Origin: a virus
IMG/VR virus record: IMGVR_UViG_3300017917_002228
Coordinates: 32,001-96,000 of that record
Reading direction: 5' to 3' (one strand)
Length of the DNA stretch: 64,000 nucleotides
Shown: positions 1 through 64,000 of the stretch, piece by piece
How positions within the stretch are numbered: position 1 is the stretch's first letter
How the letters are laid out: each line of letters opens with the position of its first letter
Position numbers and translations under genes: made by a program
Notes under the pieces: model-generated
Told to the model about the DNA's origin: nothing
Database searches by the model: none
What the model saw: the letters and a program-made list of their open reading frames with translations, nothing else

Positions 1-1
1 T

Positions 2-34
2 AAAGTTCTTGAGCCCGTTGCAACAGCAGCGTAA
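2..34 (+). other. 3' end of a reading frame (KVLEPVATAA*): C-terminus of an upstream CDS or a tmRNA tag frame
   Basis: Open frame 2-34 ends GCA GCG TAA and is followed by a hairpin; 5' part lies outside the window. Confidence 0.4.
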
Positions 35-136
35 AGCAGCTATATATGGAGACAGCTTTGGCTGTCTCTTCACGGGTGCATCAGGGTTGACCACCACAAC
101 CTCCTTGACCTTGGTGCATCTCTGTAGAGACAGTTC

Positions 137-212
137 GGGTGATTAGCTCAGTGGTAGTAGCGTCTGCTTTACACGCAGAATGTCGGGAGTTCGACCCTCT
201 CATCACCCACCA
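137..212 (+). tRNA. tRNA-Val(TAC)
   Basis: Cloverleaf; acceptor GGGTGAT/ATCACCC, anticodon TAC, encoded CCA. Confidence 0.95.
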
Positions 213-277
213 TCTAGAAGCAACATGTTTGTCCGAGTGTTGTGGATTTACGCTGTTAAATGGTACAGCATCGGACT

Positions 278-399
278 CCATTATAACTGATGAACACTAG
301 GCTATCATACCGATTCACCGAAATCGTGACAACAGGCAAAGGTGGCGGGTACCACCGATGCAGGATGGGAAACCCTCTAGTGTTCTTCTGTTATAATGG
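278..399 (+). ncRNA. candidate structured ncRNA between tRNAs
   Basis: Closing stems CCATTATAAC/GTTATAATGG and GAACACTAG/CTAGTGTTC enclose three short hairpins; no ORF. Confidence 0.5.
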
Positions 400-482
400 G
401 AAAGTGTCCCGAGCGGCAAAGGGGGAGGACTGTAAATCCTTTGGCTAAGCCTTCGTAGGTTCGAGTCCTACCTTTCCCACCA
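398..482 (+). tRNA. tRNA-Tyr(GTA)
   Basis: Cloverleaf with variable arm, anticodon GTA, CCA. Confidence 0.95.
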
Positions 483-483
483 T

Positions 484-559
484 TGGAGTATAGCTCAGTT
501 GGTAGAGCAAACGCTTGATAAGCGTTAGGTCACTGGTTCGAGCCCAGTTACTCCAACCA
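484..559 (+). tRNA. tRNA-Ile(GAT)
   Basis: Cloverleaf, AACGC-TT GAT AA-GCGTT, CCA. Confidence 0.95.
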
Positions 560-565
560 AAATAT

Positions 566-642
566 GGTTCGGTAGCTCAACTGAATAGAGCATCGGAATA
601 CGACTCCGAAGGTTGAGGGTTTGAATCCTTCCCGAACCTCCA
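566..642 (+). tRNA. tRNA-Arg(ACG)
   Basis: Cloverleaf, TCGGA-AT ACG AC-TCCGA, CCA; T-loop reads TTTGAAT. Confidence 0.85.
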
Positions 643-647
643 TATAT

Positions 648-739
648 GGGCGTGGGTGTTGGTACACAGGGAGAGCTTATACCTCTTCTAGCGGCAGATT
701 ACCGTTCTCGACAGGGTTCGAATCCTTGCACGCCCACCA
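648..739 (+). tRNA. atypical tRNA-Ile(TAT) with long variable arm
   Basis: Acceptor GGGCGTG/CACGCCC, tiny D arm, loop CTTATAC, long V arm, T arm CAGGG-TTCGAAT-CCTTG, ACCA. Confidence 0.75.
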
Positions 740-745
740 TACTAT

Positions 746-819
746 GCTGTCTTGGTGTAAAGGTAGCACACGAGTTTGTGGCACTCGTAGCACTGGATCG
801 TTACCAGTAGACAGTACCA
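746..819 (+). tRNA. tRNA-His(GTG), no G-1, A73
   Basis: Cloverleaf, CGAGT-TT GTG GC-ACTCG, ends ACCA. Confidence 0.9.
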
Positions 820-824
820 TAGGT

Positions 825-983
825 GTACCGTAAGACACAACGCTACTGAAGTGACTGGTCATCACGGGTAGGGTAGCTGGAAGACTTACGCTCTCTGGTG
901 TTGGAAATTGACCGCCAACATTCGTAAGTTAGAGAGGCGCTGTAGCCGAGCAGCAGGCAACCGTAGGAGATACGGATCGGTAC
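825..983 (+). ncRNA. candidate pseudoknotted ncRNA
   Basis: Closing stem GTACCG/CGGTAC, four internal helices, CTCTCT/AGAGAG pseudoknot; lies between tRNA-His and tRNA-Asp. Confidence 0.55.
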
Positions 984-998
984 TAATTAGTCCTTACA

Positions 999-1050
999 CT
1001 CATTGGGACTTTAATGTTTATGTGTATGTTATACACAGAGTCCCAATGAG
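999..1050. repeat. 12-bp perfect inverted repeat with inner hairpin
   Basis: CTCATTGGGACT ... AGTCCCAATGAG. Confidence 0.8.
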
Positions 1051-1062
1051 CATAATGATTTT

Positions 1063-1139
1063 GGCCTGGTAGTTCAGTTGGTTAGAGCACTAGCCTGTCA
1101 CGCTAGAAGTCGCCGGTTCGAGCCCGGTCCAGGTCGCCA
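1063..1139 (+). tRNA. tRNA-Asp(GTC)
   Basis: Canonical cloverleaf, GCCA end. Confidence 0.95.
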
Positions 1140-1184
1140 TTATTATCTGTATAGCGTATAATATGTGAGTGAAAGGAACACACT

Positions 1185-1361
1185 ATGTATGAACCTCATT
1201 TTATCTATACAGTAAAGGTTTCCAAGGGCAAGCTTGTGCTCTTGAACAAGAAGTTCGATAGCTATATCCAAGCTATGGACTATTGTGACTTTGTAGAAGA
1301 TCGTTACGGTAAGAAACTGTTTAAGATCGAGTTTACTACAAAGCGCAAGAAAGTTGCCTAA
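1185..1361 (+). CDS. small hypothetical protein (58 aa, not in ORF track)
   Basis: AAAGGAA RBS, ATG 1185, MYEPHFIYTVKV...KRKKVA*. Confidence 0.7.
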   Translation: MYEPHFIYTVKVSKGKLVLLNKKFDSYIQAMDYCDFVEDRYGKKLFKIEFTTKRKKVA

Positions 1362-1382
1362 TTTTAGTAGGTATACTACTAT
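1354..1382 (+). promoter_or_regulatory. sigma70-type early promoter
   Basis: TTGCCT-N17-TACTAT; same pattern recurs across the window. Confidence 0.55.
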
Positions 1383-1428
1383 TAGGTGTGAAATAATTCA
1401 CAATCTTAACAATGAAAAGGTGATATAC

Positions 1429-1695
1429 ATGACTAACGAAACTCAGACTACTCGCGTTCTTGAAGCTTTCATGAACGGTGACAACCTCACTTCTAAGCAG
1501 ATTTCTGCTCGTTTCAATATTGCTAATCCTCGCGCAGTTGTCCATCAGCTTCGTGAACAGGGTTATGCAATCTATCTCAACAAGCATCGCGATACGAAGG
1601 GCCGTGAGACGATGAAGTATCGTCTTGGTACTCCTTCGCGTAAGCTTATTGCCGCTGGCTATGCTGCACTCGGTGCAGAAGGCTTCAGCCGCTAA
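1429..1695 (+). CDS. winged helix-turn-helix DNA-binding protein
   Basis: LTSKQISARFNIANPRAVVHQLREQGY HTH pattern; RBS AAGGTG before ATG 1429. Confidence 0.7.
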   Translation: MTNETQTTRVLEAFMNGDNLTSKQISARFNIANPRAVVHQLREQGYAIYLNKHRDTKGRETMKYRLGTPSRKLIAAGYAALGAEGFSR

Positions 1696-1834
1696 GCTAT
1701 ATACTGGAGAGCCTTCGGGCTCTCCTTTCACGGATACACTACGGCCCACAGTGCGGACCTATGTAAGGGGTGTGAATGTGAAAATAAACCGTAATAATAT
1801 CACCAGTATAGTGTATCCTTGTAAGGAGAGTACG

Positions 1835-2212
1835 ATGATTAAAGCAATTCTTCTAGCTACAGGTATTATAGCATTTGCTTCTACAGTAGCGGAAGCTCAG
1901 CAACGTCAATATAACCGAGGTGGTTATTCACAAAACTACCGCGGTGGTAATTATTATCGTAATAATGGAAACCGTTATGTCCAAAATAACTTTTACGGTA
2001 ATCGCGGCTATTATGGTGGTGGTAACGGTGCTGCTTGGGCTGCTGGCATTGGAGGTTTAGCAGTAGGAGCTATTTTAGGTAGCGCATTATCTCAACCAAC
2101 ATATGCATATCCAGCTCCTGTTTACCCAGTAGCGCCTGTTGCTACTTCTTGTTTTAGACAGTATGTAACACTAGCTAATGGTCAAACAATTTTAGCTACT
2201 GTGTGTCCTTAA
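1835..2212 (+). CDS. secreted Gly/Tyr/Asn-rich protein with glycine zipper
   Basis: RBS AAGGAG, signal peptide MIKAILLATGIIAFASTVAEA, GIGGLAVGAILGSAL, Pro-rich tail with two Cys. Confidence 0.75.
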   Translation: MIKAILLATGIIAFASTVAEAQQRQYNRGGYSQNYRGGNYYRNNGNRYVQNNFYGNRGYYGGGNGAAWAAGIGGLAVGAILGSALSQPTYAYPAPVYPVAPVATSCFRQYVTLANGQTILATVCP

Positions 2213-2230
2213 TTTAAATTACATTGAGTA

Positions 2231-2256
2231 AAGGCCGGCTTATGCCGGCTTTTTTT
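2231..2256 (+). terminator. intrinsic terminator
   Basis: GGCCGGC-TTAT-GCCGGCT followed by T tract. Confidence 0.85.
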
Positions 2257-2259
2257 ATG

Positions 2260-2267
2260 GATAAATA
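2260..2267 (+). promoter_or_regulatory. T4-type late promoter-like site
   Basis: GATAAATA upstream of gp3. Confidence 0.5.
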
Positions 2268-2297
2268 CCTTATATGGTATTATTATAAGAGATCAGA

Positions 2298-2819
2298 ATG
2301 CCTATACTGCACAATCAACCAGACAATATTAACTTCTTATCTCCATTAGGATTTAAGTTTACGCTCACGCGTGCTCCTAACTTGAACTTTTTTGCAACAG
2401 ATGTTAATATACCATCTATCACTTTAGGTTTCATTGAATTGCCTACACCGTTCAAAATCATTGAACTACCTGGTGATAAGCTTGACTTTGGTGATCTCAT
2501 GGTTACATTTAGAGTAGATGAAGACTTTGCTAATTACTTTGAAATATATAACTGGATTAGAGCACTAGGTTTTCCTGATGAGTTTGGTCAGTATAAAAAG
2601 ATAAGAGATTCTAATCCTGGTGAAAAGGATACTATCTATTCCGATGCTACTCTTACCGTTATGAATAGTGCAATGATACCTAATATTGAAGTACGCTTTC
2701 AGGATCTGTTTCCAGTATCTATTAGTGATATAAACTTTACTGCAACAGATACATCAGTTAACTATGTAACTAATACAGCATCGTTTAAGTTTAAAAAATT
2801 TGACGTCGTGAAAATCTAA
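2298..2819 (+). CDS. gp3: tail completion / tail tube terminator protein (T4 gp3-like)
   Basis: NFLSPLGFKF...PGDKLDFGDL..FRVDED motifs; synteny gp3-uvsY-uvsW. Confidence 0.8.
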   Translation: MPILHNQPDNINFLSPLGFKFTLTRAPNLNFFATDVNIPSITLGFIELPTPFKIIELPGDKLDFGDLMVTFRVDEDFANYFEIYNWIRALGFPDEFGQYKKIRDSNPGEKDTIYSDATLTVMNSAMIPNIEVRFQDLFPVSISDINFTATDTSVNYVTNTASFKFKKFDVVKI

Positions 2820-2836
2820 CCTTAAAAGGTTTTGTT

Positions 2837-3271
2837 ATGAAGCTTGATGAAATCCATGCATTGTGGGATGAAGACTGTAATATTGACCGTACTGAACTTG
2901 GTGAAGAGTCTCTTCGCATACCTAAGCTACATAGTAAGTATTTGCAAATTTATTCCACAGAGCGCTTACAGTTACGTAGACTAGAAGAAGAACGTAAAGA
3001 GCTAGTAAAGCTTAAACATGATTATTATCGCGGCGTGTTGCCGGAAGAGGATTTAAAAGCAAATGGTTGGACGCCTTTTCAGTTATCTGTACTCAAGTCC
3101 GATGTACCGCTCTACCTTGATGCAGACCAGGATCTCATCAAACTCAATCTTAAAATTTCTGTTCAACAGGAAAAAGTAGATACATTGGAAGCGATTGTTC
3201 GTTCTATCAGTAATCGAGGTTACTTGATAAAGAATGCAATCGAGTATGAAAAGTTTAAAGTTGGCGCGTGA
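2837..3271 (+). CDS. uvsY: recombination mediator UvsY
   Basis: IPKLHSKYL, IKNAIE motifs; synteny. Confidence 0.9.
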   Translation: MKLDEIHALWDEDCNIDRTELGEESLRIPKLHSKYLQIYSTERLQLRRLEEERKELVKLKHDYYRGVLPEEDLKANGWTPFQLSVLKSDVPLYLDADQDLIKLNLKISVQQEKVDTLEAIVRSISNRGYLIKNAIEYEKFKVGA

Positions 3272-4694
3272 TATAGTTCATCTCAGAAAAATTAATGAAG
3301 TATTCTTACAGGTACAAGCAGAGCCTTCCATACTGCAAGAGCTATCCGACCAGCTGACATTCTTAGTACCAGGCGCAAAATTTATGCCTGCAGTACGAAA
3401 CAAATATTGGGATGGTAAAATAAGACTCCTGAATACTATGACAGGATTGACTTATGTTGGTCTTGTTCATTTTATTCGGGAGTTTTGTTATCAGCGTAAC
3501 TATCAGTTATCGTTAGATGATAACTTAGTTATTGCAACAGATGATACTCCTCCTAAGCTACCAAAAAGTCTTACAAAAGAACCTCGTGATTATCAGCTTG
3601 CTGCTCTTAAGAAAGCTGTTGATGCTACCAGAGGTATTTTTCTTTCACCTACTGCATCAGGTAAGAGTCTTATCATTTATCTCATCTCATGCTTTTATAA
3701 AAAGAAAACTCTTATCATAGTACCAACTGTATCACTTGTGATGCAGATGAAAAAAGACTTTGAGGATTATGCAGGTAAAGCTCTAGACATTTACTGCATT
3801 ACAGCTGGTGTCGATAAAGTATCAGACAGCCCTATTGTAATTAGTACATGGCAGTCTATCTACAAAATGCCAAAGAACTGGTTCAAACAGTTCGATGTAG
3901 TCATAGGCGATGAAGTGCATATCTTTAAAGCAACGTCGCTCAAGTCTATTATGGAAAAGCTCGAAGACTGTAAGTATCGTTTTGGATTTACAGGTACACT
4001 AGATGGTTCACTGACTAATAGAGTGACGCTCGAAGGACTATTTGGACCGGTACAACAAGTTACAACTACTTCTGAGCTCATGGAACAGAATCATGTTGCC
4101 ACTTTGAAAATAAAAGCTATAATACTACAGTACAATCAAGATATAAGAAAACAAGCTAAAGACTTTACGTACCAAGATGAGATTGACTTCCTTGTTAGAT
4201 ATGAACCTCGTAACAAATTTATCCGTAATCTTGCTCTTAATCTTAACGGTAATACATTGGTTTTATTTCAATACGTAGAAAAGCATGGTAAGCTACTCTA
4301 TGATATGATGAGAGATAAAGATGAAAAGCGTAAAATACTTTTTATTCATGGTGGTGTAGATGCAGAAGATAGAGAGTCAGTCAGAGCAATTGTTGAGAAA
4401 GAAAATGACGCAATTATTATTGCCTCTTATGGTACTTTCTCCACAGGTATTAACATACGTAATTTACATAATGTTGTGTTTAGTTCTCCAACTAAAAGTC
4501 GCGTAAGAACTTTACAGTCTATTGGACGTGGTCTAAGAATATCAGAAACAAAAGATGCAGTAACAGTATACGATATTGCTGACGATCTCAAATATAAAAC
4601 GCGTATGAACTTTACACTACAGCATTTTGCTGAGAGACTAAATATCTACAATAGCGAGAATTTTGAATACAAGATTCATAATACGGAGATTTAG
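3234..4694 (+). CDS. uvsW: SF2 DNA helicase UvsW (start may be TTG 3261)
   Basis: WDGKIRL, SPTASGKS, DEVH, LQSIGRGLR. Confidence 0.95.
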   Translation: MQSSMKSLKLARDIVHLRKINEVFLQVQAEPSILQELSDQLTFLVPGAKFMPAVRNKYWDGKIRLLNTMTGLTYVGLVHFIREFCYQRNYQLSLDDNLVIATDDTPPKLPKSLTKEPRDYQLAALKKAVDATRGIFLSPTASGKSLIIYLISCFYKKKTLIIVPTVSLVMQMKKDFEDYAGKALDIYCITAGVDKVSDSPIVISTWQSIYKMPKNWFKQFDVVIGDEVHIFKATSLKSIMEKLEDCKYRFGFTGTLDGSLTNRVTLEGLFGPVQQVTTTSELMEQNHVATLKIKAIILQYNQDIRKQAKDFTYQDEIDFLVRYEPRNKFIRNLALNLNGNTLVLFQYVEKHGKLLYDMMRDKDEKRKILFIHGGVDAEDRESVRAIVEKENDAIIIASYGTFSTGINIRNLHNVVFSSPTKSRVRTLQSIGRGLRISETKDAVTVYDIADDLKYKTRMNFTLQHFAERLNIYNSENFEYKIHNTEI

Positions 4695-4695
4695 T

Positions 4696-5061
4696 ATGAG
4701 CAACGTTGTTATGATATCTGTAAATTCAAGCTACCCGGTCATCGGTAAAAAAATAGAAGAGGATGATTTTATTATTATCCTCGAATATCCTATTTCTATT
4801 TTTAAAGATAATCCAAACGTATATACAACACAATATATGCCTTTCGCTGACGGTGGTCTAGTATCTTTCTTTAAAAATAATATTATCAGTGTAGCTAACG
4901 TTCAAGAAAATATTGAGAAGTACTACCAAAAAGCTGTTGATTATTATAAAACAACTAAACCAGTTACGTATGAGATGCATAACGGTGATGAACCAGAAGA
5001 TGAAGCTACAGCAGAATTAATAGAGTCAGTAATATCAAAACTAACTAAAACTCTACATTAG
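4696..5061 (+). CDS. conserved hypothetical protein between uvsW and gp55
   Basis: RBS GGAG; position conserved in T4-like phages. Confidence 0.7.
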   Translation: MSNVVMISVNSSYPVIGKKIEEDDFIIILEYPISIFKDNPNVYTTQYMPFADGGLVSFFKNNIISVANVQENIEKYYQKAVDYYKTTKPVTYEMHNGDEPEDEATAELIESVISKLTKTLH

Positions 5062-5124
5062 TGCTTGCAATTATTCTAATAACATATTAGTATTATAATT
5101 ATATTTCGCATTTAGGTAATTGTA

Positions 5125-5679
5125 ATGAGCACTAAAACTGGTAAACACTATATCGATAATAAAAAATTCTATACTGCTATAATTCATCATAAGCAGGCAG
5201 TAGAAGCTGCACGTGCAGCTGGTAAAGAAGAGCCTCGCATCCCAGCTTATATTGGTGAATGTCTTTTTAAAATTGCTACACGCCTATCTCTTAAACCAAA
5301 CTTTATTAGTTATACGTTTAGAGACGAGATGATATCAGACGGACTAGAAAACTGTATCAACTATCTTAATAATTTTGATCCAGAAAAGTCTGATAATCCT
5401 TTTGCCTACTTCACACAAATTATCTGGTTTGCTTTCTTACGTCGAATAGACAAAGAGAAAAAACATCTCTATGTTAAACAAAAGACGTTGGAAAATTTTT
5501 ATTTTGAAGGTATACTAGCAGAACAAGCTTTTGATGATGAAAAGAGTGTATCGGTCAATCTAGATAACGAGTATATGAAAAATCTAGTTGAATCTTACGA
5601 TAAGAAGCAAGCAGAGAAACAAAGAAAGAATAAAGCAAAAAAAGTTGGAGTGGAGAAGTTCTACGATGAACAAGAATAG
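5125..5679 (+). CDS. gp55: late transcription sigma factor
   Basis: HYIDNKKF, YIGECL..IA, EMISDG.EN, NPFAYFTQI. Confidence 0.95.
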   Translation: MSTKTGKHYIDNKKFYTAIIHHKQAVEAARAAGKEEPRIPAYIGECLFKIATRLSLKPNFISYTFRDEMISDGLENCINYLNNFDPEKSDNPFAYFTQIIWFAFLRRIDKEKKHLYVKQKTLENFYFEGILAEQAFDDEKSVSVNLDNEYMKNLVESYDKKQAEKQRKNKAKKVGVEKFYDEQE

Positions 5680-5860
5680 AATGCATATGATTCCCCAAGT
5701 TATTATTGACTGCGCTGAGAACTTTGTTAATACAAAGAATGAAAATTCGCGTGTTGCTTACGAGACTAGACTTATTGCTATTAAAGAGTATTGTGACTTT
5801 ATGCTTAAGCAACGTTCTAGCATTACTGATACATTTGGTAATAAGAGAAGCCGTAAATGA
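5666..5860 (+). CDS. hypothetical protein
   Basis: Fills the gap between gp55 and gp47 with overlapping start/stop. Confidence 0.6.
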   Translation: MNKNRMHMIPQVIIDCAENFVNTKNENSRVAYETRLIAIKEYCDFMLKQRSSITDTFGNKRSRK

Positions 5861-6921
5861 AAATTGCACTCATTACTGATACGCACTGGGGAGTCCGAAA
5901 CGACTCTCCGGTGATGCATAATTATATGAAAAGGTTTCTGGATAATGTCTTCTTTCCTCAATTGGATGCTAATGATGTGGAGTATATTATCCATCTTGGT
6001 GATTTGGTTGATCGCCGTAAGTTCATTAATTATAGCACTGCGTCACGTCTTCGAAAAGATTTTTTAGATCCAATTGCTCATTCAGGAAGACATTTATACA
6101 TTATTGCTGGTAATCACGACACATATTATAAAAACACAAATGAGCTCAACTCTCTTCGTGAAATATTGTGGGGCTACAATAATGTTTTTATATATGATAA
6201 TGAACCTGATATTATTGAATTTGATGATTTAAAAATTCTTATGCTTCCTTGGATATGCGCAGAAAATAAAGACATATGCATGAAAGCAATTGAGAAAACT
6301 GATGCTCCTATTTTAATGGGTCATCTTGAACTTAACGGCTTTGAGATGTATAGAGGACATATTAATGACCATGGTGACGATCCGAAACTATTTGATAAGT
6401 TCGATATTGTCTGTTCTGGCCACTACCACACTCGCAGTAATAATGGTAACATTTATTATCTTGGGACTCCTTGCGAGTACACTTGGTCTGATTACAACGA
6501 CCCTAAAGGCTTTCATATCTTGGATACTGAGACCAGACAGTTACAGTTTATTCCTAATCCTGATACTCTTTTTGTTAAGCATCATTATGATGACTTAAAT
6601 AAAGAGATGGATGATGTGCTTTTATTCGACGATAAAGACTTTAAGGGTAAATACGTTAAGGTTATTATCCGAAACAAGACTAATCCGTATTGGTTCGATA
6701 CTGTAATTGATCGTATGGAAAAGATTGGTGTAGCTGATCTACAAGTAGTTGAAGATCACTTCCATCTCGATCTTGAAGAAGATTCTGATATTGTAAACGA
6801 AGCAGAAGATACTATGACTATTCTTCGTAAGTTTATTACAGGTCTTCAGTTTAATACGGATAAGAAAAGAGTTGAAAACATTATTCAAAACCTCTATATT
6901 GAAGCACAGGCCATTGAGTAA
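5857..6921 (+). CDS. gp47: recombination endonuclease subunit (Mre11/SbcD-like)
   Basis: DTHWG, GDLVDRRK, GNHD, SGHYH metallophosphoesterase motifs. Confidence 0.95.
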   Translation: MKIALITDTHWGVRNDSPVMHNYMKRFLDNVFFPQLDANDVEYIIHLGDLVDRRKFINYSTASRLRKDFLDPIAHSGRHLYIIAGNHDTYYKNTNELNSLREILWGYNNVFIYDNEPDIIEFDDLKILMLPWICAENKDICMKAIEKTDAPILMGHLELNGFEMYRGHINDHGDDPKLFDKFDIVCSGHYHTRSNNGNIYYLGTPCEYTWSDYNDPKGFHILDTETRQLQFIPNPDTLFVKHHYDDLNKEMDDVLLFDDKDFKGKYVKVIIRNKTNPYWFDTVIDRMEKIGVADLQVVEDHFHLDLEEDSDIVNEAEDTMTILRKFITGLQFNTDKKRVENIIQNLYIEAQAIE

Positions 6922-6927
6922 TATTGC

Positions 6928-8643
6928 ATGATTTTGTTTAATACCATTCGTTGGAAGAACTTTCTATCTACAGGAAATAGCTTTACTGAGATTAATCTCA
7001 ATAAAGCTCCTACGACTCTAATTGTTGGTGAGAATGGTGCAGGGAAGTCAACTATGCTTGACGCCCTTTCTTTTGTTCTCTATAATAAGCCATTTCGTAA
7101 GATCAATAAGCCCCAGCTACTCAATTCGATTAACAAAAAAGATCTTCGGGTCGAGATTGAGTTTAGTATTGGGCCAGGCAAATATAAGATCATTCGTGGT
7201 CTTAAGCCTGCTGTATTTGAAGTTTACCAGAACGGTAAATTACTTAACCAGGATGCTGACAGTAAAGACTATCAGGAGGTTCTCGAGAAGCAAATTCTCA
7301 AACTGAATCATAAGTCTTTCTGTCAGGTTGTGGTGCTTGGTAGCGCGTCTTTTGTTCCTTTCATGCAGCTATCAGCACAGAATCGTCGAGAAGTTATTGA
7401 AGACCTTTTGGATATTCAAATCTTCTCGACGATGAACTCTTTGCTTAAACAGAAGATAAACGATAACAGCAGCACGCTGATGAAGGTCGAATATGATTAT
7501 GATTTGGTCTCCGAAAAAATTAAGATGCAACAAGCACACATCGATGCAATGCAGAAAAATACCGAAGAGCAGATCGCCAAGCTTAAATCCGATTTATCCG
7601 ATTACACCCAGCAGATCGACAGTGAAAAGGCTCTTGCTGACGAAAAGGATAGGGCTATACAATCTCTCCAGATCACAATTAGCGATAAAGAGTTGGTTGA
7701 AAAGAAACATGAAAAGCTTAAAGACCTCGAACGTCAACTCAAAGACAAAATTAAAAAGATACAAAACGAAACAGAGTTCTTCTCCTCTCACGATAACTGC
7801 CCTACGTGCAAACAAACTATTGATGATAGATTTAAGTGTGAAACATTATTGGAGAAAGAAAATCAGAGTCGAGAAGTATCAGACGGTATCGAAAAACTCC
7901 AGCAGGAGATTAAGGCTATCGTGGATAGAATCAGTGAGATATCTCAGATCACTTCTCAAATAACTGATTTGAATATTGAGAAAATTACTCATCATAACAG
8001 CGTGCAAGGCTTAATGAAGCAATGTAAAAAGATTGCTACAGAGATTGAAGAACTACAGAAGAAGTCTGATGATTACGCTATCAACGATGATATGATGAAA
8101 GAGCTTGACGATAAGCTTAACTCACTTTCAAACGAGAAGGCAGAACTGCTTCGTGATAAAGATGCATTACAAGTCGCTTCTATTATCCTAAAAGATACTG
8201 GCATTAAGGCTCGTATTATTAAGCAGTATGTACCTGTTATTAATAAACTAATTAACAAGTATTTGGCTGCAATGGACTTCTTCGTTAACTTTGAACTGGA
8301 TGAGAACTTCAATGAAACTATCAAGTCGAGATTTAGAGACGAATTCTCGTATGCCTCTTTCTCAGAGGGTGAAAAGATGCGTATTAACTTGGCTATACTT
8401 TTCACCTGGCGAGCTGTTGCTAAGCTTCGCAATAGCGCTAGCACTAACCTTCTTATCATGGACGAAGTATTGGACGGTTCATTAGACTCAAATGGTACAG
8501 ATGAGTTCCTAAAGATCCTAAACAACTTGACTATTGATACAAATACCTTTATAATTAGTCACAAAGTTGATACTATGTATGATAAGTTTGCAAACGTAAT
8601 CAAGTTTGAAAAACACAAAAACTTTTCGAGGATGGCAGCATGA
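6928..8643 (+). CDS. gp46: recombination ATPase subunit (Rad50/SbcC-like)
   Basis: GENGAGKS, CPTC hook, FSEGEK, LIMDE. Confidence 0.95.
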   Translation: MILFNTIRWKNFLSTGNSFTEINLNKAPTTLIVGENGAGKSTMLDALSFVLYNKPFRKINKPQLLNSINKKDLRVEIEFSIGPGKYKIIRGLKPAVFEVYQNGKLLNQDADSKDYQEVLEKQILKLNHKSFCQVVVLGSASFVPFMQLSAQNRREVIEDLLDIQIFSTMNSLLKQKINDNSSTLMKVEYDYDLVSEKIKMQQAHIDAMQKNTEEQIAKLKSDLSDYTQQIDSEKALADEKDRAIQSLQITISDKELVEKKHEKLKDLERQLKDKIKKIQNETEFFSSHDNCPTCKQTIDDRFKCETLLEKENQSREVSDGIEKLQQEIKAIVDRISEISQITSQITDLNIEKITHHNSVQGLMKQCKKIATEIEELQKKSDDYAINDDMMKELDDKLNSLSNEKAELLRDKDALQVASIILKDTGIKARIIKQYVPVINKLINKYLAAMDFFVNFELDENFNETIKSRFRDEFSYASFSEGEKMRINLAILFTWRAVAKLRNSASTNLLIMDEVLDGSLDSNGTDEFLKILNNLTIDTNTFIISHKVDTMYDKFANVIKFEKHKNFSRMAA

Positions 8644-8933
8644 GTAGAGATTACGAAAGAGGTTATAGTGACGGCTTTGAAGCCGGCTTTAAAATGGCCG
8701 AACGTTTTCATAATAATAAAATAACCGAACATAAGCAAGTTATCGCTCCTGATTATAAATGTATTAAGTGTGGTAAAGTTTTTGAAGCAAATAAAGTATA
8801 TAATTTTGTTTGTGCACATCCACAATGTCCATCTATAATGACATGTCTTACCTCAACAACAATGGGTGCAGTAGGATCATCAGAATATCCAACAACACCA
8901 CCAGGCGCAGTAGGAGCAGCAGGACCTGTATGA
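8640..8933 (+). CDS. hypothetical Zn-ribbon protein
   Basis: CIKCG...CAHPQC. Confidence 0.65.
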   Translation: MSRDYERGYSDGFEAGFKMAERFHNNKITEHKQVIAPDYKCIKCGKVFEANKVYNFVCAHPQCPSIMTCLTSTTMGAVGSSEYPTTPPGAVGAAGPV

Positions 8934-9115
8934 GTAATTTTGAAGAAGAATATAGAAACTGGCACACACGTCTTTCATATATTAAGTCAGCAGCTCGTAT
9001 TGGTGGTTGTGTAGGAGTAATTTTTATTACCCATGCTACTCTACTACCAGTAACTATTTTAGCAACATCATTTTTAGTAGCAGAAATTATTGGTATAGCA
9101 GAGGAATGGGTATAA
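8930..9115 (+). CDS. small membrane protein
   Basis: ATGA overlap with previous gene; hydrophobic C-terminal half. Confidence 0.65.
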   Translation: MSNFEEEYRNWHTRLSYIKSAARIGGCVGVIFITHATLLPVTILATSFLVAEIIGIAEEWV

Positions 9116-9372
9116 TGACTGATATCGATAAAAAAACCGGCTTTAGAGTGGGCGATTATTTTGTTTCGTTTCCTGAAGATGAATTTATTAAAGAAGATCC
9201 AGAAACAGGCGGTATGTATGTGCTTGTAGATATATTCAGACTCGACCGTGATAATAATGCGTTCAGAGTTGAACAAAGTGATATAACACCAGAGATTGAA
9301 CATCTTGTCAATACAGAAATTAATAAAATGTTGACAGCAGCAATAGCCGAGCTTGAGAAGGCAGATAAATAG
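9115..9372 (+). CDS. hypothetical protein
   Basis: TAATG coupling. Confidence 0.65.
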   Translation: MTDIDKKTGFRVGDYFVSFPEDEFIKEDPETGGMYVLVDIFRLDRDNNAFRVEQSDITPEIEHLVNTEINKMLTAAIAELEKADK

Positions 9373-9417
9373 TTTACCAGTGCCCTTCCACTGGTCAACC
9401 AAAACTAGGAGCAATCA

Positions 9418-10263
9418 ATGTCTAAAATTAAAGTAGCTGAACTGTTTTACTCACTTCAAGGTGAGGGACAGTACTTAGGAACTCCAAGCATTTTTCTAAG
9501 AGTGTTTGGATGTAACTTTCAATGCGCAGGCTTTTCTATGCCTCGCGGTCAAAAATCAGAAGAACGTTTAGCAGTAGATCCTTCTAAGTATGAACGCTAT
9601 GAGGACCTTCCTCTTGTTCACACAGGGTGTGATTCATATGCTTCTTGGGATGTGCGCTTTAAAAAGCTCTCACCAATGCTTTCTGTTCAGCAGATTGTAG
9701 ATAAGATGGAAGAACTACTACCTGATGGTAAGTTTGGTAATGATAAGCATCTTATTCTTACAGGTGGTGAACCTCTTCTTGGATGGCAGCGTTCATATAT
9801 TGATCTCTTTGAAGAGATTAAAAGTCGTAGAATGAATCTTACTCATATTACGTTTGAGACAAATGGCACTCAGCCTCTTCAAGAAGAACTTTTACAATAT
9901 CTAAACACCGGTCCTTTTGATGTGACGTTTAGTGTATCATCAAAGCTTCCTTCATCTGGTGAAGCTTGGGAAGATGCAATTAAACCGGAAATTATTAATC
10001 AATACTATTGGGCTGGAACGTTAACCTATTTTAAATGGGTTGTATCTTCGCAAGATGATTATGATGATGTTATTCGTGCTGTAGAAGAATACGGCAAGGT
10101 GTGTGATATGGATGATATTCCTGTTTACCTTATGCCTGCTGGTGGTACTACAATGCACTATGATAATAATGAGAAGTGGGTTGCTGATCTTGCTATGAAA
10201 AATGGCTGGCGTTACTCGCCGCGTCTACAAGTTCAGCTTTGGAAGAATATGTGGGGTACGTAA
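9418..10263 (+). CDS. queE: 7-carboxy-7-deazaguanine synthase (radical SAM)
   Basis: ELFYSLQGEG, LRVFGCNFQC...GCDS, LTGGEP, FETNGT, SPRLQ. Confidence 0.92.
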   Translation: MSKIKVAELFYSLQGEGQYLGTPSIFLRVFGCNFQCAGFSMPRGQKSEERLAVDPSKYERYEDLPLVHTGCDSYASWDVRFKKLSPMLSVQQIVDKMEELLPDGKFGNDKHLILTGGEPLLGWQRSYIDLFEEIKSRRMNLTHITFETNGTQPLQEELLQYLNTGPFDVTFSVSSKLPSSGEAWEDAIKPEIINQYYWAGTLTYFKWVVSSQDDYDDVIRAVEEYGKVCDMDDIPVYLMPAGGTTMHYDNNEKWVADLAMKNGWRYSPRLQVQLWKNMWGT

Positions 10264-10808
10264 TGGAATACATTGATACAAATATCACTAAATCTCCAAC
10301 AATGGAAGCAAGAATCCCTCGTACATACAAATACGTTTCAACAAAAGAATATCATGATGCATTTCCGTGCGCATATCGTCAATGGAGAGCTGATAGCCAT
10401 TGTAATTTGATTCATGGCTACAGCTTCTCTATGAAGTTTTATTTTGGTACAGATCATCTAGACGTTCGTAACTGGGTTGCTGATTATGGCGGTTTGAAAG
10501 AACTCAAGAAAGTTCTCGAAGATCAGTTTGATCATACACTACTAGTCGCTCAAGACGATCCTCATTTCGATGTATATAAGTTGCTCGAAGAAAAGAACTT
10601 GGCTAAATTAACGGTATTGCCTAAACTAGGATGTGAAGGGCTAGCTGATATGCTTTACAAATATGTAAACGGAGTCTACATTCCTGATATGTGGGGCCCT
10701 GGTGAAGCTGATCGTTTGTGGTGCTTCAGAGTTGAAGTACGTGAAACGCAGGCTAACATGGCATATCGAGTTGGTCATAGAGAATGGAATGAGGATTTGT
10801 TTGAATGA
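10263..10808 (+). CDS. queD: 6-carboxy-5,6,7,8-tetrahydropterin synthase
   Basis: SHCNLIHGY, DYGGLK, FDHTLL, VRET. Confidence 0.9.
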   Translation: MEYIDTNITKSPTMEARIPRTYKYVSTKEYHDAFPCAYRQWRADSHCNLIHGYSFSMKFYFGTDHLDVRNWVADYGGLKELKKVLEDQFDHTLLVAQDDPHFDVYKLLEEKNLAKLTVLPKLGCEGLADMLYKYVNGVYIPDMWGPGEADRLWCFRVEVRETQANMAYRVGHREWNEDLFE

Positions 10809-11494
10809 GTATATCTGAAAAGATTAAAAAAAGGATTAAAGATGCAGGCGCTCGCTTTCATGCCAATGATAACATTAGCGAATTTATTCGTGATAATGAG
10901 CGTGATGCACTCATTGAGGAACTAGCAACTAAGTTTGACGGGGTACTTCGTTCACTTATTATTGACGTTGATACTGATCCTAACTCAAAAGGAACAGCAA
11001 AGCGTCTTGCTAAGATGTATGTGAACGAGATTATGGAAGGCCGTTATTGGCCTGCTCCAGCTGTTGCAGCATTTCCTAACGATGGTTCTCACGGCACAGA
11101 TCCTTACAAGGGCATGCTCGTAGTACGTGCAGAACTAAAGTCAATGTGCTCACATCATCATCAGCCAGTTACAGGTACTGCATACATCGGTATCATTCCG
11201 AGCGGTAAAGTAATTGGATTGAGCAAATATATTCGTATTGCTCAGCATTGTGCACGTCGTGGTACATTACAAGAAGAACTGTGCGGTGATATTGCACAAG
11301 CTATTATGGAAGCAACTTCTTCTGGTAACGTAGCAGTTTACATTGAAGCTAAGCACGGATGCTGTGAGAATCGTGGTGTAATGGCTTCGAACAGTACTAC
11401 TCAAACTACAGTGCTCCATGGTATGTTCCACGATGCTGGTGTTAAATCAGAGTTCTATTCGAACATTCGACTACAGAAGTATAATTGCAGTTGA
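10805..11494 (+). CDS. folE: GTP cyclohydrolase I
   Basis: SMCSHHHQP, VIGLSK, LQE, HGC..RG. Confidence 0.95.
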   Translation: MSISEKIKKRIKDAGARFHANDNISEFIRDNERDALIEELATKFDGVLRSLIIDVDTDPNSKGTAKRLAKMYVNEIMEGRYWPAPAVAAFPNDGSHGTDPYKGMLVVRAELKSMCSHHHQPVTGTAYIGIIPSGKVIGLSKYIRIAQHCARRGTLQEELCGDIAQAIMEATSSGNVAVYIEAKHGCCENRGVMASNSTTQTTVLHGMFHDAGVKSEFYSNIRLQKYNCS

Positions 11495-11519
11495 TTTTAT
11501 TATGCTCCTATACTAGTAT
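11491..11519 (+). promoter_or_regulatory. sigma70-type early promoter inside the modification cluster
   Basis: TTGATT-N17-TAGTAT. Confidence 0.5.
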
Positions 11520-11539
11520 TAGAGGTATAGGAGATCGTT

Positions 11540-11752
11540 ATGAAAAACTTGACATCTGAACTGAAAAGCATCTACGGCGAACGTGATCTGAATAAGAAGA
11601 GAGAGCTTGCTAAACGGTTGATCGAAAATTCGCATGCGAAAACGACAACCAAAAATCAAGCTCTCTTTCTTGTTATGAATAAGTTGAGCGTAGATAAGAT
11701 TGACCGTTTTATGACAAATTATGTTTTGTCAGGTGAAGGTATGAAGGTATGA
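11540..11752 (+). CDS. hypothetical protein
   Basis: RBS AGGAG; 70 aa. Confidence 0.7.
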   Translation: MKNLTSELKSIYGERDLNKKRELAKRLIENSHAKTTTKNQALFLVMNKLSVDKIDRFMTNYVLSGEGMKV

Positions 11753-12273
11753 TCGTTAAAAAAATACCTTATGATGATGATGTTAGGAAAGCTATTTGGC
11801 CTTCCTTCAAATTATCTCTAGAAGAAAAGCATGGTAACTCAGGCGCTATCGGTCAACGAGGCGAAGAGAATGCTATTAATTTAATTCAAGAACATTTTCC
11901 TAATATGTTTCAAGTATGCTACGATCATTCAGAAGACGTAGCAGCTCAATACCGTGGTATAGACTTGACTCTTTTTCATCGACAGGGTATTATGACTGTT
12001 GATGTTAAATCAGGTAAGACTGGTCTATACTGGGATAGAGATAACAAATACTGGTATATTACTCTACGTGAAGACTTTTTTAACAAGCGCAAAAACAATA
12101 ATGCAATCATGCATGTAGGGCCTAAGGGTGATCTTTTTGCGCTCTATAATAAATCAGAAATGGAAAAGTTCTTTATTAGTAATGAAGAGCTTTTTATAAA
12201 AGATGAATATGGCTATCGTTTAAGTATGGATGATTGGCCTGACTTTATACAGCATAACCTCCGGAGATATTAA
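11749..12273 (+). CDS. putative PD-(D/E)XK nuclease
   Basis: GQRGEE helix, QYRGID, TVDVK pattern. Confidence 0.55.
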   Translation: MIVKKIPYDDDVRKAIWPSFKLSLEEKHGNSGAIGQRGEENAINLIQEHFPNMFQVCYDHSEDVAAQYRGIDLTLFHRQGIMTVDVKSGKTGLYWDRDNKYWYITLREDFFNKRKNNNAIMHVGPKGDLFALYNKSEMEKFFISNEELFIKDEYGYRLSMDDWPDFIQHNLRRY

Positions 12274-13052
12274 TGAAGATAGCACATGAGGCTCCTAAAT
12301 CTATTTTTGCACACGTCCAGCGCAAGACGGATTACGATTATGCGCTAGTGCATTTGTTTGAGACTGATCCAGTCTACTATCGCTTGTTTAAAGATGCAGT
12401 TATTCAAGGACGTGAAGTTATTCTCGATAACTCTATCTTTGAATTAGGTACAGCGTTTAGTGGCGACAAGTATTACAAGTGGATTAACGAACTTAAACCT
12501 ACTTGGTATATTATTCCAGATGTTCTAGGCGATAGAACAGCTACCATGGAAAGCATGGATAGATGGCTTTCTACTTATAAAGTAGAGGGTGTAAAGTCTA
12601 TTGGTGTTGTTCAAGGCAGCAATTATGATGAGGTTGTTAGATGTTATCTTGAACTAGCTCCTAAGGTTGATAAGGTTGCTATCTCATTTGATTATCAGTT
12701 CTTTGTTTCTGGTATTAATAACAAGTACGTAGACTATATGGCAGGTCGTATTAGTCTTATTAAACGTCTTTTAGATGAAAAAATTATTGATGAGAATAAA
12801 CCTCATCATCTACTCGGTTGCGGTCTACCTCAAGAGTTTCAATTTTATCGTGATATGAAATATACATTTATCGATAGCATTGATACATCTAATCCAGTTG
12901 TTCACGGATTAAATCGTATTCGTTATACACCAACAGGCTTGGCAGATAAAGTTCCTACAAAGCTTATTGAATATATGGACGAAGAAGTAACTAAAGATCA
13001 ACTTAAAGATATTGATTACAACATCGCAATGTTTAGAGAATTTTGCAAATGA
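12273..13052 (+). CDS. dpdA: TGT-fold 7-deazaguanine insertion enzyme (DpdA, probably DpdA3-like)
   Basis: ILDNSIFE, IPDV, GVVQG, HLLG, SIDTS align with TGT catalytic motifs; sits inside the preQ0/preQ1 cluster. Confidence 0.8.
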   Translation: MKIAHEAPKSIFAHVQRKTDYDYALVHLFETDPVYYRLFKDAVIQGREVILDNSIFELGTAFSGDKYYKWINELKPTWYIIPDVLGDRTATMESMDRWLSTYKVEGVKSIGVVQGSNYDEVVRCYLELAPKVDKVAISFDYQFFVSGINNKYVDYMAGRISLIKRLLDEKIIDENKPHHLLGCGLPQEFQFYRDMKYTFIDSIDTSNPVVHGLNRIRYTPTGLADKVPTKLIEYMDEEVTKDQLKDIDYNIAMFREFCK

Positions 13053-13573
13053 AATGGATAGCATTATTCAGCCAAACAGGAAGTGAGATTAACCGTATTG
13101 CAGAAGCATTAGGCCGTTGGCCTGACGCAGTTTTGACTAATAATCGCGATCTTAACGACTGGGAAGATTATATAGATCTTACCGAAACCTCTGTGTTTAT
13201 TTCTAATACAGAAGGTATTAATAATGCACTCCGTAAAGCAGATCGTGCATTTGTAACGCTACACGGATATCTTCGTATTATACCAGCCGATATTTGTAAA
13301 CGTCATAAAATATATAACGGGCACCCTGCTCTTATTAGTGAGTATCCAGAACTAAAAGGTAAAGATCCTCAAGAGCGAGTCTGGTTAGCAGGTAAGGAAA
13401 TTTATCCTAATATAGGTTCTGTAGTACATGAGTGTACACCAGAGCTTGATGGTGGTAAGATTATTAGTGTTGCGATGGATTTTAATCATTGCAATACTAA
13501 GCAAGAGTTGTATAATAAGCTTAAAGAGACTTCTCTCAAAGCTTGGACTTTCTTTCTGGAGACGCGTCTATGA
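13049..13573 (+). CDS. PurN-like formyltransferase (DpdN-like preQ1 formyltransferase)
   Basis: ALFSQTGS, LHGYLRII, YNGHPAL, G.VVH..T.ELDGGKII formyltransferase motifs. Confidence 0.8.
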   Translation: MKWIALFSQTGSEINRIAEALGRWPDAVLTNNRDLNDWEDYIDLTETSVFISNTEGINNALRKADRAFVTLHGYLRIIPADICKRHKIYNGHPALISEYPELKGKDPQERVWLAGKEIYPNIGSVVHECTPELDGGKIISVAMDFNHCNTKQELYNKLKETSLKAWTFFLETRL

Positions 13574-13815
13574 CTAAGAATGCTATTCGTCCTTCTCATT
13601 ATAAGGCAGACGGCTGTAAGTATGAGTGTATTGAAGTAATTGAAGAGTTGTGCGGTCTGTCTAATAATGATCGTTTTACTGATTATAATCGCTTTCAGGC
13701 ATTTAAGTACGTATGGCGTGCTGGTATGAAAGATCCTGTGTTGCAGGATTTAAAGAAGGCTAAACAGTTTATTGAATTTGCTATTGCTTACGAGGAAAAT
13801 AAAAATGTCAAGTGA
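13570..13815 (+). CDS. DUF3310 protein (T7 gp1.7 nucleotide kinase-related)
   Basis: PSHY...ECIEVI...KYVWRAG.K...QDLKKA. Confidence 0.85.
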   Translation: MTKNAIRPSHYKADGCKYECIEVIEELCGLSNNDRFTDYNRFQAFKYVWRAGMKDPVLQDLKKAKQFIEFAIAYEENKNVK

Positions 13816-14728
13816 TATTATTAATCAACTAGCCAGCGTACATCTAGGTAAAGCGGGAGATGGTAGCGTTGTCAAACCGTATGTTACTCCTGATAATATT
13901 GATCCTTCTCTTCTTGTGCCTGTGCCTCGCCATCTTAATCGTACCGGGTACGGTATTGAAGACAATAATCTACCTTTTATTGGGTATGATACTTGGAACT
14001 GCTATGAGTTTAGTACTTTAACAAATAATGGCTTCCCAGTATCCGGTGTCATTCGAATTGTATATTCTTCTTATCAACCAAATATTGTTGAGTCAAAGTC
14101 GCTTAAGCTTTATTTGAACTCGTTCAATATGCATAAGAGTGGCACTACTATTCAAGACGTTATTGAGTTTGTAGAAGACCAGATTGAAGTAGATCTTCAG
14201 GGTATTGGTATTAGTGCATCAGCATGCTTTCATGATGAGACTGCAATCGTCACTCAACCTATTCAGGGTGACTTTTTGACTCTCGAAAACTTCTGCGACG
14301 TTGAGTCTATGACGTTTGACCACTATAATGAAGATCCGGCTATTCTTGAAGTAATTGATAATCCAGACTACTATGATAGTTGGAAGTCGCATTCATTGCG
14401 TTCAAACTGTCGTGTAACTAATCAGCCGGACTGGGGTGATGTTTATATTCATATTGGTGGTGATAAGACAGTAACTCCTGAATCACTCTTGCAGTACATT
14501 GTATCGATGCGTAAAGAGAATCACTTCCACGAAGAAATTTGTGAGTGTATCTACAAGCGTCTTCTCGATACTTTGAATCCAGAAGAGCTTATGGTTGCAT
14601 GTCTCTATACTCGTCGTGGTGGTATCGATATTAATCCTGTACGTGCAAAGAGTAACAGCACTTTGTTTAAGTATGCAGGTAATCTTATTCAACCAGACTT
14701 CCTTAATTATAAGACAATGAGACAATAA
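13805..14728 (+). CDS. queF: NADPH-dependent 7-cyano-7-deazaguanine reductase (bimodular)
   Basis: ESKSLKLYLNS, SNCRVTNQPDWG, FHEEICE, YTRRGGIDINP. Confidence 0.93.
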   Translation: MSSDIINQLASVHLGKAGDGSVVKPYVTPDNIDPSLLVPVPRHLNRTGYGIEDNNLPFIGYDTWNCYEFSTLTNNGFPVSGVIRIVYSSYQPNIVESKSLKLYLNSFNMHKSGTTIQDVIEFVEDQIEVDLQGIGISASACFHDETAIVTQPIQGDFLTLENFCDVESMTFDHYNEDPAILEVIDNPDYYDSWKSHSLRSNCRVTNQPDWGDVYIHIGGDKTVTPESLLQYIVSMRKENHFHEEICECIYKRLLDTLNPEELMVACLYTRRGGIDINPVRAKSNSTLFKYAGNLIQPDFLNYKTMRQ

Positions 14729-15477
14729 TGAATCTACAACAAGCGCTTGATAAACTTCCCAACACTGATCAGAACGTAGTATCGGTCCTCTCCGGAGGAC
14801 TCGACTCTACTATTATGACTTACATTCTTGTCAAGAAATATGGCAAGGATAGAGTTTTTGCTTTATCATACGACTATGGACAGAAGCAAAAGATTGAATT
14901 AGATATGGCTCGTCGTACTTGTATGTACCTCGGCATTAGTCATAAAATTCTCGATCTAGGTATTTTAGGTGAGATAGTAAAAAATGTTTCTGCTAACATT
15001 AATGGTACTGATGTCGCGATGCCTACCATTAGAGACGTTCTAGGTGATCCTCAACCGAAAACCTATGTACCGTTTCGTAATATGATCTTGAATGCTCTTG
15101 CATTCTCTTATGCAGAAGCAAATAAAGCATCTCATGTTTTTACCGGTCTTCAAGTTCACGATGAGTATGGCTACTGGGATACTACTCAGAAGTTTGTAGA
15201 TGCAATGAATGCAGTTGCTGATCAAAACCGTACTCATAAAGTTAAGATGGAAGCACCTTTTAGTCTACTATCTAAGTATGACGAATTAAAGATTGCTAAT
15301 GAACTAGGTGGAGTTAAATTAGAATATACTCTAACATGTTATAATCCGGATGAACAGGGTCGTTCATGTGGTATGTGTCCATCATGTTCAGAACGTATTC
15401 AGAACTTTATTAAAGCTGGTATGCGCGACCCGATTCCATATTCTATAGGTATTGAATGGGAAAGGTTTGTTAAGTAA
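14728..15477 (+). CDS. queC: 7-cyano-7-deazaguanine synthase
   Basis: SGGLDST, YGQK, TYVPFRN, TCY...CGMCPSC. Confidence 0.95.
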   Translation: MNLQQALDKLPNTDQNVVSVLSGGLDSTIMTYILVKKYGKDRVFALSYDYGQKQKIELDMARRTCMYLGISHKILDLGILGEIVKNVSANINGTDVAMPTIRDVLGDPQPKTYVPFRNMILNALAFSYAEANKASHVFTGLQVHDEYGYWDTTQKFVDAMNAVADQNRTHKVKMEAPFSLLSKYDELKIANELGGVKLEYTLTCYNPDEQGRSCGMCPSCSERIQNFIKAGMRDPIPYSIGIEWERFVK

Positions 15478-16109
15478 TGTGTTCTATCACAGGGTCATTC
15501 TCTAAAGAAGTTGTAGCTGCGCTTGCGCAGCTCAACGCATATCGTGGTCAGCATTCACACTCAGTTTACGTCTTTGAACGTTTTACAAATAGAGTGTTGT
15601 ATGCGCATCGCGATCTAGGCGAACTTAATTTGGAAGATCATAATCTTCCAGATGGTTATATTGTAGTGCATCAACAAGCACCCACTACTGACAATAAGGA
15701 TGAGTCTTCGATTCATCCAGCTCAGATTAACGAAAACCTTTTGTGGCATAATGGTATCGTAAAAGCAGAAGAGATTAAAAATCTACAGAGTGAGTTAGAG
15801 TCTACTATTTCATGGGATACTAAACTAATTCTCCTCAAACTTATGCTATATAATTCAGTAAAGGACATTGATGGTACCTTTAGCTGTTTATGGTATGATG
15901 GAACTAATATGTTCCTATTTCGTAATGAGATTAGTCCAATGTTTATTGACGCGGACGGAAACATTTCTTCTACAAAGTTTCCAGGCTCTGAGCCTATCGA
16001 TCCAAACTTCCTCTGGATTTTTAACCCATCCTATCCTACACTAACAGAATACTTGGAAGAATTTAACACAGTTGAGAACCCTTATTTTTTTGCGGATGAA
16101 CAGAAATGA
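15477..16109 (+). CDS. stand-alone class II (Ntn) glutamine amidotransferase
   Basis: N-terminal MC, RG, HQQAPT, HP, HNG, DT, GTFS. Confidence 0.85.
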   Translation: MCSITGSFSKEVVAALAQLNAYRGQHSHSVYVFERFTNRVLYAHRDLGELNLEDHNLPDGYIVVHQQAPTTDNKDESSIHPAQINENLLWHNGIVKAEEIKNLQSELESTISWDTKLILLKLMLYNSVKDIDGTFSCLWYDGTNMFLFRNEISPMFIDADGNISSTKFPGSEPIDPNFLWIFNPSYPTLTEYLEEFNTVENPYFFADEQK

Positions 16110-16603
16110 TGTTGCATATTATGTCCGGTGAAACTGGATCTACACTTACTGAAGTACAAGAAGAAGATATTCAGCCTAACGCAGTTGATCTTCGTGTTGC
16201 TAAGATCTTTAAAATTAAAGAAGAAGATTTTATTATTGATAATGAAACAAAAACTCATCGTGGTTCAGAAGAGATTCATCCATACCCTTCAGGTATGTGG
16301 TATCTTAAACCAGGTACCTATGAGATTGTGATGGAGAATATTATCCATGTCGGTGAAGACGAAGCTGGTTGGGTTATTACACGATCCACTCTTAATCGTA
16401 ATGGTGTGTTTATTACTTCTGGTCTTTATGATAGTGGTTATCATGGCGTAATGGCTGGCGCTATGCATGTGACTACTGGACCGATGTGGATTAAAAAAGG
16501 AACTCGAGTAGGTCAGTTCCTTCTCTTTAAGTCACAAGCACTAAAGAAGTATGATGGTGATTATGGTATCGGCAAAGCGCACGATCAAAAGTACGGAGTA
16601 TAA
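16106..16603 (+). CDS. trimeric dUTPase / dCTP deaminase family protein
   Basis: QPNAVDLR, RSTLNR, GLYDSGYHG, RVGQ, YDGDY. Confidence 0.85.
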   Translation: MMLHIMSGETGSTLTEVQEEDIQPNAVDLRVAKIFKIKEEDFIIDNETKTHRGSEEIHPYPSGMWYLKPGTYEIVMENIIHVGEDEAGWVITRSTLNRNGVFITSGLYDSGYHGVMAGAMHVTTGPMWIKKGTRVGQFLLFKSQALKKYDGDYGIGKAHDQKYGV

Positions 16604-16605
16604 TT

Positions 16606-17676
16606 ATGGAAATTAAAATTGATATTGACTCGCTGCGTAAGCGTAAGTTGTTTGTTGCAACACCAATGTATGGTGGTAACTGCAACGGTATGTATACCCG
16701 CTCACTTTGTGATTTGACTGCACTTTGTGTTCGCTATGGTATTGAGATTCGTTCCTACTTTTTGTTTAACGAATCACTCATTACACGCGCACGCAACTAC
16801 TGCGTAGATGAGTTCCTTCGTAGTGATGCAGAACATCTCTTGTTTATCGACTCTGATATTGGATTCAATCCACAAGACGTTATTGCGATGATGGCATTAC
16901 AGACTCCGGAATCTGAATATGATGTTATTGCAGGCCCTTATCCTAAGAAGTGTATCACTTGGGAAAAGATTAAAGCAGCAATTGACAAAGGTGTTGCAGA
17001 TCAAAACCCAAATGTTCTAGAAGACTTTGTCGGTGACTTTGTTTTTAATCCTGCAATGGAACCTGGTGAGACTTCTAAAACAATTCAGCTTGATCAGCCA
17101 GCAGAAGTTCTAGAAGCTGGTACTGGCTTTATGATGATTCGTCGTAAGACATTTGAAAAGTATCTTGCTGCTTATCCTGAAATTCAGTATCGTCCTGATC
17201 ACGTCCGTACAGAAGCATTTGACGGGTCGCGTGAGATCGGAATGTATTTCCAGGCAGAAGTCGATAAGTATAGTCCTGAAAAGGACTATGAAGAAATGCT
17301 TCGTCGTATTCAGAATGGCGGTACAGTTACTGCTAATGAAGCAGCGCTTGCTATTAAGTCAACACGTGATAAGATTCAAGCTTCTACTAAGCGTTATCTT
17401 TCAGAAGATTATCTTTTCTGTCAGAACGTTCGTAAGATGGGTGGTAAGGTCTGGTTGTGTCCGTGGATGCATCTACAGCATGCTGGTACCTACGTCTTTG
17501 CTGGCAAGCTTGCAGCTCTTGCAGCAGTTGGTGCTTCTGCAACAGCAGATGCAGACTTGATTAAGAAGCATCGTGATGCTGGCAGAACACCGCATCCAGC
17601 TATTGCAATACCTAAACCGGTTAAACCAGTAGCACCAAGCTCAGAGCTCTTGAAGAAGTTTAAGACTGTTAAGTGA
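16606..17676 (+). CDS. GT-A fold glycosyltransferase-like protein
   Basis: ATPMYGG, ESLITRARN, FIDSD (DxD), GTGFMMI, SEDYLFC. Confidence 0.75.
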   Translation: MEIKIDIDSLRKRKLFVATPMYGGNCNGMYTRSLCDLTALCVRYGIEIRSYFLFNESLITRARNYCVDEFLRSDAEHLLFIDSDIGFNPQDVIAMMALQTPESEYDVIAGPYPKKCITWEKIKAAIDKGVADQNPNVLEDFVGDFVFNPAMEPGETSKTIQLDQPAEVLEAGTGFMMIRRKTFEKYLAAYPEIQYRPDHVRTEAFDGSREIGMYFQAEVDKYSPEKDYEEMLRRIQNGGTVTANEAALAIKSTRDKIQASTKRYLSEDYLFCQNVRKMGGKVWLCPWMHLQHAGTYVFAGKLAALAAVGASATADADLIKKHRDAGRTPHPAIAIPKPVKPVAPSSELLKKFKTVK

Positions 17677-17691
17677 TAGGAAATTTATATT

Positions 17692-18339
17692 ATGAAACTA
17701 AGTGAACAAACTATTAATATTCTCAAGAACTTTGCAACCATTAATCCTTCTCTGCTAGTAAAGCCTGGTAACTTTCTTAATACAGTTGCAATTAACCGTA
17801 GCATCTTTGCTAAGTGTAACGTAGAAGAAAAGTTTCCTAAGCAGTTTGCTATCTACGATCTTCCTAAGTTTCTAGGTGTGGTTTCTCTCTTTAAGGAGCC
17901 AGACCTAGAGTTTATGAAGAGCCAGCTACGTATTACTTCTGGTAGACAGTCAGTAAACTTTACCTATGCAGAACCTAATACAATTGTTGCACCTACATCT
18001 GATACGATTAAGTTTCCAACTGCAGATGTAGAGTTTGAACTATCACAGGAAGAACTGCAGCGTCTTATTCGCGCTGCAGGTATTCTTCAGTTACCTCATA
18101 TTGTAGTGACTGGTGATGGCTCAAACGTTAAAGTAGCAGCATCAGATGCAAAGAACCCTACAACAGATACATTTAGCGTTGAAGTAGGTACAACTAATAA
18201 AGAGTTTAGTACTGTGTTTAAAACAGAAAACATTCTTAAGTTGCTTTCTACTAACTATAATGTTAAAATGACAATTAAGGGTCTTGCTCAGTTTACATCT
18301 GATCAAGTTACCTATTTTGTTGCAGCAGAAAAAGTATAA
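17692..18339 (+). CDS. gp45: sliding clamp
   Basis: MKLSEQT..ILKNFATIN, FAIYDL. Confidence 0.95.
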   Translation: MKLSEQTINILKNFATINPSLLVKPGNFLNTVAINRSIFAKCNVEEKFPKQFAIYDLPKFLGVVSLFKEPDLEFMKSQLRITSGRQSVNFTYAEPNTIVAPTSDTIKFPTADVEFELSQEELQRLIRAAGILQLPHIVVTGDGSNVKVAASDAKNPTTDTFSVEVGTTNKEFSTVFKTENILKLLSTNYNVKMTIKGLAQFTSDQVTYFVAAEKV

Positions 18340-18347
18340 GGTGATAA

Positions 18348-19289
18348 ATGGAACACGCAGAATTTCTTTGGGTTGAAAAATATCGCCCAAGAAAGATTGA
18401 AGATTGTATACTCACACCGGAGCTGAAGTCAACCTTCAGCTCTTTTGTTGAGAAGGGTGAGATACCTAATTTGCTTCTGACTGGATCTTCAGGTGTTGGT
18501 AAAACAACAGTTGCACGTGCTATGTTGGATGAAATCGATGCAGATTATATTATTGTTAACGGATCGATGAATGGTAACATTGATACGTTACGTACAGAAA
18601 TTATGCAATTTGCTTCTACAATTTCTTTTAGAGGAAGTAGGAAATATGTCATACTCGACGAAGCTGATTATCTCAATGCCAATTCAACGCAACCCGCCTT
18701 ACGTAATTTCATGGAAGAATTTTCCAGTAACTGCGGGTTCATCCTTACCTGTAACTTCGTCAATCGAATCATTGAACCGCTACACTCCCGTTGCTCTGTC
18801 ATTAACTTCTCTGTCAACAAACAAGAACTTCCGCAACTAGCAGCTCGCTTCTTTAAGCGAGTAGTTAATATTCTTAATGCAGAGAATGTAGAGTTTGACA
18901 AGCAGGTAGTAGCTGAACTTATTAACAAGCATGTGCCTGATTGGCGAAGAGTATTAAACGAACTACAAAGGTATTCACATAATGGAAAGATTGACTCAGG
19001 TATCTTTGTTAACATCGGTGATGAATCGTTTAAGACACTTATCGGCTATCTCAAAGCTAAAAACTTTACAGAGATGCGTAAGTGGGTCGCGGAGAACTCG
19101 GATAGCGATAGTACTGCTTTATTTCGTAAGCTGTATGATAGCGCTTATTTACATGTTAAGCCTAACAGCATTCCACAACTAGTTCTCATTCTCGCAGACT
19201 ACCAATATAAAGATGCGTTTGTAGCTGATAAAGAAATAAATATTGTAGCTGCAATGACGCAGATTATGGTAGATGTTGAGTTTGTTTAA
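18348..19289 (+). CDS. gp44: clamp loader large subunit
   Basis: LWVEKYRP, GVGKTT, ILDEAD, SRC. Confidence 0.95.
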   Translation: MEHAEFLWVEKYRPRKIEDCILTPELKSTFSSFVEKGEIPNLLLTGSSGVGKTTVARAMLDEIDADYIIVNGSMNGNIDTLRTEIMQFASTISFRGSRKYVILDEADYLNANSTQPALRNFMEEFSSNCGFILTCNFVNRIIEPLHSRCSVINFSVNKQELPQLAARFFKRVVNILNAENVEFDKQVVAELINKHVPDWRRVLNELQRYSHNGKIDSGIFVNIGDESFKTLIGYLKAKNFTEMRKWVAENSDSDSTALFRKLYDSAYLHVKPNSIPQLVLILADYQYKDAFVADKEINIVAAMTQIMVDVEFV

Positions 19290-19507
19290 TGGCTGGGATA
19301 TCAGAATATACCACTGCAAAAGATACTAAAGTATGTGATGGATGTTCTAAACTGATATATCCAGATGAGACCTACGTTCATTCTAGATTCACACTTAATG
19401 ACCCGGGCAGCAATGTTGTCCGGTTTATTTCTGTTTTTATATGTAATGAATGCTTATTTGACTTTGATGACTTTGCTCACGGTGCTAATAACGAGATAAC
19501 TACATGA
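19289..19507 (+). CDS. small Zn-finger hypothetical protein
   Basis: CDGC...CNEC; translationally coupled. Confidence 0.6.
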   Translation: MAGISEYTTAKDTKVCDGCSKLIYPDETYVHSRFTLNDPGSNVVRFISVFICNECLFDFDDFAHGANNEITT

Positions 19508-19923
19508 ACCCTTTTGATTATGTTAATGCGATTAATTCTAATAAAGATATTATCAGAAACTCTAATAACCCTGAACTAGCAGAAAAGTTATACCAGCCCT
19601 TTATTATTAATAGAGCGCTATCATATCATATAGATACAATTCTATATGCTAATGAGATGAATATATATTCAGAAATACCCGCTATTATGCAAAATGACTA
19701 TTACCTAAATAGTATACGTCCAAAAAAGAGATATGCTAAGTGGCATAAAAAATTGCAGGATGAAGCTATTGAGGTAATACAAGAGTTTTATGGCGTTAGT
19801 ATGGCAAAAGCATTAGATATATATAAAGTGCTAACAGAAGATCAGATAGACGCCATAAAACAGAAAATATTTAAAGGCGGGAATAATGTTCAATATCAGT
19901 CAATTAGTAGAAGTAAGACTTAA
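19504..19923 (+). CDS. gp62: clamp loader small subunit
   Basis: PFDYVNAIN, YQPFIINRALS, ANEMN; synteny. Confidence 0.92.
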   Translation: MNPFDYVNAINSNKDIIRNSNNPELAEKLYQPFIINRALSYHIDTILYANEMNIYSEIPAIMQNDYYLNSIRPKKRYAKWHKKLQDEAIEVIQEFYGVSMAKALDIYKVLTEDQIDAIKQKIFKGGNNVQYQSISRSKT

Positions 19924-20281
19924 AAATACAGAAGACTTCTTGAAAATAAGAGAAACCCTTTCTCGTATAGGTCTTGCATCTAAAAAAGATAATACTCTAT
20001 ATCAATCATGCCACATCCTGCATAAACAGGGTAAGTATTATATTGTGCACTTTAAAGAGCTGTTTATGCTCGATGGTAAAGAATCTAATTTCTCAGAAGG
20101 CGATATCGCTAGACGTAATAGAATTGCTAACCTTCTTGAAGAGTGGGAACTACTAGAAGTAGTTGATCCACAGAAGATACAAGAACCACAATCACCACTT
20201 AATCAGATTAAGATTATACCATTTAGAGACAAGAACAAGTGGAATCTAGTTACAAAGTATACTATAGGTAACAAATATTAA
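19886..20281 (+). CDS. regA: translational repressor RegA
   Basis: DFLKIRETLSRIG, LYQSCHILHKQGKYYIVHFKEL. Confidence 0.96.
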   Translation: MFNISQLVEVRLKNTEDFLKIRETLSRIGLASKKDNTLYQSCHILHKQGKYYIVHFKELFMLDGKESNFSEGDIARRNRIANLLEEWELLEVVDPQKIQEPQSPLNQIKIIPFRDKNKWNLVTKYTIGNKY

Positions 20282-20356
20282 AAACTATAGTATTCTCAAT
20301 AGTTTCAATACTTTAAGTCCTTGGAAAACAAGGACTTTTTTTTGTGAAGAAAACTG

Positions 20357-20385
20357 TTGCTTTAATTATAAAAACACCGTATTCT
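20357..20385 (+). promoter_or_regulatory. sigma70-type early promoter
   Basis: TTGCTT-N17-TATTCT. Confidence 0.55.
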
Positions 20386-20406
20386 GTTATTATGAAAACA
20401 AAGGAC

Positions 20407-20682
20407 ATGATGATGAAATCGAAGATTGTGCCGTGCAATGTACCTGGTAAACACCGTACAGGTACTCTCGATGATATGAATGTTAAAGCGATTAGTGAAG
20501 TGCTCGGTTTCGCTCCTAACGTAAAAGATGATGAAGATAAGGTGAAATACTCCTGGGGCTTCACATACGAAGGTATTCCGTGCGGCATCTGGGACTATAA
20601 AGGTTCGAGCGAGTTCGGAGCATTCTCTACTTTCGGGCCTGATATTGTGTTCGAAAAGCTTTTTCCTCACAACTACGTCTGA
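20407..20682 (+). CDS. hypothetical early protein
   Basis: RBS AAGGA; DKVKYSWGF...IWDYK. Confidence 0.7.
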   Translation: MMMKSKIVPCNVPGKHRTGTLDDMNVKAISEVLGFAPNVKDDEDKVKYSWGFTYEGIPCGIWDYKGSSEFGAFSTFGPDIVFEKLFPHNYV

Positions 20683-20683
20683 G

Positions 20684-20712
20684 TTGCTTTAATTAAAAAA
20701 GCAGCGTATAAT
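20684..20712 (+). promoter_or_regulatory. sigma70-type early promoter
   Basis: TTGCTT-N17-TATAAT. Confidence 0.7.
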
Positions 20713-20743
20713 CTTATTATTGAAACAGTGAAAGGAACGTAAC

Positions 20744-21679
20744 ATGGCTCATATGATAGAAACGATGGCCTACGCCGGTGAAACTCCCTGGCACGGCCTT
20801 GGTAAGCGAGTGATTAGCGATCTGACTCCTGCTCAGATGCTTGTAGAAGCTCAACTTGATTGGACTGTTGAAAAGCGTCCGTTGAGCTTTATTAAGAATG
20901 ACGGTACAATGGAAATGTCTGAGAGTTCAGCACTTGTGCGCTCTTCTGACGAATCAGTACTCTCGGTGGTGAGCAATGACTGGAATCCTGTCCAAAATGA
21001 AACTGCCTTTGAGTTCTTCCATGACTTCGTTATGGCAGGCGATATGGAAATGCACACCGCAGGATCAATCCGAGATGGTAAAAACGTCTGGGCTCTCGCA
21101 AAAGTTAAAGACAGTTTTGAAATTCTCGGTGGTGATCGTGTTGATTCCTATCTTCTTTTTAGTAATCCTCATGAGTACGGCAAATGCATTGATATTCGGT
21201 TTACTCCGATTCGCGTTGTATGTAATAACACTCTTACTCTTGCTCTTGGTAATCGCTCTGATCTTATGGTACGGCTTAATCATCGTCGGGAGTTTGATAG
21301 TGCTATGGTGAAGCAGACTCTCGGTATTGCTCAGACTAAGATGGGTAATTACAAAGAGATGGCTGAGTTTCTTTCATCTCGTCAGTATACTGATCAGACT
21401 GTTGTTGAATATCTCAAGGAAGTGTTTCCTTCTGCTTCTAAGAAAGATGCAAAGCTTTCACGTCCTGCAGAAACTGCATTCAGCGTTCTCGAGACGCAAC
21501 CAGGTAACGAGTTCGGTAAGAACAGCTGGTGGCAAGCTTTCAATGCAGTAACCTACTCGACCGATCATTTGCTCGGTCGTTCTCAAGAGACTCGTTTGCA
21601 GAGCTCCTGGTACGGTGTTAACCGCCAGAAGAAACTTGCAGCTCTTGAGAAGGCAGTCGAATACGCTGAGGCTGCTTAA
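20744..21679 (+). CDS. DUF932/DUF945 family protein
   Basis: PWHGLG, PVQN, TPIRVVCNNT, WQAFNAVT. Confidence 0.9.
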   Translation: MAHMIETMAYAGETPWHGLGKRVISDLTPAQMLVEAQLDWTVEKRPLSFIKNDGTMEMSESSALVRSSDESVLSVVSNDWNPVQNETAFEFFHDFVMAGDMEMHTAGSIRDGKNVWALAKVKDSFEILGGDRVDSYLLFSNPHEYGKCIDIRFTPIRVVCNNTLTLALGNRSDLMVRLNHRREFDSAMVKQTLGIAQTKMGNYKEMAEFLSSRQYTDQTVVEYLKEVFPSASKKDAKLSRPAETAFSVLETQPGNEFGKNSWWQAFNAVTYSTDHLLGRSQETRLQSSWYGVNRQKKLAALEKAVEYAEAA

Positions 21680-21680
21680 T

Positions 21681-21703
21681 AGAGGGGGCTACGGCCCCTT
21701 CTC
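21681..21703 (+). terminator. terminator-like hairpin
   Basis: GGGGC-TACG-GCCCC. Confidence 0.6.
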
Positions 21704-21742
21704 ACTTGCTTTTATATTCTCTCCAGCTATAATAGGTGAATC

Positions 21743-21970
21743 ATGCATTGGAACCATCGTGTAATGAAGGGTACTACAGAATCGGGTGAAACCTACTACT
21801 CTATTCATGAGGTTTATTACGATTTAGAAGAGCCTGGTAATAAAGGATGGACCAATAATCCAGTTGAAGCAGTTGGTGAATCGCTAGAAGAGCTCCGTGA
21901 AAGTCTTAAACGTATGCTCGAAGCTACCTATACGCCAATTTTAGATTATGAAACTGGTAAAGAAATATGA
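21743..21970 (+). CDS. hypothetical protein
   Basis: WNHRVM...YSIHEVYYD; promoter TTGCTT-N16-TATAAT upstream. Confidence 0.75.
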   Translation: MHWNHRVMKGTTESGETYYSIHEVYYDLEEPGNKGWTNNPVEAVGESLEELRESLKRMLEATYTPILDYETGKEI

Positions 21971-22025
21971 AGCACCCTTCCTCGTCTAAATATGATTATG
22001 AAACACCCGGTGATGGAGAGATGCA

Positions 22026-22211
22026 ATGGACTGTGATACTCGTGTTTACTATGGTTTTGTTGTTGGTATGGGCGCTGCTATAACAGTCTTTTGGCCTATC
22101 CTAGCACTTCTAGTGCTCGGGTTTACACGTAAACGGCCTTTTGAAGCTGAGCGTGAAACTATTATTCGTAATATGAATGAGGCTATGGGTATTAAAAATG
22201 GCAAGCGTTGA
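22026..22211 (+). CDS. small membrane protein
   Basis: One hydrophobic segment; overlaps an alternative 38-aa ORF at 21967-22083. Confidence 0.5.
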   Translation: MDCDTRVYYGFVVGMGAAITVFWPILALLVLGFTRKRPFEAERETIIRNMNEAMGIKNGKR

Positions 22212-22398
22212 TCATCTCCCTATCGGAGAACCTATGACACAATTTTCTCGTCTTGATGTTAAGTATAAGCAGCTTCTTCAAGAATATTATGATGCAGAGT
22301 TTGAGGACAATAAAGAAAAAATCCATACGCTTCGCCAACAGCTAGATACACTAGAACTAAGAATGCAGCTTGGCGAAGAGTATGAGGTTCCTTTCTAA
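22198..22398 (+). CDS. hypothetical protein
   Basis: Coupled ORF. Confidence 0.6.
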   Translation: MASVDHLPIGEPMTQFSRLDVKYKQLLQEYYDAEFEDNKEKIHTLRQQLDTLELRMQLGEEYEVPF

Positions 22399-22676
22399 TG
22401 GCTAATGAAGAATTGTTTCAGAGGGCGAGTAGCTTAAAGGTGAAGCCGGCCGCTCATAACGGTCTGAGTGTAGGTTCGAGTCCTACCTCGCCCACCAGCT
22501 TTCCTAATTCAGTTAACGATCAGATTACAGATGCTGTGACACAATCACAGATTACTGATTCAGTTACACTTGAAAGAGAAAAGCCAAAACTTAAAGACAT
22601 AATTACTTTACTAATTATTAACCCTATCGCAGTTATTGCAATTATAGGAATAGTGCTCTATCATTTTTTTGGTTGA
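22398..22676 (+). CDS. possible membrane-anchored protein spanning a tRNA gene
   Basis: TAATG-coupled start; stays open through the tRNA; VNDQITDAVTQ motif; C-terminal TM helix. Confidence 0.5.
   Translation: MANEELFQRASSLKVKPAAHNGLSVGSSPTSPTSFPNSVNDQITDAVTQSQITDSVTLEREKPKLKDIITLLIINPIAVIAIIGIVLYHFFG
22423..22497 (+). tRNA. tRNA-Ile2(CAT), lysidine type likely
   Basis: Cloverleaf; GGCCG-CT CAT AA-CGGTC arm resembles alphaproteobacterial Ile2; ACCA. Confidence 0.85.
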
Positions 22677-22727
22677 TTTTCATTTAATAAGTTCGTATAA
22701 TATGAACACTAGATGAGGAGACTGAAA

Positions 22728-22925
22728 ATGTCGTACTACCCTGGTTCTTATAAGTATGTCGTCGAGTTTGAAAAGGTACTCAAAAAAGGAGTACTGAACG
22801 GTCTTACTGTTAAAGATCGTTTACACTTTGTAAATGAAAAAGATGCTCGACGTTGGGTAAGAGATGTGCAAGCGTTCGATAGGAACTCACAGTATACTAA
22901 CTTTGAAGTTAAGGCTGTGGCTTAG
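22728..22925 (+). CDS. hypothetical early protein
   Basis: Promoter TTGATT-N17-TATAAT (22673-22701), RBS GAGGAG. Confidence 0.75.
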   Translation: MSYYPGSYKYVVEFEKVLKKGVLNGLTVKDRLHFVNEKDARRWVRDVQAFDRNSQYTNFEVKAVA

Positions 22926-23287
22926 TCCCGGCCTTTTTCATTTGCTACAAAGTTAGTAGGAGCAGGTTTGTTATATCTTGGCTTAATAGTCTCTTCTTCA
23001 TACAATCTATACTTCTCGAGGTTTTCCTTACCTCTAGACCAAGAAGTAACACCTAGAATAGCTCCCATAGCCATATGAAATACACCACCGCCTCCTAAAG
23101 TAAGAGGCTGCCATTCACCAAATTTAGCCACATCTTTTGTATAGTAAGCATACCATGCATAGAAGAGTGGTCCTAGTATAAAATCAAATACACAGATACC
23201 CATATACATCCATGCCATAGTAGGACGCCATATTCTACTAAACCAAGGTTCTTCGCTAGGCAACATAACTTTTTTGGGGTCTGACAT
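22922..23287 (-). CDS. holin-like membrane protein (GTA 3TM holin-like)
   Basis: WRPTMAWMY..ICVFDF, WQPLTL.GGG.FH.AMGAILG; late promoter-like CATAAATA on - strand at 23318-23325. Confidence 0.7.
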   Translation of the reverse strand: MSDPKKVMLPSEEPWFSRIWRPTMAWMYMGICVFDFILGPLFYAWYAYYTKDVAKFGEWQPLTLGGGGVFHMAMGAILGVTSWSRGKENLEKYRLYEEETIKPRYNKPAPTNFVANEKGRD

Positions 23288-23324
23288 ATTGATTTCTCAT
23301 AGCTAACGACACATATATATTTAT

Positions 23325-23378
23325 GTCAGTGCCTAATGGGCTGACTAATCAAACCTTGCTTAATAGGAGGACTATATG
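23325..23378 (+). promoter_or_regulatory. ROSE-like RNA thermometer
   Basis: CCTTGCT-TAAT-AGGAGG hairpin masks the SD; second hairpin upstream; precedes sHSP. Confidence 0.65.
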
Positions 23379-23909
23379 AACTGGAAAGTTTCTGATACTG
23401 CATTTAATCCTTTTGGCGACCTAGCCAAGCTCGACAAGTACTTTGTTGGTTTCGAAGATCTACATAACCGTCTAACAAAGTCAGTCACAGAATATACAAA
23501 AAATGTAACAAACTATCCTCCATACAATATCGTCAAGACAGACGAGAATAAGTATGTGATTGAGATGGCTGTTGCAGGTTTTGGTAAACACAATCTTGAA
23601 CTAGAACTCAATGATGGTGTACTTACCATTGTAGGCAATACAACAGTAAGCGATCTAGTCAAAGAAGGACTAGAGAATGCTTATATCTATAAAGGTATTG
23701 CTGACCGCTCTTTCACCCGCAAGTTTACACTTGCAGATACCGTTGAAATTAAGAACGCTGAATTGATCAACGGCATGCTTCGCGTATGGCTAGAGAATAT
23801 TATTCCGGATTCGAAAAAGCCAAAGAAGATCAATATTAACGATTCTACGGACGATTCGAATCCTCCGTATTCAAATCCGCAATTCCTAGCAGAAAAAAAA
23901 AGTAAGTAA
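23376..23909 (+). CDS. small heat-shock protein (Hsp20/IbpA-like)
   Basis: NYPPYNI, IEMAVAGF, KGIADRSFTRKFTLAD, NGML. Confidence 0.95.
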   Translation: MNWKVSDTAFNPFGDLAKLDKYFVGFEDLHNRLTKSVTEYTKNVTNYPPYNIVKTDENKYVIEMAVAGFGKHNLELELNDGVLTIVGNTTVSDLVKEGLENAYIYKGIADRSFTRKFTLADTVEIKNAELINGMLRVWLENIIPDSKKPKKININDSTDDSNPPYSNPQFLAEKKSK

Positions 23910-23913
23910 TAAA

Positions 23914-24084
23914 ATGACAAAAATTCTAAAGAAAGTGCAGAGAACAATCTCTGCACGCAAAAACTATTTGGCTACTATCCATGAACTAAATCGTCTAAGT
24001 GATAGAGAACTTAACGATATTGGTATTCATAGATGTGATATTGAATTCGTTGCTCGTAAGTTCGCAAAGAAGAATGCAGCATGA
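23914..24084 (+). CDS. DUF1127 (YjiS-like) small protein, not in ORF track
   Basis: ELNRLSDRELNDIGIHRCDI signature; 56 aa. Confidence 0.85.
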   Translation: MTKILKKVQRTISARKNYLATIHELNRLSDRELNDIGIHRCDIEFVARKFAKKNAA

Positions 24085-24182
24085 TAGCATTCTTTAAAAA
24101 GATTTACGAAGCATTAATCGAAGCACAGGAACTCAGAGTCAAAATGTTTATGCAAAATAGACATTGGCCAACAGGAGAATAA
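24081..24182 (+). CDS. 33-aa peptide
   Basis: ATGA-coupled, MIAFFKKIYEALIEAQELR... Confidence 0.5.
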   Translation: MIAFFKKIYEALIEAQELRVKMFMQNRHWPTGE

Positions 24183-24183
24183 A

Positions 24184-24234
24184 ATGTGGCCTTACAACGA
24201 AGAAGAGCTTGAGATAATTAACAAAGGTTGTTAA
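24184..24234 (+). CDS. 16-aa peptide MWPYNEEELEIINKGC
   Basis: RBS AGGAG upstream; terminator follows. Confidence 0.4.
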   Translation: MWPYNEEELEIINKGC

Positions 24235-24237
24235 TAT

Positions 24238-24266
24238 AAGGGGGTAGAGATGCCCCCTTTCTCTTT
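24238..24266 (+). terminator. intrinsic terminator
   Basis: AAGGGGGT-AGAG-ATGCCCCTTT then T-rich tail. Confidence 0.6.
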
Positions 24267-24275
24267 AGGTGAACA

Positions 24276-24464
24276 ATGAGTGATGACTTTAAAGATATTC
24301 CTATTCTAGATGTTGACTATCATCTCCGTGAATATGATCGAGAAGATATAGTTGTGCGGCTAGGTAATGTAGGTGGCTTTGATGAGTTAGCTGAGCTGTG
24401 TAGTGAAGCACGAAGTGAAATTATCAGGTTACGTGAGCAGATTAAACAATTGGTACAGCAATGA
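24276..24464 (+). CDS. hypothetical protein
   Basis: DIVVRL...EARSEIIRLR. Confidence 0.7.
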   Translation: MSDDFKDIPILDVDYHLREYDREDIVVRLGNVGGFDELAELCSEARSEIIRLREQIKQLVQQ

Positions 24465-26980
24465 AGTTTTATACTAACGTCACACTTAAAGGAAATAATA
24501 TTCTGCTACGCGGCTATGAGAATGGCCAGCGAGTGCAGCATACCATTCCTTACAGACCTTATCTCTTTATTCATTCTAAGAGCGGCGATTCAGTTTACCG
24601 TAACCTTAAAGGTAAAGGTGTTGATCGTATGGATTTTGACTCACCATCTGATGCTCGTGATTTTGTAAAACGTCATGGTGGAGTAGAAGGTCTTACTATT
24701 TACGGTTTGACTAACTGGGTATATACTTTTATCAACGATTACTATCCTGGTGAAATTGATTATGATCCTTCTCTTATCTCAAAAGTAAATATCGATATCG
24801 AAGTCGCGGCTGATGAAGGCTTTCCTAACATTCAGACCGCCGATAAAGAAATTACTGCTATCACGATGAAGAAGAATGACATGTATGTAGTTCTTGGTTG
24901 TGGTGAGTTTACAACAGACGATCCTAAAGTAAAGTATGTTCGTTGTGCTGATGAAGCAGAACTGCTTATGAAGTTTCTAGATGTATGGAGAAGTAAATGG
25001 CTATCTCCTGATCTAGTAACAGGATGGAACGTAGAGTTCTTCGATATTCCTTACATCGTGAACCGCATTACTCGTGTGCTTGGTGGTCGGATGGCTAAGA
25101 AACTCTCTCCGTGGGAAATCCTGGAAGAAAGAAAGATCGTCATTGCCGGTCGCGAGAACCAAGTTTATATTCCTGCAGGCATTTCTATTCTAGACTATAT
25201 GCAGATGTATAAGAAGTTTACCTTTACTATGCAGGAGTCTTATCGTCTTGACCATATTGCCAACATCGAGCTCGGTGAACGTAAACTCGATTACTCAGAA
25301 TACGATAACCTGTTTGACCTCTATAAGAAAAACTATCAGCTATTCATCGAGTATAACATCAAGGACGTTGACCTCGTAGACCGTCTAGACGAAAAGCTAA
25401 AACTAATCGAACAAGTATTTGCTATCGCATATGATGGTAAAGTCAACTATCAAGATACCTTTACATCGGTGCGTATGTGGGATGTTATTATTCATAACTA
25501 TCTTCTTAACCAACGTATTGTTGTTCCTCAATTTAACGGCAATATTAAAGATAGACAGATCATTGGTGCATATGTTAAGGATCCTCAGGTCGGTATACAT
25601 AAGTGGGTCGTATCTTTTGACTTGAATTCTCTCTATCCTCATCTCATTATGCAGTATAATATCTCACCAGAGACTTATACCGGTCACGTATCTGCAATTA
25701 ATGGTGATGATGGTGTAGAGAAGATCTTGAATGGTTATCTAAACGAACCATCTATTCGTAATCAGCTTGTATCACAGAACGTAACTGTAGCTGCTAGCGG
25801 ATGTATGTTTGATAAAGACTATCAAGGCTTCCTTCCTAAGCTTATGCAGCGTATGTATGATGACCGTGTTGTCTATAAACAACGCATGCTTGAAGCAAAG
25901 CAGGCTCAAGAAGATAATCCTTCTGAGGAAAATATTAAAGCAATTGCACGTAACCATAACATGCAGCTTGCTAAGAAGATTCAGCTTAACTCAGCATATG
26001 GTGCATTGTCTAACCAATACTTTCGCTGGTTTGATAATAAACTTGCCGAGTCGATTACTCTTTCCGGTCAGCTTTCCATTAAGTGGATGGAGCGTGAGAT
26101 GAATAAATATCTCAATAAGCTGCTTAAAACGGAAGGTGTAGATTATGTCCTGGCATGCGATACGGATTCTATGTACATTACGCTTGACGCTCTGGTCAAT
26201 CAACTCCCTAACAAGAGCCTTGAAACTTCAGAGATCGTCAAAATCGTTGACAAATTCTGCGTTAATAAGCTTGAACCGTATATTGATGCGTGTTACGGAC
26301 AGCTTAGCGAATATGTTAACGCCTACGACCAAAAAATGAAGATGAAGCGAGAAGCAATCGCTGATAAAGGTATTTGGACTGCCAAGAAAAGATATATACT
26401 CAACGTATGGAACAATGAAGGAGTTTCATACAACGAACCTAAGCTAAAGATGATGGGCATCGAAGCTGTTCGTTCCTCCACTCCAGCATCCTGTCGCGAT
26501 AACATTAAAAAGTGTATTAATGTGATCATGAATAAAGACGAAGATGCAACAATAGAGTTTATTGAAAACTTTAGAAAAGAATTCTCTAAACTTCCTTTCG
26601 AGGAGGTAGCGTTTCCTCGTGGCTGTAAGAGCTTAATGGAATATGCTGATCGTGATAACATTTATAGAAAAGCTACTCCTATTCATGTAAGAGGTGCTCT
26701 TCTCTATAACAAACTGCTCAAGGATAAGCAACTAGATAAACGTTTCCCGCTTATTCAAGACGGTGATAAAATTAAGTTCTGTTATCTTCGTCTACCTAAC
26801 CCTATTAGGGAAAATGTTATCGCGTGTCCTAACACGCTACCAAGGCAATTAGGTATTGATCAGTATATTGATTATGAGCTACAATACGATAAAGCTTTCG
26901 TTGAGCCGATCAGAACCATTCTAGATGCTATTGGTTGGCAAGTTGAAAAAACGGCTACATTGGATCAATGGTTCGCATAA
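24461..26980 (+). CDS. gp43: family B DNA polymerase
   Basis: DIEV exo I, GWNVEFFD, SFDLNSLYP, KIQLNSAYG, CDTDS, KKRY. Confidence 0.97.
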   Translation: MKFYTNVTLKGNNILLRGYENGQRVQHTIPYRPYLFIHSKSGDSVYRNLKGKGVDRMDFDSPSDARDFVKRHGGVEGLTIYGLTNWVYTFINDYYPGEIDYDPSLISKVNIDIEVAADEGFPNIQTADKEITAITMKKNDMYVVLGCGEFTTDDPKVKYVRCADEAELLMKFLDVWRSKWLSPDLVTGWNVEFFDIPYIVNRITRVLGGRMAKKLSPWEILEERKIVIAGRENQVYIPAGISILDYMQMYKKFTFTMQESYRLDHIANIELGERKLDYSEYDNLFDLYKKNYQLFIEYNIKDVDLVDRLDEKLKLIEQVFAIAYDGKVNYQDTFTSVRMWDVIIHNYLLNQRIVVPQFNGNIKDRQIIGAYVKDPQVGIHKWVVSFDLNSLYPHLIMQYNISPETYTGHVSAINGDDGVEKILNGYLNEPSIRNQLVSQNVTVAASGCMFDKDYQGFLPKLMQRMYDDRVVYKQRMLEAKQAQEDNPSEENIKAIARNHNMQLAKKIQLNSAYGALSNQYFRWFDNKLAESITLSGQLSIKWMEREMNKYLNKLLKTEGVDYVLACDTDSMYITLDALVNQLPNKSLETSEIVKIVDKFCVNKLEPYIDACYGQLSEYVNAYDQKMKMKREAIADKGIWTAKKRYILNVWNNEGVSYNEPKLKMMGIEAVRSSTPASCRDNIKKCINVIMNKDEDATIEFIENFRKEFSKLPFEEVAFPRGCKSLMEYADRDNIYRKATPIHVRGALLYNKLLKDKQLDKRFPLIQDGDKIKFCYLRLPNPIRENVIACPNTLPRQLGIDQYIDYELQYDKAFVEPIRTILDAIGWQVEKTATLDQWFA

Positions 26981-26994
26981 GGAAAAAAATAGTC

Positions 26995-27288
26995 ATGAGA
27001 GAGCAAGTTAAACCAGAAGTAACTTTTGATTTCGGCTTCTCTGCTGTATCAGAAGATGAACTAAAAGAGTATGAGCGTCAACAGATTGATGAGCTTGCCA
27101 AGCGTTCATCATCAGTAACTCAAGAAGCTCTTGTTTATAAAAATCGTCTAGAGACAATGTATAAGATGATTCTGCCTCTTCTTGTATCTTTGCAAAAAGA
27201 TCCTCAGAAAGAATATATTTTGTGGCCAAACCGTGAAGCTAAAATTAGAGAGTTTAAACAGAAGTTAGATCAATTAGTAAATGATTAA
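26995..27288 (+). CDS. conserved hypothetical protein
   Basis: FDFGFSAVSEDEL...YILWPNR. Confidence 0.75.
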   Translation: MREQVKPEVTFDFGFSAVSEDELKEYERQQIDELAKRSSSVTQEALVYKNRLETMYKMILPLLVSLQKDPQKEYILWPNREAKIREFKQKLDQLVND

Positions 27289-28165
27289 CCTATTAGCTTT
27301 ACTTACCGCGCTCGGTATATCAGCCGTTGCCGCTTACTATTCTATTATTGGACTAACAACCATCTTTGCAGGTGCATTTTATCCTATCCTTATTATGGGT
27401 AGTGCACTTGAGATTGGTAAGCTTGTAACTATTTCCTGGCTGTATAGAAACTGGCATAAGATTTCTTTTGGTGTTAAATCTTATCTCAGTGTATGTGTAT
27501 TCATTCTGATGTTCATTACCTCTATGGGCATCTTTGGGTTTCTATCAAAGTCCCATATTGAACAGACAATGAACATTGCTAATTCACAATCAGGTCAGAT
27601 AGAAGTTATCAATCAGCAAATTGAACTTAACTCTACTAAAGTTGTTGATCTCGATAAGCAGATAGTAAACATTGACGGTGCTATTAGTAAACTGCTCGAG
27701 AAAGGTCAGGCACAGACTTCTCTTCGTGCAGCTGATCAACAAAGAAAGAATAGAGATGCTCTCGTTAAACAAAGAGACCAACTTAATAATACTCTTGCTG
27801 ATTTAAAAACTCAGAAGATCAAACAAGAAATAGAAATTAAAAAACTAGAAGCTGAAGTTGGTCCTCTTAAGTATATCGCAGAACTAATATATGGGAAAGA
27901 TGATGCGAAATCTCATTTTGATAGTGCTGTACGCCTTGTCATTATCATTCTTATTCTGGTATTCGATCCTCTGGCCGTAGTGCTCCTACTTGGTATTAAC
28001 CAAGTTACAACCAGAAAAGAAGAGCAAGTTGAAACATTATATGTAGAGCAACCAGTTATAAAAAGAGGTCGACCTCCTAAAGAAAAAGAAGATGTGCAGT
28101 TGCAAAGTGCAAAGAGAAAGTCTACAATAGAGATTGATAGGGATAGTATCTTCGAAATTAAGTAA
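27281..28165 (+). CDS. membrane protein with coiled coil
   Basis: Three N-terminal TM segments, coiled coil, EAEVGPLKYIA, VFDPLAV. Confidence 0.8.
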   Translation: MINLLALLTALGISAVAAYYSIIGLTTIFAGAFYPILIMGSALEIGKLVTISWLYRNWHKISFGVKSYLSVCVFILMFITSMGIFGFLSKSHIEQTMNIANSQSGQIEVINQQIELNSTKVVDLDKQIVNIDGAISKLLEKGQAQTSLRAADQQRKNRDALVKQRDQLNNTLADLKTQKIKQEIEIKKLEAEVGPLKYIAELIYGKDDAKSHFDSAVRLVIIILILVFDPLAVVLLLGINQVTTRKEEQVETLYVEQPVIKRGRPPKEKEDVQLQSAKRKSTIEIDRDSIFEIK

Positions 28166-28176
28166 AGGGTTATATT

Positions 28177-29223
28177 ATGTCATTGGTGAATCGACTTCTT
28201 AAGAATTCTACAATCAAAGAAGCAGCAGTGCTGTCTGAGTCTAAGATCTACAGCACTAAAGATATGGTTACTACTAACGTTCCAATGGTGAACGTTGCAC
28301 TCTCAGGTCGTGTTGATGGTGGACTGACTCCTGGACTTACAGTCTTGGCTGGTCCATCTAAACACTTTAAGTCGGCCTTTTCTCTCCTTATGGCATCGGC
28401 TTATCTGAAACAGTACCCTGAGAGTGTTCTTCTATTCTACGATTCAGAGTTTGGTACTCCTCAAGGTTACTTTGAGTCGTTCGGTATTGATATGGACCGA
28501 GTTGTTCATACTCCTATTACCGATATCGAACAGCTTAAGTTTGATATTATGAAACAGCTTGGTGAACTTGAACGTTCAGATAAAGTTGTTATCGTAATCG
28601 ACTCTGTTGGTAACTTGGCTTCTAAGAAAGAAGTCGAGGATGCCGAAAACCAGAAGTCAGTTGCTGACATGAGCCGTGCAAAGAGTCTTAAGTCACTCTT
28701 CCGTATGGTTACACCTCATCTCACTCTCAAAGATATTCCGCTCATTGTTGTTAATCACACTTATATGGAAATCGGGATGTTCCCGAAGGCTATTGTAGGT
28801 GGTGGTACGGGCATTTATTATTCTGCAGATACGATCTGGATTCTAGGACGTCAGCAGGATAAGGATGGTGGTGAGATCGCTGGTTACCACTTTATTATTA
28901 ACGTGGAGAAGAGTCGTTTTGTCAAAGAGAAAGCAAAGATTCCTATTACAGTTTCTTACGAAGGTGGAATTAATCGATGGAGTGGTTTGCTTGATATTGC
29001 TCTCGACGGCGGTTATATTGCTAAGCCTTCCAACGGATGGTATCAAGTCGTCGACAAAGCAACAGGTGAACTTGTTGGAAGCAAGATGCGGGCTGCTGAC
29101 GTCGAAAATAACGGGCCCTTCTGGAAAAAGCTTTTGACAGAAACTGATCTTGCAGACTTTATCAAGAACAAGTATTCTCTAGTAAGTGGTGGTTCTTTGG
29201 TAAGTGAAGATGAGGATGATTGA
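28177..29223 (+). CDS. uvsX: RecA-like recombinase UvsX
   Basis: AGPSKHFKS, YDSEFG, VADMSRAK, GGTG. Confidence 0.96.
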   Translation: MSLVNRLLKNSTIKEAAVLSESKIYSTKDMVTTNVPMVNVALSGRVDGGLTPGLTVLAGPSKHFKSAFSLLMASAYLKQYPESVLLFYDSEFGTPQGYFESFGIDMDRVVHTPITDIEQLKFDIMKQLGELERSDKVVIVIDSVGNLASKKEVEDAENQKSVADMSRAKSLKSLFRMVTPHLTLKDIPLIVVNHTYMEIGMFPKAIVGGGTGIYYSADTIWILGRQQDKDGGEIAGYHFIINVEKSRFVKEKAKIPITVSYEGGINRWSGLLDIALDGGYIAKPSNGWYQVVDKATGELVGSKMRAADVENNGPFWKKLLTETDLADFIKNKYSLVSGGSLVSEDEDD

Positions 29224-30266
29224 TGACTAAACGTGTCTTAATTACTGGCGGTGCAGGATTTATTGGACATCACATCATAGATTTGTTGTTACAAAAAACT
29301 GATTGGGAAATTGTTTCTTTAGATCGTTTAGATTATTCTGGTAATTTAAATAGACTTGATGATGTTGTAAGAAAATATCCAGCTGATCAGCGTAAACGAT
29401 TAAAAATTGTATGGCATGATCTAAAAGCTGAAATTCAAAATCTTACAGCAAACATGATCGGCGATATTAATATAATTCTTCATGTTGCAGCTGCATCACA
29501 TGTTGATCGTTCGATATCTTATCCTATGGAATTTTTAATGGATAACACAGTCGGGACAGTCAATACTCTTAATTTTGCACGCAGATTTAAAAATCTTGAG
29601 CGTTTTGTTTACTTCTCAACAGATGAAGTTTTTGGTATTGCTCCTAATGATGTTGCTTATCGCGAACGTGACCGATATAATTCAACAAATCCATATTCAG
29701 CTTCGAAAGCTGCTGCTGAGGAGTTTTGTGTTGCATATGAAAATACATACAAATTACCAATATTTATTACACATACAATGAATGTTTTTGGTGAACGTCA
29801 ACACTCAGAAAAATTTATTCCTATGTCTATTCGTAAGATCAGGAATGGTGAAACAATACAAATTCATTCAGACCCAACAAAAACAATTCCTGGATCACGT
29901 TTTTATATTCACGCAAAAGATGTTGCTGATGCTTTGTATTTTATACTACATCTAAACGAAGAACAGCTTAAAAAGGTTTACGTGCCTGATTATGGTGGTG
30001 CAAAATGTCCAAAGTTTAATATTGTTGGTAAAGAAGAAATTAATAATTTACAAATGGTTCAGTTGATCGCAAGCGCACAAAACAAAACAGCAAAATATGA
30101 AATGGTTGACTTTCACAGTTCTCGTCCAGGACATGATCTTCGATATGCATTATCTGGCGATTTTATGCGTGAACTTGGCTGGGAACCAAGACACAGTTTA
30201 AATGATCGTATAAAAGAAGTTGTAGAATGGTCCTTGGCAAATCCTGAGTGGATTGAAATTGCATAA
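29220..30266 (+). CDS. NDP-sugar 4,6-dehydratase (RmlB-like)
   Basis: GGAGFIG, SHVDRS, STDEV, YSASK, RPGHDLRY. Confidence 0.9.
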   Translation: MMTKRVLITGGAGFIGHHIIDLLLQKTDWEIVSLDRLDYSGNLNRLDDVVRKYPADQRKRLKIVWHDLKAEIQNLTANMIGDINIILHVAAASHVDRSISYPMEFLMDNTVGTVNTLNFARRFKNLERFVYFSTDEVFGIAPNDVAYRERDRYNSTNPYSASKAAAEEFCVAYENTYKLPIFITHTMNVFGERQHSEKFIPMSIRKIRNGETIQIHSDPTKTIPGSRFYIHAKDVADALYFILHLNEEQLKKVYVPDYGGAKCPKFNIVGKEEINNLQMVQLIASAQNKTAKYEMVDFHSSRPGHDLRYALSGDFMRELGWEPRHSLNDRIKEVVEWSLANPEWIEIA

Positions 30267-30286
30267 CAAGTATAACCAGAGGTGAA

Positions 30287-30496
30287 GTGATGAAAATATG
30301 GCACGTTCTTGAGAACGCAGAAGAAGTAAAAACAATGCTTGATGGCAAGAAGTATGAAATGGGTGGAGTCACTACACACCCTGTTACATTTGCCCCTCAT
30401 GTTTATATCAAAGTAGAAAAATGGCGTGACGAGGAAGGTGGTGAAGTCGTGTTCATTGTTCCATTAGAGCTGGTGCAGCGAGATGTTAGTAACTGA
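30287..30496 (+). CDS. hypothetical protein
   Basis: RBS GAGGTG. Confidence 0.6.
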   Translation: MMKIWHVLENAEEVKTMLDGKKYEMGGVTTHPVTFAPHVYIKVEKWRDEEGGEVVFIVPLELVQRDVSN

Positions 30497-30689
30497 AGTA
30501 ACTCGCAATCGACTGTCTACTCGTCGCTTTCATCGCAACTTGAAGAAGCAGGGCTATCGACCAGTCGACGAGTTTGGCTGCGCTGTCATCTGGGAAATGT
30601 CCAGAGGCTCTATCACGAACCACAAGATCAAAGATGTTGTGATTGACATTGAAGGCAAGAGTCTGTGGGTTAAGACTGGAGTAGAGTGA
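30483..30689 (+). CDS. hypothetical protein
   Basis: Overlapping ORF chain. Confidence 0.55.
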   Translation: MLVTEVTRNRLSTRRFHRNLKKQGYRPVDEFGCAVIWEMSRGSITNHKIKDVVIDIEGKSLWVKTGVE

Positions 30690-30907
30690 TGGGTGATACT
30701 TGGCATATAATAATGGAACGTGATGCTTTATCTTCTATGTTAAAAGATGTTCAAAAAGAGTGTATAGAGTTGCGTCAAGAAAATGAGCTGCTGCGTAATT
30801 GGCTTATCAACATTAAAGGTGATGTTTTACATATCGCTGATAATTGCGATAGGCTTGCTGACGAAATTGAAAAGTTACTTATTGGAAAATTGGAGAATGA
30901 ACAATGA
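30686..30907 (+). CDS. hypothetical coiled-coil protein
   Basis: Overlapping ORF chain. Confidence 0.55.
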   Translation: MMGDTWHIIMERDALSSMLKDVQKECIELRQENELLRNWLINIKGDVLHIADNCDRLADEIEKLLIGKLENEQ

Positions 30908-31194
30908 ATAAGCGTATTAGAGAATTGCTAATTGAGGAAACTTTAAATAACAATCCAATTGAACTTTCAACTTCGTTTTTTCTTATTGAAATTACTGATG
31001 ATAAAGGAACAAAGACTGTTGCACGCATTCCAACAGAGTTCTGTGAGAAGTTCGCTGAGGTAGTTATTCGAGAATGCACCAATAGAATTAGCAAATGGGG
31101 AACGGCTCACATCGATGATAATGGAAAAGTTCATCATGGTGAGATCGGTAAAGATATCGTTGAAGACATTAACAAACACTTTGGGATTGAGTGA
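30904..31194 (+). CDS. hypothetical protein
   Basis: MNKRIREL...EKFAEVVIREC...KHFGIE. Confidence 0.7.
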   Translation: MNKRIRELLIEETLNNNPIELSTSFFLIEITDDKGTKTVARIPTEFCEKFAEVVIRECTNRISKWGTAHIDDNGKVHHGEIGKDIVEDINKHFGIE

Positions 31195-31200
31195 TGCTGA

Positions 31201-32589
31201 ATGATTGAGAAGACAATACTATCTCATCTTATCTTTAATGAACCCTATGCACGTAAGGTTCTACCTTTTTTAAGAGAAGAGTACTTTCAGAATTTATCAG
31301 ACAAGACTGTCTATAAGCTTATTAACGATTATGTTAGTAAGTATAATGGTACTCCTACTCGCGAAGTTCTTCAGCTTGAGTTGAAGAACAAAGAAGGTAT
31401 TTCTGAGACAACATATAAAGAATCAAAAGACATTATTGATAACCTCTCTTCAGAGGAAAGTGACATTAACTGGTTGCTTGACTCTACAGAGAAGTTCTGT
31501 CAAGATAGGGCTATTTACAATGCAATTATGGCTTCGATTAAAATCCTGGATGATAAAAAAGGATCGGAGAGCACAGGAGCTATTCCCGGTCTGCTATCAG
31601 ACGCTCTCGGGGTTAGTTTTGATATTACTATCGGTCATGATTACTTTGATAATGCTGATAGCCGATATGATTTTTATCATCGGAGGGAGGAACATATTCC
31701 CTTTGACTTGGATTATTTCAATAAGATCACAAAAGGCGGTCTTGTTCGGAAAACTCTCAACGTTGCCTTGGCAGGTACGGGCGTTGGTAAATCTCTCTTT
31801 ATGTGTCATTGTGCTTCTTACAATCTTACCCAAGGTAAAAATGTACTTTATATAACTATGGAAATGGCAGAAGAGAAGATTGCAGAACGTATTGACGCAA
31901 ACCTTCTTAACGTAACAGTAGATGAGTTAGCTGTTCTACCTAAGGACGTCTATGATAAGAAAATTAACCGTGTGAAAGAGAAGACTGTTGGTAAGCTTAT
32001 TGTAAAAGAATATCCAACTGCTTCTGCTGGATCAGCTCACTTTAGGCATTTGATCAATGAATTACGAATTAAACGAAACTTTACTCCAGACATTATATAC
32101 ATTGACTATCTTAACATTTGCTGCAGTAGTCGTATTCGGGCTGGTTCTAACGTCAATAGCTATACGTACGTTAAAGCAATCGCGGAGGAACTACGCGGCC
32201 TTGCAGTTGAGTTTAATGTACCCGTTGTTACTGCAACCCAGACAACAAGAAGCGGATACGGAAACTCAGACGTTGAACTCACAGACACATCAGAGTCGTT
32301 CGGATTACCCGCAACAGCCGATTTAATGTTTGCTCTTATCAATAGCGAAGAGTTAGAACAGCTTGGACAGATTATGGTCAAGCAGTTAAAGAACCGCTAT
32401 GCCGATCCTACTCTACATAAACGTTTTGTTGTGGGTGTAGACAGAGCAAAGATGCGTCTGTATAATACAGAACAGGAAGCTCAAGATGACATTATCAACG
32501 ATGTTCCAGTCTTCAGTAAAAGTCAATTTGGCAACTCAGATGAAGAACGAAATGAACGTAAAGGCAAAATTAGGGCTCTCTTGGTGTGA
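31201..32589 (+). CDS. gp41: replicative DnaB-like helicase
   Basis: AGTGVGKS, ITMEM, IDYLN, SESFGLPATAD, KNRY. Confidence 0.96.
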   Translation: MIEKTILSHLIFNEPYARKVLPFLREEYFQNLSDKTVYKLINDYVSKYNGTPTREVLQLELKNKEGISETTYKESKDIIDNLSSEESDINWLLDSTEKFCQDRAIYNAIMASIKILDDKKGSESTGAIPGLLSDALGVSFDITIGHDYFDNADSRYDFYHRREEHIPFDLDYFNKITKGGLVRKTLNVALAGTGVGKSLFMCHCASYNLTQGKNVLYITMEMAEEKIAERIDANLLNVTVDELAVLPKDVYDKKINRVKEKTVGKLIVKEYPTASAGSAHFRHLINELRIKRNFTPDIIYIDYLNICCSSRIRAGSNVNSYTYVKAIAEELRGLAVEFNVPVVTATQTTRSGYGNSDVELTDTSESFGLPATADLMFALINSEELEQLGQIMVKQLKNRYADPTLHKRFVVGVDRAKMRLYNTEQEAQDDIINDVPVFSKSQFGNSDEERNERKGKIRALLV

Positions 32590-32620
32590 TAAGCCAGTAA
32601 AGAAAAAAGAGAAATAAAAA

Positions 32621-32640
32621 AAGGGGGCTTAAGCCCCCTT
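32621..32640. terminator. terminator hairpin between convergent genes
   Basis: AAGGGGGC-TTAA-GCCCCCTT with an A tract on the left (T tail on - strand). Confidence 0.75.
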
Positions 32641-32880
32641 AAACTTTTCCATTTCTTCTTTGTAAATATATTCTTTTTGAATTTTGATATAATATTTTGG
32701 ATATTTTTTATTGAGTATGTTTTGTTCTGTTAGAAGATTTATTAATTTTTGATAGATAGGTTCCTGGTTAGGATCTTCTTTATACATAGTGTGGTTTATT
32801 TGATCTGATAGAGAATTCCATTTTTGGAAATATTGTGAGTAAGTGATGTTGTATTTAGACATTTTGTGCTCCTTTGTCAT
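32629..32880 (-). CDS. hypothetical protein
   Basis: - strand ORF with AAGGAG RBS before an internal ATG and TTGATT-type promoter upstream. Confidence 0.6.
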   Translation of the reverse strand: MTKEHKMSKYNITYSQYFQKWNSLSDQINHTMYKEDPNQEPIYQKLINLLTEQNILNKKYPKYYIKIQKEYIYKEEMEKFKGA

Positions 32881-33037
32881 AGCCTTATAACGTTAGCATA
32901 TCGAAGTAATTAAATCAACAGCTTTGTGCACATATAGAGATAAAGATATCTTTATATTAGATACTGCTAATATACGTGTGTTTTAAGCATATGCTATCAA
33001 TGTAGTGGTATCGCTATTCTGCTAAAGCACTTCTCCG

Positions 33038-33214
33038 CTAACTCATTGATATCATTGAAGATGTGTGAATCGCGAAGAGAAACACATATATCCTAACCTA
33101 TTGAAATCATTGATGTTTTTTCCATGTAGAATCCTATGATATCTATGAGAATCCATGGAAATACTAACATATTGAAATCATTGATGTTTTTATAAACCAT
33201 TGAAATCATTGAAG
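33038..33214 (+). repeat. four direct repeats TAA-N4-TTGA(A/T)ATCATTGA
   Basis: Copies at 33038, 33093, 33164 and 33192 in a non-coding gap between divergent genes. Confidence 0.85.
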
Positions 33215-33295
33215 AAACTTTTTTCAAAAAAACAGTTGCACAAATAACCGATATAGACGAGTATTAGGTATAAGGTCTTAACAAGGAGCACTGCA

Positions 33296-33706
33296 ATGTC
33301 TAATATCTCTAAAGTTATCAGCTTTATCCAAGCTGACCCTAACTTCGATAAAGCGGCTATGACGACCAAAATCGTCAACGAACTCGGAGTTACTAAGTCT
33401 AACGCTCAGGTTTATATCTATAACGCACTTAAGAAGATGAACGGTGCGACTCCTGTTCGCGTTAAGAAAGAGAAAGTTGCTAAGGAGCCTGTAGAAAGTA
33501 AGCGTGCTGCAAAGCGTCGTTTGACTGCAGAGCAGAAGGCTGCTGCTAAGCGCTTCTCTGACTACCATAATCAAAAGCTTACCGAGCAAATGGACGCAGA
33601 ACGTCCTATTATGGAAGCTGAGATCGAAGAATATGTGAATGAGGCTGAGCAGTATCTTCGGGAAAACCTCCCGATCTATGCTCGTAAAGAACTCGGTCTC
33701 GTCTAA
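33296..33706 (+). CDS. hypothetical early protein, possible DNA-binding N-terminus
   Basis: RBS AAGGAG; IVNELGVTKSNAQVYIY. Confidence 0.8.
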   Translation: MSNISKVISFIQADPNFDKAAMTTKIVNELGVTKSNAQVYIYNALKKMNGATPVRVKKEKVAKEPVESKRAAKRRLTAEQKAAAKRFSDYHNQKLTEQMDAERPIMEAEIEEYVNEAEQYLRENLPIYARKELGLV

Positions 33707-33775
33707 GCGACACTCTTCCCTCTGCATCTCAAAAGGGTGCAGAGTATAGAATGCCGTTCAACCTAGAGGTAAACT

Positions 33776-33997
33776 ATGTCTGAACTCAACGCATACGAAC
33801 TCGACATGTTCGAGAGTCTATCTGAAGCTATGTTTAAGCTCGCAGAAGATAAGGAATGGTCTGTAGGGAATCTTGCTGACATCGTAGTCAAGCGCCATTG
33901 CGGTGATGGATACTTTTCCTATGATGGTATCTTGAACGACTTGCAAGAGCTCCTCAAGAATGATGAGCTCGCATCTGAAATCGTAAGCTTTATCTAA
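33776..33997 (+). CDS. acidic hypothetical protein
   Basis: RBS GAGGT. Confidence 0.7.
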   Translation: MSELNAYELDMFESLSEAMFKLAEDKEWSVGNLADIVVKRHCGDGYFSYDGILNDLQELLKNDELASEIVSFI

Positions 33998-34009
33998 GGA
34001 GAACGTAAA

Positions 34010-34318
34010 ATGGCTACAGTGCAACAATTAGTAGAGCTTCTCAAAGAATGGGATGCTCATCAAGATACAATAGACCAAATGGTCTCGTTTATTGACGAAA
34101 ATGGCCCTAACATCTACGCTATCTCTACAGAGTATAATTTGTACGAGATTGATGTAGCGTTAGAAGAGTCGCTAGAGGCTATTCGTGCAGATGCTCTTTC
34201 TGAAGAGAATATGGAATACTATGAGTATGACATCTTCGAAGATTTTGAAAACTCCGAAGAAGAAATGAAGCGTGGTTTTTTATACGGCGAAGGTTATTTC
34301 TTCGTTCGTATAGATTAA
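34010..34318 (+). CDS. highly acidic hypothetical protein
   Basis: RBS AAGGAG; D/E-rich. Confidence 0.75.
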   Translation: MATVQQLVELLKEWDAHQDTIDQMVSFIDENGPNIYAISTEYNLYEIDVALEESLEAIRADALSEENMEYYEYDIFEDFENSEEEMKRGFLYGEGYFFVRID

Positions 34319-34379
34319 CAGTTGCCTATTTTAGCAAACTAGCTATAATAGTACTGCAACGTTCAGATAGGATATACGT

Positions 34380-34604
34380 ATGATAGATGACAGCAAGATA
34401 CTGCATCATGTTAGAGAGCGTTTGTATGACAGACGTCAAGCACTACTCTCTGACATTGATGTGATGGAGCATGAGTGTAAAGAGTGGCTTAACCCTCATG
34501 ACTTTCAGTCAGGTTGGTATACCGGTAATATTAATACTATGAAATCAGAAGTAGAATTTCTCGAGAAGCTTATTAACGATCTAGAGAACGCATACTTCGC
34601 ATAA
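34380..34604 (+). CDS. hypothetical protein
   Basis: Promoter TTGCCT-N16-TATAAT (34322-34349), RBS AGGA. Confidence 0.7.
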   Translation: MIDDSKILHHVRERLYDRRQALLSDIDVMEHECKEWLNPHDFQSGWYTGNINTMKSEVEFLEKLINDLENAYFA

Positions 34605-34609
34605 CTAAT

Positions 34610-34684
34610 GGACCCTTAGCTCAATGGTAGAGCAAGCGGCTTTTAACCGAGAGGTTGCAGGTTCGAGTCCTGCAGGGTTCACCA
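34610..34684 (+). tRNA. tRNA-Lys(TTT)
   Basis: Cloverleaf; anticodon stem AGCGG/CCGAG has two mismatches; ACCA. Confidence 0.85.
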
Positions 34685-34720
34685 GTTGCCTTTATCTGCG
34701 TTTAATGTTAGTATGAGAGT

Positions 34721-35008
34721 ATGATGAAAGCAGATCTTGAACTAGCCGTTAAACGTTTGCATGCAGCATATACATTGTATTATCTCAAGGCTACTCCTAA
34801 TGCCAAGATGAACGACGCTGTTGTGTATGCTAACGCATGTACTTCTGACTACGTAGACTATGCTGAAGAAGCTTGTAAAGATTATAAGTGGAAAAGTATG
34901 GCTAAGGTACTAGAGAACCAAGTTCGTATTCTTCTCGGTTTTGTAGAAGTGTACGATAAGATTATCGAACGAGATAGAGTAACTCAAAAAACGAGGTGGT
35001 CGCTATGA
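34721..35008 (+). CDS. hypothetical protein
   Basis: Promoter TTGCCT-N17-TAGTAT directly upstream. Confidence 0.65.
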   Translation: MMKADLELAVKRLHAAYTLYYLKATPNAKMNDAVVYANACTSDYVDYAEEACKDYKWKSMAKVLENQVRILLGFVEVYDKIIERDRVTQKTRWSL

Positions 35009-35087
35009 TTAGTCGCTATGATGTTGTTCTTCGTCGCTGGGAATATGGTTTTTGGCGCGGTAGTCAGTTTGTGATTGTAGGTGTAAT

Positions 35088-35360
35088 GTGAAAAGCTATA
35101 CAATTAATATTGATTATAATATCGCAGATAAAATCTTCGTCGATGTTCTTAAAGACGATTATTTAATGCTGTGTAAAGAGATAGCTCACATTAACCAGAC
35201 ACAAGAAGGTAAAAAGCCAGAAGAATTTCCTCCTCATATTAAGGAAGATTTTGAAGCTTGCCATAACAATACAGTTGCAATGGAACAGCTTTTCTTCTAC
35301 TATATGATGCCTGAAGATGCATTGAACCTTATTAATGAAGGTAATGCAATCCGTTTCTAA
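35088..35360 (+). CDS. hypothetical protein
   Basis: GTG start with AGGTG RBS. Confidence 0.65.
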   Translation: MKSYTINIDYNIADKIFVDVLKDDYLMLCKEIAHINQTQEGKKPEEFPPHIKEDFEACHNNTVAMEQLFFYYMMPEDALNLINEGNAIRF

Positions 35361-35382
35361 AGTTAGCCTATATAAAATGTAT

Positions 35383-35458
35383 TTCCCGATAGCTCAGTTG
35401 GTAGAGCATTCGACTGTTAATCGAATTGTCCCAGGTTCGAGCCCTGGTCGGGGAGCCA
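35383..35458 (+). tRNA. tRNA-Asn(GTT)
   Basis: Canonical cloverleaf, GCCA. Confidence 0.95.
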
Positions 35459-35516
35459 GTTAGGTTCGTCGCTTAATAGACGCGCGAGAGGTCACGGTTA
35501 GCCTCTCACCAATTTC

Positions 35517-35591
35517 GCCGGTGTAGCACAGCGGTAGTGCAGCGGTTTTGTAAACCGAAGGTCGGGAGTTCAATCCTCTCCACCGGCACCA
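35517..35591 (+). tRNA. tRNA-Thr(TGT)
   Basis: Cloverleaf, ACCA. Confidence 0.93.
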
Positions 35592-35596
35592 TTAAT

Positions 35597-35671
35597 GCGG
35601 GTATAACTCAGGGGTAGAGTGTCAGCCTTCCAAGCTGTTCGTCGCAGGTTCGAATCCTGTTACCCGCTCCA
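35597..35671 (+). tRNA. tRNA-Gly(TCC)
   Basis: Cloverleaf, TCCA. Confidence 0.95.
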
Positions 35672-35689
35672 ACTATCTAAAGGTGTGTC

Positions 35690-35917
35690 ATGTTTTGGTA
35701 TGTAATTCTAGTAGTGATCAATGCTAATGGTACAGTTAATGCTACCACACACTATCCAAAACTACCTCAGTATAACCATGAATCAAACTGTAAAGAAGCT
35801 GGTAAAGCTCTAGCAGACAAAGCACAACTTGAAGCAGGTACTAATAATGCTAAAGTGTTCTGGAGGTGTGAAGCACTTTCATATGAAACCGTAGCTAAAA
35901 CACTTCCGAGGACATAA
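35690..35917 (+). CDS. small exported/membrane protein
   Basis: Hydrophobic N-terminus, two Cys. Confidence 0.65.
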   Translation: MFWYVILVVINANGTVNATTHYPKLPQYNHESNCKEAGKALADKAQLEAGTNNAKVFWRCEALSYETVAKTLPRT

Positions 35918-36081
35918 TGGTTGAAGAAGATAAACTACTCAAAGTACACCACGATTGGATGCTAGATATTCTTAAACGAATGAAACAAACAATCGAATCT
36001 AAAGATGTTAACGAAACTCAAAAGCTTGCAGTGCTTGAATACTGGGTTAAGCAAGCACTTAAAGTAGAACGAGAAGACTGA
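35917..36081 (+). CDS. hypothetical protein (54 aa, not in ORF track)
   Basis: GAGGA RBS, TAATG coupling, MVEEDKLLKVHHDW... Confidence 0.6.
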   Translation: MVEEDKLLKVHHDWMLDILKRMKQTIESKDVNETQKLAVLEYWVKQALKVERED

Positions 36082-36092
36082 TAAATACTTTT

Positions 36093-36302
36093 ATGGGTAC
36101 AGCGTCTGTAGAAGCTCGACAAGAATTAGTTGATAAAATTAAGCACCGTAGTGATATTAAAATTGTAGATATCACACACTTTGGTGAAGGTTTTTATCTA
36201 GTCAAAGTTGAGTCAGATGAACTCCCAGCAGGCTATCATGGAATGCAAAGTATTTACTTTGAAGATGATAGAGTAAAGTTTAGACGAGACTTAGACGTCT
36301 AA
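36093..36302 (+). CDS. hypothetical protein
   Basis: ORF behind GATAAATA. Confidence 0.55.
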   Translation: MGTASVEARQELVDKIKHRSDIKIVDITHFGEGFYLVKVESDELPAGYHGMQSIYFEDDRVKFRRDLDV

Positions 36303-36377
36303 GCGGAGGTAGCTCAGTGGTAGAGCTTCTGCTTGCCAAGCAGACGGTCGTGGGTTCGATCCCCATTCTCCGCTCCA
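36303..36377 (+). tRNA. tRNA-Gly(GCC)
   Basis: Cloverleaf, TCCA. Confidence 0.95.
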
Positions 36378-36393
36378 TTATTACAGGTGAACT

Positions 36394-36864
36394 ATGCGTA
36401 AATTTGACATTAACGAAGTCATCGACTTTATCAAGTCGCAATCTCCAGAAACAAAAATCTATCTAGGTGCAGATTCAGTTCGCCTTAATGTCAAAGACGT
36501 ATGGTATGCAGATTATACATTAGCAGTCGTTGTTCATTATGATGGCAACAAGGGCTGTAAAATATTTGGTGATGTAATACGTGAGCGTGATTTTGATCAA
36601 CGTCAAGATCGTCCTCGTATGCGTCTCATGAATGAAGTATATAAGATTGCCGAGCTCTATTTACAGCTTGCAGAAGTATTAGAAGACCGCTATATTGAAG
36701 TACATCTTGACATTAACCCTGATGAAATGCATGGTTCGTCTTGCGTAATTAATGAAGCAGTCGGCTATATAAGAGGTATGTGTAATGTTGTTCCGTTTGT
36801 TAAACCAAACGCGTTTGCAGCTTCTTATGCAGCAGATAGACTGAAAGAAGTTCTTTCAGCTTAA
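36394..36864 (+). CDS. YkuK/DUF458 RNase H-like protein
   Basis: IYLGADS, RLMNEV, EVHLDIN, KPNAFAASYAAD. Confidence 0.88.
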   Translation: MRKFDINEVIDFIKSQSPETKIYLGADSVRLNVKDVWYADYTLAVVVHYDGNKGCKIFGDVIRERDFDQRQDRPRMRLMNEVYKIAELYLQLAEVLEDRYIEVHLDINPDEMHGSSCVINEAVGYIRGMCNVVPFVKPNAFAASYAADRLKEVLSA

Positions 36865-36871
36865 CAGTCAC

Positions 36872-36954
36872 GCGCTAGTGGCGGAATTGGTAGACGCACT
36901 GGTTTTAGGTACCAGCGGGCAACCGTGGGGGTTCGAGTCCCTCCTGGCGCACCA
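36872..36954 (+). tRNA. tRNA-Leu(TAG)
   Basis: Class II cloverleaf, ACCA. Confidence 0.95.
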
Positions 36955-36959
36955 TAGTT

Positions 36960-37036
36960 CGGGGATTAGCACAGCCTGGTAGTGCGCTCGCTTTGGGAGC
37001 GAGAGGTCGCGAGTTCGAGTCCCGCATCCCCGACCA
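36960..37036 (+). tRNA. tRNA-Pro(TGG)
   Basis: Cloverleaf, ACCA. Confidence 0.95.
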
Positions 37037-37051
37037 TATAAATAAGCTATT

Positions 37052-37135
37052 GGAGGATAGCGTGCAAGGTGCACAAACGGTCTTGAAAACCGTGCCACCG
37101 AAAGGTTGATGGTTCGATTCCTTTATCCTCCGCCA
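37052..37135 (+). tRNA. tRNA-Ser(TGA), probable 8/4 fold
   Basis: Acceptor GGAGGATA/TATCCTCC, loop CTTGAAA, V arm, G73 CCA. Confidence 0.85.
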
Positions 37136-37137
37136 AT

Positions 37138-37211
37138 ATCAGTGTGATGTAACGGTAGCATAACGGTCTCCAAAACCGTTCGTCAGAGTTCGAATCCCTG
37201 CACTGATGCCA
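37138..37211 (+). tRNA. tRNA-Trp(CCA)
   Basis: Cloverleaf, GCCA. Confidence 0.9.
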
Positions 37212-37226
37212 ATATACAGGTAGCAT

Positions 37227-37427
37227 ATGAAATTAAAAAAGCTTAAACTTACACATGAAGAGATTTTTGCTGAAGTTGAACGTCACGAATTAGTAATATG
37301 CCACCTAAGAAAAGAAGATGGATCACTTGAACCATTTTTAGTTTCTTACGATAATAAAAAATACGCCATGCCAGAAGGCTATATGGAATACGATAAGAAA
37401 CACTTTAGACGTTTCTTTAATATCTAA
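37227..37427 (+). CDS. hypothetical protein
   Basis: RBS AGGT; lies between tRNAs. Confidence 0.6.
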   Translation: MKLKKLKLTHEEIFAEVERHELVICHLRKEDGSLEPFLVSYDNKKYAMPEGYMEYDKKHFRRFFNI

Positions 37428-37428
37428 C

Positions 37429-37514
37429 GGAGCGTGGGCAGGACGGTAATGCAGCGGTTTGCTAAACCGTAGAACCGAAAGGTTCAATTGGTTCGACTCC
37501 AATACGCTCCGCCA
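37429..37514 (+). tRNA. tRNA-Ser(GCT)
   Basis: Class II cloverleaf, G at position 8, GCCA. Confidence 0.9.
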
Positions 37515-37601
37515 AGTTCTTCTTGGGAAGAAGTAAAAAGCACCCTGGTCGGAGTGGTGCAGAGGCGAGTGCGACGCCTCTGCCTTTTATTTTTGAGGTA
37601 T

Positions 37602-38303
37602 ATGATGAGTTATACTGTTGTTATTCCTACAATGTGGATGTTTGCACCATTCACTGCTTTCTTAAAAGATCTTGTAGAAGAATCTAGCGTGTCTATGATT
37701 AACATCATTAATAATGATGTGGATAGGACACCAGATGATCCAATCTTAAAACATAAAAAAATTCTTATGTATAACATGCCGGATAACATTGGGGTTAATC
37801 CGGCATGGAACTTTGGCGTTCAGTATTCAGGTGGTAACGAAAACATCTGTATAATGAATGATGATATTACGTTTGATCTTAAAGTTTTCAAGAAACTATA
37901 TGGCCGTCTTCGTAAAGGTTCTGGTGTATATGGACTGTGTCCAGGTGATCCAATTCACTACCAGCCTCCTGTAACGACCGGTATTATAGAATTCCAACAT
38001 ACACCTTTCCCATATCATTACAGTAAACATTTTGGTTTCGGACAGCTTATGTTTTTAAATAAACATGACTGGACGCCAATTCCTAATGGTCTAAAGATAT
38101 ATTGGGGTGATAATTTTATTTACGATACCTACTATCATAAATTTAATAACAATCACGTTATTACTAATATGTTCTTTCATACTCCTTGTGCTACTACAAC
38201 AAGCACTATTGAAAATCCAGGTGGCATTGTTCAACAAGAGGGTATAATATTTAATCAGGTTATGCCTCAGATAGTCAACGACATTTTAGCGAGCAAGCAA
38301 TGA
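37602..38303 (+). CDS. GT2-like glycosyltransferase
   Basis: VVIPT, INN, NIGVNPAWNFG, MNDD; RBS GAGGT. Confidence 0.85.
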   Translation: MMSYTVVIPTMWMFAPFTAFLKDLVEESSVSMINIINNDVDRTPDDPILKHKKILMYNMPDNIGVNPAWNFGVQYSGGNENICIMNDDITFDLKVFKKLYGRLRKGSGVYGLCPGDPIHYQPPVTTGIIEFQHTPFPYHYSKHFGFGQLMFLNKHDWTPIPNGLKIYWGDNFIYDTYYHKFNNNHVITNMFFHTPCATTTSTIENPGGIVQQEGIIFNQVMPQIVNDILASKQ

Positions 38304-39139
38304 AAGATCTTATTCTAGCTAGCATAAGCAATTACACTTATGATAAAGTAAAACACTGGCTTAATTCTATCAAAAAGTCTGGTTTTTCTGGCGATGTTAT
38401 TATGATATGTGCTAGTGTTGATGTTGATACAATTAATAAGCTTGATCAAGAAGGTGTAATTGTATATCATTGTGATCTAGAACCTAACCAGCATATTGTT
38501 GTAGAGCGATTTCTTTATTACTGGAATATTCTAGATAATCTAGAAGAAGAATATCGATATGTTATTTGTACAGATGTATCAGATGTAGTATTTCAACGCA
38601 ACCCTTCTGACTGGCTCAGCAAAAATATTACAGAAGAAAAACTTATTGCTGCATCTGAGTCAATTACATATAAAAACGAAGCGTGGGGCTATCACAATAT
38701 CAGAGCATCTTTTGGTATTCAAATTGGTCAAGAGATGGATGATTGGGTTATTTACAATGCCGGTGTTATAGCCGGTGAACCTTTTTTTCTAAAGAAATTA
38801 TTTAAAATTTTATATTTTATGTGTGATGCTCGACCATCTCAAGTAGCTGGTGGAGGAGGACCCGATCAAGCAGCTTATAATATTATTCTTACTACTCAAC
38901 GTTATGAAGATATATTTTTTGCACCGTCTGAATCAGCATGGGCAGCTCAATTAGGTACTACTGGTGATCCTCATAAACTTCTTTACTATAATTCTCTTTT
39001 AGTAGAACCTAAGCCTATTTTTAGAGACGGTTATGTTTGTACAAGCAAAGGTGAACCTTTCTTTATAGTTCATCAATATAATAGGGTACCTGAAATTAAA
39101 AAAGCGTTTGAGGAAATATATGAAAGCGTCACGCAATAA
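38300..39139 (+). CDS. GT-A fold glycosyltransferase
   Basis: ERF, TDVSDVVFQRNP, NAGV, DQAAYN, VHQYNR. Confidence 0.8.
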   Translation: MKDLILASISNYTYDKVKHWLNSIKKSGFSGDVIMICASVDVDTINKLDQEGVIVYHCDLEPNQHIVVERFLYYWNILDNLEEEYRYVICTDVSDVVFQRNPSDWLSKNITEEKLIAASESITYKNEAWGYHNIRASFGIQIGQEMDDWVIYNAGVIAGEPFFLKKLFKILYFMCDARPSQVAGGGGPDQAAYNIILTTQRYEDIFFAPSESAWAAQLGTTGDPHKLLYYNSLLVEPKPIFRDGYVCTSKGEPFFIVHQYNRVPEIKKAFEEIYESVTQ

Positions 39140-39869
39140 TCTTATTATAGTTCCTGTAGGTCTAGATATTGATCATTTTGTTAAATTACATGAGCTAGAA
39201 TTTGACATGAATGATCATTGGCGTAATATTGCTAATGATCGTAACTATGATATCTTAGCAGTACAATATGGTGATTATGTTCCTCAAGAAGGTACATATG
39301 ATTATTTGCTTAAGGCAACAGGTAATAAATGGAAAATTCTTAAGTCAATTAAAAATGAAATTGACTTTGCTCAATGGGATTATATTGGTCTTTATGATGA
39401 CGATATTGTCACTACAACAGATTGTATCACAGCAGCTTTTAATTACGCTAAAATAAATAATATAGCAGCATATCAGCAAGCTCTTTCTCCAGGATCAGAA
39501 TCTAATTGGCCGGTTACTAGACAGCAAGAAGGATGGGCAGTATCGTTTACCAACTTTATGGAAATAATGTGCCCGGTCTTAAGACAGGACTGCTTATTTA
39601 AAGTGATTGATCTCATCGATAAATATGATGTAAATCATGGATGGGGACTTGATTTTATTTTTAGTGATTTGTTTGATAGCGATATTGGTATTATACATTT
39701 TGCTCCTATGTTTCATCCTTCCCGCCCAAGCACAGGTAGCTCTTACAAAAAAGATGACGCATTTAAAGAGATGGATTCTCTTCTCAATACCGTATATCCT
39801 TCTATTAAAGAAGGATGGGTATCGTCACCTGGCCATGTAAGATCGTTTTTAAAATACGATGAGGTTTGA
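39120..39869 (+). CDS. DUF707-like glycosyltransferase
   Basis: YIGLYDDD, QQAL, TNFMEIMCP, GWGLD. Confidence 0.75.
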   Translation: MKASRNNLIIVPVGLDIDHFVKLHELEFDMNDHWRNIANDRNYDILAVQYGDYVPQEGTYDYLLKATGNKWKILKSIKNEIDFAQWDYIGLYDDDIVTTTDCITAAFNYAKINNIAAYQQALSPGSESNWPVTRQQEGWAVSFTNFMEIMCPVLRQDCLFKVIDLIDKYDVNHGWGLDFIFSDLFDSDIGIIHFAPMFHPSRPSTGSSYKKDDAFKEMDSLLNTVYPSIKEGWVSSPGHVRSFLKYDEV

Positions 39870-39870
39870 T

Positions 39871-40764
39871 ATGAAGTGTTTAGTAACAGGCGGAGCTGGA
39901 TTTATTGGTTCCCATATTGTAGATGCTCTAGTAGCTAAAGGTTATCAGGTATTAGTTATCGATAACGAGAGTTCTATTGTTCATAATAACTTTTACTACA
40001 ACGATAAAGCATCATATTTTAAAGAAGATATTGCTGACTATGATGCAACAAGACCTCTCTATGAAGGTGTTGATTATGTTTTTCATTGTGCAGCAGAGTC
40101 TCGTATTCAACCTGCTATCGAAAATCCTCTTCTAGCTATTCGTACAAATACTTTTGGTACTGGTGTTGTTTTGCAGTGTGCAAGAGAAGCTGGTGTTAAA
40201 AAGATTATGTACTCATCTACATCATCAGGTTATGGTCTCGTCAACACACCCCCTCTAGATGAGACTATGCCAGATGATTGTCTCAACCCATATTCAGTGT
40301 CAAAAGTATCTGGAGAAAAACTCTGCGGTATGTATGATAAACTGTTTGGAGTAAAAACAGTTATATTCAGATACTTTAACGTATATGGGCCTCGTGAACC
40401 TCTTAAAGGTCCATATGCTCCAGTTGTAGGTTTATTTCTAAGACAATTTAAGGCTCAAGAACCTATTACTATTGTTCCCGACGGACATCAGCGTAGAGAC
40501 TTCACTCACGTTAATGACGTTGTGCGCGCTAATCTATTAGCAATGGAAAGCGATGTTCACGGTGAACTATTTAATGTAGGTACTGGTGTAAATTACTCTG
40601 TATTAGAACTAGCTGATATGATATCAGACAACCAAGTTATGATTGCTCCTCGCCTAGGTGAAGCTAGAGTTACATTAGCTAATAATTCTAAAATTAGAGA
40701 TATGCTAGGTTGGGTCCCTACATATAAAATTACTGATTATATTAAGGAACAACTAAATGGCTAA
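39871..40764 (+). CDS. NAD-dependent nucleotide-sugar epimerase/dehydratase
   Basis: GGAGFIGSH, YSVSK, RYFNVYGP, RDFTHV. Confidence 0.92.
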   Translation: MKCLVTGGAGFIGSHIVDALVAKGYQVLVIDNESSIVHNNFYYNDKASYFKEDIADYDATRPLYEGVDYVFHCAAESRIQPAIENPLLAIRTNTFGTGVVLQCAREAGVKKIMYSSTSSGYGLVNTPPLDETMPDDCLNPYSVSKVSGEKLCGMYDKLFGVKTVIFRYFNVYGPREPLKGPYAPVVGLFLRQFKAQEPITIVPDGHQRRDFTHVNDVVRANLLAMESDVHGELFNVGTGVNYSVLELADMISDNQVMIAPRLGEARVTLANNSKIRDMLGWVPTYKITDYIKEQLNG

Positions 40765-41344
40765 TGTATTTTTAGACCTTGGTACTCACTTTGGCCAAGG
40801 TCTTTCTAACTTTATAAACAGATATAACATGGATGAGAGCTGGGTTGTTCATACATTTGAAGCCAACCCAACAACTTATGATATCTTTATGGAACAACAT
40901 AATAGTAGATCATGGGTTACTGCTCATAATAAAGCAGTATGTGCTGAAGATGGAACTATTACACTTCATCAAGAAACTCCTCCTAATGAAGGAGCAACAG
41001 GTCAAGGCTCATCTATTATTAATTTAGAATACTGGAATCCTTGGAATGGTACTATAAGAGAAAATTTTCAATCTGATATCGATGTAGAATCTATTTCACT
41101 CTCTAACTTTATTAAGAGCAACTTTAATATAGAAGATAATATTATTATTAAAATGGATATTGAAGGTGCTGAGTTTGAAACTTTGCAAGACCTTATAGAG
41201 ACTAAAGCTATAGAATATGTAAATGAAATATACGTTGAATGGCACCCTCATTTCTTTACCAATAAAGAAGAGATGGGTGTGTTAAAGAACAATATTTTAA
41301 ATAAACTAAAAGATTATAAAGTTGTTATGCATGAGTGGCATTGA
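40757..41344 (+). CDS. FkbM family methyltransferase
   Basis: FLDLGTHFG, FEAN, KMDIEGAE, VEWH. Confidence 0.88.
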   Translation: MANVFLDLGTHFGQGLSNFINRYNMDESWVVHTFEANPTTYDIFMEQHNSRSWVTAHNKAVCAEDGTITLHQETPPNEGATGQGSSIINLEYWNPWNGTIRENFQSDIDVESISLSNFIKSNFNIEDNIIIKMDIEGAEFETLQDLIETKAIEYVNEIYVEWHPHFFTNKEEMGVLKNNILNKLKDYKVVMHEWH

Positions 41345-42138
41345 TGCAAGGTTATTTTTTTATTGCTCTGGGTGAACAATATATTGATGAATGTGTTATA
41401 TTAACACAAACGATTCGAAAACAGAACGATGAAAGGCCTGTAAGCCTTCTAATTCATCAAAGAGATATTGAATACGCTCAGCAGTATAATATGTTTGATA
41501 AGTTAGTAGTTTTTAATCCTAAAGATAAGCTTTGGGAAAACTGCACCACTAACTTTGAAAAATACTGTCTTTATCCTAGACTATATCTAAACTCATATAC
41601 ACCTTACGAAGAAAGCATTACAGTTGATTCTGACGTACTTTGTCAGTATAATGCAGATAAAGTATGGAAGTTTTGCTCACAATATACCAAGCCAGTTGTT
41701 ATGACTGGACGACATGATGATCCTTCTTGGCATTGGGGACATATCAACGAAGTATCAGAAGCATATGGTAAAAAAGTACCTCATGTTCATGGCGGGTTCT
41801 TCTATCTAAGAAAAGATCCATTTCTAGATACTTTTTTTGATTATTGTAAAGAAGTATTTTACAAGTATGATGACTACAACTGTAAGAGGATGTTTAGAGG
41901 TGGTAAAGTAGATGAGATTATATTTGCAATTGCTCATGCACACTTTGATATGCTACCTGTAGATTTTAGTCAGTTTCCAATTATGACATTCAACTACACT
42001 CCTGACATGGAAATACCTTCTAAGATACAAACTGAAGGTGGAAGAATAGAAGAGATGAAAGATTACATCCCATTTGTTCATATGTTTGATAAAATGGGTG
42101 GGCAAAATTACGAAACACTTCTTAGTAAAATTATATGA
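41344..42138 (+). CDS. GT8-like glycosyltransferase
   Basis: TPYEESITVDSD, HGG, DE, VH. Confidence 0.7.
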   Translation: MQGYFFIALGEQYIDECVILTQTIRKQNDERPVSLLIHQRDIEYAQQYNMFDKLVVFNPKDKLWENCTTNFEKYCLYPRLYLNSYTPYEESITVDSDVLCQYNADKVWKFCSQYTKPVVMTGRHDDPSWHWGHINEVSEAYGKKVPHVHGGFFYLRKDPFLDTFFDYCKEVFYKYDDYNCKRMFRGGKVDEIIFAIAHAHFDMLPVDFSQFPIMTFNYTPDMEIPSKIQTEGGRIEEMKDYIPFVHMFDKMGGQNYETLLSKII

Positions 42139-43232
42139 TTAAAAAATTTGATTATCTTATTGTAGGAGCCGGTATGTTCGGTTCCACATTTGCTCGTCTT
42201 GCTACAGATGAAGGTAAACGCTGTCTTATTATAGACAAGCGCAATCATATTGCTGGTAACTGTTATACAGAGAACAAAGACGGTATTAATATACACAAAT
42301 ACGGTCCTCATATCTTTCATACAAGTAATGATAAGATATGGAACTTTGTTAATCGCTTTGCTAAATTTAATAATTTTATTTTAAATCCTAAAGCGTATTA
42401 TGATGGTAAGCTATATTCACTACCATTTAATATGAATACATTTTATGAGATGTGGGGTACTATTAAACCTCAAGATGCTAAGTTTATAATAGAAAATCAA
42501 ACTAAAAAAATAGGCTCAGTTGACAATCTAGAAGATCATGCACTTAGCATGGTTGGTGAAGATATTTATAATAAGCTTATTAGAGGTTACACTAAGAAGC
42601 AGTGGATGAAAGATCCTAAAGAACTGCCTGCTTCTATTATTAAAAGACTACCTATACGTCTTACATACAACAATAACTACTTCAATGACACCTATCAGGG
42701 TATTCCAATAGGTGGTTATACTAAGATGTTTGAAAATATGCTTGAAGGTATTGAAGTAGTTTTAAATGAAGATTATTTTAATAAAAAATCAGAATGGGAT
42801 TCTATTGCTCATAAGGTAGTTTATACAGGATGTATAGATGAATTTTTTGATTACAAGTATGGTAAGCTGGAGTATAGAACGCTAGATTTTCAAACTCAAT
42901 TTTTAGAAGATACTGGTAACTTTCAAGGTTGTGCTATGGTCAACTATACAGAAGAAAGTGTACCTTACACACGTATTATTGAACATAAGCACTTTGAATT
43001 TGGTACACAACATTACACATACATTACACATGAATATCCAGTAAAGATGGAAGAAGGAAAGACGCCTTACTATCCCATTAATACTGATGCAAATCAAAAG
43101 ATTTTTCATCAATATGACTTGCTATCTAAACAATCTAATGTTATATTTGGTGGAAGACTAGCCAATTATCAATACTATGATATGCATCAAGTGATAGGAC
43201 AGGCTATGTCTATATACGAGTCCGCTAAATAA
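42135..43232 (+). CDS. glf: UDP-galactopyranose mutase
   Basis: GAGMFG, HIAGNCY, HKYGPHIFHT, YTRIIEHKHF, PYYP, GRLANYQYYDM. Confidence 0.96.
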   Translation: MIKKFDYLIVGAGMFGSTFARLATDEGKRCLIIDKRNHIAGNCYTENKDGINIHKYGPHIFHTSNDKIWNFVNRFAKFNNFILNPKAYYDGKLYSLPFNMNTFYEMWGTIKPQDAKFIIENQTKKIGSVDNLEDHALSMVGEDIYNKLIRGYTKKQWMKDPKELPASIIKRLPIRLTYNNNYFNDTYQGIPIGGYTKMFENMLEGIEVVLNEDYFNKKSEWDSIAHKVVYTGCIDEFFDYKYGKLEYRTLDFQTQFLEDTGNFQGCAMVNYTEESVPYTRIIEHKHFEFGTQHYTYITHEYPVKMEEGKTPYYPINTDANQKIFHQYDLLSKQSNVIFGGRLANYQYYDMHQVIGQAMSIYESAK

Positions 43233-43300
43233 ACAACCTGTTTTCTGAAACAGGGAAGCAGCCTGGATAGTATCCTTGCTGTCAACATTAAGGAGAAGTA

Positions 43301-43732
43301 ATGAAACAATTACTACATCTCCTAGTATTCTTTATGCTAGGAATGTGTGTGTTGTCTTCGAAGACTGTAGCAAATGATAAAATCCATTCACTTGTCACAC
43401 AGAAGGCAATAGAGCACAATGTGCCTCCTTCTTTTGCACACGGTGTTATAATTACGGAATCAAATTATAATCCTAATGCAAAAAATGGAAGCTCCATTGG
43501 CCTAGGGCAAATTCAATGTCGTACGGCTAAGGGAATCGGACTACAAGGGGATTGTAAAAGGTTATTTGACCCAGATACTAATCTCATGTATTCTATGAAA
43601 TACCTTAGAATGGCTCTTGATAGAGCGAAGGGAAATCAATGCTTTGCAGCTACCCTATACAATAGAGGATTAGGAGCTAAACCTGCTAATTCTAAGTATT
43701 GTAAAAAGGTATTCTCTAAAATAAAAACTTAG
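43301..43732 (+). CDS. lytic transglycosylase (SLT domain) with N-terminal signal
   Basis: ES.YNPNA, GLGQI, L.DP..N, YN.G. Confidence 0.88.
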   Translation: MKQLLHLLVFFMLGMCVLSSKTVANDKIHSLVTQKAIEHNVPPSFAHGVIITESNYNPNAKNGSSIGLGQIQCRTAKGIGLQGDCKRLFDPDTNLMYSMKYLRMALDRAKGNQCFAATLYNRGLGAKPANSKYCKKVFSKIKT

Positions 43733-43743
43733 TGATTATGAGT

Positions 43744-43817
43744 TGGGAGATCGTCTAATGGTAGGACAACGGACTTTGACTCCGTCAATCTAGGTTCGAG
43801 CCCTAGTCTCCCAGCCA
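43744..43817 (+). tRNA. tRNA-Gln(TTG)
   Basis: Cloverleaf, GCCA. Confidence 0.95.
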
Positions 43818-43876
43818 TAGTGATAACAAGGTAATAAATAATGTTTTACATCTATCCGGAAAGGTCTCAACCAATT

Positions 43877-44239
43877 ATGAACAACACATGGGGTTACCAT
43901 CTTCTTCTTGACTGCACAGCAGGTCATAAGGACGCTATCTCCTCAAAAGAAAATGTCTATAATTTTATTAAAGAACTAGTTCCAGCTATTGATATGGTCG
44001 CATTTGGTGAGCCTTGGATTGAGCATTTTGCTACTCATGATCCAGACAAGGCTGGTATTTCTCTCTGCCAAATGATCGAAACATCTAACATTACTGGTCA
44101 CTTTGTAGACAAGAATGGTAACTTCTATATTGATGTTTTTAGTTGCAAGCCTTTCGATAATGATGTAGTATTAGAAGTGGTCAGTAAGTACTTCAATCCA
44201 GAAAAGATTCGTGTACACTTTATTTCACGTGACGCATAA
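43877..44239 (+). CDS. pyruvoyl-dependent S-adenosylmethionine decarboxylase family protein
   Basis: GYHLLLD, G.S..QMIETSNITGH, YIDVFSC. Confidence 0.85.
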   Translation: MNNTWGYHLLLDCTAGHKDAISSKENVYNFIKELVPAIDMVAFGEPWIEHFATHDPDKAGISLCQMIETSNITGHFVDKNGNFYIDVFSCKPFDNDVVLEVVSKYFNPEKIRVHFISRDA

Positions 44240-44245
44240 GTATAT

Positions 44246-44320
44246 CGCGGGGTAGCGCAGAGGTAGAGCACCTGGCTCATAATCAGGAGGTCGCCGGTTC
44301 AAATCCGGCCCCCGCAACCA
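44246..44320 (+). tRNA. initiator-type tRNA-fMet(CAT)
   Basis: C1:A72 mismatch, CGCGGGG acceptor, TTCAAAT T-loop; anticodon stem CCTGG/TCAGG. Confidence 0.88.
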
Positions 44321-44335
44321 ACTTTAGGATATATT

Positions 44336-45094
44336 ATGATTGAGCATGCATACATTCTTTATATTGATACTCCTGAAGCAACAAAATATATGGAAGAGTG
44401 TAAAGCTTCTTGTGAGCAATATGGCATTCCTGTTACACCCTTTATGGGTAAAAAACTTCCATGCACAGTAGAAGAAGTTAAGAATGATTGGGGATTTAAA
44501 GTAGACCCTGACGTTGAAATTAACAGTCGTGGTTTACCATGGATGGATAGCTGGTTTAAAGAGCAGCTCTGTTTAACTGGCCATATGAGTATATGGAAAA
44601 AGATTGCTACCGAGCACAAAGCAGCAGTAGCAGTATTTGAACATGATGCTATTGTGAAGCGAAACTTTAGTGATGTTCAAGTTCATGATATGGAATTTGT
44701 ATATCTAGGATATAGAGTAGATCATAGAGATGATTATGAATGTATCTCTGATCCGTTTATCAAAGTACCAGTTGATAAGTTTGAAGGTACACATGCCTAT
44801 GCTCTCACACCTCGTACAGCTGCAGCATGTTTGAATGCGCTAACTCAACTACCTGTATTACCATTAGGTACTTCTATCGATCATATGATGGGTGTTCGTA
44901 ATATGTTTAATCTACCTATGTGGGTAGTAGATCCAGCTCCAGTAGTAGCAGCTATTGAAGATAAGCAGTCTTTTACACAACCAGATCAAAAGACTGCTCG
45001 ATATAATATGGCACCTCCAGATGGGTTTCTGAAAGGGCTAAAAAATACAGATAAGTACATGTATGATCCTGAAAACAACTGGTTGGTATTCTGA
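44336..45094 (+). CDS. GT25-like glycosyltransferase
   Basis: C..GH..IW, VFEHDA, GTHAYALTP..A, ID. Confidence 0.75.
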   Translation: MIEHAYILYIDTPEATKYMEECKASCEQYGIPVTPFMGKKLPCTVEEVKNDWGFKVDPDVEINSRGLPWMDSWFKEQLCLTGHMSIWKKIATEHKAAVAVFEHDAIVKRNFSDVQVHDMEFVYLGYRVDHRDDYECISDPFIKVPVDKFEGTHAYALTPRTAAACLNALTQLPVLPLGTSIDHMMGVRNMFNLPMWVVDPAPVVAAIEDKQSFTQPDQKTARYNMAPPDGFLKGLKNTDKYMYDPENNWLVF

Positions 45095-45095
45095 T

Positions 45096-45278
45096 ATGGA
45101 TGATAATTACTCTGTAAACATGCTCAAAAAAGCAGCTTTTGTAGACGAAGTAAGAAATTATCTTGATATTATTATACAGAGTGCTCAGGATTATGATAAG
45201 GAAGTAGCTGATAAAGCTAAGATAGTCAAGCAATATCTCGAAGGTAGAATTGAGCACTTGACTAAAATATCAAAATAG
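45096..45278 (+). CDS. hypothetical protein
   Basis: Short ORF after GT25. Confidence 0.55.
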   Translation: MDDNYSVNMLKKAAFVDEVRNYLDIIIQSAQDYDKEVADKAKIVKQYLEGRIEHLTKISK

Positions 45279-45309
45279 CCTATATTATCTTATAGAGAGG
45301 TGTTTTGTT

Positions 45310-45612
45310 ATGAACATTGTGTTATGGACTAGATGTGATGTGCCTCCTCTATATCATACCGGTGATTGTTTTTATTCAATAGAACAAATGATCATCGAAA
45401 ACGAAATGCACTATCGTGCATATTCTCTGCGGGAAGATGTGATTGTATGGATTCCCGCACAACACATACTATTATTAACAACATTAGGAGAACAAAATGA
45501 TTCGCAATACACTAGTCGCATTCCTCGCTATCGCCGGGGTTTCCTCAGCCGTGGCAGGAGATCTACCAAATCGGAAGCAGGCTCCAGCCGCTCCAGTAGT
45601 ATCCAGCGATAG
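45310..45612 (+). CDS. hypothetical protein (3' end overlaps porin)
   Basis: Promoter TTGACT-N17-TATATT, RBS GAGG. Confidence 0.5.
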   Translation: MNIVLWTRCDVPPLYHTGDCFYSIEQMIIENEMHYRAYSLREDVIVWIPAQHILLLTTLGEQNDSQYTSRIPRYRRGFLSRGRRSTKSEAGSSRSSSIQR

Positions 45613-46015
45613 TGGCTTCTATGCCGGCGTCCGTGGTGGCGTTGTCTTTACTGACAATATTACAATCGGTGCTGGTGCGGGTTATCAGTTTAACCGTTTT
45701 ATTCGTGCAGAAGCTAACTACGACTACCTTAATAACGACAATAATAAGACAAATGGTCTTTCGTCGTCATTAGCAACTGGTAATATTATTGGTCAATATC
45801 CTATTGCAGTTTGGGGATTGACTCCTTATACGCTCGCTGGTATCGGCTATCGTTGGAGCGATGCCAAAAACGAGCCAGTCTGGAACGTCGGTGCGGGTGT
45901 CCGCTACGATGTAACGAAGAACGTAGAGCTTGATGCTCGTTACCGCTACGTTTCTTCTTTCCAGAACGAACGTCAGGGTAATGCATTTACCCTCGGACTT
46001 AACTATAAGTTCTAA
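45497..46015 (+). CDS. outer-membrane beta-barrel protein (Omp25/RopB-like)
   Basis: Signal peptide, AGDLPNRKQAPAAP, GFYAG, C-terminal LNYKF. Confidence 0.9.
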   Translation: MIRNTLVAFLAIAGVSSAVAGDLPNRKQAPAAPVVSSDSGFYAGVRGGVVFTDNITIGAGAGYQFNRFIRAEANYDYLNNDNNKTNGLSSSLATGNIIGQYPIAVWGLTPYTLAGIGYRWSDAKNEPVWNVGAGVRYDVTKNVELDARYRYVSSFQNERQGNAFTLGLNYKF

Positions 46016-46022
46016 TATTACT

Positions 46023-46046
46023 GAGGCGGCTTCGGCCGCCTCTTTT
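46023..46046 (+). terminator. intrinsic terminator
   Basis: GAGGCGGC-TTCG-GCCGCCTC TTTT. Confidence 0.85.
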
Positions 46047-46049
46047 AAC

Positions 46050-46126
46050 GGTCGCTTAGCTCAGCTGGACAGAGCAACAGCCTTCTAAGCTGTGGGTCAA
46101 TGGTTCGAATCCATTAGCGATCACCA
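46050..46126 (+). tRNA. tRNA-Arg(TCT)
   Basis: Cloverleaf, ACCA. Confidence 0.95.
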
Positions 46127-46131
46127 ATTTT

Positions 46132-46216
46132 GTCCGCGTGGTGGAATTGGTAGACACAAGGGACTTAAAATCCCTCGCCATAGTGCATGCCGGTTCGAGT
46201 CCGGCCGCGGATACCA
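46132..46216 (+). tRNA. tRNA-Leu(TAA)
   Basis: Class II cloverleaf, ACCA. Confidence 0.95.
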
Positions 46217-46230
46217 TTAAGGATGTAAAA

Positions 46231-46452
46231 ATGGCTTTTATCAAACTTACAAACAATCATGGAATTCAGAAAGGCAATCCTCTGTTGATTAATACAGAAT
46301 GGATTTCTTCTGTATATGAAGAGCACACACCTGACGGTGTCAAGACTCTTATTTTTGGTGGCCCATCTGGTGTAGTATGGGACGTTGAAGAATCGTTTAA
46401 AGAAGTTCACAATCTTTTGGAGAATGTTAGTGGCAAGTGTTCGTGTAATTAG
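46231..46452 (+). CDS. hypothetical protein (FlbD-like pattern)
   Basis: FIKLT...LINTEWISSV...VEES. Confidence 0.6.
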   Translation: MAFIKLTNNHGIQKGNPLLINTEWISSVYEEHTPDGVKTLIFGGPSGVVWDVEESFKEVHNLLENVSGKCSCN

Positions 46453-47086
46453 TTATACCACTCCTGTAAATGAAACAATGGATCTTTCTGATCTCATTGC
46501 TTACATTGCACGGGTATCTAATCCTTCTAATCAGATGAACACTGCTACATCTGATAAACTTCTTAAGTATCTTGCTAAACATAAGCATTGGTCTCCTTTC
46601 GAGATGGTCAATGTTGTTATGGAAATTGAGACTACACGAGATATTGCTCGTCAAATTCTTCGTCATCGTTCATTCGCTTTTCAGGAGTTCAGTCAACGCT
46701 ATGCAGATCCGACCTCCGATCTGGGATTTGAGACGCGTGAATCCCGTCTCCAAGATCATAAGAACAGACAAAATTCCATCGAAACAGAAGATGCCAAACT
46801 TCTCGAAGAATGGAAAAACCGACAAGCCAAAGTCATCAACGAAGCCCGAGGAGCCTACAAGTGGGCAATAGAAAAGGGTATTGCTAAAGAGCAGGCTCGT
46901 GCAGTTCTTCCAGAAGGAAACACTGTTTCTCGTATGTACATGAACGGTACACTTCGCTCATGGATTCATTACTGTCTTCTTCGTATGGGTCCGGAGACTC
47001 AGAAGGAGCACCGAGAGATAGCACTTGCATGTTGGCGAGAAATCATTAAAATATATCCATCACTCGAAAATGTAGTGGAAAGCTAA
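46424..47086 (+). CDS. thyX: flavin-dependent thymidylate synthase
   Basis: ARVS, HWSPFE, QILRHRSF.FQEFSQRY, EQARAVLP, QKEHR. Confidence 0.96.
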   Translation: MLVASVRVISYTTPVNETMDLSDLIAYIARVSNPSNQMNTATSDKLLKYLAKHKHWSPFEMVNVVMEIETTRDIARQILRHRSFAFQEFSQRYADPTSDLGFETRESRLQDHKNRQNSIETEDAKLLEEWKNRQAKVINEARGAYKWAIEKGIAKEQARAVLPEGNTVSRMYMNGTLRSWIHYCLLRMGPETQKEHREIALACWREIIKIYPSLENVVES

Positions 47087-47111
47087 ATATTGTGCACAAT
47101 GGAGCACTATA

Positions 47112-47600
47112 ATGATTCGTTTCCGTAATACTAAACTAGTGCAAAAAGAACACCTAGAACTTGCTAAAGATCTAGGTGATTATATAGAAGACTACTTCTT
47201 CACTCCTAAGCTCAAAAAGAAGCTTGAAACTACAGTCTTTTTTAAAGAGAACTACTTCAAAGAGACTGGTAACTATGCTGATTGTGTATGGGAAGATACA
47301 CATGTCAGACCTCTAGAGTTCACCATTAACTTTGAACCTAAGCAGAAGCTCCCTGTATTTCTAAATACATTTGCTCATGAAATGGTGCACGTCAAGCAAT
47401 GGGCTAAAGGTGAAATGTATGTGCACCAACGTGATATTAGTATTACATGTTTTCGTAAGCAACTTGTAGATACTAACAAGGTAAACTACTGGGATCAGCC
47501 TTGGGAAATTGAAGCATACGGTCGCTCAATCGGTCTTGTTGTGCAATGGGCACAAGATCGTAAACTTACTAACTGGAAAAAGCTGTTGCCTGATATGTGA
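47112..47600 (+). CDS. zinc metallopeptidase-like protein
   Basis: AHEMVHVKQ, PWEIEA. Confidence 0.8.
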   Translation: MIRFRNTKLVQKEHLELAKDLGDYIEDYFFTPKLKKKLETTVFFKENYFKETGNYADCVWEDTHVRPLEFTINFEPKQKLPVFLNTFAHEMVHVKQWAKGEMYVHQRDISITCFRKQLVDTNKVNYWDQPWEIEAYGRSIGLVVQWAQDRKLTNWKKLLPDM

Positions 47601-47640
47601 TCATATGCTATAATATGGTTATATGTGATAGGAGATATCT

Positions 47641-47856
47641 ATGCAACGTCCTGGTAAAAAGCACAAAGCTGCTCTGTCTGACTACGATAACGTCAATCTG
47701 ACTTCGCTTATTCGTTTTTGTAAGGCTGCTCAAGCCGATCTCGAGAAGGCTGGCGATACTGATGCCGCACTTCGTTTCGAGATCTTTGGTGAGTATCTTC
47801 TTAACGACTTCAAAGGCGGCTTTCTCAAGTATAACTCTAAGGCTCTAGGTCTATAA
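47641..47856 (+). CDS. hypothetical early protein
   Basis: Promoter TTGCCT-N17-TATAAT (47586-47614), RBS AGGAG. Confidence 0.75.
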   Translation: MQRPGKKHKAALSDYDNVNLTSLIRFCKAAQADLEKAGDTDAALRFEIFGEYLLNDFKGGFLKYNSKALGL

Positions 47857-47859
47857 ATA
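47852..47859 (+). promoter_or_regulatory. T4-type late promoter
   Basis: TATAAATA. Confidence 0.7.
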
Positions 47860-47885
47860 ATAGATCAATCTGATAGGAGAAAATT

Positions 47886-48275
47886 ATGAACGACAAAATC
47901 AATCCAGTAGATATCTATGCAAAAGCAATCTCAGAACAAGTTCGTAGAGAGCGCGGTTATGTAATAGAAGAATCACATTCTGAAGCTCAAAAGACAGTTG
48001 AGAAAAAAGAAAAAATAGGTGTAGGTCATGTAGCTTCACATGGTACCCATCACGTATTTTCTCCAGAAGATAGCAGCACAAACGATGATCATATAGCTTA
48101 TATTCATCATGATACTGCTACAGGTAAGAACCATCACATTCTTCTAGATACTAAAAAGCATTCAGTTGCTAGTGTTCATAAGCAAATGAACAAAGCAGTC
48201 CCAGGTGGTGTGCATAAAGATCTAGCTAAAAAAGTAGCTGATGCTCACAACGAAGACTTTGAACACGACGATTGA
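47886..48275 (+). CDS. His-rich late protein, probable internal virion protein
   Basis: Late promoter, RBS, high His content. Confidence 0.65.
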   Translation: MNDKINPVDIYAKAISEQVRRERGYVIEESHSEAQKTVEKKEKIGVGHVASHGTHHVFSPEDSSTNDDHIAYIHHDTATGKNHHILLDTKKHSVASVHKQMNKAVPGGVHKDLAKKVADAHNEDFEHDD

Positions 48276-48337
48276 TTTATAGTTAAACGTTAACCTAAAT
48301 ATAGGGGCTACGGCCCCTATTTCTTTAGAGGGTGATT

Positions 48338-49594
48338 ATGAGTGATATTGTAAAGCTTTTGCTTAAGAAAAATAAATTTGAAGTTAAAAAGTTTACTTCT
48401 AAATCTACAGAAATTTTAGTTCGTCATGAGATGCGTCATAAGCTTAGAGATGATGTTCAAAAAGAACTAACATCTATGAAGATAGATTGGAAGCAAGAGC
48501 GAAAGTCTACGCTTTCTTCTTTTGATGTAACAACATTTACATATCAAAATAGAAACTATACTATAATTTACAAGCCTCCTCTAGAGGGTAAATTTGCTGG
48601 TGCTATCAAAACATCTAAACTAGAATCTGCTCAAGCTTATTATTGTGCAGCTGCTTGGAATGGTAGTACAGAGTTTACTGAAGAAGATCTTAAGAGTGCA
48701 GCTAGTAAAGTATTTGCTACAGAGACAGTAGATTATATACTTAAAAATCTCTCAGAAGATTGGATTGACGTTTCTATTAACGTAGCAAAGAAACTTCATA
48801 AAGAATTTGGTAATAAGCAATACTTCTTTCATAGAGGTAGTGATTGGGTATCGTCTCTAGAAGCAAACTTTAAAGCTTTAAATAGAGTTGAGAAAAGATT
48901 TAGTAATGTTAATAAGTGGAATCCAGCTGATATTTACTTAGTTTCATCAACAGAACAAAATAGAAATTTTAACTTTAAATCTATTTTAGAAATGAATTCC
49001 TATCTTAATAGTTGTATTAGCTCAGGTAATGTTATACCTGTATCACTTAAAAAAGCTCCTTCAGGGGAACCTAAAGTGTCTTATGTTAATTATAACACTA
49101 CTAGACCTTCCTTTAAATATACTGGATATGAGGTAGGTGGTTTCTTTAACTCTAAATCTGTATACTTAAAGTATGATGGTGGTATGATTCAATTTAGAAC
49201 ATTTCCTAACTATGCTGGTGAGGTTAGCGGTAAGTATGCAGTTCACGGAAAGATAGGATTGAATAATATTAATCAATATCTTCAAAAACACCTTAAATTA
49301 AATATTGAAAGTCAAAGATCTCTGAAGATTAAGTATCAGAAGGACCCTATTGATATTGCAGCTAATATGTATGAATATCATAAATACCTTAGTAACAACG
49401 TAGAACCTTTCGATAAGTTTATGGAAAAATTTAAAGCAGCAAAATATGATTGGGTAGAAAGTAAATACCTAGGATTACAAATTATATTTGCTATTGAATC
49501 TGGCAGAGAAAAAGCTGATAGAATTATATCTGATTTTCTTGCTTATGCATCATCTCAAACAGAATATAGCGCACCCTATGTTAAGGTAGAATAA
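48338..49594 (+). CDS. hypothetical protein, possible nuclease fold
   Basis: NKWNPADIYL...VSLKK (PD...xLK-like). Confidence 0.6.
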   Translation: MSDIVKLLLKKNKFEVKKFTSKSTEILVRHEMRHKLRDDVQKELTSMKIDWKQERKSTLSSFDVTTFTYQNRNYTIIYKPPLEGKFAGAIKTSKLESAQAYYCAAAWNGSTEFTEEDLKSAASKVFATETVDYILKNLSEDWIDVSINVAKKLHKEFGNKQYFFHRGSDWVSSLEANFKALNRVEKRFSNVNKWNPADIYLVSSTEQNRNFNFKSILEMNSYLNSCISSGNVIPVSLKKAPSGEPKVSYVNYNTTRPSFKYTGYEVGGFFNSKSVYLKYDGGMIQFRTFPNYAGEVSGKYAVHGKIGLNNINQYLQKHLKLNIESQRSLKIKYQKDPIDIAANMYEYHKYLSNNVEPFDKFMEKFKAAKYDWVESKYLGLQIIFAIESGREKADRIISDFLAYASSQTEYSAPYVKVE

Positions 49595-50241
49595 TGAAAC
49601 AGTTCTCACATTTTTTAGCAGAACAGGCTGGTAAAAAACTAAAGCATTTAGATCATCCAGAAGATAATGCTATGTTCTCTCATGAAGGGTTTACTCATGC
49701 CTTTCATGCTCTTCATGATGTTCATAATGCGCTAAAAGGTAAAAAGCACACATCTACTATCTCAGCCAAGCTTGATGGCGCGCCTTCTATGGTTGCAGGA
49801 CATCATCCGGAAACTGGTAAGTATTTTGTTGCTTCTAAGTCTGCATTTAATAAGAATCCAAAGATTAATTACACTCACGAAGACATAGATAAGAACCATA
49901 AAGACTCTCCTGGTTTAGCTCATAAGCTTCATCAAGCATTAGATCATATGCATAAGGTATTACCTAAGAAAGGTGTATACCAAATGGAGTTTATGCATTC
50001 ACATGATGACAGGCAGCATACTGATTCTCATGTAAAATTTAAACCAAACACAATTACATATTCGCTTCCTAAGCATTCAGAAGAAGGGAAGAAAGCAGAT
50101 AAGTCAAAAATCGGAGTAGCTGTCCATACAAAATACGAAGGCAACTCAATCGAAAATATGCATGCAACACCTGATGTAGATCATCATAAGTTTAAACAAC
50201 ACAAAGACGTGCATTTGATTTCGCCTGAGGTAAAGCTATGA
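49594..50241 (+). CDS. ligase-like nucleotidyltransferase, N-terminal part (DUF6267-like)
   Basis: KHLDHPED, KLDGAP (KxDG), FVASKSAFNKNPKINYT, FKPNTITY. Confidence 0.7.
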   Translation: MKQFSHFLAEQAGKKLKHLDHPEDNAMFSHEGFTHAFHALHDVHNALKGKKHTSTISAKLDGAPSMVAGHHPETGKYFVASKSAFNKNPKINYTHEDIDKNHKDSPGLAHKLHQALDHMHKVLPKKGVYQMEFMHSHDDRQHTDSHVKFKPNTITYSLPKHSEEGKKADKSKIGVAVHTKYEGNSIENMHATPDVDHHKFKQHKDVHLISPEVKL

Positions 50242-50756
50242 ACAAAGATCAATCAGCTCAGTTTGAGCATCACATGGAACAAGCAAAGAAGTTGCATGAC
50301 TCTCAACCGCACAATTTTCATGAGATTGTGGGCAAGCATAAAGAACATTTATCTACTTACATCAATAAAACTGTACGTGATGATACTAAACCTACAACTA
50401 AAGGTTTAAGAGCTCACATATCAGAAAGAATGGCTAAAGAGGTAGATAAAGTATCTACCGAGAAAGCAAAGGCAGGCAAGAGAGCAAACCACATGGCAGC
50501 TCTCTTGCATCATGATGAAAATGAACATCATTTTGCAAACGCATTAAAGATTCATCACCATATTCAAGCTGCAAAAGACATATTAGTACACGGTCTTAAT
50601 CAGAAGAAGCATGGTGGAATGGAACATCATATTGACGGTAAAGAGACTAATCCAGAAGGCTATGTTGCTCGTCATAATGGTGAATCAATTAAACTAGTCA
50701 ACAGAGCAGAGTTTTCGAAAGCTAACTTTGCCGCTCCTAAAGAGTGGAAAAAGTAA
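50238..50756 (+). CDS. ligase-like nucleotidyltransferase, C-terminal part
   Basis: PEGYV...KLVNRAEFSKANF; RBS GAGGT and ATGA overlap. Confidence 0.7.
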   Translation: MNKDQSAQFEHHMEQAKKLHDSQPHNFHEIVGKHKEHLSTYINKTVRDDTKPTTKGLRAHISERMAKEVDKVSTEKAKAGKRANHMAALLHHDENEHHFANALKIHHHIQAAKDILVHGLNQKKHGGMEHHIDGKETNPEGYVARHNGESIKLVNRAEFSKANFAAPKEWKK

Positions 50757-50759
50757 TTA

Positions 50760-51500
50760 ATGGATGAGAAGAAGCTTTTAGAACAATTTGCACAAGTTCT
50801 AGGGCCTGCAGCACAAGAAGCACTGTATGCATTAGAGAATAAAAAGCTCAAGCAGTTAAAGATGCTTGAAGCTTTTACTGCATCTTTGTCTAAAGTAGCT
50901 CAAATAGAAGTATCTCTTTCTGAAGAAGAAAAAGATAGAATCATTAATCCAGAACACTATAATAAAGCTAAAGCTGAGCCTCTTCAGGAATCTGGAAAAC
51001 CTGACGAGGCTCAACTACCAGTCAAGGACTTTGTCTCTCCTGCAGCCTATGAGCTATCTAAGCTTCCGCAGAAAGATATACAACAATATGCAGATGCTAT
51101 TCCTAATTCTATTAGAAAAGAGATAGATCTTATAAAGAAGGCTGTTGCAGATTTTCATAGATTTGCACAGCGTCATTCACAGCTCGGTGGTGGTGGTGAA
51201 GTAAGATTAGAACGTTTAGATGATGTTGACTATCAATCTATCAAGAATGCCACTGATGGGCAGGCTCTAGTTTGGGATGCAGCTCTTAAGAGATGGAAAG
51301 CTGGTAGCATCATTCCAGGCCCTGGTCCAGGTCCAGGTCCTTCTGGGACATCAGACTATTTTAATGAGAGAGAATTGTTTCAAGATCATGGGCTGGTTTC
51401 TGACCCGCTATATGATGCATTTGGAGTATTGCTATTAAGTTACGCAGATTTAAATCAAGGCAGCAGGCTGAATACCTATGATTGTGGTGTTATGCCATAG
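50760..51500 (+). CDS. probable virion structural protein
   Basis: GGGGEVRLERLDDVD, DGQALVWD. Confidence 0.65.
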   Translation: MDEKKLLEQFAQVLGPAAQEALYALENKKLKQLKMLEAFTASLSKVAQIEVSLSEEEKDRIINPEHYNKAKAEPLQESGKPDEAQLPVKDFVSPAAYELSKLPQKDIQQYADAIPNSIRKEIDLIKKAVADFHRFAQRHSQLGGGGEVRLERLDDVDYQSIKNATDGQALVWDAALKRWKAGSIIPGPGPGPGPSGTSDYFNERELFQDHGLVSDPLYDAFGVLLLSYADLNQGSRLNTYDCGVMP

Positions 51501-51512
51501 GTTTCTAGCACT

Positions 51513-51520
51513 TATAAATA
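51513..51520 (+). promoter_or_regulatory. T4-type late promoter
   Basis: TATAAATA upstream of the tail-fibre operon. Confidence 0.75.
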
Positions 51521-51548
51521 CCTATACAAATTATAAGGTTTTTAGCTA

Positions 51549-51926
51549 ATGCCTACAGTAATCCAGTTTAGACGTGGCAACACCGCTCAAAATGATGCTT
51601 TTCTAGGCGCAAACGGTGAGATCACAATTGACACGCAATTGCATATGGTGCGATTGCATGATGGTGTCACTGTGGGCGGTCACATCATATCTGGATATGC
51701 TGGTTCTCAAGGCATTCAAGGTTATACAGGATCTCAGGGCGCTACAGGCTTTGTAGGGTCCCAGGGTGTAAATAGGATAGATTTGTTAGAAGATGTGGTG
51801 GAAGGAACTCCGGCAAACGGTGCGATTTTGACTTACAACACATCAGATGATAAATATTATGTCTTACCAATTTCAGTTTCAGACACTACAATTTCAAACA
51901 CTGTTCTTGACGGAGGGCTATTTTAA
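51549..51926 (+). CDS. tail fibre-associated protein (Mtd-N/hyaluronidase-N-like domain, short collagen repeat)
   Basis: IQFRRG, GEITIDT, HDGVTVGG, GxxGSQG, LDGG. Confidence 0.8.
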   Translation: MPTVIQFRRGNTAQNDAFLGANGEITIDTQLHMVRLHDGVTVGGHIISGYAGSQGIQGYTGSQGATGFVGSQGVNRIDLLEDVVEGTPANGAILTYNTSDDKYYVLPISVSDTTISNTVLDGGLF

Positions 51927-53509
51927 TGGCTAGTAATAAGATTCAAATTAAACGTTCGTTGACGACAGCCATTCCGGCTTCGTTAGCTAACGGTGAGCTT
52001 GCGTATACCGCTGCTGGTGACGTGCTCTATATAGGTTCTAATAGCGATATTGTCGCTATTGGCGGTAAAAGAAATCCTGGTTTACTAACTGCTAACCAGG
52101 CACTAGTAACTAATAGCACTGCATGGGTAGATGAAATCCGCGTTGCTAATCTTGTTGCTACTAACATCTGGGCAAATGGTCAGAATGGCCCTGCCGGCAC
52201 AATTCTTGCATCTGACGGCGACAGTGTATATTGGTTGGACGTTGCTACAGTTTCTGTAGGACCTCAGTATGTAACCAATACAGATTCTCGTGTTCTATCT
52301 GGTAACCTACACTTTACAGGTGCCAATACTGTTATTGATAATCTAACTATCAATACAACAACCATTAAAGGTATTTCACCTACTATTGATCTTGCTGGTG
52401 ATCTATCTGGTTCTGTTACATTAACCGACCTTGCTAATGGTACTCTAACAGCAACTATCACTAAGACAATTGCTCTTGGTACAGATACATCAGGCGACTA
52501 CGTAGAAGATCTAACAGCTGGTGATGGTATTAGCGTAACATCTGGTACAGGTGTTGGCTCAAATCCAACCGTAGCAGTTGTTGCTGGTACAGGTATTACA
52601 TCTAACTCAACTGGCGTACATATCGGTCAGCCAGTTGCAACTACAGACAATGTTACATTTAATGACATTGTAGCTAACGGTAATACTACACTTGGTAGCT
52701 CAATCCAGGATAAGATTACAGTTAATGGTTCTATTACTGGAAGCCTACTTCCAACCGCAGACGTTACCTATGACCTAGGTGGCAGCGGCGCACGTTGGAA
52801 AGACTTGTGGTTGTCAGGTACATCAATTTACATTGGTGGAGCAACAATCACATCTACATCAGGTAATACTATCACAGTTGGTGGCGTTACAATTGGTGAT
52901 AATAATATTTCTGCTAACTCTGCAACTATCTTTAACAACTTGCAGGTTGGTGGTGATTTAATCGTCTCTGGTAACCTTGCATTCGTTAACGTAGAGACAG
53001 TCCAAGTTAAAGATCCTCTCATTCTTCTTGGCTCAAACAACACCGTAGGCGATACAGTTGACCTTGGCTTCTATGGCACATATAACTCAGGTACACAAGA
53101 CTATGCTGGTTTATTCCGTGATGCTTCTGATAATGGCACATTCAAGCTATTTAAAGGTCTAACAGCACAGCCTGGTTCAACAGTTGATACAACTGATCCT
53201 TCTTATCAGGTAGCAACTCTTGATGCATTCTTTAAAGCTGGTGCAGGTTTTACAGCTAATGCAACACATGCTGCACTAACTGCTAGCCCAACATATAACG
53301 TACAAATCACTGCAAACACTCTAACTCTTGCAACTGCTCTTGCTACATCTTCAGGTGGTACAGGTCAGTCAACATATAGTGAAGGTGACTTGCTAGTAGG
53401 TACAGGTGCTGGTTCTCTAGCCAAGCTTGCTCTAGGAACAGCCGGTTATGTACTACAATCAAATGGTACTGCTCTAGTTTATGATACACTAGACGGCGGC
53501 ACATTCTAA
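51926..53509 (+). CDS. tail fibre protein
   Basis: IQIKRS...GELA, YDLG...RWKDL, C-terminal LDGGTF. Confidence 0.85.
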   Translation: MASNKIQIKRSLTTAIPASLANGELAYTAAGDVLYIGSNSDIVAIGGKRNPGLLTANQALVTNSTAWVDEIRVANLVATNIWANGQNGPAGTILASDGDSVYWLDVATVSVGPQYVTNTDSRVLSGNLHFTGANTVIDNLTINTTTIKGISPTIDLAGDLSGSVTLTDLANGTLTATITKTIALGTDTSGDYVEDLTAGDGISVTSGTGVGSNPTVAVVAGTGITSNSTGVHIGQPVATTDNVTFNDIVANGNTTLGSSIQDKITVNGSITGSLLPTADVTYDLGGSGARWKDLWLSGTSIYIGGATITSTSGNTITVGGVTIGDNNISANSATIFNNLQVGGDLIVSGNLAFVNVETVQVKDPLILLGSNNTVGDTVDLGFYGTYNSGTQDYAGLFRDASDNGTFKLFKGLTAQPGSTVDTTDPSYQVATLDAFFKAGAGFTANATHAALTASPTYNVQITANTLTLATALATSSGGTGQSTYSEGDLLVGTGAGSLAKLALGTAGYVLQSNGTALVYDTLDGGTF

Positions 53510-53518
53510 TACAACAAA

Positions 53519-53559
53519 ATGGTGGCAGTCTTTACCGGCTGCCACCATAATATTTTTTT
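53519..53559 (+). terminator. terminator hairpin
   Basis: ATGGTGGCAG ... CTGCCACCAT followed by T tract. Confidence 0.7.
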
Positions 53560-53574
53560 ATTATGGAGTATATT

Positions 53575-53793
53575 ATGGGACCAGAGTTTTATAACCTTTA
53601 CGTCGATAAGTGTTTGAATGAAGCTCTTGAGTTAACTAAACTCAAGATCATGCTTAATACACAAGTTTCTTTTTATGAAAAGCAGATTGCAGCTCAAAAA
53701 GAGGAAATTGAACGGCTACAAAAAGATTTAGATAAAGCCTTAAATAAGGCTTCGTCAAAGAAGAAAACAGAAACTGAAACTGAAAATTTTTAA
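53575..53793 (+). CDS. small coiled-coil protein, possible fibre chaperone
   Basis: RBS GGAG; coiled coil. Confidence 0.65.
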   Translation: MGPEFYNLYVDKCLNEALELTKLKIMLNTQVSFYEKQIAAQKEEIERLQKDLDKALNKASSKKKTETETENF

Positions 53794-53832
53794 TTGATAA
53801 GGCAGTACATACTGCGTTTGTAAGAGGGCCAT

Positions 53833-55530
53833 ATGGCTAGTAACTTGATCCAGATCAAGCGCACCTCAGTGTCGGGTCGCGCTGCTAATACTACGACACT
53901 CCCAAATCCTGGCGAACTCGCACTCAATATGGCCGACGGAATTCTCTATTCCGGTAACGGCTCTTTTACTTTTGAGATAGGCGCCAACAATACAAATGCT
54001 CAAGTTACTAATCAGCTCTCTGTTAACAACGCAGTAGCTAACGTTATCACTTTTGCTAATTCAGGCTTTGTTGTCGGAGAAGGACAACTAGCCTGGAATA
54101 GTGTAGATGGTACTCTTGATCTCGGTATGGGTGGTGGAAATGTCACCCAGCAGATCGGTCAAGAAATCTATTATAGAGTAAAGAATCAGACAGGTCTTGC
54201 TATACCAGAAGGCACTGTCGTTATGGCCAACGGCACTATAGGTGCTTCTGGTATCATTAAAGTAACACCTGCTGTAGCAAATGGTGCTTTCCCATCTCAG
54301 TATATTATGGGTGTTACTACAGAAGAAATAGCTAATGATGGTGACGGTCTAGTTACAGCATTCGGTAAAGTAAGAAAAATAGACACCTCGATGTATACAG
54401 CAGGTGCTATTCTTTATGCTGATCCTGCAAACCCGGGCGGCCTTACCGCTACTAAACCAGCTGCTCCTAACTCTAAAACTATTGTAGCGTTAGTTGTTTC
54501 ATCACATAATAATAACGGCGAGTTGTTTATTCGTCCTACTTTTGGTTCATCCATTGCAGATGACGAAAAGGTTGAACTTAATAATATATCTAACGGTCAG
54601 ATCCTAGTTTATAGCAGTCAAAATGGCCGTTTTGAGAATAGTAACAATCTAGTCTATCTACACGCAACTGAAATGCTATCAGTTGGTAATGCTGTAGTTA
54701 ACACGCAGATTACAGCTGGTATTATTAGACTAAACGGTTCTGAAATCTTCGTCGGTAATAACACAACAATTTCTGGCAGTAGCGTTCAGGTCGGTAATGT
54801 AGAACTCCAGACTGATGCTGTAGTTATTAATGGCTTATATGCTCTTACATCAGAAACAGCTGGTGTTGCAAACGATGCATTTTACCTAGGCGGTTTTGCT
54901 GCTAATACCTATGTTAGATTTGATAACTTAACACCTACATTTTCAGACGTATTTACAGCGTCAGGCTCTCAAAACAATTTCGTAATCAGTACTTCTATTC
55001 CAGATGCTAATTCTGTTATGGTGACATTGAACGGTATGGTTCAAGCACCAGGCATTCACTACACTGCAACAGGCACTTCACTTAATCTTGCCTTTACTCC
55101 TCCAAATGGCACAGTAGTAGAAGTAAGAAGTTTGGGTGGCACACTTATAGCTGGTGGTAGCTACCCAACTTCTGACGCCCGTCTTAAGACTATGTTTGCA
55201 CCTATTGATGAAAAGCAAGCTGTAGCATTTGTTAATAATATTGAAACAAGCTGGTACATGTTATCAGATGATCCAGAAAAAAGAGTTAAGCCAGGCTTTA
55301 CTGCGCAGGATCTTATTAAAAACGATTTATCTTCTTTGGTATACTCTGAACGTAAAAAGGGTATGAAAGAAGTTATAGATGATAATGGTGTAGTTTCTCC
55401 ATCAGGAACAAAGTATACGGTTGATTATGATTCTACTATTCCGCTTCTTACTGCTGCTTTGAGAAGCGCATTAAAGCGTATAGATAAGCTCGAAAAAGAG
55501 CTCAAGACAATAAAGAAAAAACCTAAATAG
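53833..55530 (+). CDS. tail fibre with C-terminal intramolecular chaperone (peptidase S74)
   Basis: IQIKR...GELALN; SDARLK, GFTAQD, VDY. Confidence 0.88.
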   Translation: MASNLIQIKRTSVSGRAANTTTLPNPGELALNMADGILYSGNGSFTFEIGANNTNAQVTNQLSVNNAVANVITFANSGFVVGEGQLAWNSVDGTLDLGMGGGNVTQQIGQEIYYRVKNQTGLAIPEGTVVMANGTIGASGIIKVTPAVANGAFPSQYIMGVTTEEIANDGDGLVTAFGKVRKIDTSMYTAGAILYADPANPGGLTATKPAAPNSKTIVALVVSSHNNNGELFIRPTFGSSIADDEKVELNNISNGQILVYSSQNGRFENSNNLVYLHATEMLSVGNAVVNTQITAGIIRLNGSEIFVGNNTTISGSSVQVGNVELQTDAVVINGLYALTSETAGVANDAFYLGGFAANTYVRFDNLTPTFSDVFTASGSQNNFVISTSIPDANSVMVTLNGMVQAPGIHYTATGTSLNLAFTPPNGTVVEVRSLGGTLIAGGSYPTSDARLKTMFAPIDEKQAVAFVNNIETSWYMLSDDPEKRVKPGFTAQDLIKNDLSSLVYSERKKGMKEVIDDNGVVSPSGTKYTVDYDSTIPLLTAALRSALKRIDKLEKELKTIKKKPK

Positions 55531-55567
55531 GTGTAAGTAACACCTAACAACTAAAGAGAGAGCTTAA

Positions 55568-57271
55568 ATGGCTGGTTATCAACAAATAGGTCTATTTCAG
55601 ATCAATACCGATGGTAGTGCCAACGGCCAGGTATTAGTATCTAATGGTACATCAGTACAATGGAGTACAGTCTACGGCTTTGCAGGTTCGCAAGGTGATA
55701 TAGGCTACGTTGGTTCACAAGGTATTCAAGGTACTACAGGTTTCGTAGGCTCACAAGGTACTACAGGATTTGTTGGTAGCCAAGGCGCTACAGGTTTTGC
55801 CGGCTCTGCTGGTACAATAGGTGTTGATGGATATACTGGCTCTCAAGGTATTCAAGGTTATACAGGTAGCCAGGGTATCCAAGGTGATACTGGTTACACA
55901 GGCTCACAAGGTGATCAAGGTCTAACCGGTTATACTGGTTCTTTTGGTGATACAGGTTATACTGGATCTCAAGGTGACCAAGGTATAACAGGTTATACTG
56001 GTTCAGCTGGATATACAGGTTCTTTTGGTGATACTGGTTTTACCGGATCTAGAGGTGATATTGGATTTACCGGTTCTAAGGGTGATTCTGGGTTTGTAGG
56101 ATCACAAGGTGATATCGGCTATGCAGGCTCAAAAGGTGATATTGGTTATGCTGGTAGCTTAGGTACAGTAGGTTACACAGGATCTAAAGGTGAAAAAGGC
56201 GACTTTGGTGGTGCTGCTTTCCTCTATGATTTTGATACTTCAGGAACAGAAATATTAGCGACAGGTCAGCTAGCATTTAACAATGCAAATTTTGCAAATG
56301 CTACCTTTATGTTCATTAAAGAGACGGACCTGTCTAATACTAACATAGGTAATTTCTTAACTACTATTGATGACTCTACATCACCTATTAAGGGTCATTT
56401 CTCTGTAAGATCAAACTCTAATACTAACTTGTACGCTATGTTTGCTATAACTGCAAACTCAACGTATAGCAGTTTTACTCAAACATATACTATACCAGTA
56501 TCATATCTAAGTGGTGCTACTTCAATAGCAGATGATACAGATATAGTTATTACTTTTGCAAGAACTGGTGATATTGGCGCTACTGGTTTTACTGGATCTA
56601 GAGGTGATGTAGGGTTTACCGGCTCGGTAGGCGCTACTGGGTTTGTAGGCTCTAGGGGTGATGTAGGCTTTACAGGTTCAGTAGGCTTTGCTGGATCTAA
56701 AGGCGATACTGGTTTCACAGGATCGATAGGTACAACCGGTTTTGTAGGTTCTAAAGGTGATATCGGTTATACTGGATCTCAAGGTAACCTAGGATACGCT
56801 GGTTCTAAAGGTGATGCGGGTTATACCGGATCTACAGGCTATGATGGTTCACAAGGTACTACAGGATATACAGGTTCAATAGGTGCACAGGGCTACTCAG
56901 GTTCTATTGGTGCCTCTGGTTATACAGGTTCTTATGGATATACCGGTTCTGAAGGCGGAATAGGTTATACTGGATCAAAAGGTGATACAGCTACAGCTAA
57001 TGCTCTATCACAGTCATTTACTGCAAATGGTTCTCAAACACAGTTTACATTAGGTACAAGTGTAGTTAATCAAAACAACATAATCGTTACAATTAATGGT
57101 CTAGTTCAAACCCCAGTAACGCATTATACTATTACAGGTACTATACTAACAATTAATGCACCCCCTTATGCAAATAGTATAGTAGAAGCACGCAACTTTG
57201 AAGTTGGTGCAGGAACTAATACTCCAGACTTCACAAACTCAATTGTCGCTAACTTCTTAATGGGATTATAA
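55568..57271 (+). CDS. collagen-like tail fibre protein
   Basis: Two long G-X-Y blocks (GYTGSQG) flanking a globular domain. Confidence 0.88.
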   Translation: MAGYQQIGLFQINTDGSANGQVLVSNGTSVQWSTVYGFAGSQGDIGYVGSQGIQGTTGFVGSQGTTGFVGSQGATGFAGSAGTIGVDGYTGSQGIQGYTGSQGIQGDTGYTGSQGDQGLTGYTGSFGDTGYTGSQGDQGITGYTGSAGYTGSFGDTGFTGSRGDIGFTGSKGDSGFVGSQGDIGYAGSKGDIGYAGSLGTVGYTGSKGEKGDFGGAAFLYDFDTSGTEILATGQLAFNNANFANATFMFIKETDLSNTNIGNFLTTIDDSTSPIKGHFSVRSNSNTNLYAMFAITANSTYSSFTQTYTIPVSYLSGATSIADDTDIVITFARTGDIGATGFTGSRGDVGFTGSVGATGFVGSRGDVGFTGSVGFAGSKGDTGFTGSIGTTGFVGSKGDIGYTGSQGNLGYAGSKGDAGYTGSTGYDGSQGTTGYTGSIGAQGYSGSIGASGYTGSYGYTGSEGGIGYTGSKGDTATANALSQSFTANGSQTQFTLGTSVVNQNNIIVTINGLVQTPVTHYTITGTILTINAPPYANSIVEARNFEVGAGTNTPDFTNSIVANFLMGL

Positions 57272-57280
57272 GAGGATAAA

Positions 57281-57610
57281 ATGCCAAACACATTCAAAGT
57301 ACTAGGTCAACAAGCTCCATCTGCTACAACACAGACGCAACTATATGCAGTTCCATCAGGTAAATCTGCAGTAGTTTCTTCTGTAAATGTCTGCAATAGA
57401 GGTGCTGCAAATGCTACATTTAGAGTAGCAGTACAACCTGCTAATGCTGCTATTTCTAACACACATTATATTGCTTATGATACAATAGTACCTTCTAACG
57501 ATACTATATCACTAGCTCTAGGTTTATCTTTAAGTGCAACAGATGTAGTTTCTGTTTATGCTAATAGTGCAACAGTAACATTCAGTGCATTTGGTTCGGA
57601 GATTAGCTAA
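57281..57610 (+). CDS. small tail fibre adaptor-like protein
   Basis: beta-rich, LYAVP...VCN...FGSEIS. Confidence 0.75.
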   Translation: MPNTFKVLGQQAPSATTQTQLYAVPSGKSAVVSSVNVCNRGAANATFRVAVQPANAAISNTHYIAYDTIVPSNDTISLALGLSLSATDVVSVYANSATVTFSAFGSEIS

Positions 57611-58518
57611 TGCCATTTAAAAAAGCCACCAGTTCTAGCATATCCTCTAGTGTAGTTAATCCTGTTGTAGCTTCTACAGGTGGAGGAGCCGTATCTTCTA
57701 ATCCAGTTGTTGAGTATCTAGTCGTAGGAGGTGGTGGTGGAGGCGGTGCATTTGTTGGAAGTGGTGGAGGAGCAGGAGGTGTACAAACTGGTTATGCTTC
57801 TGTTAACACAGGTGTTACATACACAGTTGCTGTTGGATCTGGAGGTGCAAATCAAGCTGGTAGTTACGGTCTAAAAGGTGGATTTTCTATTTTTGGTAAA
57901 ATTTATGGGTATGGAGGTGGTGGTGGTAAATCAACATATGGAAGCAATCCTAATGATACTCGAGAGTATGACGGAGCAAGCGGTGGAGGTGTTACCGGAG
58001 CCTCTAATCCCGGTTTAGGTCTATTAGGACAAGGTGCAAACGGAGGTGTTGTGGTCTCTGGTGATAATGTCCCAGCTGGAGGTGGCGGAGCATCAGAAGT
58101 AGGCAAATCTTCGAATACTACACAGGCAGGTTATGGTGGAAACGGTATTTCCAGCTCTATTACAGGAACATCGCTATACTATGCTGGAGGTGGCGGGGGA
58201 GCTGCACACGGATCTTCAAGTAGAAAAGCAGGTAACGGAGGCGCAGGGGGTGGAGGCGCTGGTGGTGTATCATCAGGCGCTACAGGAGGTACAGGTGTAA
58301 TTAATGCTGCATCTGGATCAGTTAACTCTGGTGGAGGTGGAGGAGGAGGTGGATATACAGGGGCTATAGGCTCAGGTGGTTCTGGTGGCTCAGGTGTAGT
58401 GATTCTCTCTTATTCAACTTCTTTTGCTAACGCAACCACGACAGGTACACCCGAATATTCTGAATCAGGTGGAAATAGGATCTTTAAATTTACTGGTACT
58501 GGCTCAATAACATTCTAA
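57610..58518 (+). CDS. glycine-rich tail protein
   Basis: VEYLVVGGGGGGG...GGSGVVI. Confidence 0.8.
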   Translation: MPFKKATSSSISSSVVNPVVASTGGGAVSSNPVVEYLVVGGGGGGGAFVGSGGGAGGVQTGYASVNTGVTYTVAVGSGGANQAGSYGLKGGFSIFGKIYGYGGGGGKSTYGSNPNDTREYDGASGGGVTGASNPGLGLLGQGANGGVVVSGDNVPAGGGGASEVGKSSNTTQAGYGGNGISSSITGTSLYYAGGGGGAAHGSSSRKAGNGGAGGGGAGGVSSGATGGTGVINAASGSVNSGGGGGGGGYTGAIGSGGSGGSGVVILSYSTSFANATTTGTPEYSESGGNRIFKFTGTGSITF

Positions 58519-58530
58519 TAGAGGATAACA

Positions 58531-58902
58531 ATGGCACATTTTGCAGAACTTGATGGTAATAATATAGTAACGAGAGTTATCGTTGTAGGCAACCAAGACA
58601 TTCTCGATGCAAACGGTAATGAGAGTGAAGCAGTAGGCATTGCTTTCTGTCAAAATCTCCTAGGTGGCATCTGGAAGCAAACCAGCTACAATGGTAATTT
58701 TAGAAAGAACTATGCTGGTATCGGTTATACATATCGTGAAGATATCGATGCATTTGTTCCACCACAGCCTTATCCTAGCTGGATTCTAAATACAGATACA
58801 GCACGATGGGAAGCACCAGTTCCTTATCCTACAGATGGTAAGTATTATTACTGGGATGAAGCTACTACATCTTGGGTAGAGATTCCAACTCAGCCAGAAT
58901 AA
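58531..58902 (+). CDS. tail fibre assembly-like protein
   Basis: MAHFAEL, WKQTSYN..FRKNYAGIG, WEAPVPYP. Confidence 0.8.
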   Translation: MAHFAELDGNNIVTRVIVVGNQDILDANGNESEAVGIAFCQNLLGGIWKQTSYNGNFRKNYAGIGYTYREDIDAFVPPQPYPSWILNTDTARWEAPVPYPTDGKYYYWDEATTSWVEIPTQPE

Positions 58903-58961
58903 TACCATCATTTTAATATGACATCGCGCTCATAAATACTAATAAACATATAGGCTTTTAG

Positions 58962-59777
58962 ATGTCAGATATTAAGCAGCAGATTTATTCCGATCAAATT
59001 ACAGTAGAGGGCGTACCTTCAGGTTACGTTCTCTCTTCTAATGGCTCGGCTGCTGTTTGGTCTGCAACTACTGGTTATGCAGGATCTCAAGGTTCTCTAG
59101 GTTATACTGGCTCTAAAGGTGATGCTGGTGCATTTGGCTTTACAGGCTCACAAGGTGAAATAGGTTATACTGGTTCTGTAGGCGATACAGGCTATACTGG
59201 ATCGGTAGGCTTTGTAGGCTCTGCTGGTTATACTGGCTCTCAAGGCGATCAAGGACAGTTTGGTTATACAGGTTCTCTAGGTCCTCTTGGTTATACCGGC
59301 TCAGTTGGTAATCAAGGTACAACAGGTTATACAGGTAGCACCGGCTTTGTAGGTTCGTTTGGCTATACAGGATCTAAAGGCGATCTCGGTTATACCGGTT
59401 CTATTGGTTTCACAGGATCGGCTGGTGCAGGTTATACTGGATCATCAGGTACAGCAACTGCTAACCTCTCTTCACAAGCATTTACTGCAAACGGCACTCA
59501 AACAACATTTGCATTACAAGCAAGTATAGCAGTTCAAAACAACACTATTGTATCTGTTAACGGATTAGTTCTTACCCCATCTATTGATTATACTATATCC
59601 GGTTCTACTTTAACTCTCACATTTACTCCGCAAAACGGAGATGATGTAGAAGTAAGAAACATATCAGATGTAATTACCAGTGGGGTAGGATATACTGGTT
59701 CTGCAGGCACTGGAGGCGGCGGTGGTACTAACACAGCTGTAGTATATACGTACAGTATCATTTTAGGTAGAGGATAA
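58962..59777 (+). CDS. collagen-like tail fibre protein (second)
   Basis: GYTGS repeats; late promoter-like CATAAATA at 58931. Confidence 0.85.
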   Translation: MSDIKQQIYSDQITVEGVPSGYVLSSNGSAAVWSATTGYAGSQGSLGYTGSKGDAGAFGFTGSQGEIGYTGSVGDTGYTGSVGFVGSAGYTGSQGDQGQFGYTGSLGPLGYTGSVGNQGTTGYTGSTGFVGSFGYTGSKGDLGYTGSIGFTGSAGAGYTGSSGTATANLSSQAFTANGTQTTFALQASIAVQNNTIVSVNGLVLTPSIDYTISGSTLTLTFTPQNGDDVEVRNISDVITSGVGYTGSAGTGGGGGTNTAVVYTYSIILGRG

Positions 59778-59778
59778 A

Positions 59779-60138
59779 ATGGCAAATCCTAATCTCTTAA
59801 GCATAACAACAGTAAGTGGTAAAACAGCTGTTGCAAACGTAAGCAATCTTGCATCTTCTAACGTAGTTGTTAATGCATCAGGAAGCAATACACTAGTCAA
59901 GATTAATAGTCTTGTTATTACTAATACAGATACAGCAAATAACATTGCAATCAATGCTGGTGTTCTCAGATCATCTGTTGTTTATAAAGTAACGTCAAAC
60001 ATTACTGTTCCTGCTAACTCATCACTTATCGCTATTTCTAAAGATGCAAACATCTATCTAGAAGAAGGTGATGCATTAAACGTTATTGCAAGTGCAAATA
60101 ATCTACAAGCCGTGTGTTCATACGAAATAATTGGATAA
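59779..60138 (+). CDS. small tail fibre adaptor-like protein
   Basis: MANPN...YLEEGD...SYE. Confidence 0.75.
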   Translation: MANPNLLSITTVSGKTAVANVSNLASSNVVVNASGSNTLVKINSLVITNTDTANNIAINAGVLRSSVVYKVTSNITVPANSSLIAISKDANIYLEEGDALNVIASANNLQAVCSYEIIG

Positions 60139-60141
60139 TAA

Positions 60142-62268
60142 ATGCCTGTATTTTATCCTGGTAATATTTTAAGCTCATCTGAACCTAATCCAGGCTCTGG
60201 TATGTGGAGTATGACTACTCACATGCAGAAACGTAGATCAGGTACATGGCCTGCTACAACTCCTGCAGTAGTACGTGATAGTGAGTTTGAGTATACTACA
60301 TTACTATTAAAAGCAATAGGTGCAAATACAGCTCAAAATGCTACATTTTTAGATAGTTCATCATATAATCTATCAGTAACAAGAAACGGTGACGTTACTC
60401 AAGGTGCATTTTCACCTTATGGTATTGATGATGGAGAATGGTCAGCTTATTTTGATGGTACAGGTGATTATCTGCTAACAAATACATCAGATTTATTAGC
60501 ATTTGGTACTGGAGATTATACTGTTGAATTTTGGGTTTATGGATTATCTTTTGCTTCAGCTCCATACATATACTCGTCTACTAAAGGTGTGTCAACTTGG
60601 TGGCCCAGGTATGCAATTCAAATTGCTGCAAACGGTACACTTAATCTCTATAGTCGCGATTCTACAGGTGAAAGCACTCAAAGTACTTCAGGTACCTTAT
60701 TAGTAAATAGGTGGTATCATGTAGCAGTTTCAAGATCAGGTGGAACTACAAAAGCTTTTCTAGATGGTACTCAAGTATATAGTGGATTTAAAGCAAATGA
60801 TAATATAAACGTTAATCAACGTTTAGAAATAGGAGCTGCATTCGCTTTTAATAGTAATTATTTTAACGGTTATATATCTAACATAAGAGTTATAAAAGGT
60901 ACAGCGTTATATACCACAGGTTTTACACCTACAACTTCACCTTTAACTGCAATATCGGATACCTCAATTCTTATATGTCAAAGTAATCGTTTTATAGACA
61001 AATCTACTAATAACCTTACTGTTACTAAAAACGGTGATGCTAAAATATCAGCATTTACTGCGTTCAATCAAAGCAGTTCTTACTCTGCTGCTACTTATGG
61101 TGGCTCAGCTTACTTTGATGGAACTGGTGATTATTTAACAGCAACTTATAGTACTACCAATCATGATTGGTGGACTTCTGATTATACTATAGAAGCATGG
61201 ATATATTTAACCACATTAACAGGATGGTCGTTCAATGATGCTACGAGAGATATTCCTACCTTAGTGGGAAATATGAACGTAGGAAACAATACTGATTACT
61301 GGTCGTTTGGTCCAATAGCTGGTGGTACTGTAAGATTTTATTACTTTAATGGTGCTGGTAATATAGTAACATCTACTGAAACCGTTAAGTTAGGTCAATG
61401 GAATCATATTGCCATGACTAAAACTAGCTCAGGAGTAACCATATTTGTAAACGGTATTGCTTCAACCGTCACTGCTATATCCGGAACACCTCAATCTTCT
61501 GCAGCAACAGCATTAACTGTAGGAGGTTATAGCAGTACGGTTATTAATGGTTATGTCTCTAATTTAAGAATAGTAAAGGGTACTGCAGTATATTCAGGTA
61601 ACTTTACTCCTCCTACTGCTCCGTTAACTGCAATTACTAACACTTCTCTCTTACTTAATGCATCAAACGCTGGTATTGTTGATGCAAGTAGAAAGTTTCC
61701 ATTATATGTTGTAGGAGATGCAAAGGTCTCTACAAACGTATTTAAATATGATAAGTCAGTAGCTTTTGATGGTACTGGAGATTATGTATTAGTTCCAGCT
61801 GCTTCATATACCGATGAGTTTTTATTTGGTTCAGGAAACTTTACTGTAGAAACCTGGGTTAGATTTACTGCACTTGGCCAAAATAGATGTTTAGTAGATG
61901 CTTGGGTATCCGGTCAATCAGCATCGTGGCAACTATACTACAGCAATTCTAGTCAAAAAATATTATGGTATGTTGGAAGTTCTGCACTATTAACCAGTAC
62001 CACTACTCCGTTAGTTGATACATGGTATCATGTAGCAGTCACTAGAAGTGGTACCACTTCTAGAATGTTTATCAACGGGGTGCTAGAATCAACAGAACCT
62101 TCTATTTCGCCTAACTATAACTACAAAGCACCTCTTGCTTTAGGAGTTCAGTATTCTACCTTAACTAACTACTTAAACGGTTATATGGAAGATACAAGAA
62201 TAACCAGAGGTGTTGCACGCTATACAGGTGCATTTACCCCACCTACAACTTCACTACCTACTGCATAA
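60142..62268 (+). CDS. tail protein with three LamG/ConA-like domains
   Basis: Three repeats of FDGTGDY...TVE.W...WYHVAV...NGY. Confidence 0.88.
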   Translation: MPVFYPGNILSSSEPNPGSGMWSMTTHMQKRRSGTWPATTPAVVRDSEFEYTTLLLKAIGANTAQNATFLDSSSYNLSVTRNGDVTQGAFSPYGIDDGEWSAYFDGTGDYLLTNTSDLLAFGTGDYTVEFWVYGLSFASAPYIYSSTKGVSTWWPRYAIQIAANGTLNLYSRDSTGESTQSTSGTLLVNRWYHVAVSRSGGTTKAFLDGTQVYSGFKANDNINVNQRLEIGAAFAFNSNYFNGYISNIRVIKGTALYTTGFTPTTSPLTAISDTSILICQSNRFIDKSTNNLTVTKNGDAKISAFTAFNQSSSYSAATYGGSAYFDGTGDYLTATYSTTNHDWWTSDYTIEAWIYLTTLTGWSFNDATRDIPTLVGNMNVGNNTDYWSFGPIAGGTVRFYYFNGAGNIVTSTETVKLGQWNHIAMTKTSSGVTIFVNGIASTVTAISGTPQSSAATALTVGGYSSTVINGYVSNLRIVKGTAVYSGNFTPPTAPLTAITNTSLLLNASNAGIVDASRKFPLYVVGDAKVSTNVFKYDKSVAFDGTGDYVLVPAASYTDEFLFGSGNFTVETWVRFTALGQNRCLVDAWVSGQSASWQLYYSNSSQKILWYVGSSALLTSTTTPLVDTWYHVAVTRSGTTSRMFINGVLESTEPSISPNYNYKAPLALGVQYSTLTNYLNGYMEDTRITRGVARYTGAFTPPTTSLPTA

Positions 62269-62293
62269 ATATTATTAAAATGTAAGAGAAACA

Positions 62294-62647
62294 ATGCCAG
62301 TAAAACAAATTAAACCATATCAGATTAGCGCTAATGGTAGTTTAAACGGACAGATACTTTCGTCCAACGGAAGCGCTGTATACTGGGCTAATAATACTGG
62401 CGGAGGCGGTGGTCCTGGTGTTAATGCTGATTCATCATATACCTGGACTAATACCCATATCTTTACCAATCAGACTAACTCTCAGAACGATGTGTCAGGC
62501 GCCGTTATTATACAAGGTGGTTTAGCTGTTAATAATAACATTAGCACTGGTGGAAGAATTGCTTTCTCTAACTCAGTAAATATCACCGTAGCCTATCTGG
62601 TTTATAACGTAAGTACAAATAGTATTGATACAGTGTTTGGTTCATAA
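62294..62647 (+). CDS. tail fibre-associated protein
   Basis: GQILSSNGSAVYW; late promoter-like CATAAATA at 62264. Confidence 0.75.
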   Translation: MPVKQIKPYQISANGSLNGQILSSNGSAVYWANNTGGGGGPGVNADSSYTWTNTHIFTNQTNSQNDVSGAVIIQGGLAVNNNISTGGRIAFSNSVNITVAYLVYNVSTNSIDTVFGS

Positions 62648-64000
62648 TGCCTATTGTTTCAAAACAATATTCAAATGGCACATATTACGCTGCTGAATTT
62701 GATGAAACTCCCTTTATAGTAGACATATTAGGTGTGGGTGCCGGAGGTGGTGGCGGCTCTATTCACCCTGGATTATATCCAGGAGGCGGTGGTGGTGGAG
62801 GTGCTGGTGGCTTATTTTATAGAAAATTTAGCTTACAACAGGGTAGTTATACTGTAGTTGTAGGTGGTGGTGGTGTAGGTGGTGTGCAGGGTACTACTGC
62901 GTCTGGTAACGGCTCTAATACTTCTATATCAGGTATAATTAATGGTTCTTCTAATACTTGGATAGGTATTGGAGGTGGAGGCGGGGGCACTCAAGGGTTT
63001 AATAGAACACAAGGTGTTAATGGTGGATCTGGTGGAGGAGCTGCTGTTGATATAACTTTTTATGACAATACAGCAGGTTCAGGACTACAGCCAGAGTCAG
63101 TAGTAGGAGGTTTAGGTAACAGAGGTGGTTATCATAACAGTTCTGGTGGTGGTGGTGGAGGCGCAGGAGCAGTAGGTGGCAACGGCAGAGGCAGTGGCGC
63201 TGGCGGACTAGGCGGTAACGGAGTATTCTTTAATATTACTGGCAACAATACCCCATACGCAGGCGGCGGAGGTGCTGGAGGAGGCTATTCAGTAGCTACA
63301 GGTGGTGTAGGAGGCGGCGGAAATACAGACACATCTGGTGTAGTTAATACAGGAGGAGGTGGTGGTGGCGCAACAGGAGCAGGTACTGGTGGATCAGGCG
63401 GATCTGGTATTCTAATTATATCTTACCCTGGTGCTCAATTTGCTACTGGTGGTACTATAACTACTAATGGTTCTAATACCGTTCATACATTTACTTCTAC
63501 AGGAACATTTACTATAGGACAAGTCAGTAAACTTTATAGTAATGGTTCTTTAAGAATAGCATCTCAGTTAGATGAAAGTAATACAAGTTTTACAGGCTCA
63601 GTCAAACTTAACGCTAACGGTACACTATCAGTCAAACAAATAGATGAAATAGGACCGGTATATGTTGCTAATATTTTAGTAGCCGGAGGCGGAGGGGGAG
63701 GAGGAGGATCCTCCTTGTCTAGCTTATCAGCTATCGGTGGAGGAGGCGGTGCTGGTGGTTTATATGTAAGTAACACTCTAATTATGATGTCCGGGTTAGA
63801 ATATGCAGTAGTAATAGGAAGCGGGGGTGCAGGAGGCACTCAAACTGTTGCAGGATCACCAGGATCTAATACTACATTTACAGGTCAGGTATCTGCAAGT
63901 GCTTATAGATTGTTTTCTAATACCATTACTGCTATAGGTGGTGGAGGTGCACAATCATATACCGGATCTGGTAGAGTATCTATTCAAAATGATGGTGGAA
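62647..64000 (+). CDS. glycine-rich tail protein, truncated at window end
   Basis: TAATG-coupled start; two Gly-rich domains; appears open to the end. Confidence 0.75.
   Translation, partial: MPIVSKQYSNGTYYAAEFDETPFIVDILGVGAGGGGGSIHPGLYPGGGGGGGAGGLFYRKFSLQQGSYTVVVGGGGVGGVQGTTASGNGSNTSISGIINGSSNTWIGIGGGGGGTQGFNRTQGVNGGSGGGAAVDITFYDNTAGSGLQPESVVGGLGNRGGYHNSSGGGGGGAGAVGGNGRGSGAGGLGGNGVFFNITGNNTPYAGGGGAGGGYSVATGGVGGGGNTDTSGVVNTGGGGGGATGAGTGGSGGSGILIISYPGAQFATGGTITTNGSNTVHTFTSTGTFTIGQVSKLYSNGSLRIASQLDESNTSFTGSVKLNANGTLSVKQIDEIGPVYVANILVAGGGGGGGGSSLSSLSAIGGGGGAGGLYVSNTLIMMSGLEYAVVIGSGGAGGTQTVAGSPGSNTTFTGQVSASAYRLFSNTITAIGGGGAQSYTGSGRVSIQNDGG

Follow-up and report, generated by a model that had tools for sequence, protein, structure and literature searches.

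A T4-like phage operon predicted to replace DNA guanine with a preQ1-derived 7-deazaguanine

The only phage for which the base 7-(formylamino)methyl-7-deazaguanine (fdPreQ1) has been chemically proven is the Flavobacterium phage immuto_2-6A. LC-MS/MS of its DNA detected fdPreQ1 alone and no dG, with every G replaced, and the DNA resisted cutting at G-containing restriction sites (PMC10516641). The DpdA3 family of transglycosylases found in immuto_2-6A is shared by the Campylobacter Firehammervirus CP220 (dADG) and the Cellulophaga phage phiST (dDG), but the pathways of these phages end at CDG-derived bases. For CP220, synthesis ends at CDG (Cui et al.), and the phiST locus region examined contains no QueC, QueF or DpdN. 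The substrate of DpdA3 is hard to predict according to Cui et al., and our search of the literature found no assay of any DpdA3 enzyme. Among T4-like phages, the KVP40/nt-1-like Vibrio phages and Pseudomonas phage pf16 carry a QueF-QueC-Gat trio, but DpdN is absent and their transglycosylase of about 440-460 aa (DpdA2 type in nt-1) is at profile level unrelated to DpdA3; the modification measured in nt-1 amounted to <0.2% of G (PMC6884629).

Here, we describe an operon in the complete, 160-kb genome of an uncultured T4-like phage, analyzed in a window of 64,000 nucleotides (positions 32,001 to 96,000 of IMG/VR record IMGVR_UViG_3300017917_002228), to which all coordinates refer. Thirteen tightly coupled genes, all on the + strand, lie between a T4-like backbone gene for a gp46-like recombination ATPase (6928..8643, +; SMC_N and AAA_23; 45-60% identity to gp46 in related loci) and the gp45 sliding clamp (17692..18339, +; PF09116), with which the right flank of gp45/gp44/gp62 begins (17692-19923). 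Every gene that a preliminary description had listed for this interval was recovered, on the same strand and at the same positions. The likely true ATG starts of QueD (10263), DpdN (13049), DUF3310 (13570) and QueF (13805) overlap the preceding stop codon, which indicates one translationally coupled operon, and the recurrence of the identical gene order in 80 IMG/VR loci, in a census of related uncultured-phage loci, shows that the arrangement is not due to chance. The phage had been described as T4-like, which was confirmed, and as alphaproteobacterial. The latter is plausible in view of an alpha-type permuted tmRNA (RF01849, 118 bits) in the genome, and the host is probably an alphaproteobacterium.

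Judged from sequence, the operon very probably serves to replace the guanine of the phage DNA with a preQ1-derived 7-deazaguanine, most likely fdPreQ1. This is the best reading because of the orthology to immuto_2-6A, where every G is replaced, and the earlier proposal of a preQ1 pathway leading through DpdA and a PurN paralog (DpdN) to fdPreQ1 is well supported by the same orthology. We infer the product, the extent of replacement and the order of insertion and formylation. FolE, QueD and QueE would convert GTP to 7-carboxy-7-deazaguanine, from which QueC would make preQ0, with ammonia probably given by the adjacent amidotransferase (Gat); bimodular QueF would then reduce preQ0 to preQ1, the DpdA3 transglycosylase would place this base instead of guanine, and DpdN would formylate its aminomethyl group, presumably from N10-formyl-tetrahydrofolate, like PurN.

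The seven core families are all encoded here, next to one another. The operon starts with the radical SAM enzyme QueE, 7-carboxy-7-deazaguanine synthase (9418..10263; PF04055, PF13353), which is 35-76% identical to QueE of five related loci and keeps its place in the 80 census loci; the NCBIfam QueE families match at E 5e-15, under their cut-offs. It is followed by QueD, 6-carboxytetrahydropterin synthase (10263..10808, in an ORF that opens at 10239; PTPS PF01242, E 2e-14; TIGR03367), and FolE, GTP cyclohydrolase I (10805..11494; PF01227, E 4e-38, 131 bits). Further downstream, QueF (13805..14728, ORF opening at 13772; TIGR03138, E 9e-67) is a bimodular NADPH-dependent preQ0 reductase whose translation retains the NADPH motif ESKSLKLY and the catalytic Cys in SNCRVTNQPDW, and the preQ0 synthase QueC (14728..15477; PF06508, E 1e-53) has four invariant zinc-site cysteines. 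Points against the core reading include the hard-to-predict substrate of DpdA3, the scores of QueE, QueD and QueF under the NCBIfam equivalog cut-offs, four companion genes that differ between this operon and immuto_2-6A, and the likeness of the amidotransferase next to QueC to the Gat domain of Gat-QueC, which is linked to archaeosine.

The DpdA3-type guanine transglycosylase (12273..13052) is 51.5% identical to DpdA3 of immuto_2-6A, 41% to the CP220 group and 25% to phiST. It has no Pfam match, PF01702 included, but its AF2 model (pLDDT 93.7) has the TGT fold, the top Foldseek matches all being tRNA-guanine transglycosylases (E 1.7e-8). The 259-aa protein consists of a bare barrel, and the Zn-binding Cys/His motif was not seen in it; D52, D83, D133, HLLG 179-182 and DTSNP 204-208 are invariant. 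With a profile made from the T4-like orthologs alone, CP220 DpdA3 reached 249 bits and phiST 64 bits, but the DpdA2-type enzymes of KVP40 and pf16 stayed below 7 bits. The next gene encodes the PurN-like formyltransferase DpdN (13049..13573, ORF opening at 13043; PF00551, E 8e-12; N92, H94 and D136 invariant), for which the immuto DpdN proteins (41.6% identity) are the sole matches among 50,697 phage records. Fusions DpdA3::QueF and DpdA3::DpdN were found in metagenomes.

The operon and immuto_2-6A have the same seven enzyme families, and in both DpdA3 and DpdN are followed by a single small gene and then QueF. The two phages differ in their polymerases, A-family in immuto_2-6A and B-family gp43-type here, and in several neighbors of the core genes. 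Here QueC lies within the operon together with a stand-alone amidotransferase, a partner that is absent in immuto_2-6A; a dUTPase-fold protein stands in place of a PRA-PH/MazG-like pyrophosphatase, and DUF3310 in place of an AAA_28 kinase. A PD-(D/E)XK nuclease precedes DpdA3, and the phosphoribosyltransferase is absent.

Four of these companions, namely the nuclease, the DUF3310 protein, Gat and the dUTPase-fold protein, hold fixed places across the 80 related loci, and the roles given to them here are putative. Directly before DpdA3 lies a NERD-type PD-(D/E)XK nuclease-fold protein (11749..12273; PF08378, 23.2 bits vs a cut-off of 22.1). Together with the occupants of this slot in other loci it makes up one superfamily (hhalign 76-100%), members of which fill the slot in 40/70 loci, and the motif E...ID...DVK is conserved in 33 sequences. 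Between FolE and the nuclease is a conserved 70-aa protein of no assigned family (11540..11752; no Pfam match, a weak phrog_12669 match), with homologs in the same position in many related loci. The DUF3310 protein (81 aa; 13570..13815, ORF opening at 13543; PF11753, E 1e-11) follows DpdN and corresponds to residues 122-184 of T7 gp1.7, a dGMP/dTMP kinase (PMC11897194). The class-II (Ntn) amidotransferase Gat (15477..16109) starts with Met-Cys, has no Pfam match and at profile level resembles the GlmS glutaminase domain (E 7e-4); C2, R23-G24, HNG 91-93 and G133 are invariant in 32 sequences, and D132 is present in at least 90%. Gat adjoins QueC in 51/55 loci. Its homologs in KVP40 and pf16 also lie beside QueC, in a trio of the same order as here (Gat 34-40%, QueC 53-63% identical to the proteins here), and among the matches listed about 40 in other Vibrio phages overlap an annotated QueC gene. 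The dUTPase/DCD-fold, dNTP pyrophosphatase-like protein (16106..16603; PF22769, E 5e-17; best PDB match dUTPase 9w59) keeps the G-x-x-D-x-x-Y-x-G motif, while the deaminase Glu is missing.

The last gene of the interval encodes a GT-like protein (16606..17676; weak GT matches only; phrog_1574) with 49-61% identity to proteins of DLP_6, phiM12, Cr30 and RHph_I1_18. In Stenotrophomonas phage DLP_6 it precedes gp45, with no deazaguanine gene in the surrounding 15-kb region; neither phiM12 nor Cr30 has a DpdA3 or DpdN match, and in L007-type genomes the gene is located elsewhere. We therefore regard it as a gene of the lineage backbone and reject it as a member of the pathway. Of the extended pathway suggested in the preliminary description, the four companions stand as conserved associates but the glycosyltransferase does not. 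Uncultured phages with DpdN and the whole pathway were already catalogued (Cui et al., 2023), and this module occurs in at least 584 IMG/VR loci.

The companions also suggest another route to the same product, in which free deoxyguanine nucleotides would undergo the base exchange ahead of replication; we regard this as possible, though clearly the weaker case. By analogy with T4 hydroxymethylcytosine, the dUTPase-fold protein would convert dGTP to dGMP, DpdA3 would exchange guanine for preQ1 on the mononucleotide, DpdN would formylate it, and a nucleotide kinase (DUF3310 or a host enzyme) would rephosphorylate it for incorporation by the T4-type polymerase. The likeness, a working analogy only, is that a dNTP pyrophosphatase, a base-modifying enzyme and a kinase-type protein are encoded together; T4 gp56 (dCTPase), gp42 and gp1 (dNMP kinase) have no homology to the proteins here, and of T7 gp1.7 only the C-terminal DUF3310 domain is represented. 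In every DpdA3 context examined a kinase-like gene lies beside or near DpdA3, and in all except BSTP12, where two neighbors were scanned, an NTP pyrophosphatase-type gene as well, although the families vary: HD::AAA_33, DpdA3, AAA_28 in CP220; MazG, AAA_18, DpdA3 in phiST; PRA-PH, DpdA3, DpdN, AAA_28 in immuto_2-6A; DpdA3-like, T4-type dNMP kinase, dUTPase-fold protein in Vibrio D479 and Aeromonas Ahp1; and genes of both types in Chryseobacterium MA9V-3. CP220 and phiST thus have HD or MazG enzymes and P-loop kinases where the dUTPase-fold protein and DUF3310 are found here. The slot that follows DpdN is occupied, among 81 loci, by an AAA_28 P-loop kinase in 52, two thirds of the relatives, or by DUF3310 in 25, and the DpdA3+DpdN tree shows at least 2-4 changes of occupant; the dUTPase-fold slot (52 loci) is filled by that fold in 45 and by PRA-PH in 3. 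Fusions DpdN::DUF3310 and DpdA3-like::DUF3310 exist, replacement is 100% in DpdA3 phages vs the 25-32% published for the DpdA1/DpdA4 phages CAjan, 9g and HVTV-1, and the bare DpdA3 barrel fits as well. However, all characterized TGT-family enzymes act on polynucleotides, and Crippen et al. 2019 reportedly found dADG phosphates to be absent from CP220-infected cells. A search of the complete genome for a dNMP kinase of the P-loop type, for MazG and for a PRTase found none of them, so that the nucleotide route would depend on the unproven 81-aa DUF3310 or on host kinases. AAA_28 and DUF3310 co-occur in two loci and are therefore not simple substitutes, large phages often cluster nucleotide-metabolism genes for general reasons, and Cui et al. 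proposed post-replicative insertion.

A different product is improbable. Gat could act like the Gat domain of Gat-QueC and convert preQ0 to archaeosine (G+), giving DNA with G+ alone or together with fdPreQ1. It has class-II GATase motifs and comes immediately after QueC with a stop/start overlap, and this domain is the sole difference between phage 9g (Gat-QueC, dG+) and CAjan (QueC, dPreQ0) (PMC10516641). As in the Gat-QueC of Enterobacteria phage 9g and archaea, a class-II glutamine amidotransferase appears functionally tied to QueC, but here the two are distinct proteins, of which QueC comes first; looking for longer fused forms gave no match, weak evidence though this is. QueF and DpdN are intact in the operon in all census loci, which argues that preQ0 flows on to preQ1 and that Gat likely supplies ammonia rather than forming archaeosine. 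Four related loci without Gat keep the rest of the pathway, and in nt-1, a relative of KVP40 that presumably carries the same Gat gene, dG+ is a trace attributed to ArcS2. Least credible is that these are auxiliary metabolic genes for host tRNA queuosine or for folate/purine metabolism, even though marine phages carry FolE, PTPS-like and PurN-like genes of this kind (phrog_9240 is so annotated) and the genome has 23 tRNA genes. The transglycosylase clusters with DNA-linked DpdA3 and not with tRNA TGT, whose PF01702 match and Zn-site motif were not seen, DpdN has its ortholog in immuto_2-6A and is invariably found beside DpdA3, and no family scan of the gp46-gp45 ORFs named QueA, QueG or QueH.

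The replacement of guanine in the phage DNA by fdPreQ1 is accordingly kept as the preferred reading. Such a system is neither rare nor new in kind, and the locus is a variant of a known one. If modified in this way, the DNA of the phage should resist restriction enzymes with G in their sites, and the four conserved companions bear on the question of whether the exchange takes place in DNA already made or at the level of free nucleotides.

Between a gp46-like ATPase gene (6928-8643) and the genes for the gp45 clamp, gp44 and gp62 (17692-19923) lies a genuine operon for 7-deazaguanine DNA modification. It is complete and intact and belongs to the DpdA3/DpdN (fdPreQ1) kind. The source record is an IMG/VR virus of 160,495 bp with direct terminal repeats, which indicates a complete genome. 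In the window, 13 plus-strand ORFs with overlapping or abutting ends lie between the two flanks, and the pathway module spans 9418 (QueE) to 16603 (dUTPase-fold protein). In order, these ORFs encode the radical SAM enzyme QueE, QueD (PTPS, E 2e-14), FolE (E 4e-38), a 70-aa protein without a family match, a NERD-type PD-(D/E)XK protein that barely exceeds the PF08378 cut-off (23.2 bits, cut-off 22.1), the 259-aa DpdA3 (no Pfam match), the PurN-like formyltransferase DpdN (PF00551, E 8e-12), an 81-aa DUF3310 protein (E 1e-11), a bimodular QueF (E 9e-67), QueC (E 1e-53), a 210-aa amidotransferase with a Met-Cys N-terminus, a dUTPase/DCD-fold protein (PF22769, E 5e-17, 62.9 bits) and a GT-like protein with weak glycosyltransferase matches. 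Family searches bear out all genes named in the preliminary description. Inspection of start codons placed the probable ATGs of QueD, DpdN, DUF3310 and QueF on the preceding stop codon, which is consistent with translational coupling. A promoter and terminator scan of 8500-18500 returned no excess over shuffled sequence (41 against 32.6±6.5, and 7 against 5.4), and therefore gives no transcription-unit boundaries. With the whole region as query, Megablast found no match among 50,697 phage records. Two further ORFs between gp46 and QueE (8640-8933, 97 aa; 9007-9372, 121 aa) have neither a family match nor a homolog in related loci and may not be real genes; the related loci mostly carry a peptide deformylase at this position.

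In the Flavobacterium phage immuto_2-6A, mass spectrometry found fdPreQ1 (formyl-preQ1) only and no dG, and the DNA is resistant to enzymes with G-containing sites (Cui et al., 2023; PMC10516641). Among the 50,697 phage records the window DpdN matches the immuto DpdN proteins only (41.6% identity); it clusters with them and shares its locus with DpdA and the FolE-to-QueF pathway genes, and its catalytic Asn-His-Asp set (N92, H94, D136) is invariant in 27 sequences. This strong orthology, together with that of the transglycosylase, makes it likely that the window phage makes fdPreQ1 DNA. DpdN is predicted to formylate the 7-aminomethyl group, a formylase role that is a prediction even for immuto (PMC10516641). 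The T4-like form of the operon has four conserved companions, namely the nuclease, DUF3310, the amidotransferase and the dUTPase-fold protein, each absent from, or different in, the immuto reference system.

The transglycosylase gene at 12273-13052 encodes a protein that is 51.5% identical to the immuto protein, about 41% to the Campylobacter CP220 group and 25% to Cellulophaga phiST, the set on which the DpdA3 subfamily was founded (PMC10516641). A profile built from T4-like orthologs alone finds CP220 with 249 bits and phiST with 64 bits, and the DpdA2-type proteins of KVP40 and pf16 with less than 7 bits. The HMM placement that the preliminary description had proposed thus settles on DpdA3, and not on DpdA1, DpdA2 or a tRNA TGT. 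A Pfam search gave no match to PF01702, and the sequence profile found no meaningful match among PDB sequences, so the fold was taken from structure prediction. The AF2 model (pLDDT 93.7, pTM 0.90) is a TGT-type TIM barrel, and tRNA-guanine transglycosylases account for each of its best 50 Foldseek matches in the PDB (E 1.7e-8, probability 1.0). D52 (LDNS), D83, D133, HLLG and D204 (DTSNP) are invariant in 13 orthologs, and the Asp motifs resemble those of TGT in a by-eye comparison. The exchange of guanine for 7-deazaguanine in DNA is a predicted activity, and a literature search found no report of a DpdA3 enzyme assay. The isoelectric point was discarded as a clue to a DNA or a nucleotide substrate, as DpdA3 orthologs are acidic (median 5.2) and DpdA2-type proteins are acidic too. 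Metagenomic fusion proteins (P0127, P0129, P0131, P0132, P0130) include DpdA3::QueF (531-568 aa) and DpdA3::DpdN (461 aa), and a 586-aa protein carries an uncharacterised 317-aa N-terminal part ahead of DpdA3.

All five preQ1 pathway enzymes (FolE, QueD, QueE, QueC, QueF) have Pfam matches, and QueE, QueD and QueF stay below the NCBIfam equivalog cut-offs. QueF retains the NADPH motif ESKSLKLY and the catalytic Cys, which identifies it as a reductase and not a QueF-like amidotransferase, and the zinc-site cysteines of QueC are invariant. The amidotransferase (15477-16109) shows the hallmarks of class II: C2, R23-G24 and HNG (91-93) do not vary across 32 sequences, and at least 90% of these have D132. 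In a profile search it matched the GlmS glutaminase domain (E 7e-4). It shares these class-II motifs with Gat-QueC, but the two functions do not form a single polypeptide here: they are separate ORFs, QueC first, joined by a TAATG stop/start overlap. Longer amidotransferase-QueC fusion proteins were not found in a search that is weak evidence on this point. KVP40 and Pseudomonas pf16 have homologs beside QueC, with the gene order QueF-QueC-Gat preserved, and in Vibrio phages about 40 other matches overlap an annotated QueC gene. Immuto has no amidotransferase, and hence the protein is not required for fdPreQ1 as such. We infer that it is an ammonia-supplying subunit of QueC, because QueF and DpdN always follow; that it makes archaeosine instead is a minor rival.

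The GT-like protein, which the preliminary description had named as following the 12 cluster genes, turns out to be a backbone gene outside the pathway. Its relatives in phages DLP_6 (Stenotrophomonas), phiM12, phiM7 and phiN3 (Sinorhizobium), Cr30 (Caulobacter) and RHph_I1_18 (Rhizobium) are 49-61% identical; in DLP_6 the gene lies just upstream of gp45 and the region retrieved around it contains no deazaguanine gene, and in genomes of the type represented by locus L007 it lies far from the module. A role as a DNA-sugar step was rejected because the gene belongs to the backbone. In a related 145-kb phage (L005:15258-17174) an intein with a LAGLIDADG endonuclease (PF14890, PF03161) splits the GT-like gene before gp45, and a NUMOD3 gene adjoins it.

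The system is a variant of a known one and is common in nature. More than 3,400 DpdN-like proteins occur in a metagenome protein collection, and at least 584 stretches in IMG/VR encode DpdN; these were retrieved with a DpdN alignment as query, while a single DpdN protein retrieved none. The census covers the window and the best 80 of the at least 584 loci, with genes labelled by profiles from curated examples, and its counts are not independent because many loci are near-copies. Gene order hardly varies: QueE, [PRTase], QueD, FolE, [70-aa protein], [nuclease or other small protein] and DpdA3 are followed by DpdN, [AAA_28 kinase/DUF3310], QueF, QueC, amidotransferase, [dUTPase-fold], GT-like and gp45. 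DpdA3 is immediately upstream of DpdN in 69 of 73 loci, and the amidotransferase follows QueC in 51 of 55. The slot 3' of DpdN holds AAA_28 (52), DUF3310 (25) or neither (1), and the pyrophosphatase slot holds a dUTPase-fold protein (45), PRA-PH (3) or nothing (4). In the searchable literature fdPreQ1, DpdA3 and DpdN are mentioned by Cui et al. only, who also list uncultured phages with DpdN and the full pathway (PMC10516641). The suggestion of an extended pathway not yet described is half right: the four companion genes are conserved with the module and have putative roles in it, but the GT-like gene lies outside it. As a kind, the system is neither rare nor new. Loci L009, L011 and L001 and six IMG/VR loci have a small phosphoribosyltransferase gene (PF00156) inserted between QueE and QueD; it is present in 6 of 40 AAA_28-kinase loci versus none of 16 DUF3310-only loci, and could serve in salvage of released guanine or ribosylation of the deazapurine base.

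In the dUTPase-fold protein, GLYDSGYHG aligns with motif III (G-x-x-D-x-x-Y-x-G) of dUTPase 9w59 with Asp and Tyr kept, and the position of the TLEL Glu of the M. tuberculosis DCD (2qxx) is not Glu, which assigns it to the pyrophosphatase type. In the phage database its clear relatives are limited to those of RHph_I1_18, Vibrio D479, Vibrio Bakedbeans, Aeromonas Ahp1 and Chryseobacterium MA9V-3, and all five genomes encode a DpdA3-family protein within about 5 kb. In three T4-like loci (L047, L055, L095) a PRA-PH/MazG-like pyrophosphatase replaces the dUTPase-fold protein, the amidotransferase being absent too from L055 and L095, and this pyrophosphatase type also adjoins DpdA3 in immuto and phiST. 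This exchange and the proximity to DpdA3 suggest that a putative NTP pyrophosphatase activity is part of the system. The cultured T4-like rhizobiophage RHph_I1_18 (L013:9808-11592) has a 422-aa DpdA3-like::DUF3310 fusion followed by the dUTPase-fold and GT-like proteins, with FolE and QueD as the only recognisable pathway genes and a macro-domain protein nearby, and may be a candidate carrier of an uncharacterised 7-deazaguanine. In the cultured phages Vibrio D479 (L015:4606-6495) and Aeromonas Ahp1 (L018:5554-7537), found in none of the consulted 7-deazaguanine literature, a DpdA3-like protein (285-290 aa), a T4-type dNMP kinase (PF21448) and the dUTPase-fold protein are adjacent, a few genes downstream of FolE.

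The nuclease matches the NERD/PD-(D/E)XK family and carries the E...ID...DVK motif, whose elements GE, ID and DVK recur in at least 80% of 33 sequences. With blastp finding only one other locus at first, it appeared to be a sporadic insert, a view overturned when profile comparison joined the slot proteins of other loci with it in one superfamily (hhalign 76-100%). Members directly precede DpdA3 in 40 of 70 loci. T4 has cytosine-specific nucleases, and by analogy one may speculate that this nuclease spares G-free DNA.

The window DUF3310 protein aligns to residues 116-186 of T7 gp1.7, whose domain covers residues 122-184; it has the DUF3310 domain only and not the full gp1.7 architecture (about 196 aa, with a Cys-rich N-terminal part), and its AF2 model is poor (pLDDT 66). 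According to PMC11897194 (citing Tran et al., 2012), gp1.7 phosphorylates dGMP and dTMP. DpdN::DUF3310 fusions and the DpdA3-like::DUF3310 fusion of RHph_I1_18 connect DUF3310 with the pathway. The AAA_28 kinase that fills the slot 3' of DpdN in two thirds of the loci is orthologous in immuto, CP220 (gp057) and the T4-like loci (31-39% identical). Other kinases near DpdA3 are the T4-type dNMP kinase in D479 and Ahp1, AAA_18/33 kinases in phiST and MA9V-3 and an HD::AAA_33 protein in CP220, with a weak P-loop protein in Bacillus phage BSTP12; Cui et al. do not mention a kinase (PMC10516641). The complete window-phage genome yielded no AAA_28, T4-type dNMP kinase, MazG or PRTase, and its slot holds DUF3310 only. 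A DpdA3+DpdN tree with 56 distinct loci requires at least four changes of this slot, and well-supported branches force at least two of them. The window's clade has 12 DUF3310 and two AAA_28 loci, and both of the latter also carry DUF3310, which is therefore not a simple substitute for the kinase.

These companions make it conceivable, though in our view rather unlikely, that DpdA3-type systems work on the nucleotide pool, as in T4 hmC synthesis, and not on finished DNA. A pyrophosphatase (dUTPase-fold here; MazG, PRA-PH or HD elsewhere) would convert dGTP to dGMP, DpdA3 would exchange the base on the mononucleotide, DpdN would formylate it, and a kinase would return it to the pool for the polymerase; in the window phage this last step would fall to the 81-aa DUF3310 protein, a stand-alone gp1.7 domain. 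Such a route would explain the 100% G replacement in DpdA3 phages, and it agrees with DpdA3 being a bare barrel and with the recurrence of kinase-type and pyrophosphatase-type companions across DpdA3 contexts. However, known TGT enzymes have polynucleotide substrates in all cases, and dADG phosphates were reportedly not found in CP220-infected cells, which counts against it. The published model of post-replicative insertion (Cui et al., 2023; PMC10516641) also speaks against it. If pool-level exchange did take place, the PD-(D/E)XK nuclease would be free to destroy G-containing host DNA.

The T4-like affiliation holds: gp46, gp45, gp44, gp62 and gp43 occur in T4-like order (Pfam), as in the replication module of Straboviridae, and the polymerase shares 52% identity with T4-like cyanophage polymerases. 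The alphaproteobacterial host that had been proposed is plausible. A permuted two-piece tmRNA beyond the window end (genome bases 128255-128631; L104:255-631 in the fetched locus; tag ANDNFAPRLALAA) matches Rfam alpha_tmRNA RF01849 over the full model (118 bits, E 2e-33). The closest relatives of several backbone genes are in phages of Alpha- and Gammaproteobacteria. A tRNA-Cys gene adjoins the tmRNA, and ARAGORN found 23 tRNA genes in the genome, a large set for a 160-kb phage, 22 of them in four groups inside the window (137-1139, 22423-22497, 34610-37514, 43744-46216).

So far formyl-preQ1 DNA has been demonstrated for a single cultured phage, of Flavobacterium, and the module with its fixed companion set is widespread in uncultured T4-like phages. 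Since fdPreQ1 DNA resists restriction digestion, methods that take G to be normal have a blind spot for such phages. The window-phage genome is a useful natural case, complete and without the P-loop kinase found beside DpdA3 elsewhere. Its companion genes are testable candidates for whether G is replaced on DNA or in the pool, for the nitrogen source of QueC and for the role of DUF3310, and the operon would be of more interest still if they prove that the base is installed via the nucleotide pool.

Follow-up and report, generated by a model that had tools for sequence, protein, structure and literature searches.

The window analysed here is a 64,000-nucleotide stretch of IMG/VR virus record IMGVR_UViG_3300017917_002228. 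It belongs to a T4-like phage with a complete genome and holds a DNA-modification operon in which queC is followed by a translationally coupled gene for a small glutaminase, gat. All features described are on the plus strand. The CDG-forming part of the pathway is encoded by queE, queD and folE (9418..11494; Pfam Radical_SAM/Fer4_12, PTPS and GTP_cyclohydroI). Downstream lies dpdA (12273..13052; PHROG 19058), for a DpdA3-type DNA guanine transglycosylase assigned by its identity to phage DpdAs, which is 51.5% for Flavobacterium phage immuto, 41% for Campylobacter phage CP220 and 25% for Cellulophaga phage phiST. An ATGA overlap joins dpdA to the gene for a PurN-like, DpdN-like formyltransferase (13049..13573; PF00551, E 8e-12), which is 41% identical to immuto DpdN and finds its sole matches among 50,697 phage records in immuto phages. 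The queF gene (13805..14728, with its ATG at 13805) encodes a bimodular NADPH-dependent preQ0 reductase (PF14819, PF14489) whose translation displays the motif ESKSLKLY and the cysteine of NCRVTNQPDWG. Its stop codon overlaps the ATG of queC as TAATG. The 249-residue product of queC (14728..15477; PF06508, TIGR00364) is a predicted preQ0 synthase of a Gat-linked subfamily, and gat (15477..16109; PHROG 12378) encodes a stand-alone protein of 210 residues. The two genes share a second stop/start overlap, TAATG (15473..15479), read directly from the sequence, in which the final A of the queC stop codon TAA (15475-15477) is the first base of the gat ATG. A gene of the dCTP-deaminase/dUTPase fold (16106..16603; PF22769, E 5e-17) is ATGA-coupled to gat; roughly half of the related loci have it after gat, which makes it a frequent rather than a constant neighbor.

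Homologues of the fdPreQ1 pathway set (DpdA3, DpdN and QueF, with FolE, QueD, QueE and QueC) are encoded together in the window, and QueF and the PF00551 formyltransferase, both named in a preliminary description of this DNA, are indeed present just upstream of queC. A nucleotide search with the cluster against the 50,697 phage records gave no match, and relatives were found at the protein level only. Promoter and terminator scans over 9-18 kb stayed at chance level. Genome-wide, the phage carries a single QueC, and no ArcS was found in this complete genome; QueF therefore depends on this QueC for preQ0.

The same description had read gat as a 210-residue Ntn-type amidotransferase (Cys2, HNG) starting at the queC stop, an assignment borne out by the open reading frames, a family profile and the predicted fold. 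The protein begins MCS, which supplies Cys2, and also contains YRG, WHNGI and WDT. Its AF2 model (pLDDT 91, pTM 0.88) has the alpha-beta-beta-alpha fold of Ntn hydrolases, and Foldseek matched it to the glutaminase domains of GlmS, EgtC, PurF and AsnS (E 4e-9 to 1e-6), with the GlmS domain (1xff, 1jxa; E 4e-9) as the best structural match. A family profile likewise aligns with the GlmS glutaminase domain from Cys1 (E 1e-4). With Gat alone as the query, phmmer gave no significant hit among PDB sequences (E 1.4), and such a profile was needed. Gat falls under the Pfam gathering threshold (GATase_7, 15.1 bits against a cut-off of 25; E 0.024), and no NCBIfam model covers it. Some relatives do carry PF13522 or PF13537. 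Cys2, R23-G24, H91-N92-G93 and W113-D114 are kept in at least 258 of 260 relatives, the nucleophile in all 258 that are ungapped at this position, and N92-G93, R23-G24 and D114, each kept in at least 259 of 260, align with N98-G99, R26-G27 and D123 of GlmS; Thr70, the equivalent of GlmS T76, is also retained. The position of GlmS Arg73 is occupied by Gln67, a glutamine in 259 of 260 relatives. Arg73 of GlmS and PurF, like R49 of AsnB, is the canonical residue binding the alpha-carboxylate of glutamine, and no characterised class II amidotransferase is known to lack this arginine where Gat has Gln67. The substrate of Gat may therefore not be free glutamine. By fold and residues we nevertheless place Gat among the class II (Ntn) glutaminases, with glutaminase activity as the predicted function.

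The partner QueC is recognizable as such and yet distinct. It matches PF06508 (E 1e-53) and, with 171.4 bits against a cut-off of 150.3, passes the equivalog model TIGR00364, which together with Cluster 1 of Libby 2026 served as our reference for canonical QueC; the Asn_synthase, NAD_synthase and GuaA models of Pfam and NCBIfam also matched it weakly. SGGLDS, VPFRN, the zinc motif C-x9-C-x2-C-x2-C and the essential Tyr residues are kept. Two motifs differ, with YGQKQKIE (His to Gln) standing for YxQxHxxE and YWDT for YPDC. The Gat-linked QueCs form one clade in the QueC tree (98/99 support), with 59-65% mutual identity and at most 33% identity to other phage QueCs. All 62 have YGQKQxxE and 59 have YWDT, the others having YHDT (two) or YWDC (one). 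Free QueCs show YGQxHxxE and YPDC, and seven of eight keep both the His and the Cys. Two fused Gat-QueC proteins also lack this His and Cys. One of them, the 507-residue fusion of PhiXhv-15, is encoded beside sugar-modifying genes and may not be a true QueC; it serves here only to illustrate the fused signature a second time. The protein annotated as 'GATase/QueC' in BSTP10 has only 223 residues and was set aside as an ordinary free QueC. Both altered motifs have been placed at the opening of the substrate pocket, and ammonia is the required nitrogen donor of QueC (Libby 2026, PMC13329287).

The association between the two genes is a general one. The Gat family occurs in about 300 viral contigs, and queC is upstream of gat in all 70 fetched viral loci with room for it, adjacent in most. 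The genes overlap by one base (TAATG or TGATG) at 41 loci and by 8-49 nt at 15 more. Because this junction recurs in dozens of independent viral contigs, the coupling is not due to chance. The order queC, then gat, is found again in KVP40, nt-1, VH7D, pf16 and 2.275.O. The one exception is a contig from a metagenome-assembled genome (MAG), L094, in which gat is beside queF and the 1.2 kb upstream hold no queC. A scan of 185,579 prokaryote species genomes for Gat returned only five short MAG contigs, four of which also bear further 7-deazaguanine genes of the kind found in this cluster, the fifth being a 1.7-kb fragment with only gat and a dcd-like gene; given so few, a cellular origin of Gat or a cellular QueC partner was dropped from consideration. 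Neither a set of 150 representatives nor a search for proteins longer than 368 residues yielded a natural fusion of QueC with a Gat of this family. Three longer Gat representatives were rejected as QueC fusions, two having C-terminal extensions with no Pfam match and one a DUF3310 extension. The gat gene, as yet without a name, accompanies QueC widely and only in phages; the pairing is a rule rather than an oddity.

The preliminary description had regarded a glutaminase beside QueF as anomalous, which proved mistaken: QueF-QueC-Gat is the commonest arrangement (34 of 42 well-covered loci), with queF upstream of queC and usually directly adjacent. DpdA3, the formyltransferase and QueF occur together at 20 of these loci, as in the window, and QueF alone at 14. 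The eight loci without QueF have a DpdA3-like gene (seven) or lack that as well (one), and in the QueC tree they are nested within QueF-bearing loci (L005 with L056, L043 with L012). Gat is found without the formyltransferase at 22 of the 42. Across this survey of gat, queF and dpdN, it is queC to which the Gat homologues are linked, and the linkage is independent of queF and dpdN.

Among isolates, the same Gat family is represented by KVP40.0125 and its Schizotequatrovirus orthologues (nt-1, VH7D, phi-Grn1, phi-ST2), gp77 of Pseudomonas phage pf16 and NVP2275O_473 of Vibrio phage 2.275.O (32-40% identity, PHROG 12378). Their genes directly follow queC, as in the window, and queF precedes queC except in nt-1, which has ArcS2 instead. 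Their annotation goes no further than 'hypothetical protein' or 'nucleophile aminohydrolase', and the gene tables of Hutinet 2019 (Supplementary Data 1) do not list them; we found no discussion of this Gat protein in the literature, as far as it was searchable. The phages named here pair DpdA2 with DpdM or ArcS2, whereas the window pairs DpdA3 with DpdN. The genomes of phi-Grn1 and phi-ST2 encode the Gat, and their DNA contains dPreQ1 and mdPreQ1 with 0 dG+ (Cui 2023, PMC10516641, Table 1); nt-1 has trace dG+, which is explained by its ArcS2 (PMC10516641, Table 3). The fdPreQ1 pathway consists of DpdA3, DpdN and QueF (Cui 2023, PMC10516641). Since immuto provides the closest isolate homologues of both the DpdA and the formyltransferase of the window, formyl-preQ1 is the predicted end product here. 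Unlike the window phage, immuto is not T4-like, and its QueC is encoded elsewhere in the genome, keeps YGQKH and YPDC and has no Gat.

We think it probable, though well short of certain, that QueC and Gat make up a two-subunit preQ0 synthase that depends on glutamine, with Gat as its dedicated ammonia donor (glutaminase). Removal of the initiator Met would expose Cys2 to hydrolyse glutamine, and the ammonia would pass to the partner QueC, presumably within a physical complex. With ATP and this ammonia, QueC would convert 7-carboxy-7-deazaguanine (CDG) to the amide ADG and then to the nitrile preQ0. The division of labor would be that of asparagine synthetase B, in which a class II glutaminase serves a PP-loop synthetase, on two polypeptides, and translational coupling would set a fixed proportion of QueC and Gat. 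By analogy with that enzyme, and with glutamine-dependent NAD+ synthetase and GMP synthase, we propose that a glutaminase feeds ammonia to a carboxylate-adenylating PP-loop domain; queC-gat is not itself a member of the group, in that its acceptor is CDG and its product goes on to a nitrile. Split archaeal GMP synthase likewise has separate subunits, but its glutaminase is of class I (PMC13329287). The QueC-Gat pair would act upstream of the tailoring branch and independently of it. In the window, that branch would carry preQ0 through QueF (to preQ1), DpdA3 (insertion into DNA) and the DpdN-like formyltransferase, so that the end product in this phage is probably formyl-preQ1.

A dedicated donor for QueC was one of the possibilities raised in the preliminary description, and it is the one that the consistent linkage and the distinct QueC clade favor, with activity and ammonia transfer still at the level of prediction. 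Several observations weigh against it. The family has no fusion that would directly show contact between QueC and Gat, and the best structural matches include EgtC, a stand-alone enzyme of the same fold that does not transfer ammonia. The canonical carboxylate-binding arginine is replaced by Gln67, and contig L094 has gat beside queF but no queC in the 1.2 kb upstream. Finally, modification levels in KVP40-like phages are low, with no obvious need for more ammonia.

An unlikely alternative is a split archaeosine synthase, in which QueC and Gat would together turn CDG or preQ0 into the amidine G+, as the fused Gat-QueC of phage 9g does. It predicts dG+ alone in QueF-less relatives and dG+ beside formyl-preQ1 in this phage. 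No pairing of QueC with a class II amidotransferase has been characterised other than the 9g fusion, which yields dG+ (Hutinet 2019, PMC6884629). Like the window pair, the Gat-QueC of Enterobacteria phage 9g (gp6) and of Crenarchaeota joins a class II Ntn amidotransferase to a QueC PP-loop enzyme, and in 9g it sits inside a phage 7-deazaguanine DNA-modification cluster and lacks the His of YxQxHxxE and the Cys of YPDC, as the split QueCs do. The eight loci without QueF or another tailoring gene, and the trace dG+ of the pair-carrying nt-1, would also fit. However, the fusion is one polypeptide with Gat N-terminal and QueC C-terminal, whereas the window has two open reading frames with queC first. 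Comparison with the Gat domain of this one fused sequence, used as a sequence rather than a profile, gave no detectable specific homology (BLASTP E 0.14, hhalign probability 3%), and what the two share is limited to a short PTT...HNG stretch. Identity between the QueC of the window and the QueC domain of 9g is only 27%; the two fall in different clades, and the window protein has YGQKQ/YWDT where the fusion has YGCRA/YPDN. Moreover, unlike the 9g fusion, queC-gat is usually found beside queF, and QueF needs the nitrile, for which this genome holds no second QueC. Pair-carrying phi-Grn1 and phi-ST2 have no dG+, and that of nt-1 is accounted for by ArcS2. The earlier suggestion of two modified bases, G+ among them, is disfavored on these grounds. 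A related reading, also improbable in our judgment, is that the outcome of the reaction is changed, such that tunnelled ammonia in the remodelled pocket diverts some or all of the adenylated amide to G+, or stops it at the amide, ADG. On this reading dG+ or dADG would be expected in pair-carrying phages that lack QueF, and a phage such as this one would have another deazaguanine in addition to formyl-preQ1.

Slightly less probable still is that Gat is an Ntn amidohydrolase that donates no ammonia and whose target is an amide in some intermediate or by-product of the pathway, with EgtC-like (gamma-glutamyl amide) cleavage and a remodelled QueC pocket that handles a different nucleophile. Gln67, the closeness of EgtC in structure and the altered motifs at the pocket opening are all consistent with this, as is RoyL, a QueC homologue that ligates amino acids, not ammonia, to CDG (bioRxiv 10.64898/2026.04.15.718813). 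Against it, the only phage QueC has to supply ordinary preQ0 for QueF, for DpdA and for the dPreQ1 measured in relatives. That QueC passes TIGR00364 and retains SGGxDS, VPxRN, the essential Tyr residues and the zinc site, and the remaining glutamine-binding residues of Gat are all conserved. Very unlikely is a general auxiliary metabolic gene, a free glutaminase raising ammonia or glutamate in the infected cell with no tie to QueC; Gat is free-standing, with no fusion or demonstrated contact, but linkage to queC, overlapping junctions and co-variation with a dedicated QueC subfamily would be unexpected of such a gene. Scarcely credible is the late amidation of preQ1, formyl-preQ1 or modified DNA to a new base, part of which had also been suggested earlier, for although gat shares a coupled gene string with the formyltransferase and QueF in the window, it occurs without the one at 22 and without the other at 8 of the 42 loci, its constant neighbor is queC and no tailoring gene, a lone glutaminase lacks a domain that could activate an acceptor, and immuto phages attain complete fdPreQ1 without this Gat.

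Charts of the phage 7-deazaguanine pathway list FolE, QueD, QueE, QueC, QueF, DpdA and tailoring enzymes; Gat is missing from them, and it is found with QueC in hundreds of aquatic phages, T4-like and jumbo, among them the laboratory phages KVP40, nt-1 and VH7D. When genomes are annotated, a free-standing Gat beside QueC is not grounds for calling a Gat-QueC enzyme and hence archaeosine; it most likely marks an ammonia feed rather than a second modified base. If the pair makes preQ0 synthesis glutamine-dependent, this would explain how phages keep deazaguanine flux high while free ammonia is in short supply. The amidotransferase/PP-loop family would gain a split class II member, and two residues of the QueC pocket would be tied to the entry of ammonia.

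In the window, queC (14728-15477, + strand; 249 aa) ends in a TAA stop codon whose final A is the first base of the gat ATG (15477-16109, +; 210 aa), confirming the one-base TAATG overlap at 15477 that was noted in the preliminary description. ATGA overlaps join dpdA to the formyltransferase gene and wedge a small DUF3310-type ORF (13570-13815, +) between the formyltransferase gene and queF, while TAATG joins queF to queC and ATGA joins gat to a dCTP-deaminase-fold gene. The whole stretch from dpdA to the dCTP-deaminase-fold gene is a string of coupled genes, with queE, queD and folE sited upstream. In a sequence scan of 9-18 kb, promoter-like and terminator-like sites were no more frequent than chance. 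The DUF3310 domain also occurs as a C-terminal extension in one Gat relative (P0268). Between folE and dpdA lies a gene for a 174-aa NERD/nuclease-related protein (11749-12273, +; PF08378, E 1e-4); most related loci lack such a gene, the exceptions being L005, L006, L061, L062 and L067. The gat and dCTP-deaminase-fold genes are followed by a gene for a 356-aa GT-A-like protein (16606-17676, +; PHROG 1574, with weak Pfam matches to Anp1 and Glyco_transf_21). Almost every related locus has this gene 3' of gat, even when a dcd-like gene is absent; the gene may be a conserved neighbor of gp45 rather than a member of the modification pathway.

Pfam matched Gat to GATase_7 at 15 bits (E 0.024), which is insufficient alone for a class II assignment, and NCBIfam has no model for it. 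A profile of 26 Gat relatives, when compared with the GlmS glutaminase domain, aligned the Cys1, HNG and DT motifs in order (E 1e-4). The AlphaFold2 model of Gat was confident (pLDDT 91, pTM 0.88), and its best structural matches were the glutaminase domains of GlmS, EgtC, PurF, GFAT and asparagine synthetase. Cys2, Arg23-Gly24, His91-Asn92-Gly93, Trp113-Asp114 and an FRN motif were ~98-100% conserved in 260 family members. The Ntn amidotransferase with Cys2 and HNG recognized earlier was thus upheld by alignment, fold and conservation. The canonical Arg at GlmS R73 binds the glutamine carboxylate; this position is occupied by Gln67, which is invariant in the Gat family. Gat thus looks like a catalytically competent Ntn amidohydrolase built on the class II glutaminase fold, whose substrate pocket departs from the canonical one at a single position peculiar to the family.

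The Gat family is large and viral. It comprises 285 clusters at 90% identity and 297 clusters at 50% identity (E below 1e-30), the latter nearly all free-standing proteins of 200-230 aa, and was found on 301 IMG/VR contigs; the ESM Atlas cluster has 577 members, 98% of them viral. Among 185,579 prokaryote species genomes, the family appeared in just five short MAG contigs, four of which also contain 7-deazaguanine genes besides gat that match this type of cluster. Isolates encoding Gat include KVP40, nt-1, VH7D, phi-Grn1, phi-ST2 and other KVP40-like Vibrio phages, as well as Pseudomonas phage pf16 and Vibrio phage 2.275.O, and in all of these gat lies directly 3' of queC. Among 83 loci scored for linkage, queC was upstream of gat in all 70 with at least 900 nt of upstream sequence. 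Junctions consisted of a one-base TAATG or TGATG overlap (41), an overlap of 8-49 nt (15), a gap of 2-53 nt (11) or a single inserted gene (13; for example L008, L032 at about 9420-10000, L053, L054, L060, L063, L064 and L066). By their N-terminal sequences alone, the inserted genes encode, among others, YhhQ-like membrane, HAD-type nucleotidase-like (DMDGV motif) and GIY-YIG-like proteins. The sole locus without queC before gat, with 1.2 kb available upstream, was L094 (Flavobacterium MAG contig NZ_JAQTPQ010000119.1), where the order is AAA_33 kinase-like, gat, queF, 434-aa unknown, 147-aa unknown, queE and queD.

The QueC of the window shares 59-65% identity with QueCs of Gat-bearing Vibrio phages and at most 33% with all other phage QueCs. 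In a maximum-likelihood tree, 25 sampled Gat-linked QueCs formed one group (98/99 support) apart from free QueCs, the CP220 QueC* and the 9g fusion, with QueF-less loci nested within QueF-bearing ones. The canonical QueC signature comprises SGGxDS, YxQxHxxE, VPxRN, YPDC and the zinc cysteines; of these, YxQxHxxE and YPDC lie where the substrate pocket opens (Libby 2026, PMC13329287). All 62 distinct Gat-linked QueCs have YGQKQxxE, with Gln for His, and their second motif is YWDT (59/62), YHDT (2) or YWDC (1). In the small samples available for comparison, free phage QueCs had QxH in 7/8 and YPDC or FPDC in 8/8, and the two fused proteins (9g and PhiXhv-15) had YGCRAxTxE and xDN. The three classes therefore differ at both motifs, and the linked and fused forms have lost the same His and Cys, differently (YGQKQ/YWDT versus YGCRA/xDN). 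We infer that these residues may help QueC to use free ammonia, and that the mouth of the pocket may have been remodeled where a glutaminase docks. In alignment, two free QueCs, that of Flavobacterium phage immuto (L089:1498-2379) and a Pseudomonas virus Pa-oumiga ORF (L100), keep YGQ[KR]H and YPDC but lack the C-terminal zinc cysteine motif. The KVP40 QueC adjoining QueF and Gat is NP_899372 (KVP40.0124), whereas Supplementary Data 1 of Hutinet 2019 (PMC6884629) gives NP_899504, reflecting either a second QueC-like gene or a table slip.

The presence of Gat beside QueF and a formyltransferase had initially seemed anomalous. Of the 42 loci in which 5 kb or more lay upstream of gat, 20 combined DpdA3, formyltransferase and QueF, as in the window; 14 had QueF without DpdA3 and formyltransferase, seven had a more distant DpdA3-like gene without QueF, and one had neither. 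This context is therefore the commonest rather than an oddity. The proposed co-occurrence survey thus bore out linkage to queC and not tracking of the other genes: Gat tracks QueC, neither QueF nor the formyltransferase.

An archaeosine (G+) branch was also suggested. On such a reading QueC and Gat could form a split archaeosine synthase resembling the 9g protein. The 9g Gat-QueC is one fused protein, whereas here the genes are separate and in reversed order, queC first, and the two QueC parts share 27% identity. Specific homology of Gat to the 9g Gat domain was not detected (BLASTP E 0.14; hhalign probability 3%, single fused sequence), nor were fusions found within the family among 150 representatives and in a search for longer proteins. 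QueF uses the nitrile preQ0 as its sole substrate, and this genome encodes QueF and one QueC; ArcS was not found in the complete 160,495-bp record, which has direct terminal repeats. DNA of phi-Grn1 and phi-ST2, which encode Gat, contains dPreQ1 and mdPreQ1 with zero dG+, dPreQ0 and dADG (Cui 2023, PMC10516641, Table 1). Trace dG+ does occur in nt-1, and was reproduced in E. coli by nt-1 ArcS2 (Cui 2023, PMC10516641). A split archaeosine synthase is thus quite unlikely, although the nucleoside data weigh less against it for QueF-less phages.

Hutinet 2019 (PMC6884629), Cui 2023 (PMC10516641) and the iggy paper treat QueC-associated Gat solely as part of the fused protein, and the Gats of KVP40 and pf16 are absent from the gene table of Hutinet 2019. 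Libby 2026 (PMC13329287) and a 2026 genome-mining preprint (bioRxiv 10.64898/2026.04.15.718813) do not refer to any class II amidotransferase working with QueC. Nothing on free-standing Gat was found in the literature searched, where subscription journals were thinly covered.

From sequence and the structural model, Gat probably supplies QueC with glutamine-derived ammonia for preQ0 synthesis. Gat would hydrolyze glutamine and pass the ammonia to QueC, which would use it in the ATP-dependent amidation of CDG and then dehydrate the amide to preQ0. Asparagine synthetase B follows the same working logic, and its synthetase domain is distantly related to QueC, but QueC-Gat falls outside that family. 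Reservations come chiefly from the Gln67 substitution and from how closely the Gat model matches the structure of EgtC, an enzyme that performs no ammonia transfer.

The clamp loader is closest to those of Methylophilales phage Melnitz, Stenotrophomonas phage DLP_6 and cyanomyoviruses, identifying the virus as an aquatic T4-like myovirus. Its DpdA shares 51.5% identity with that of immuto; two relatives of the latter, CP220 and phiST, belong to the DpdA3 phages and have all guanines replaced. Among phage records its formyltransferase matches immuto DpdN only (41% identity). Because every G in immuto is fdPreQ1 (Cui 2023, PMC10516641), high-level formyl-preQ1 is the likely modification in this phage, which would impose a large demand for preQ0.
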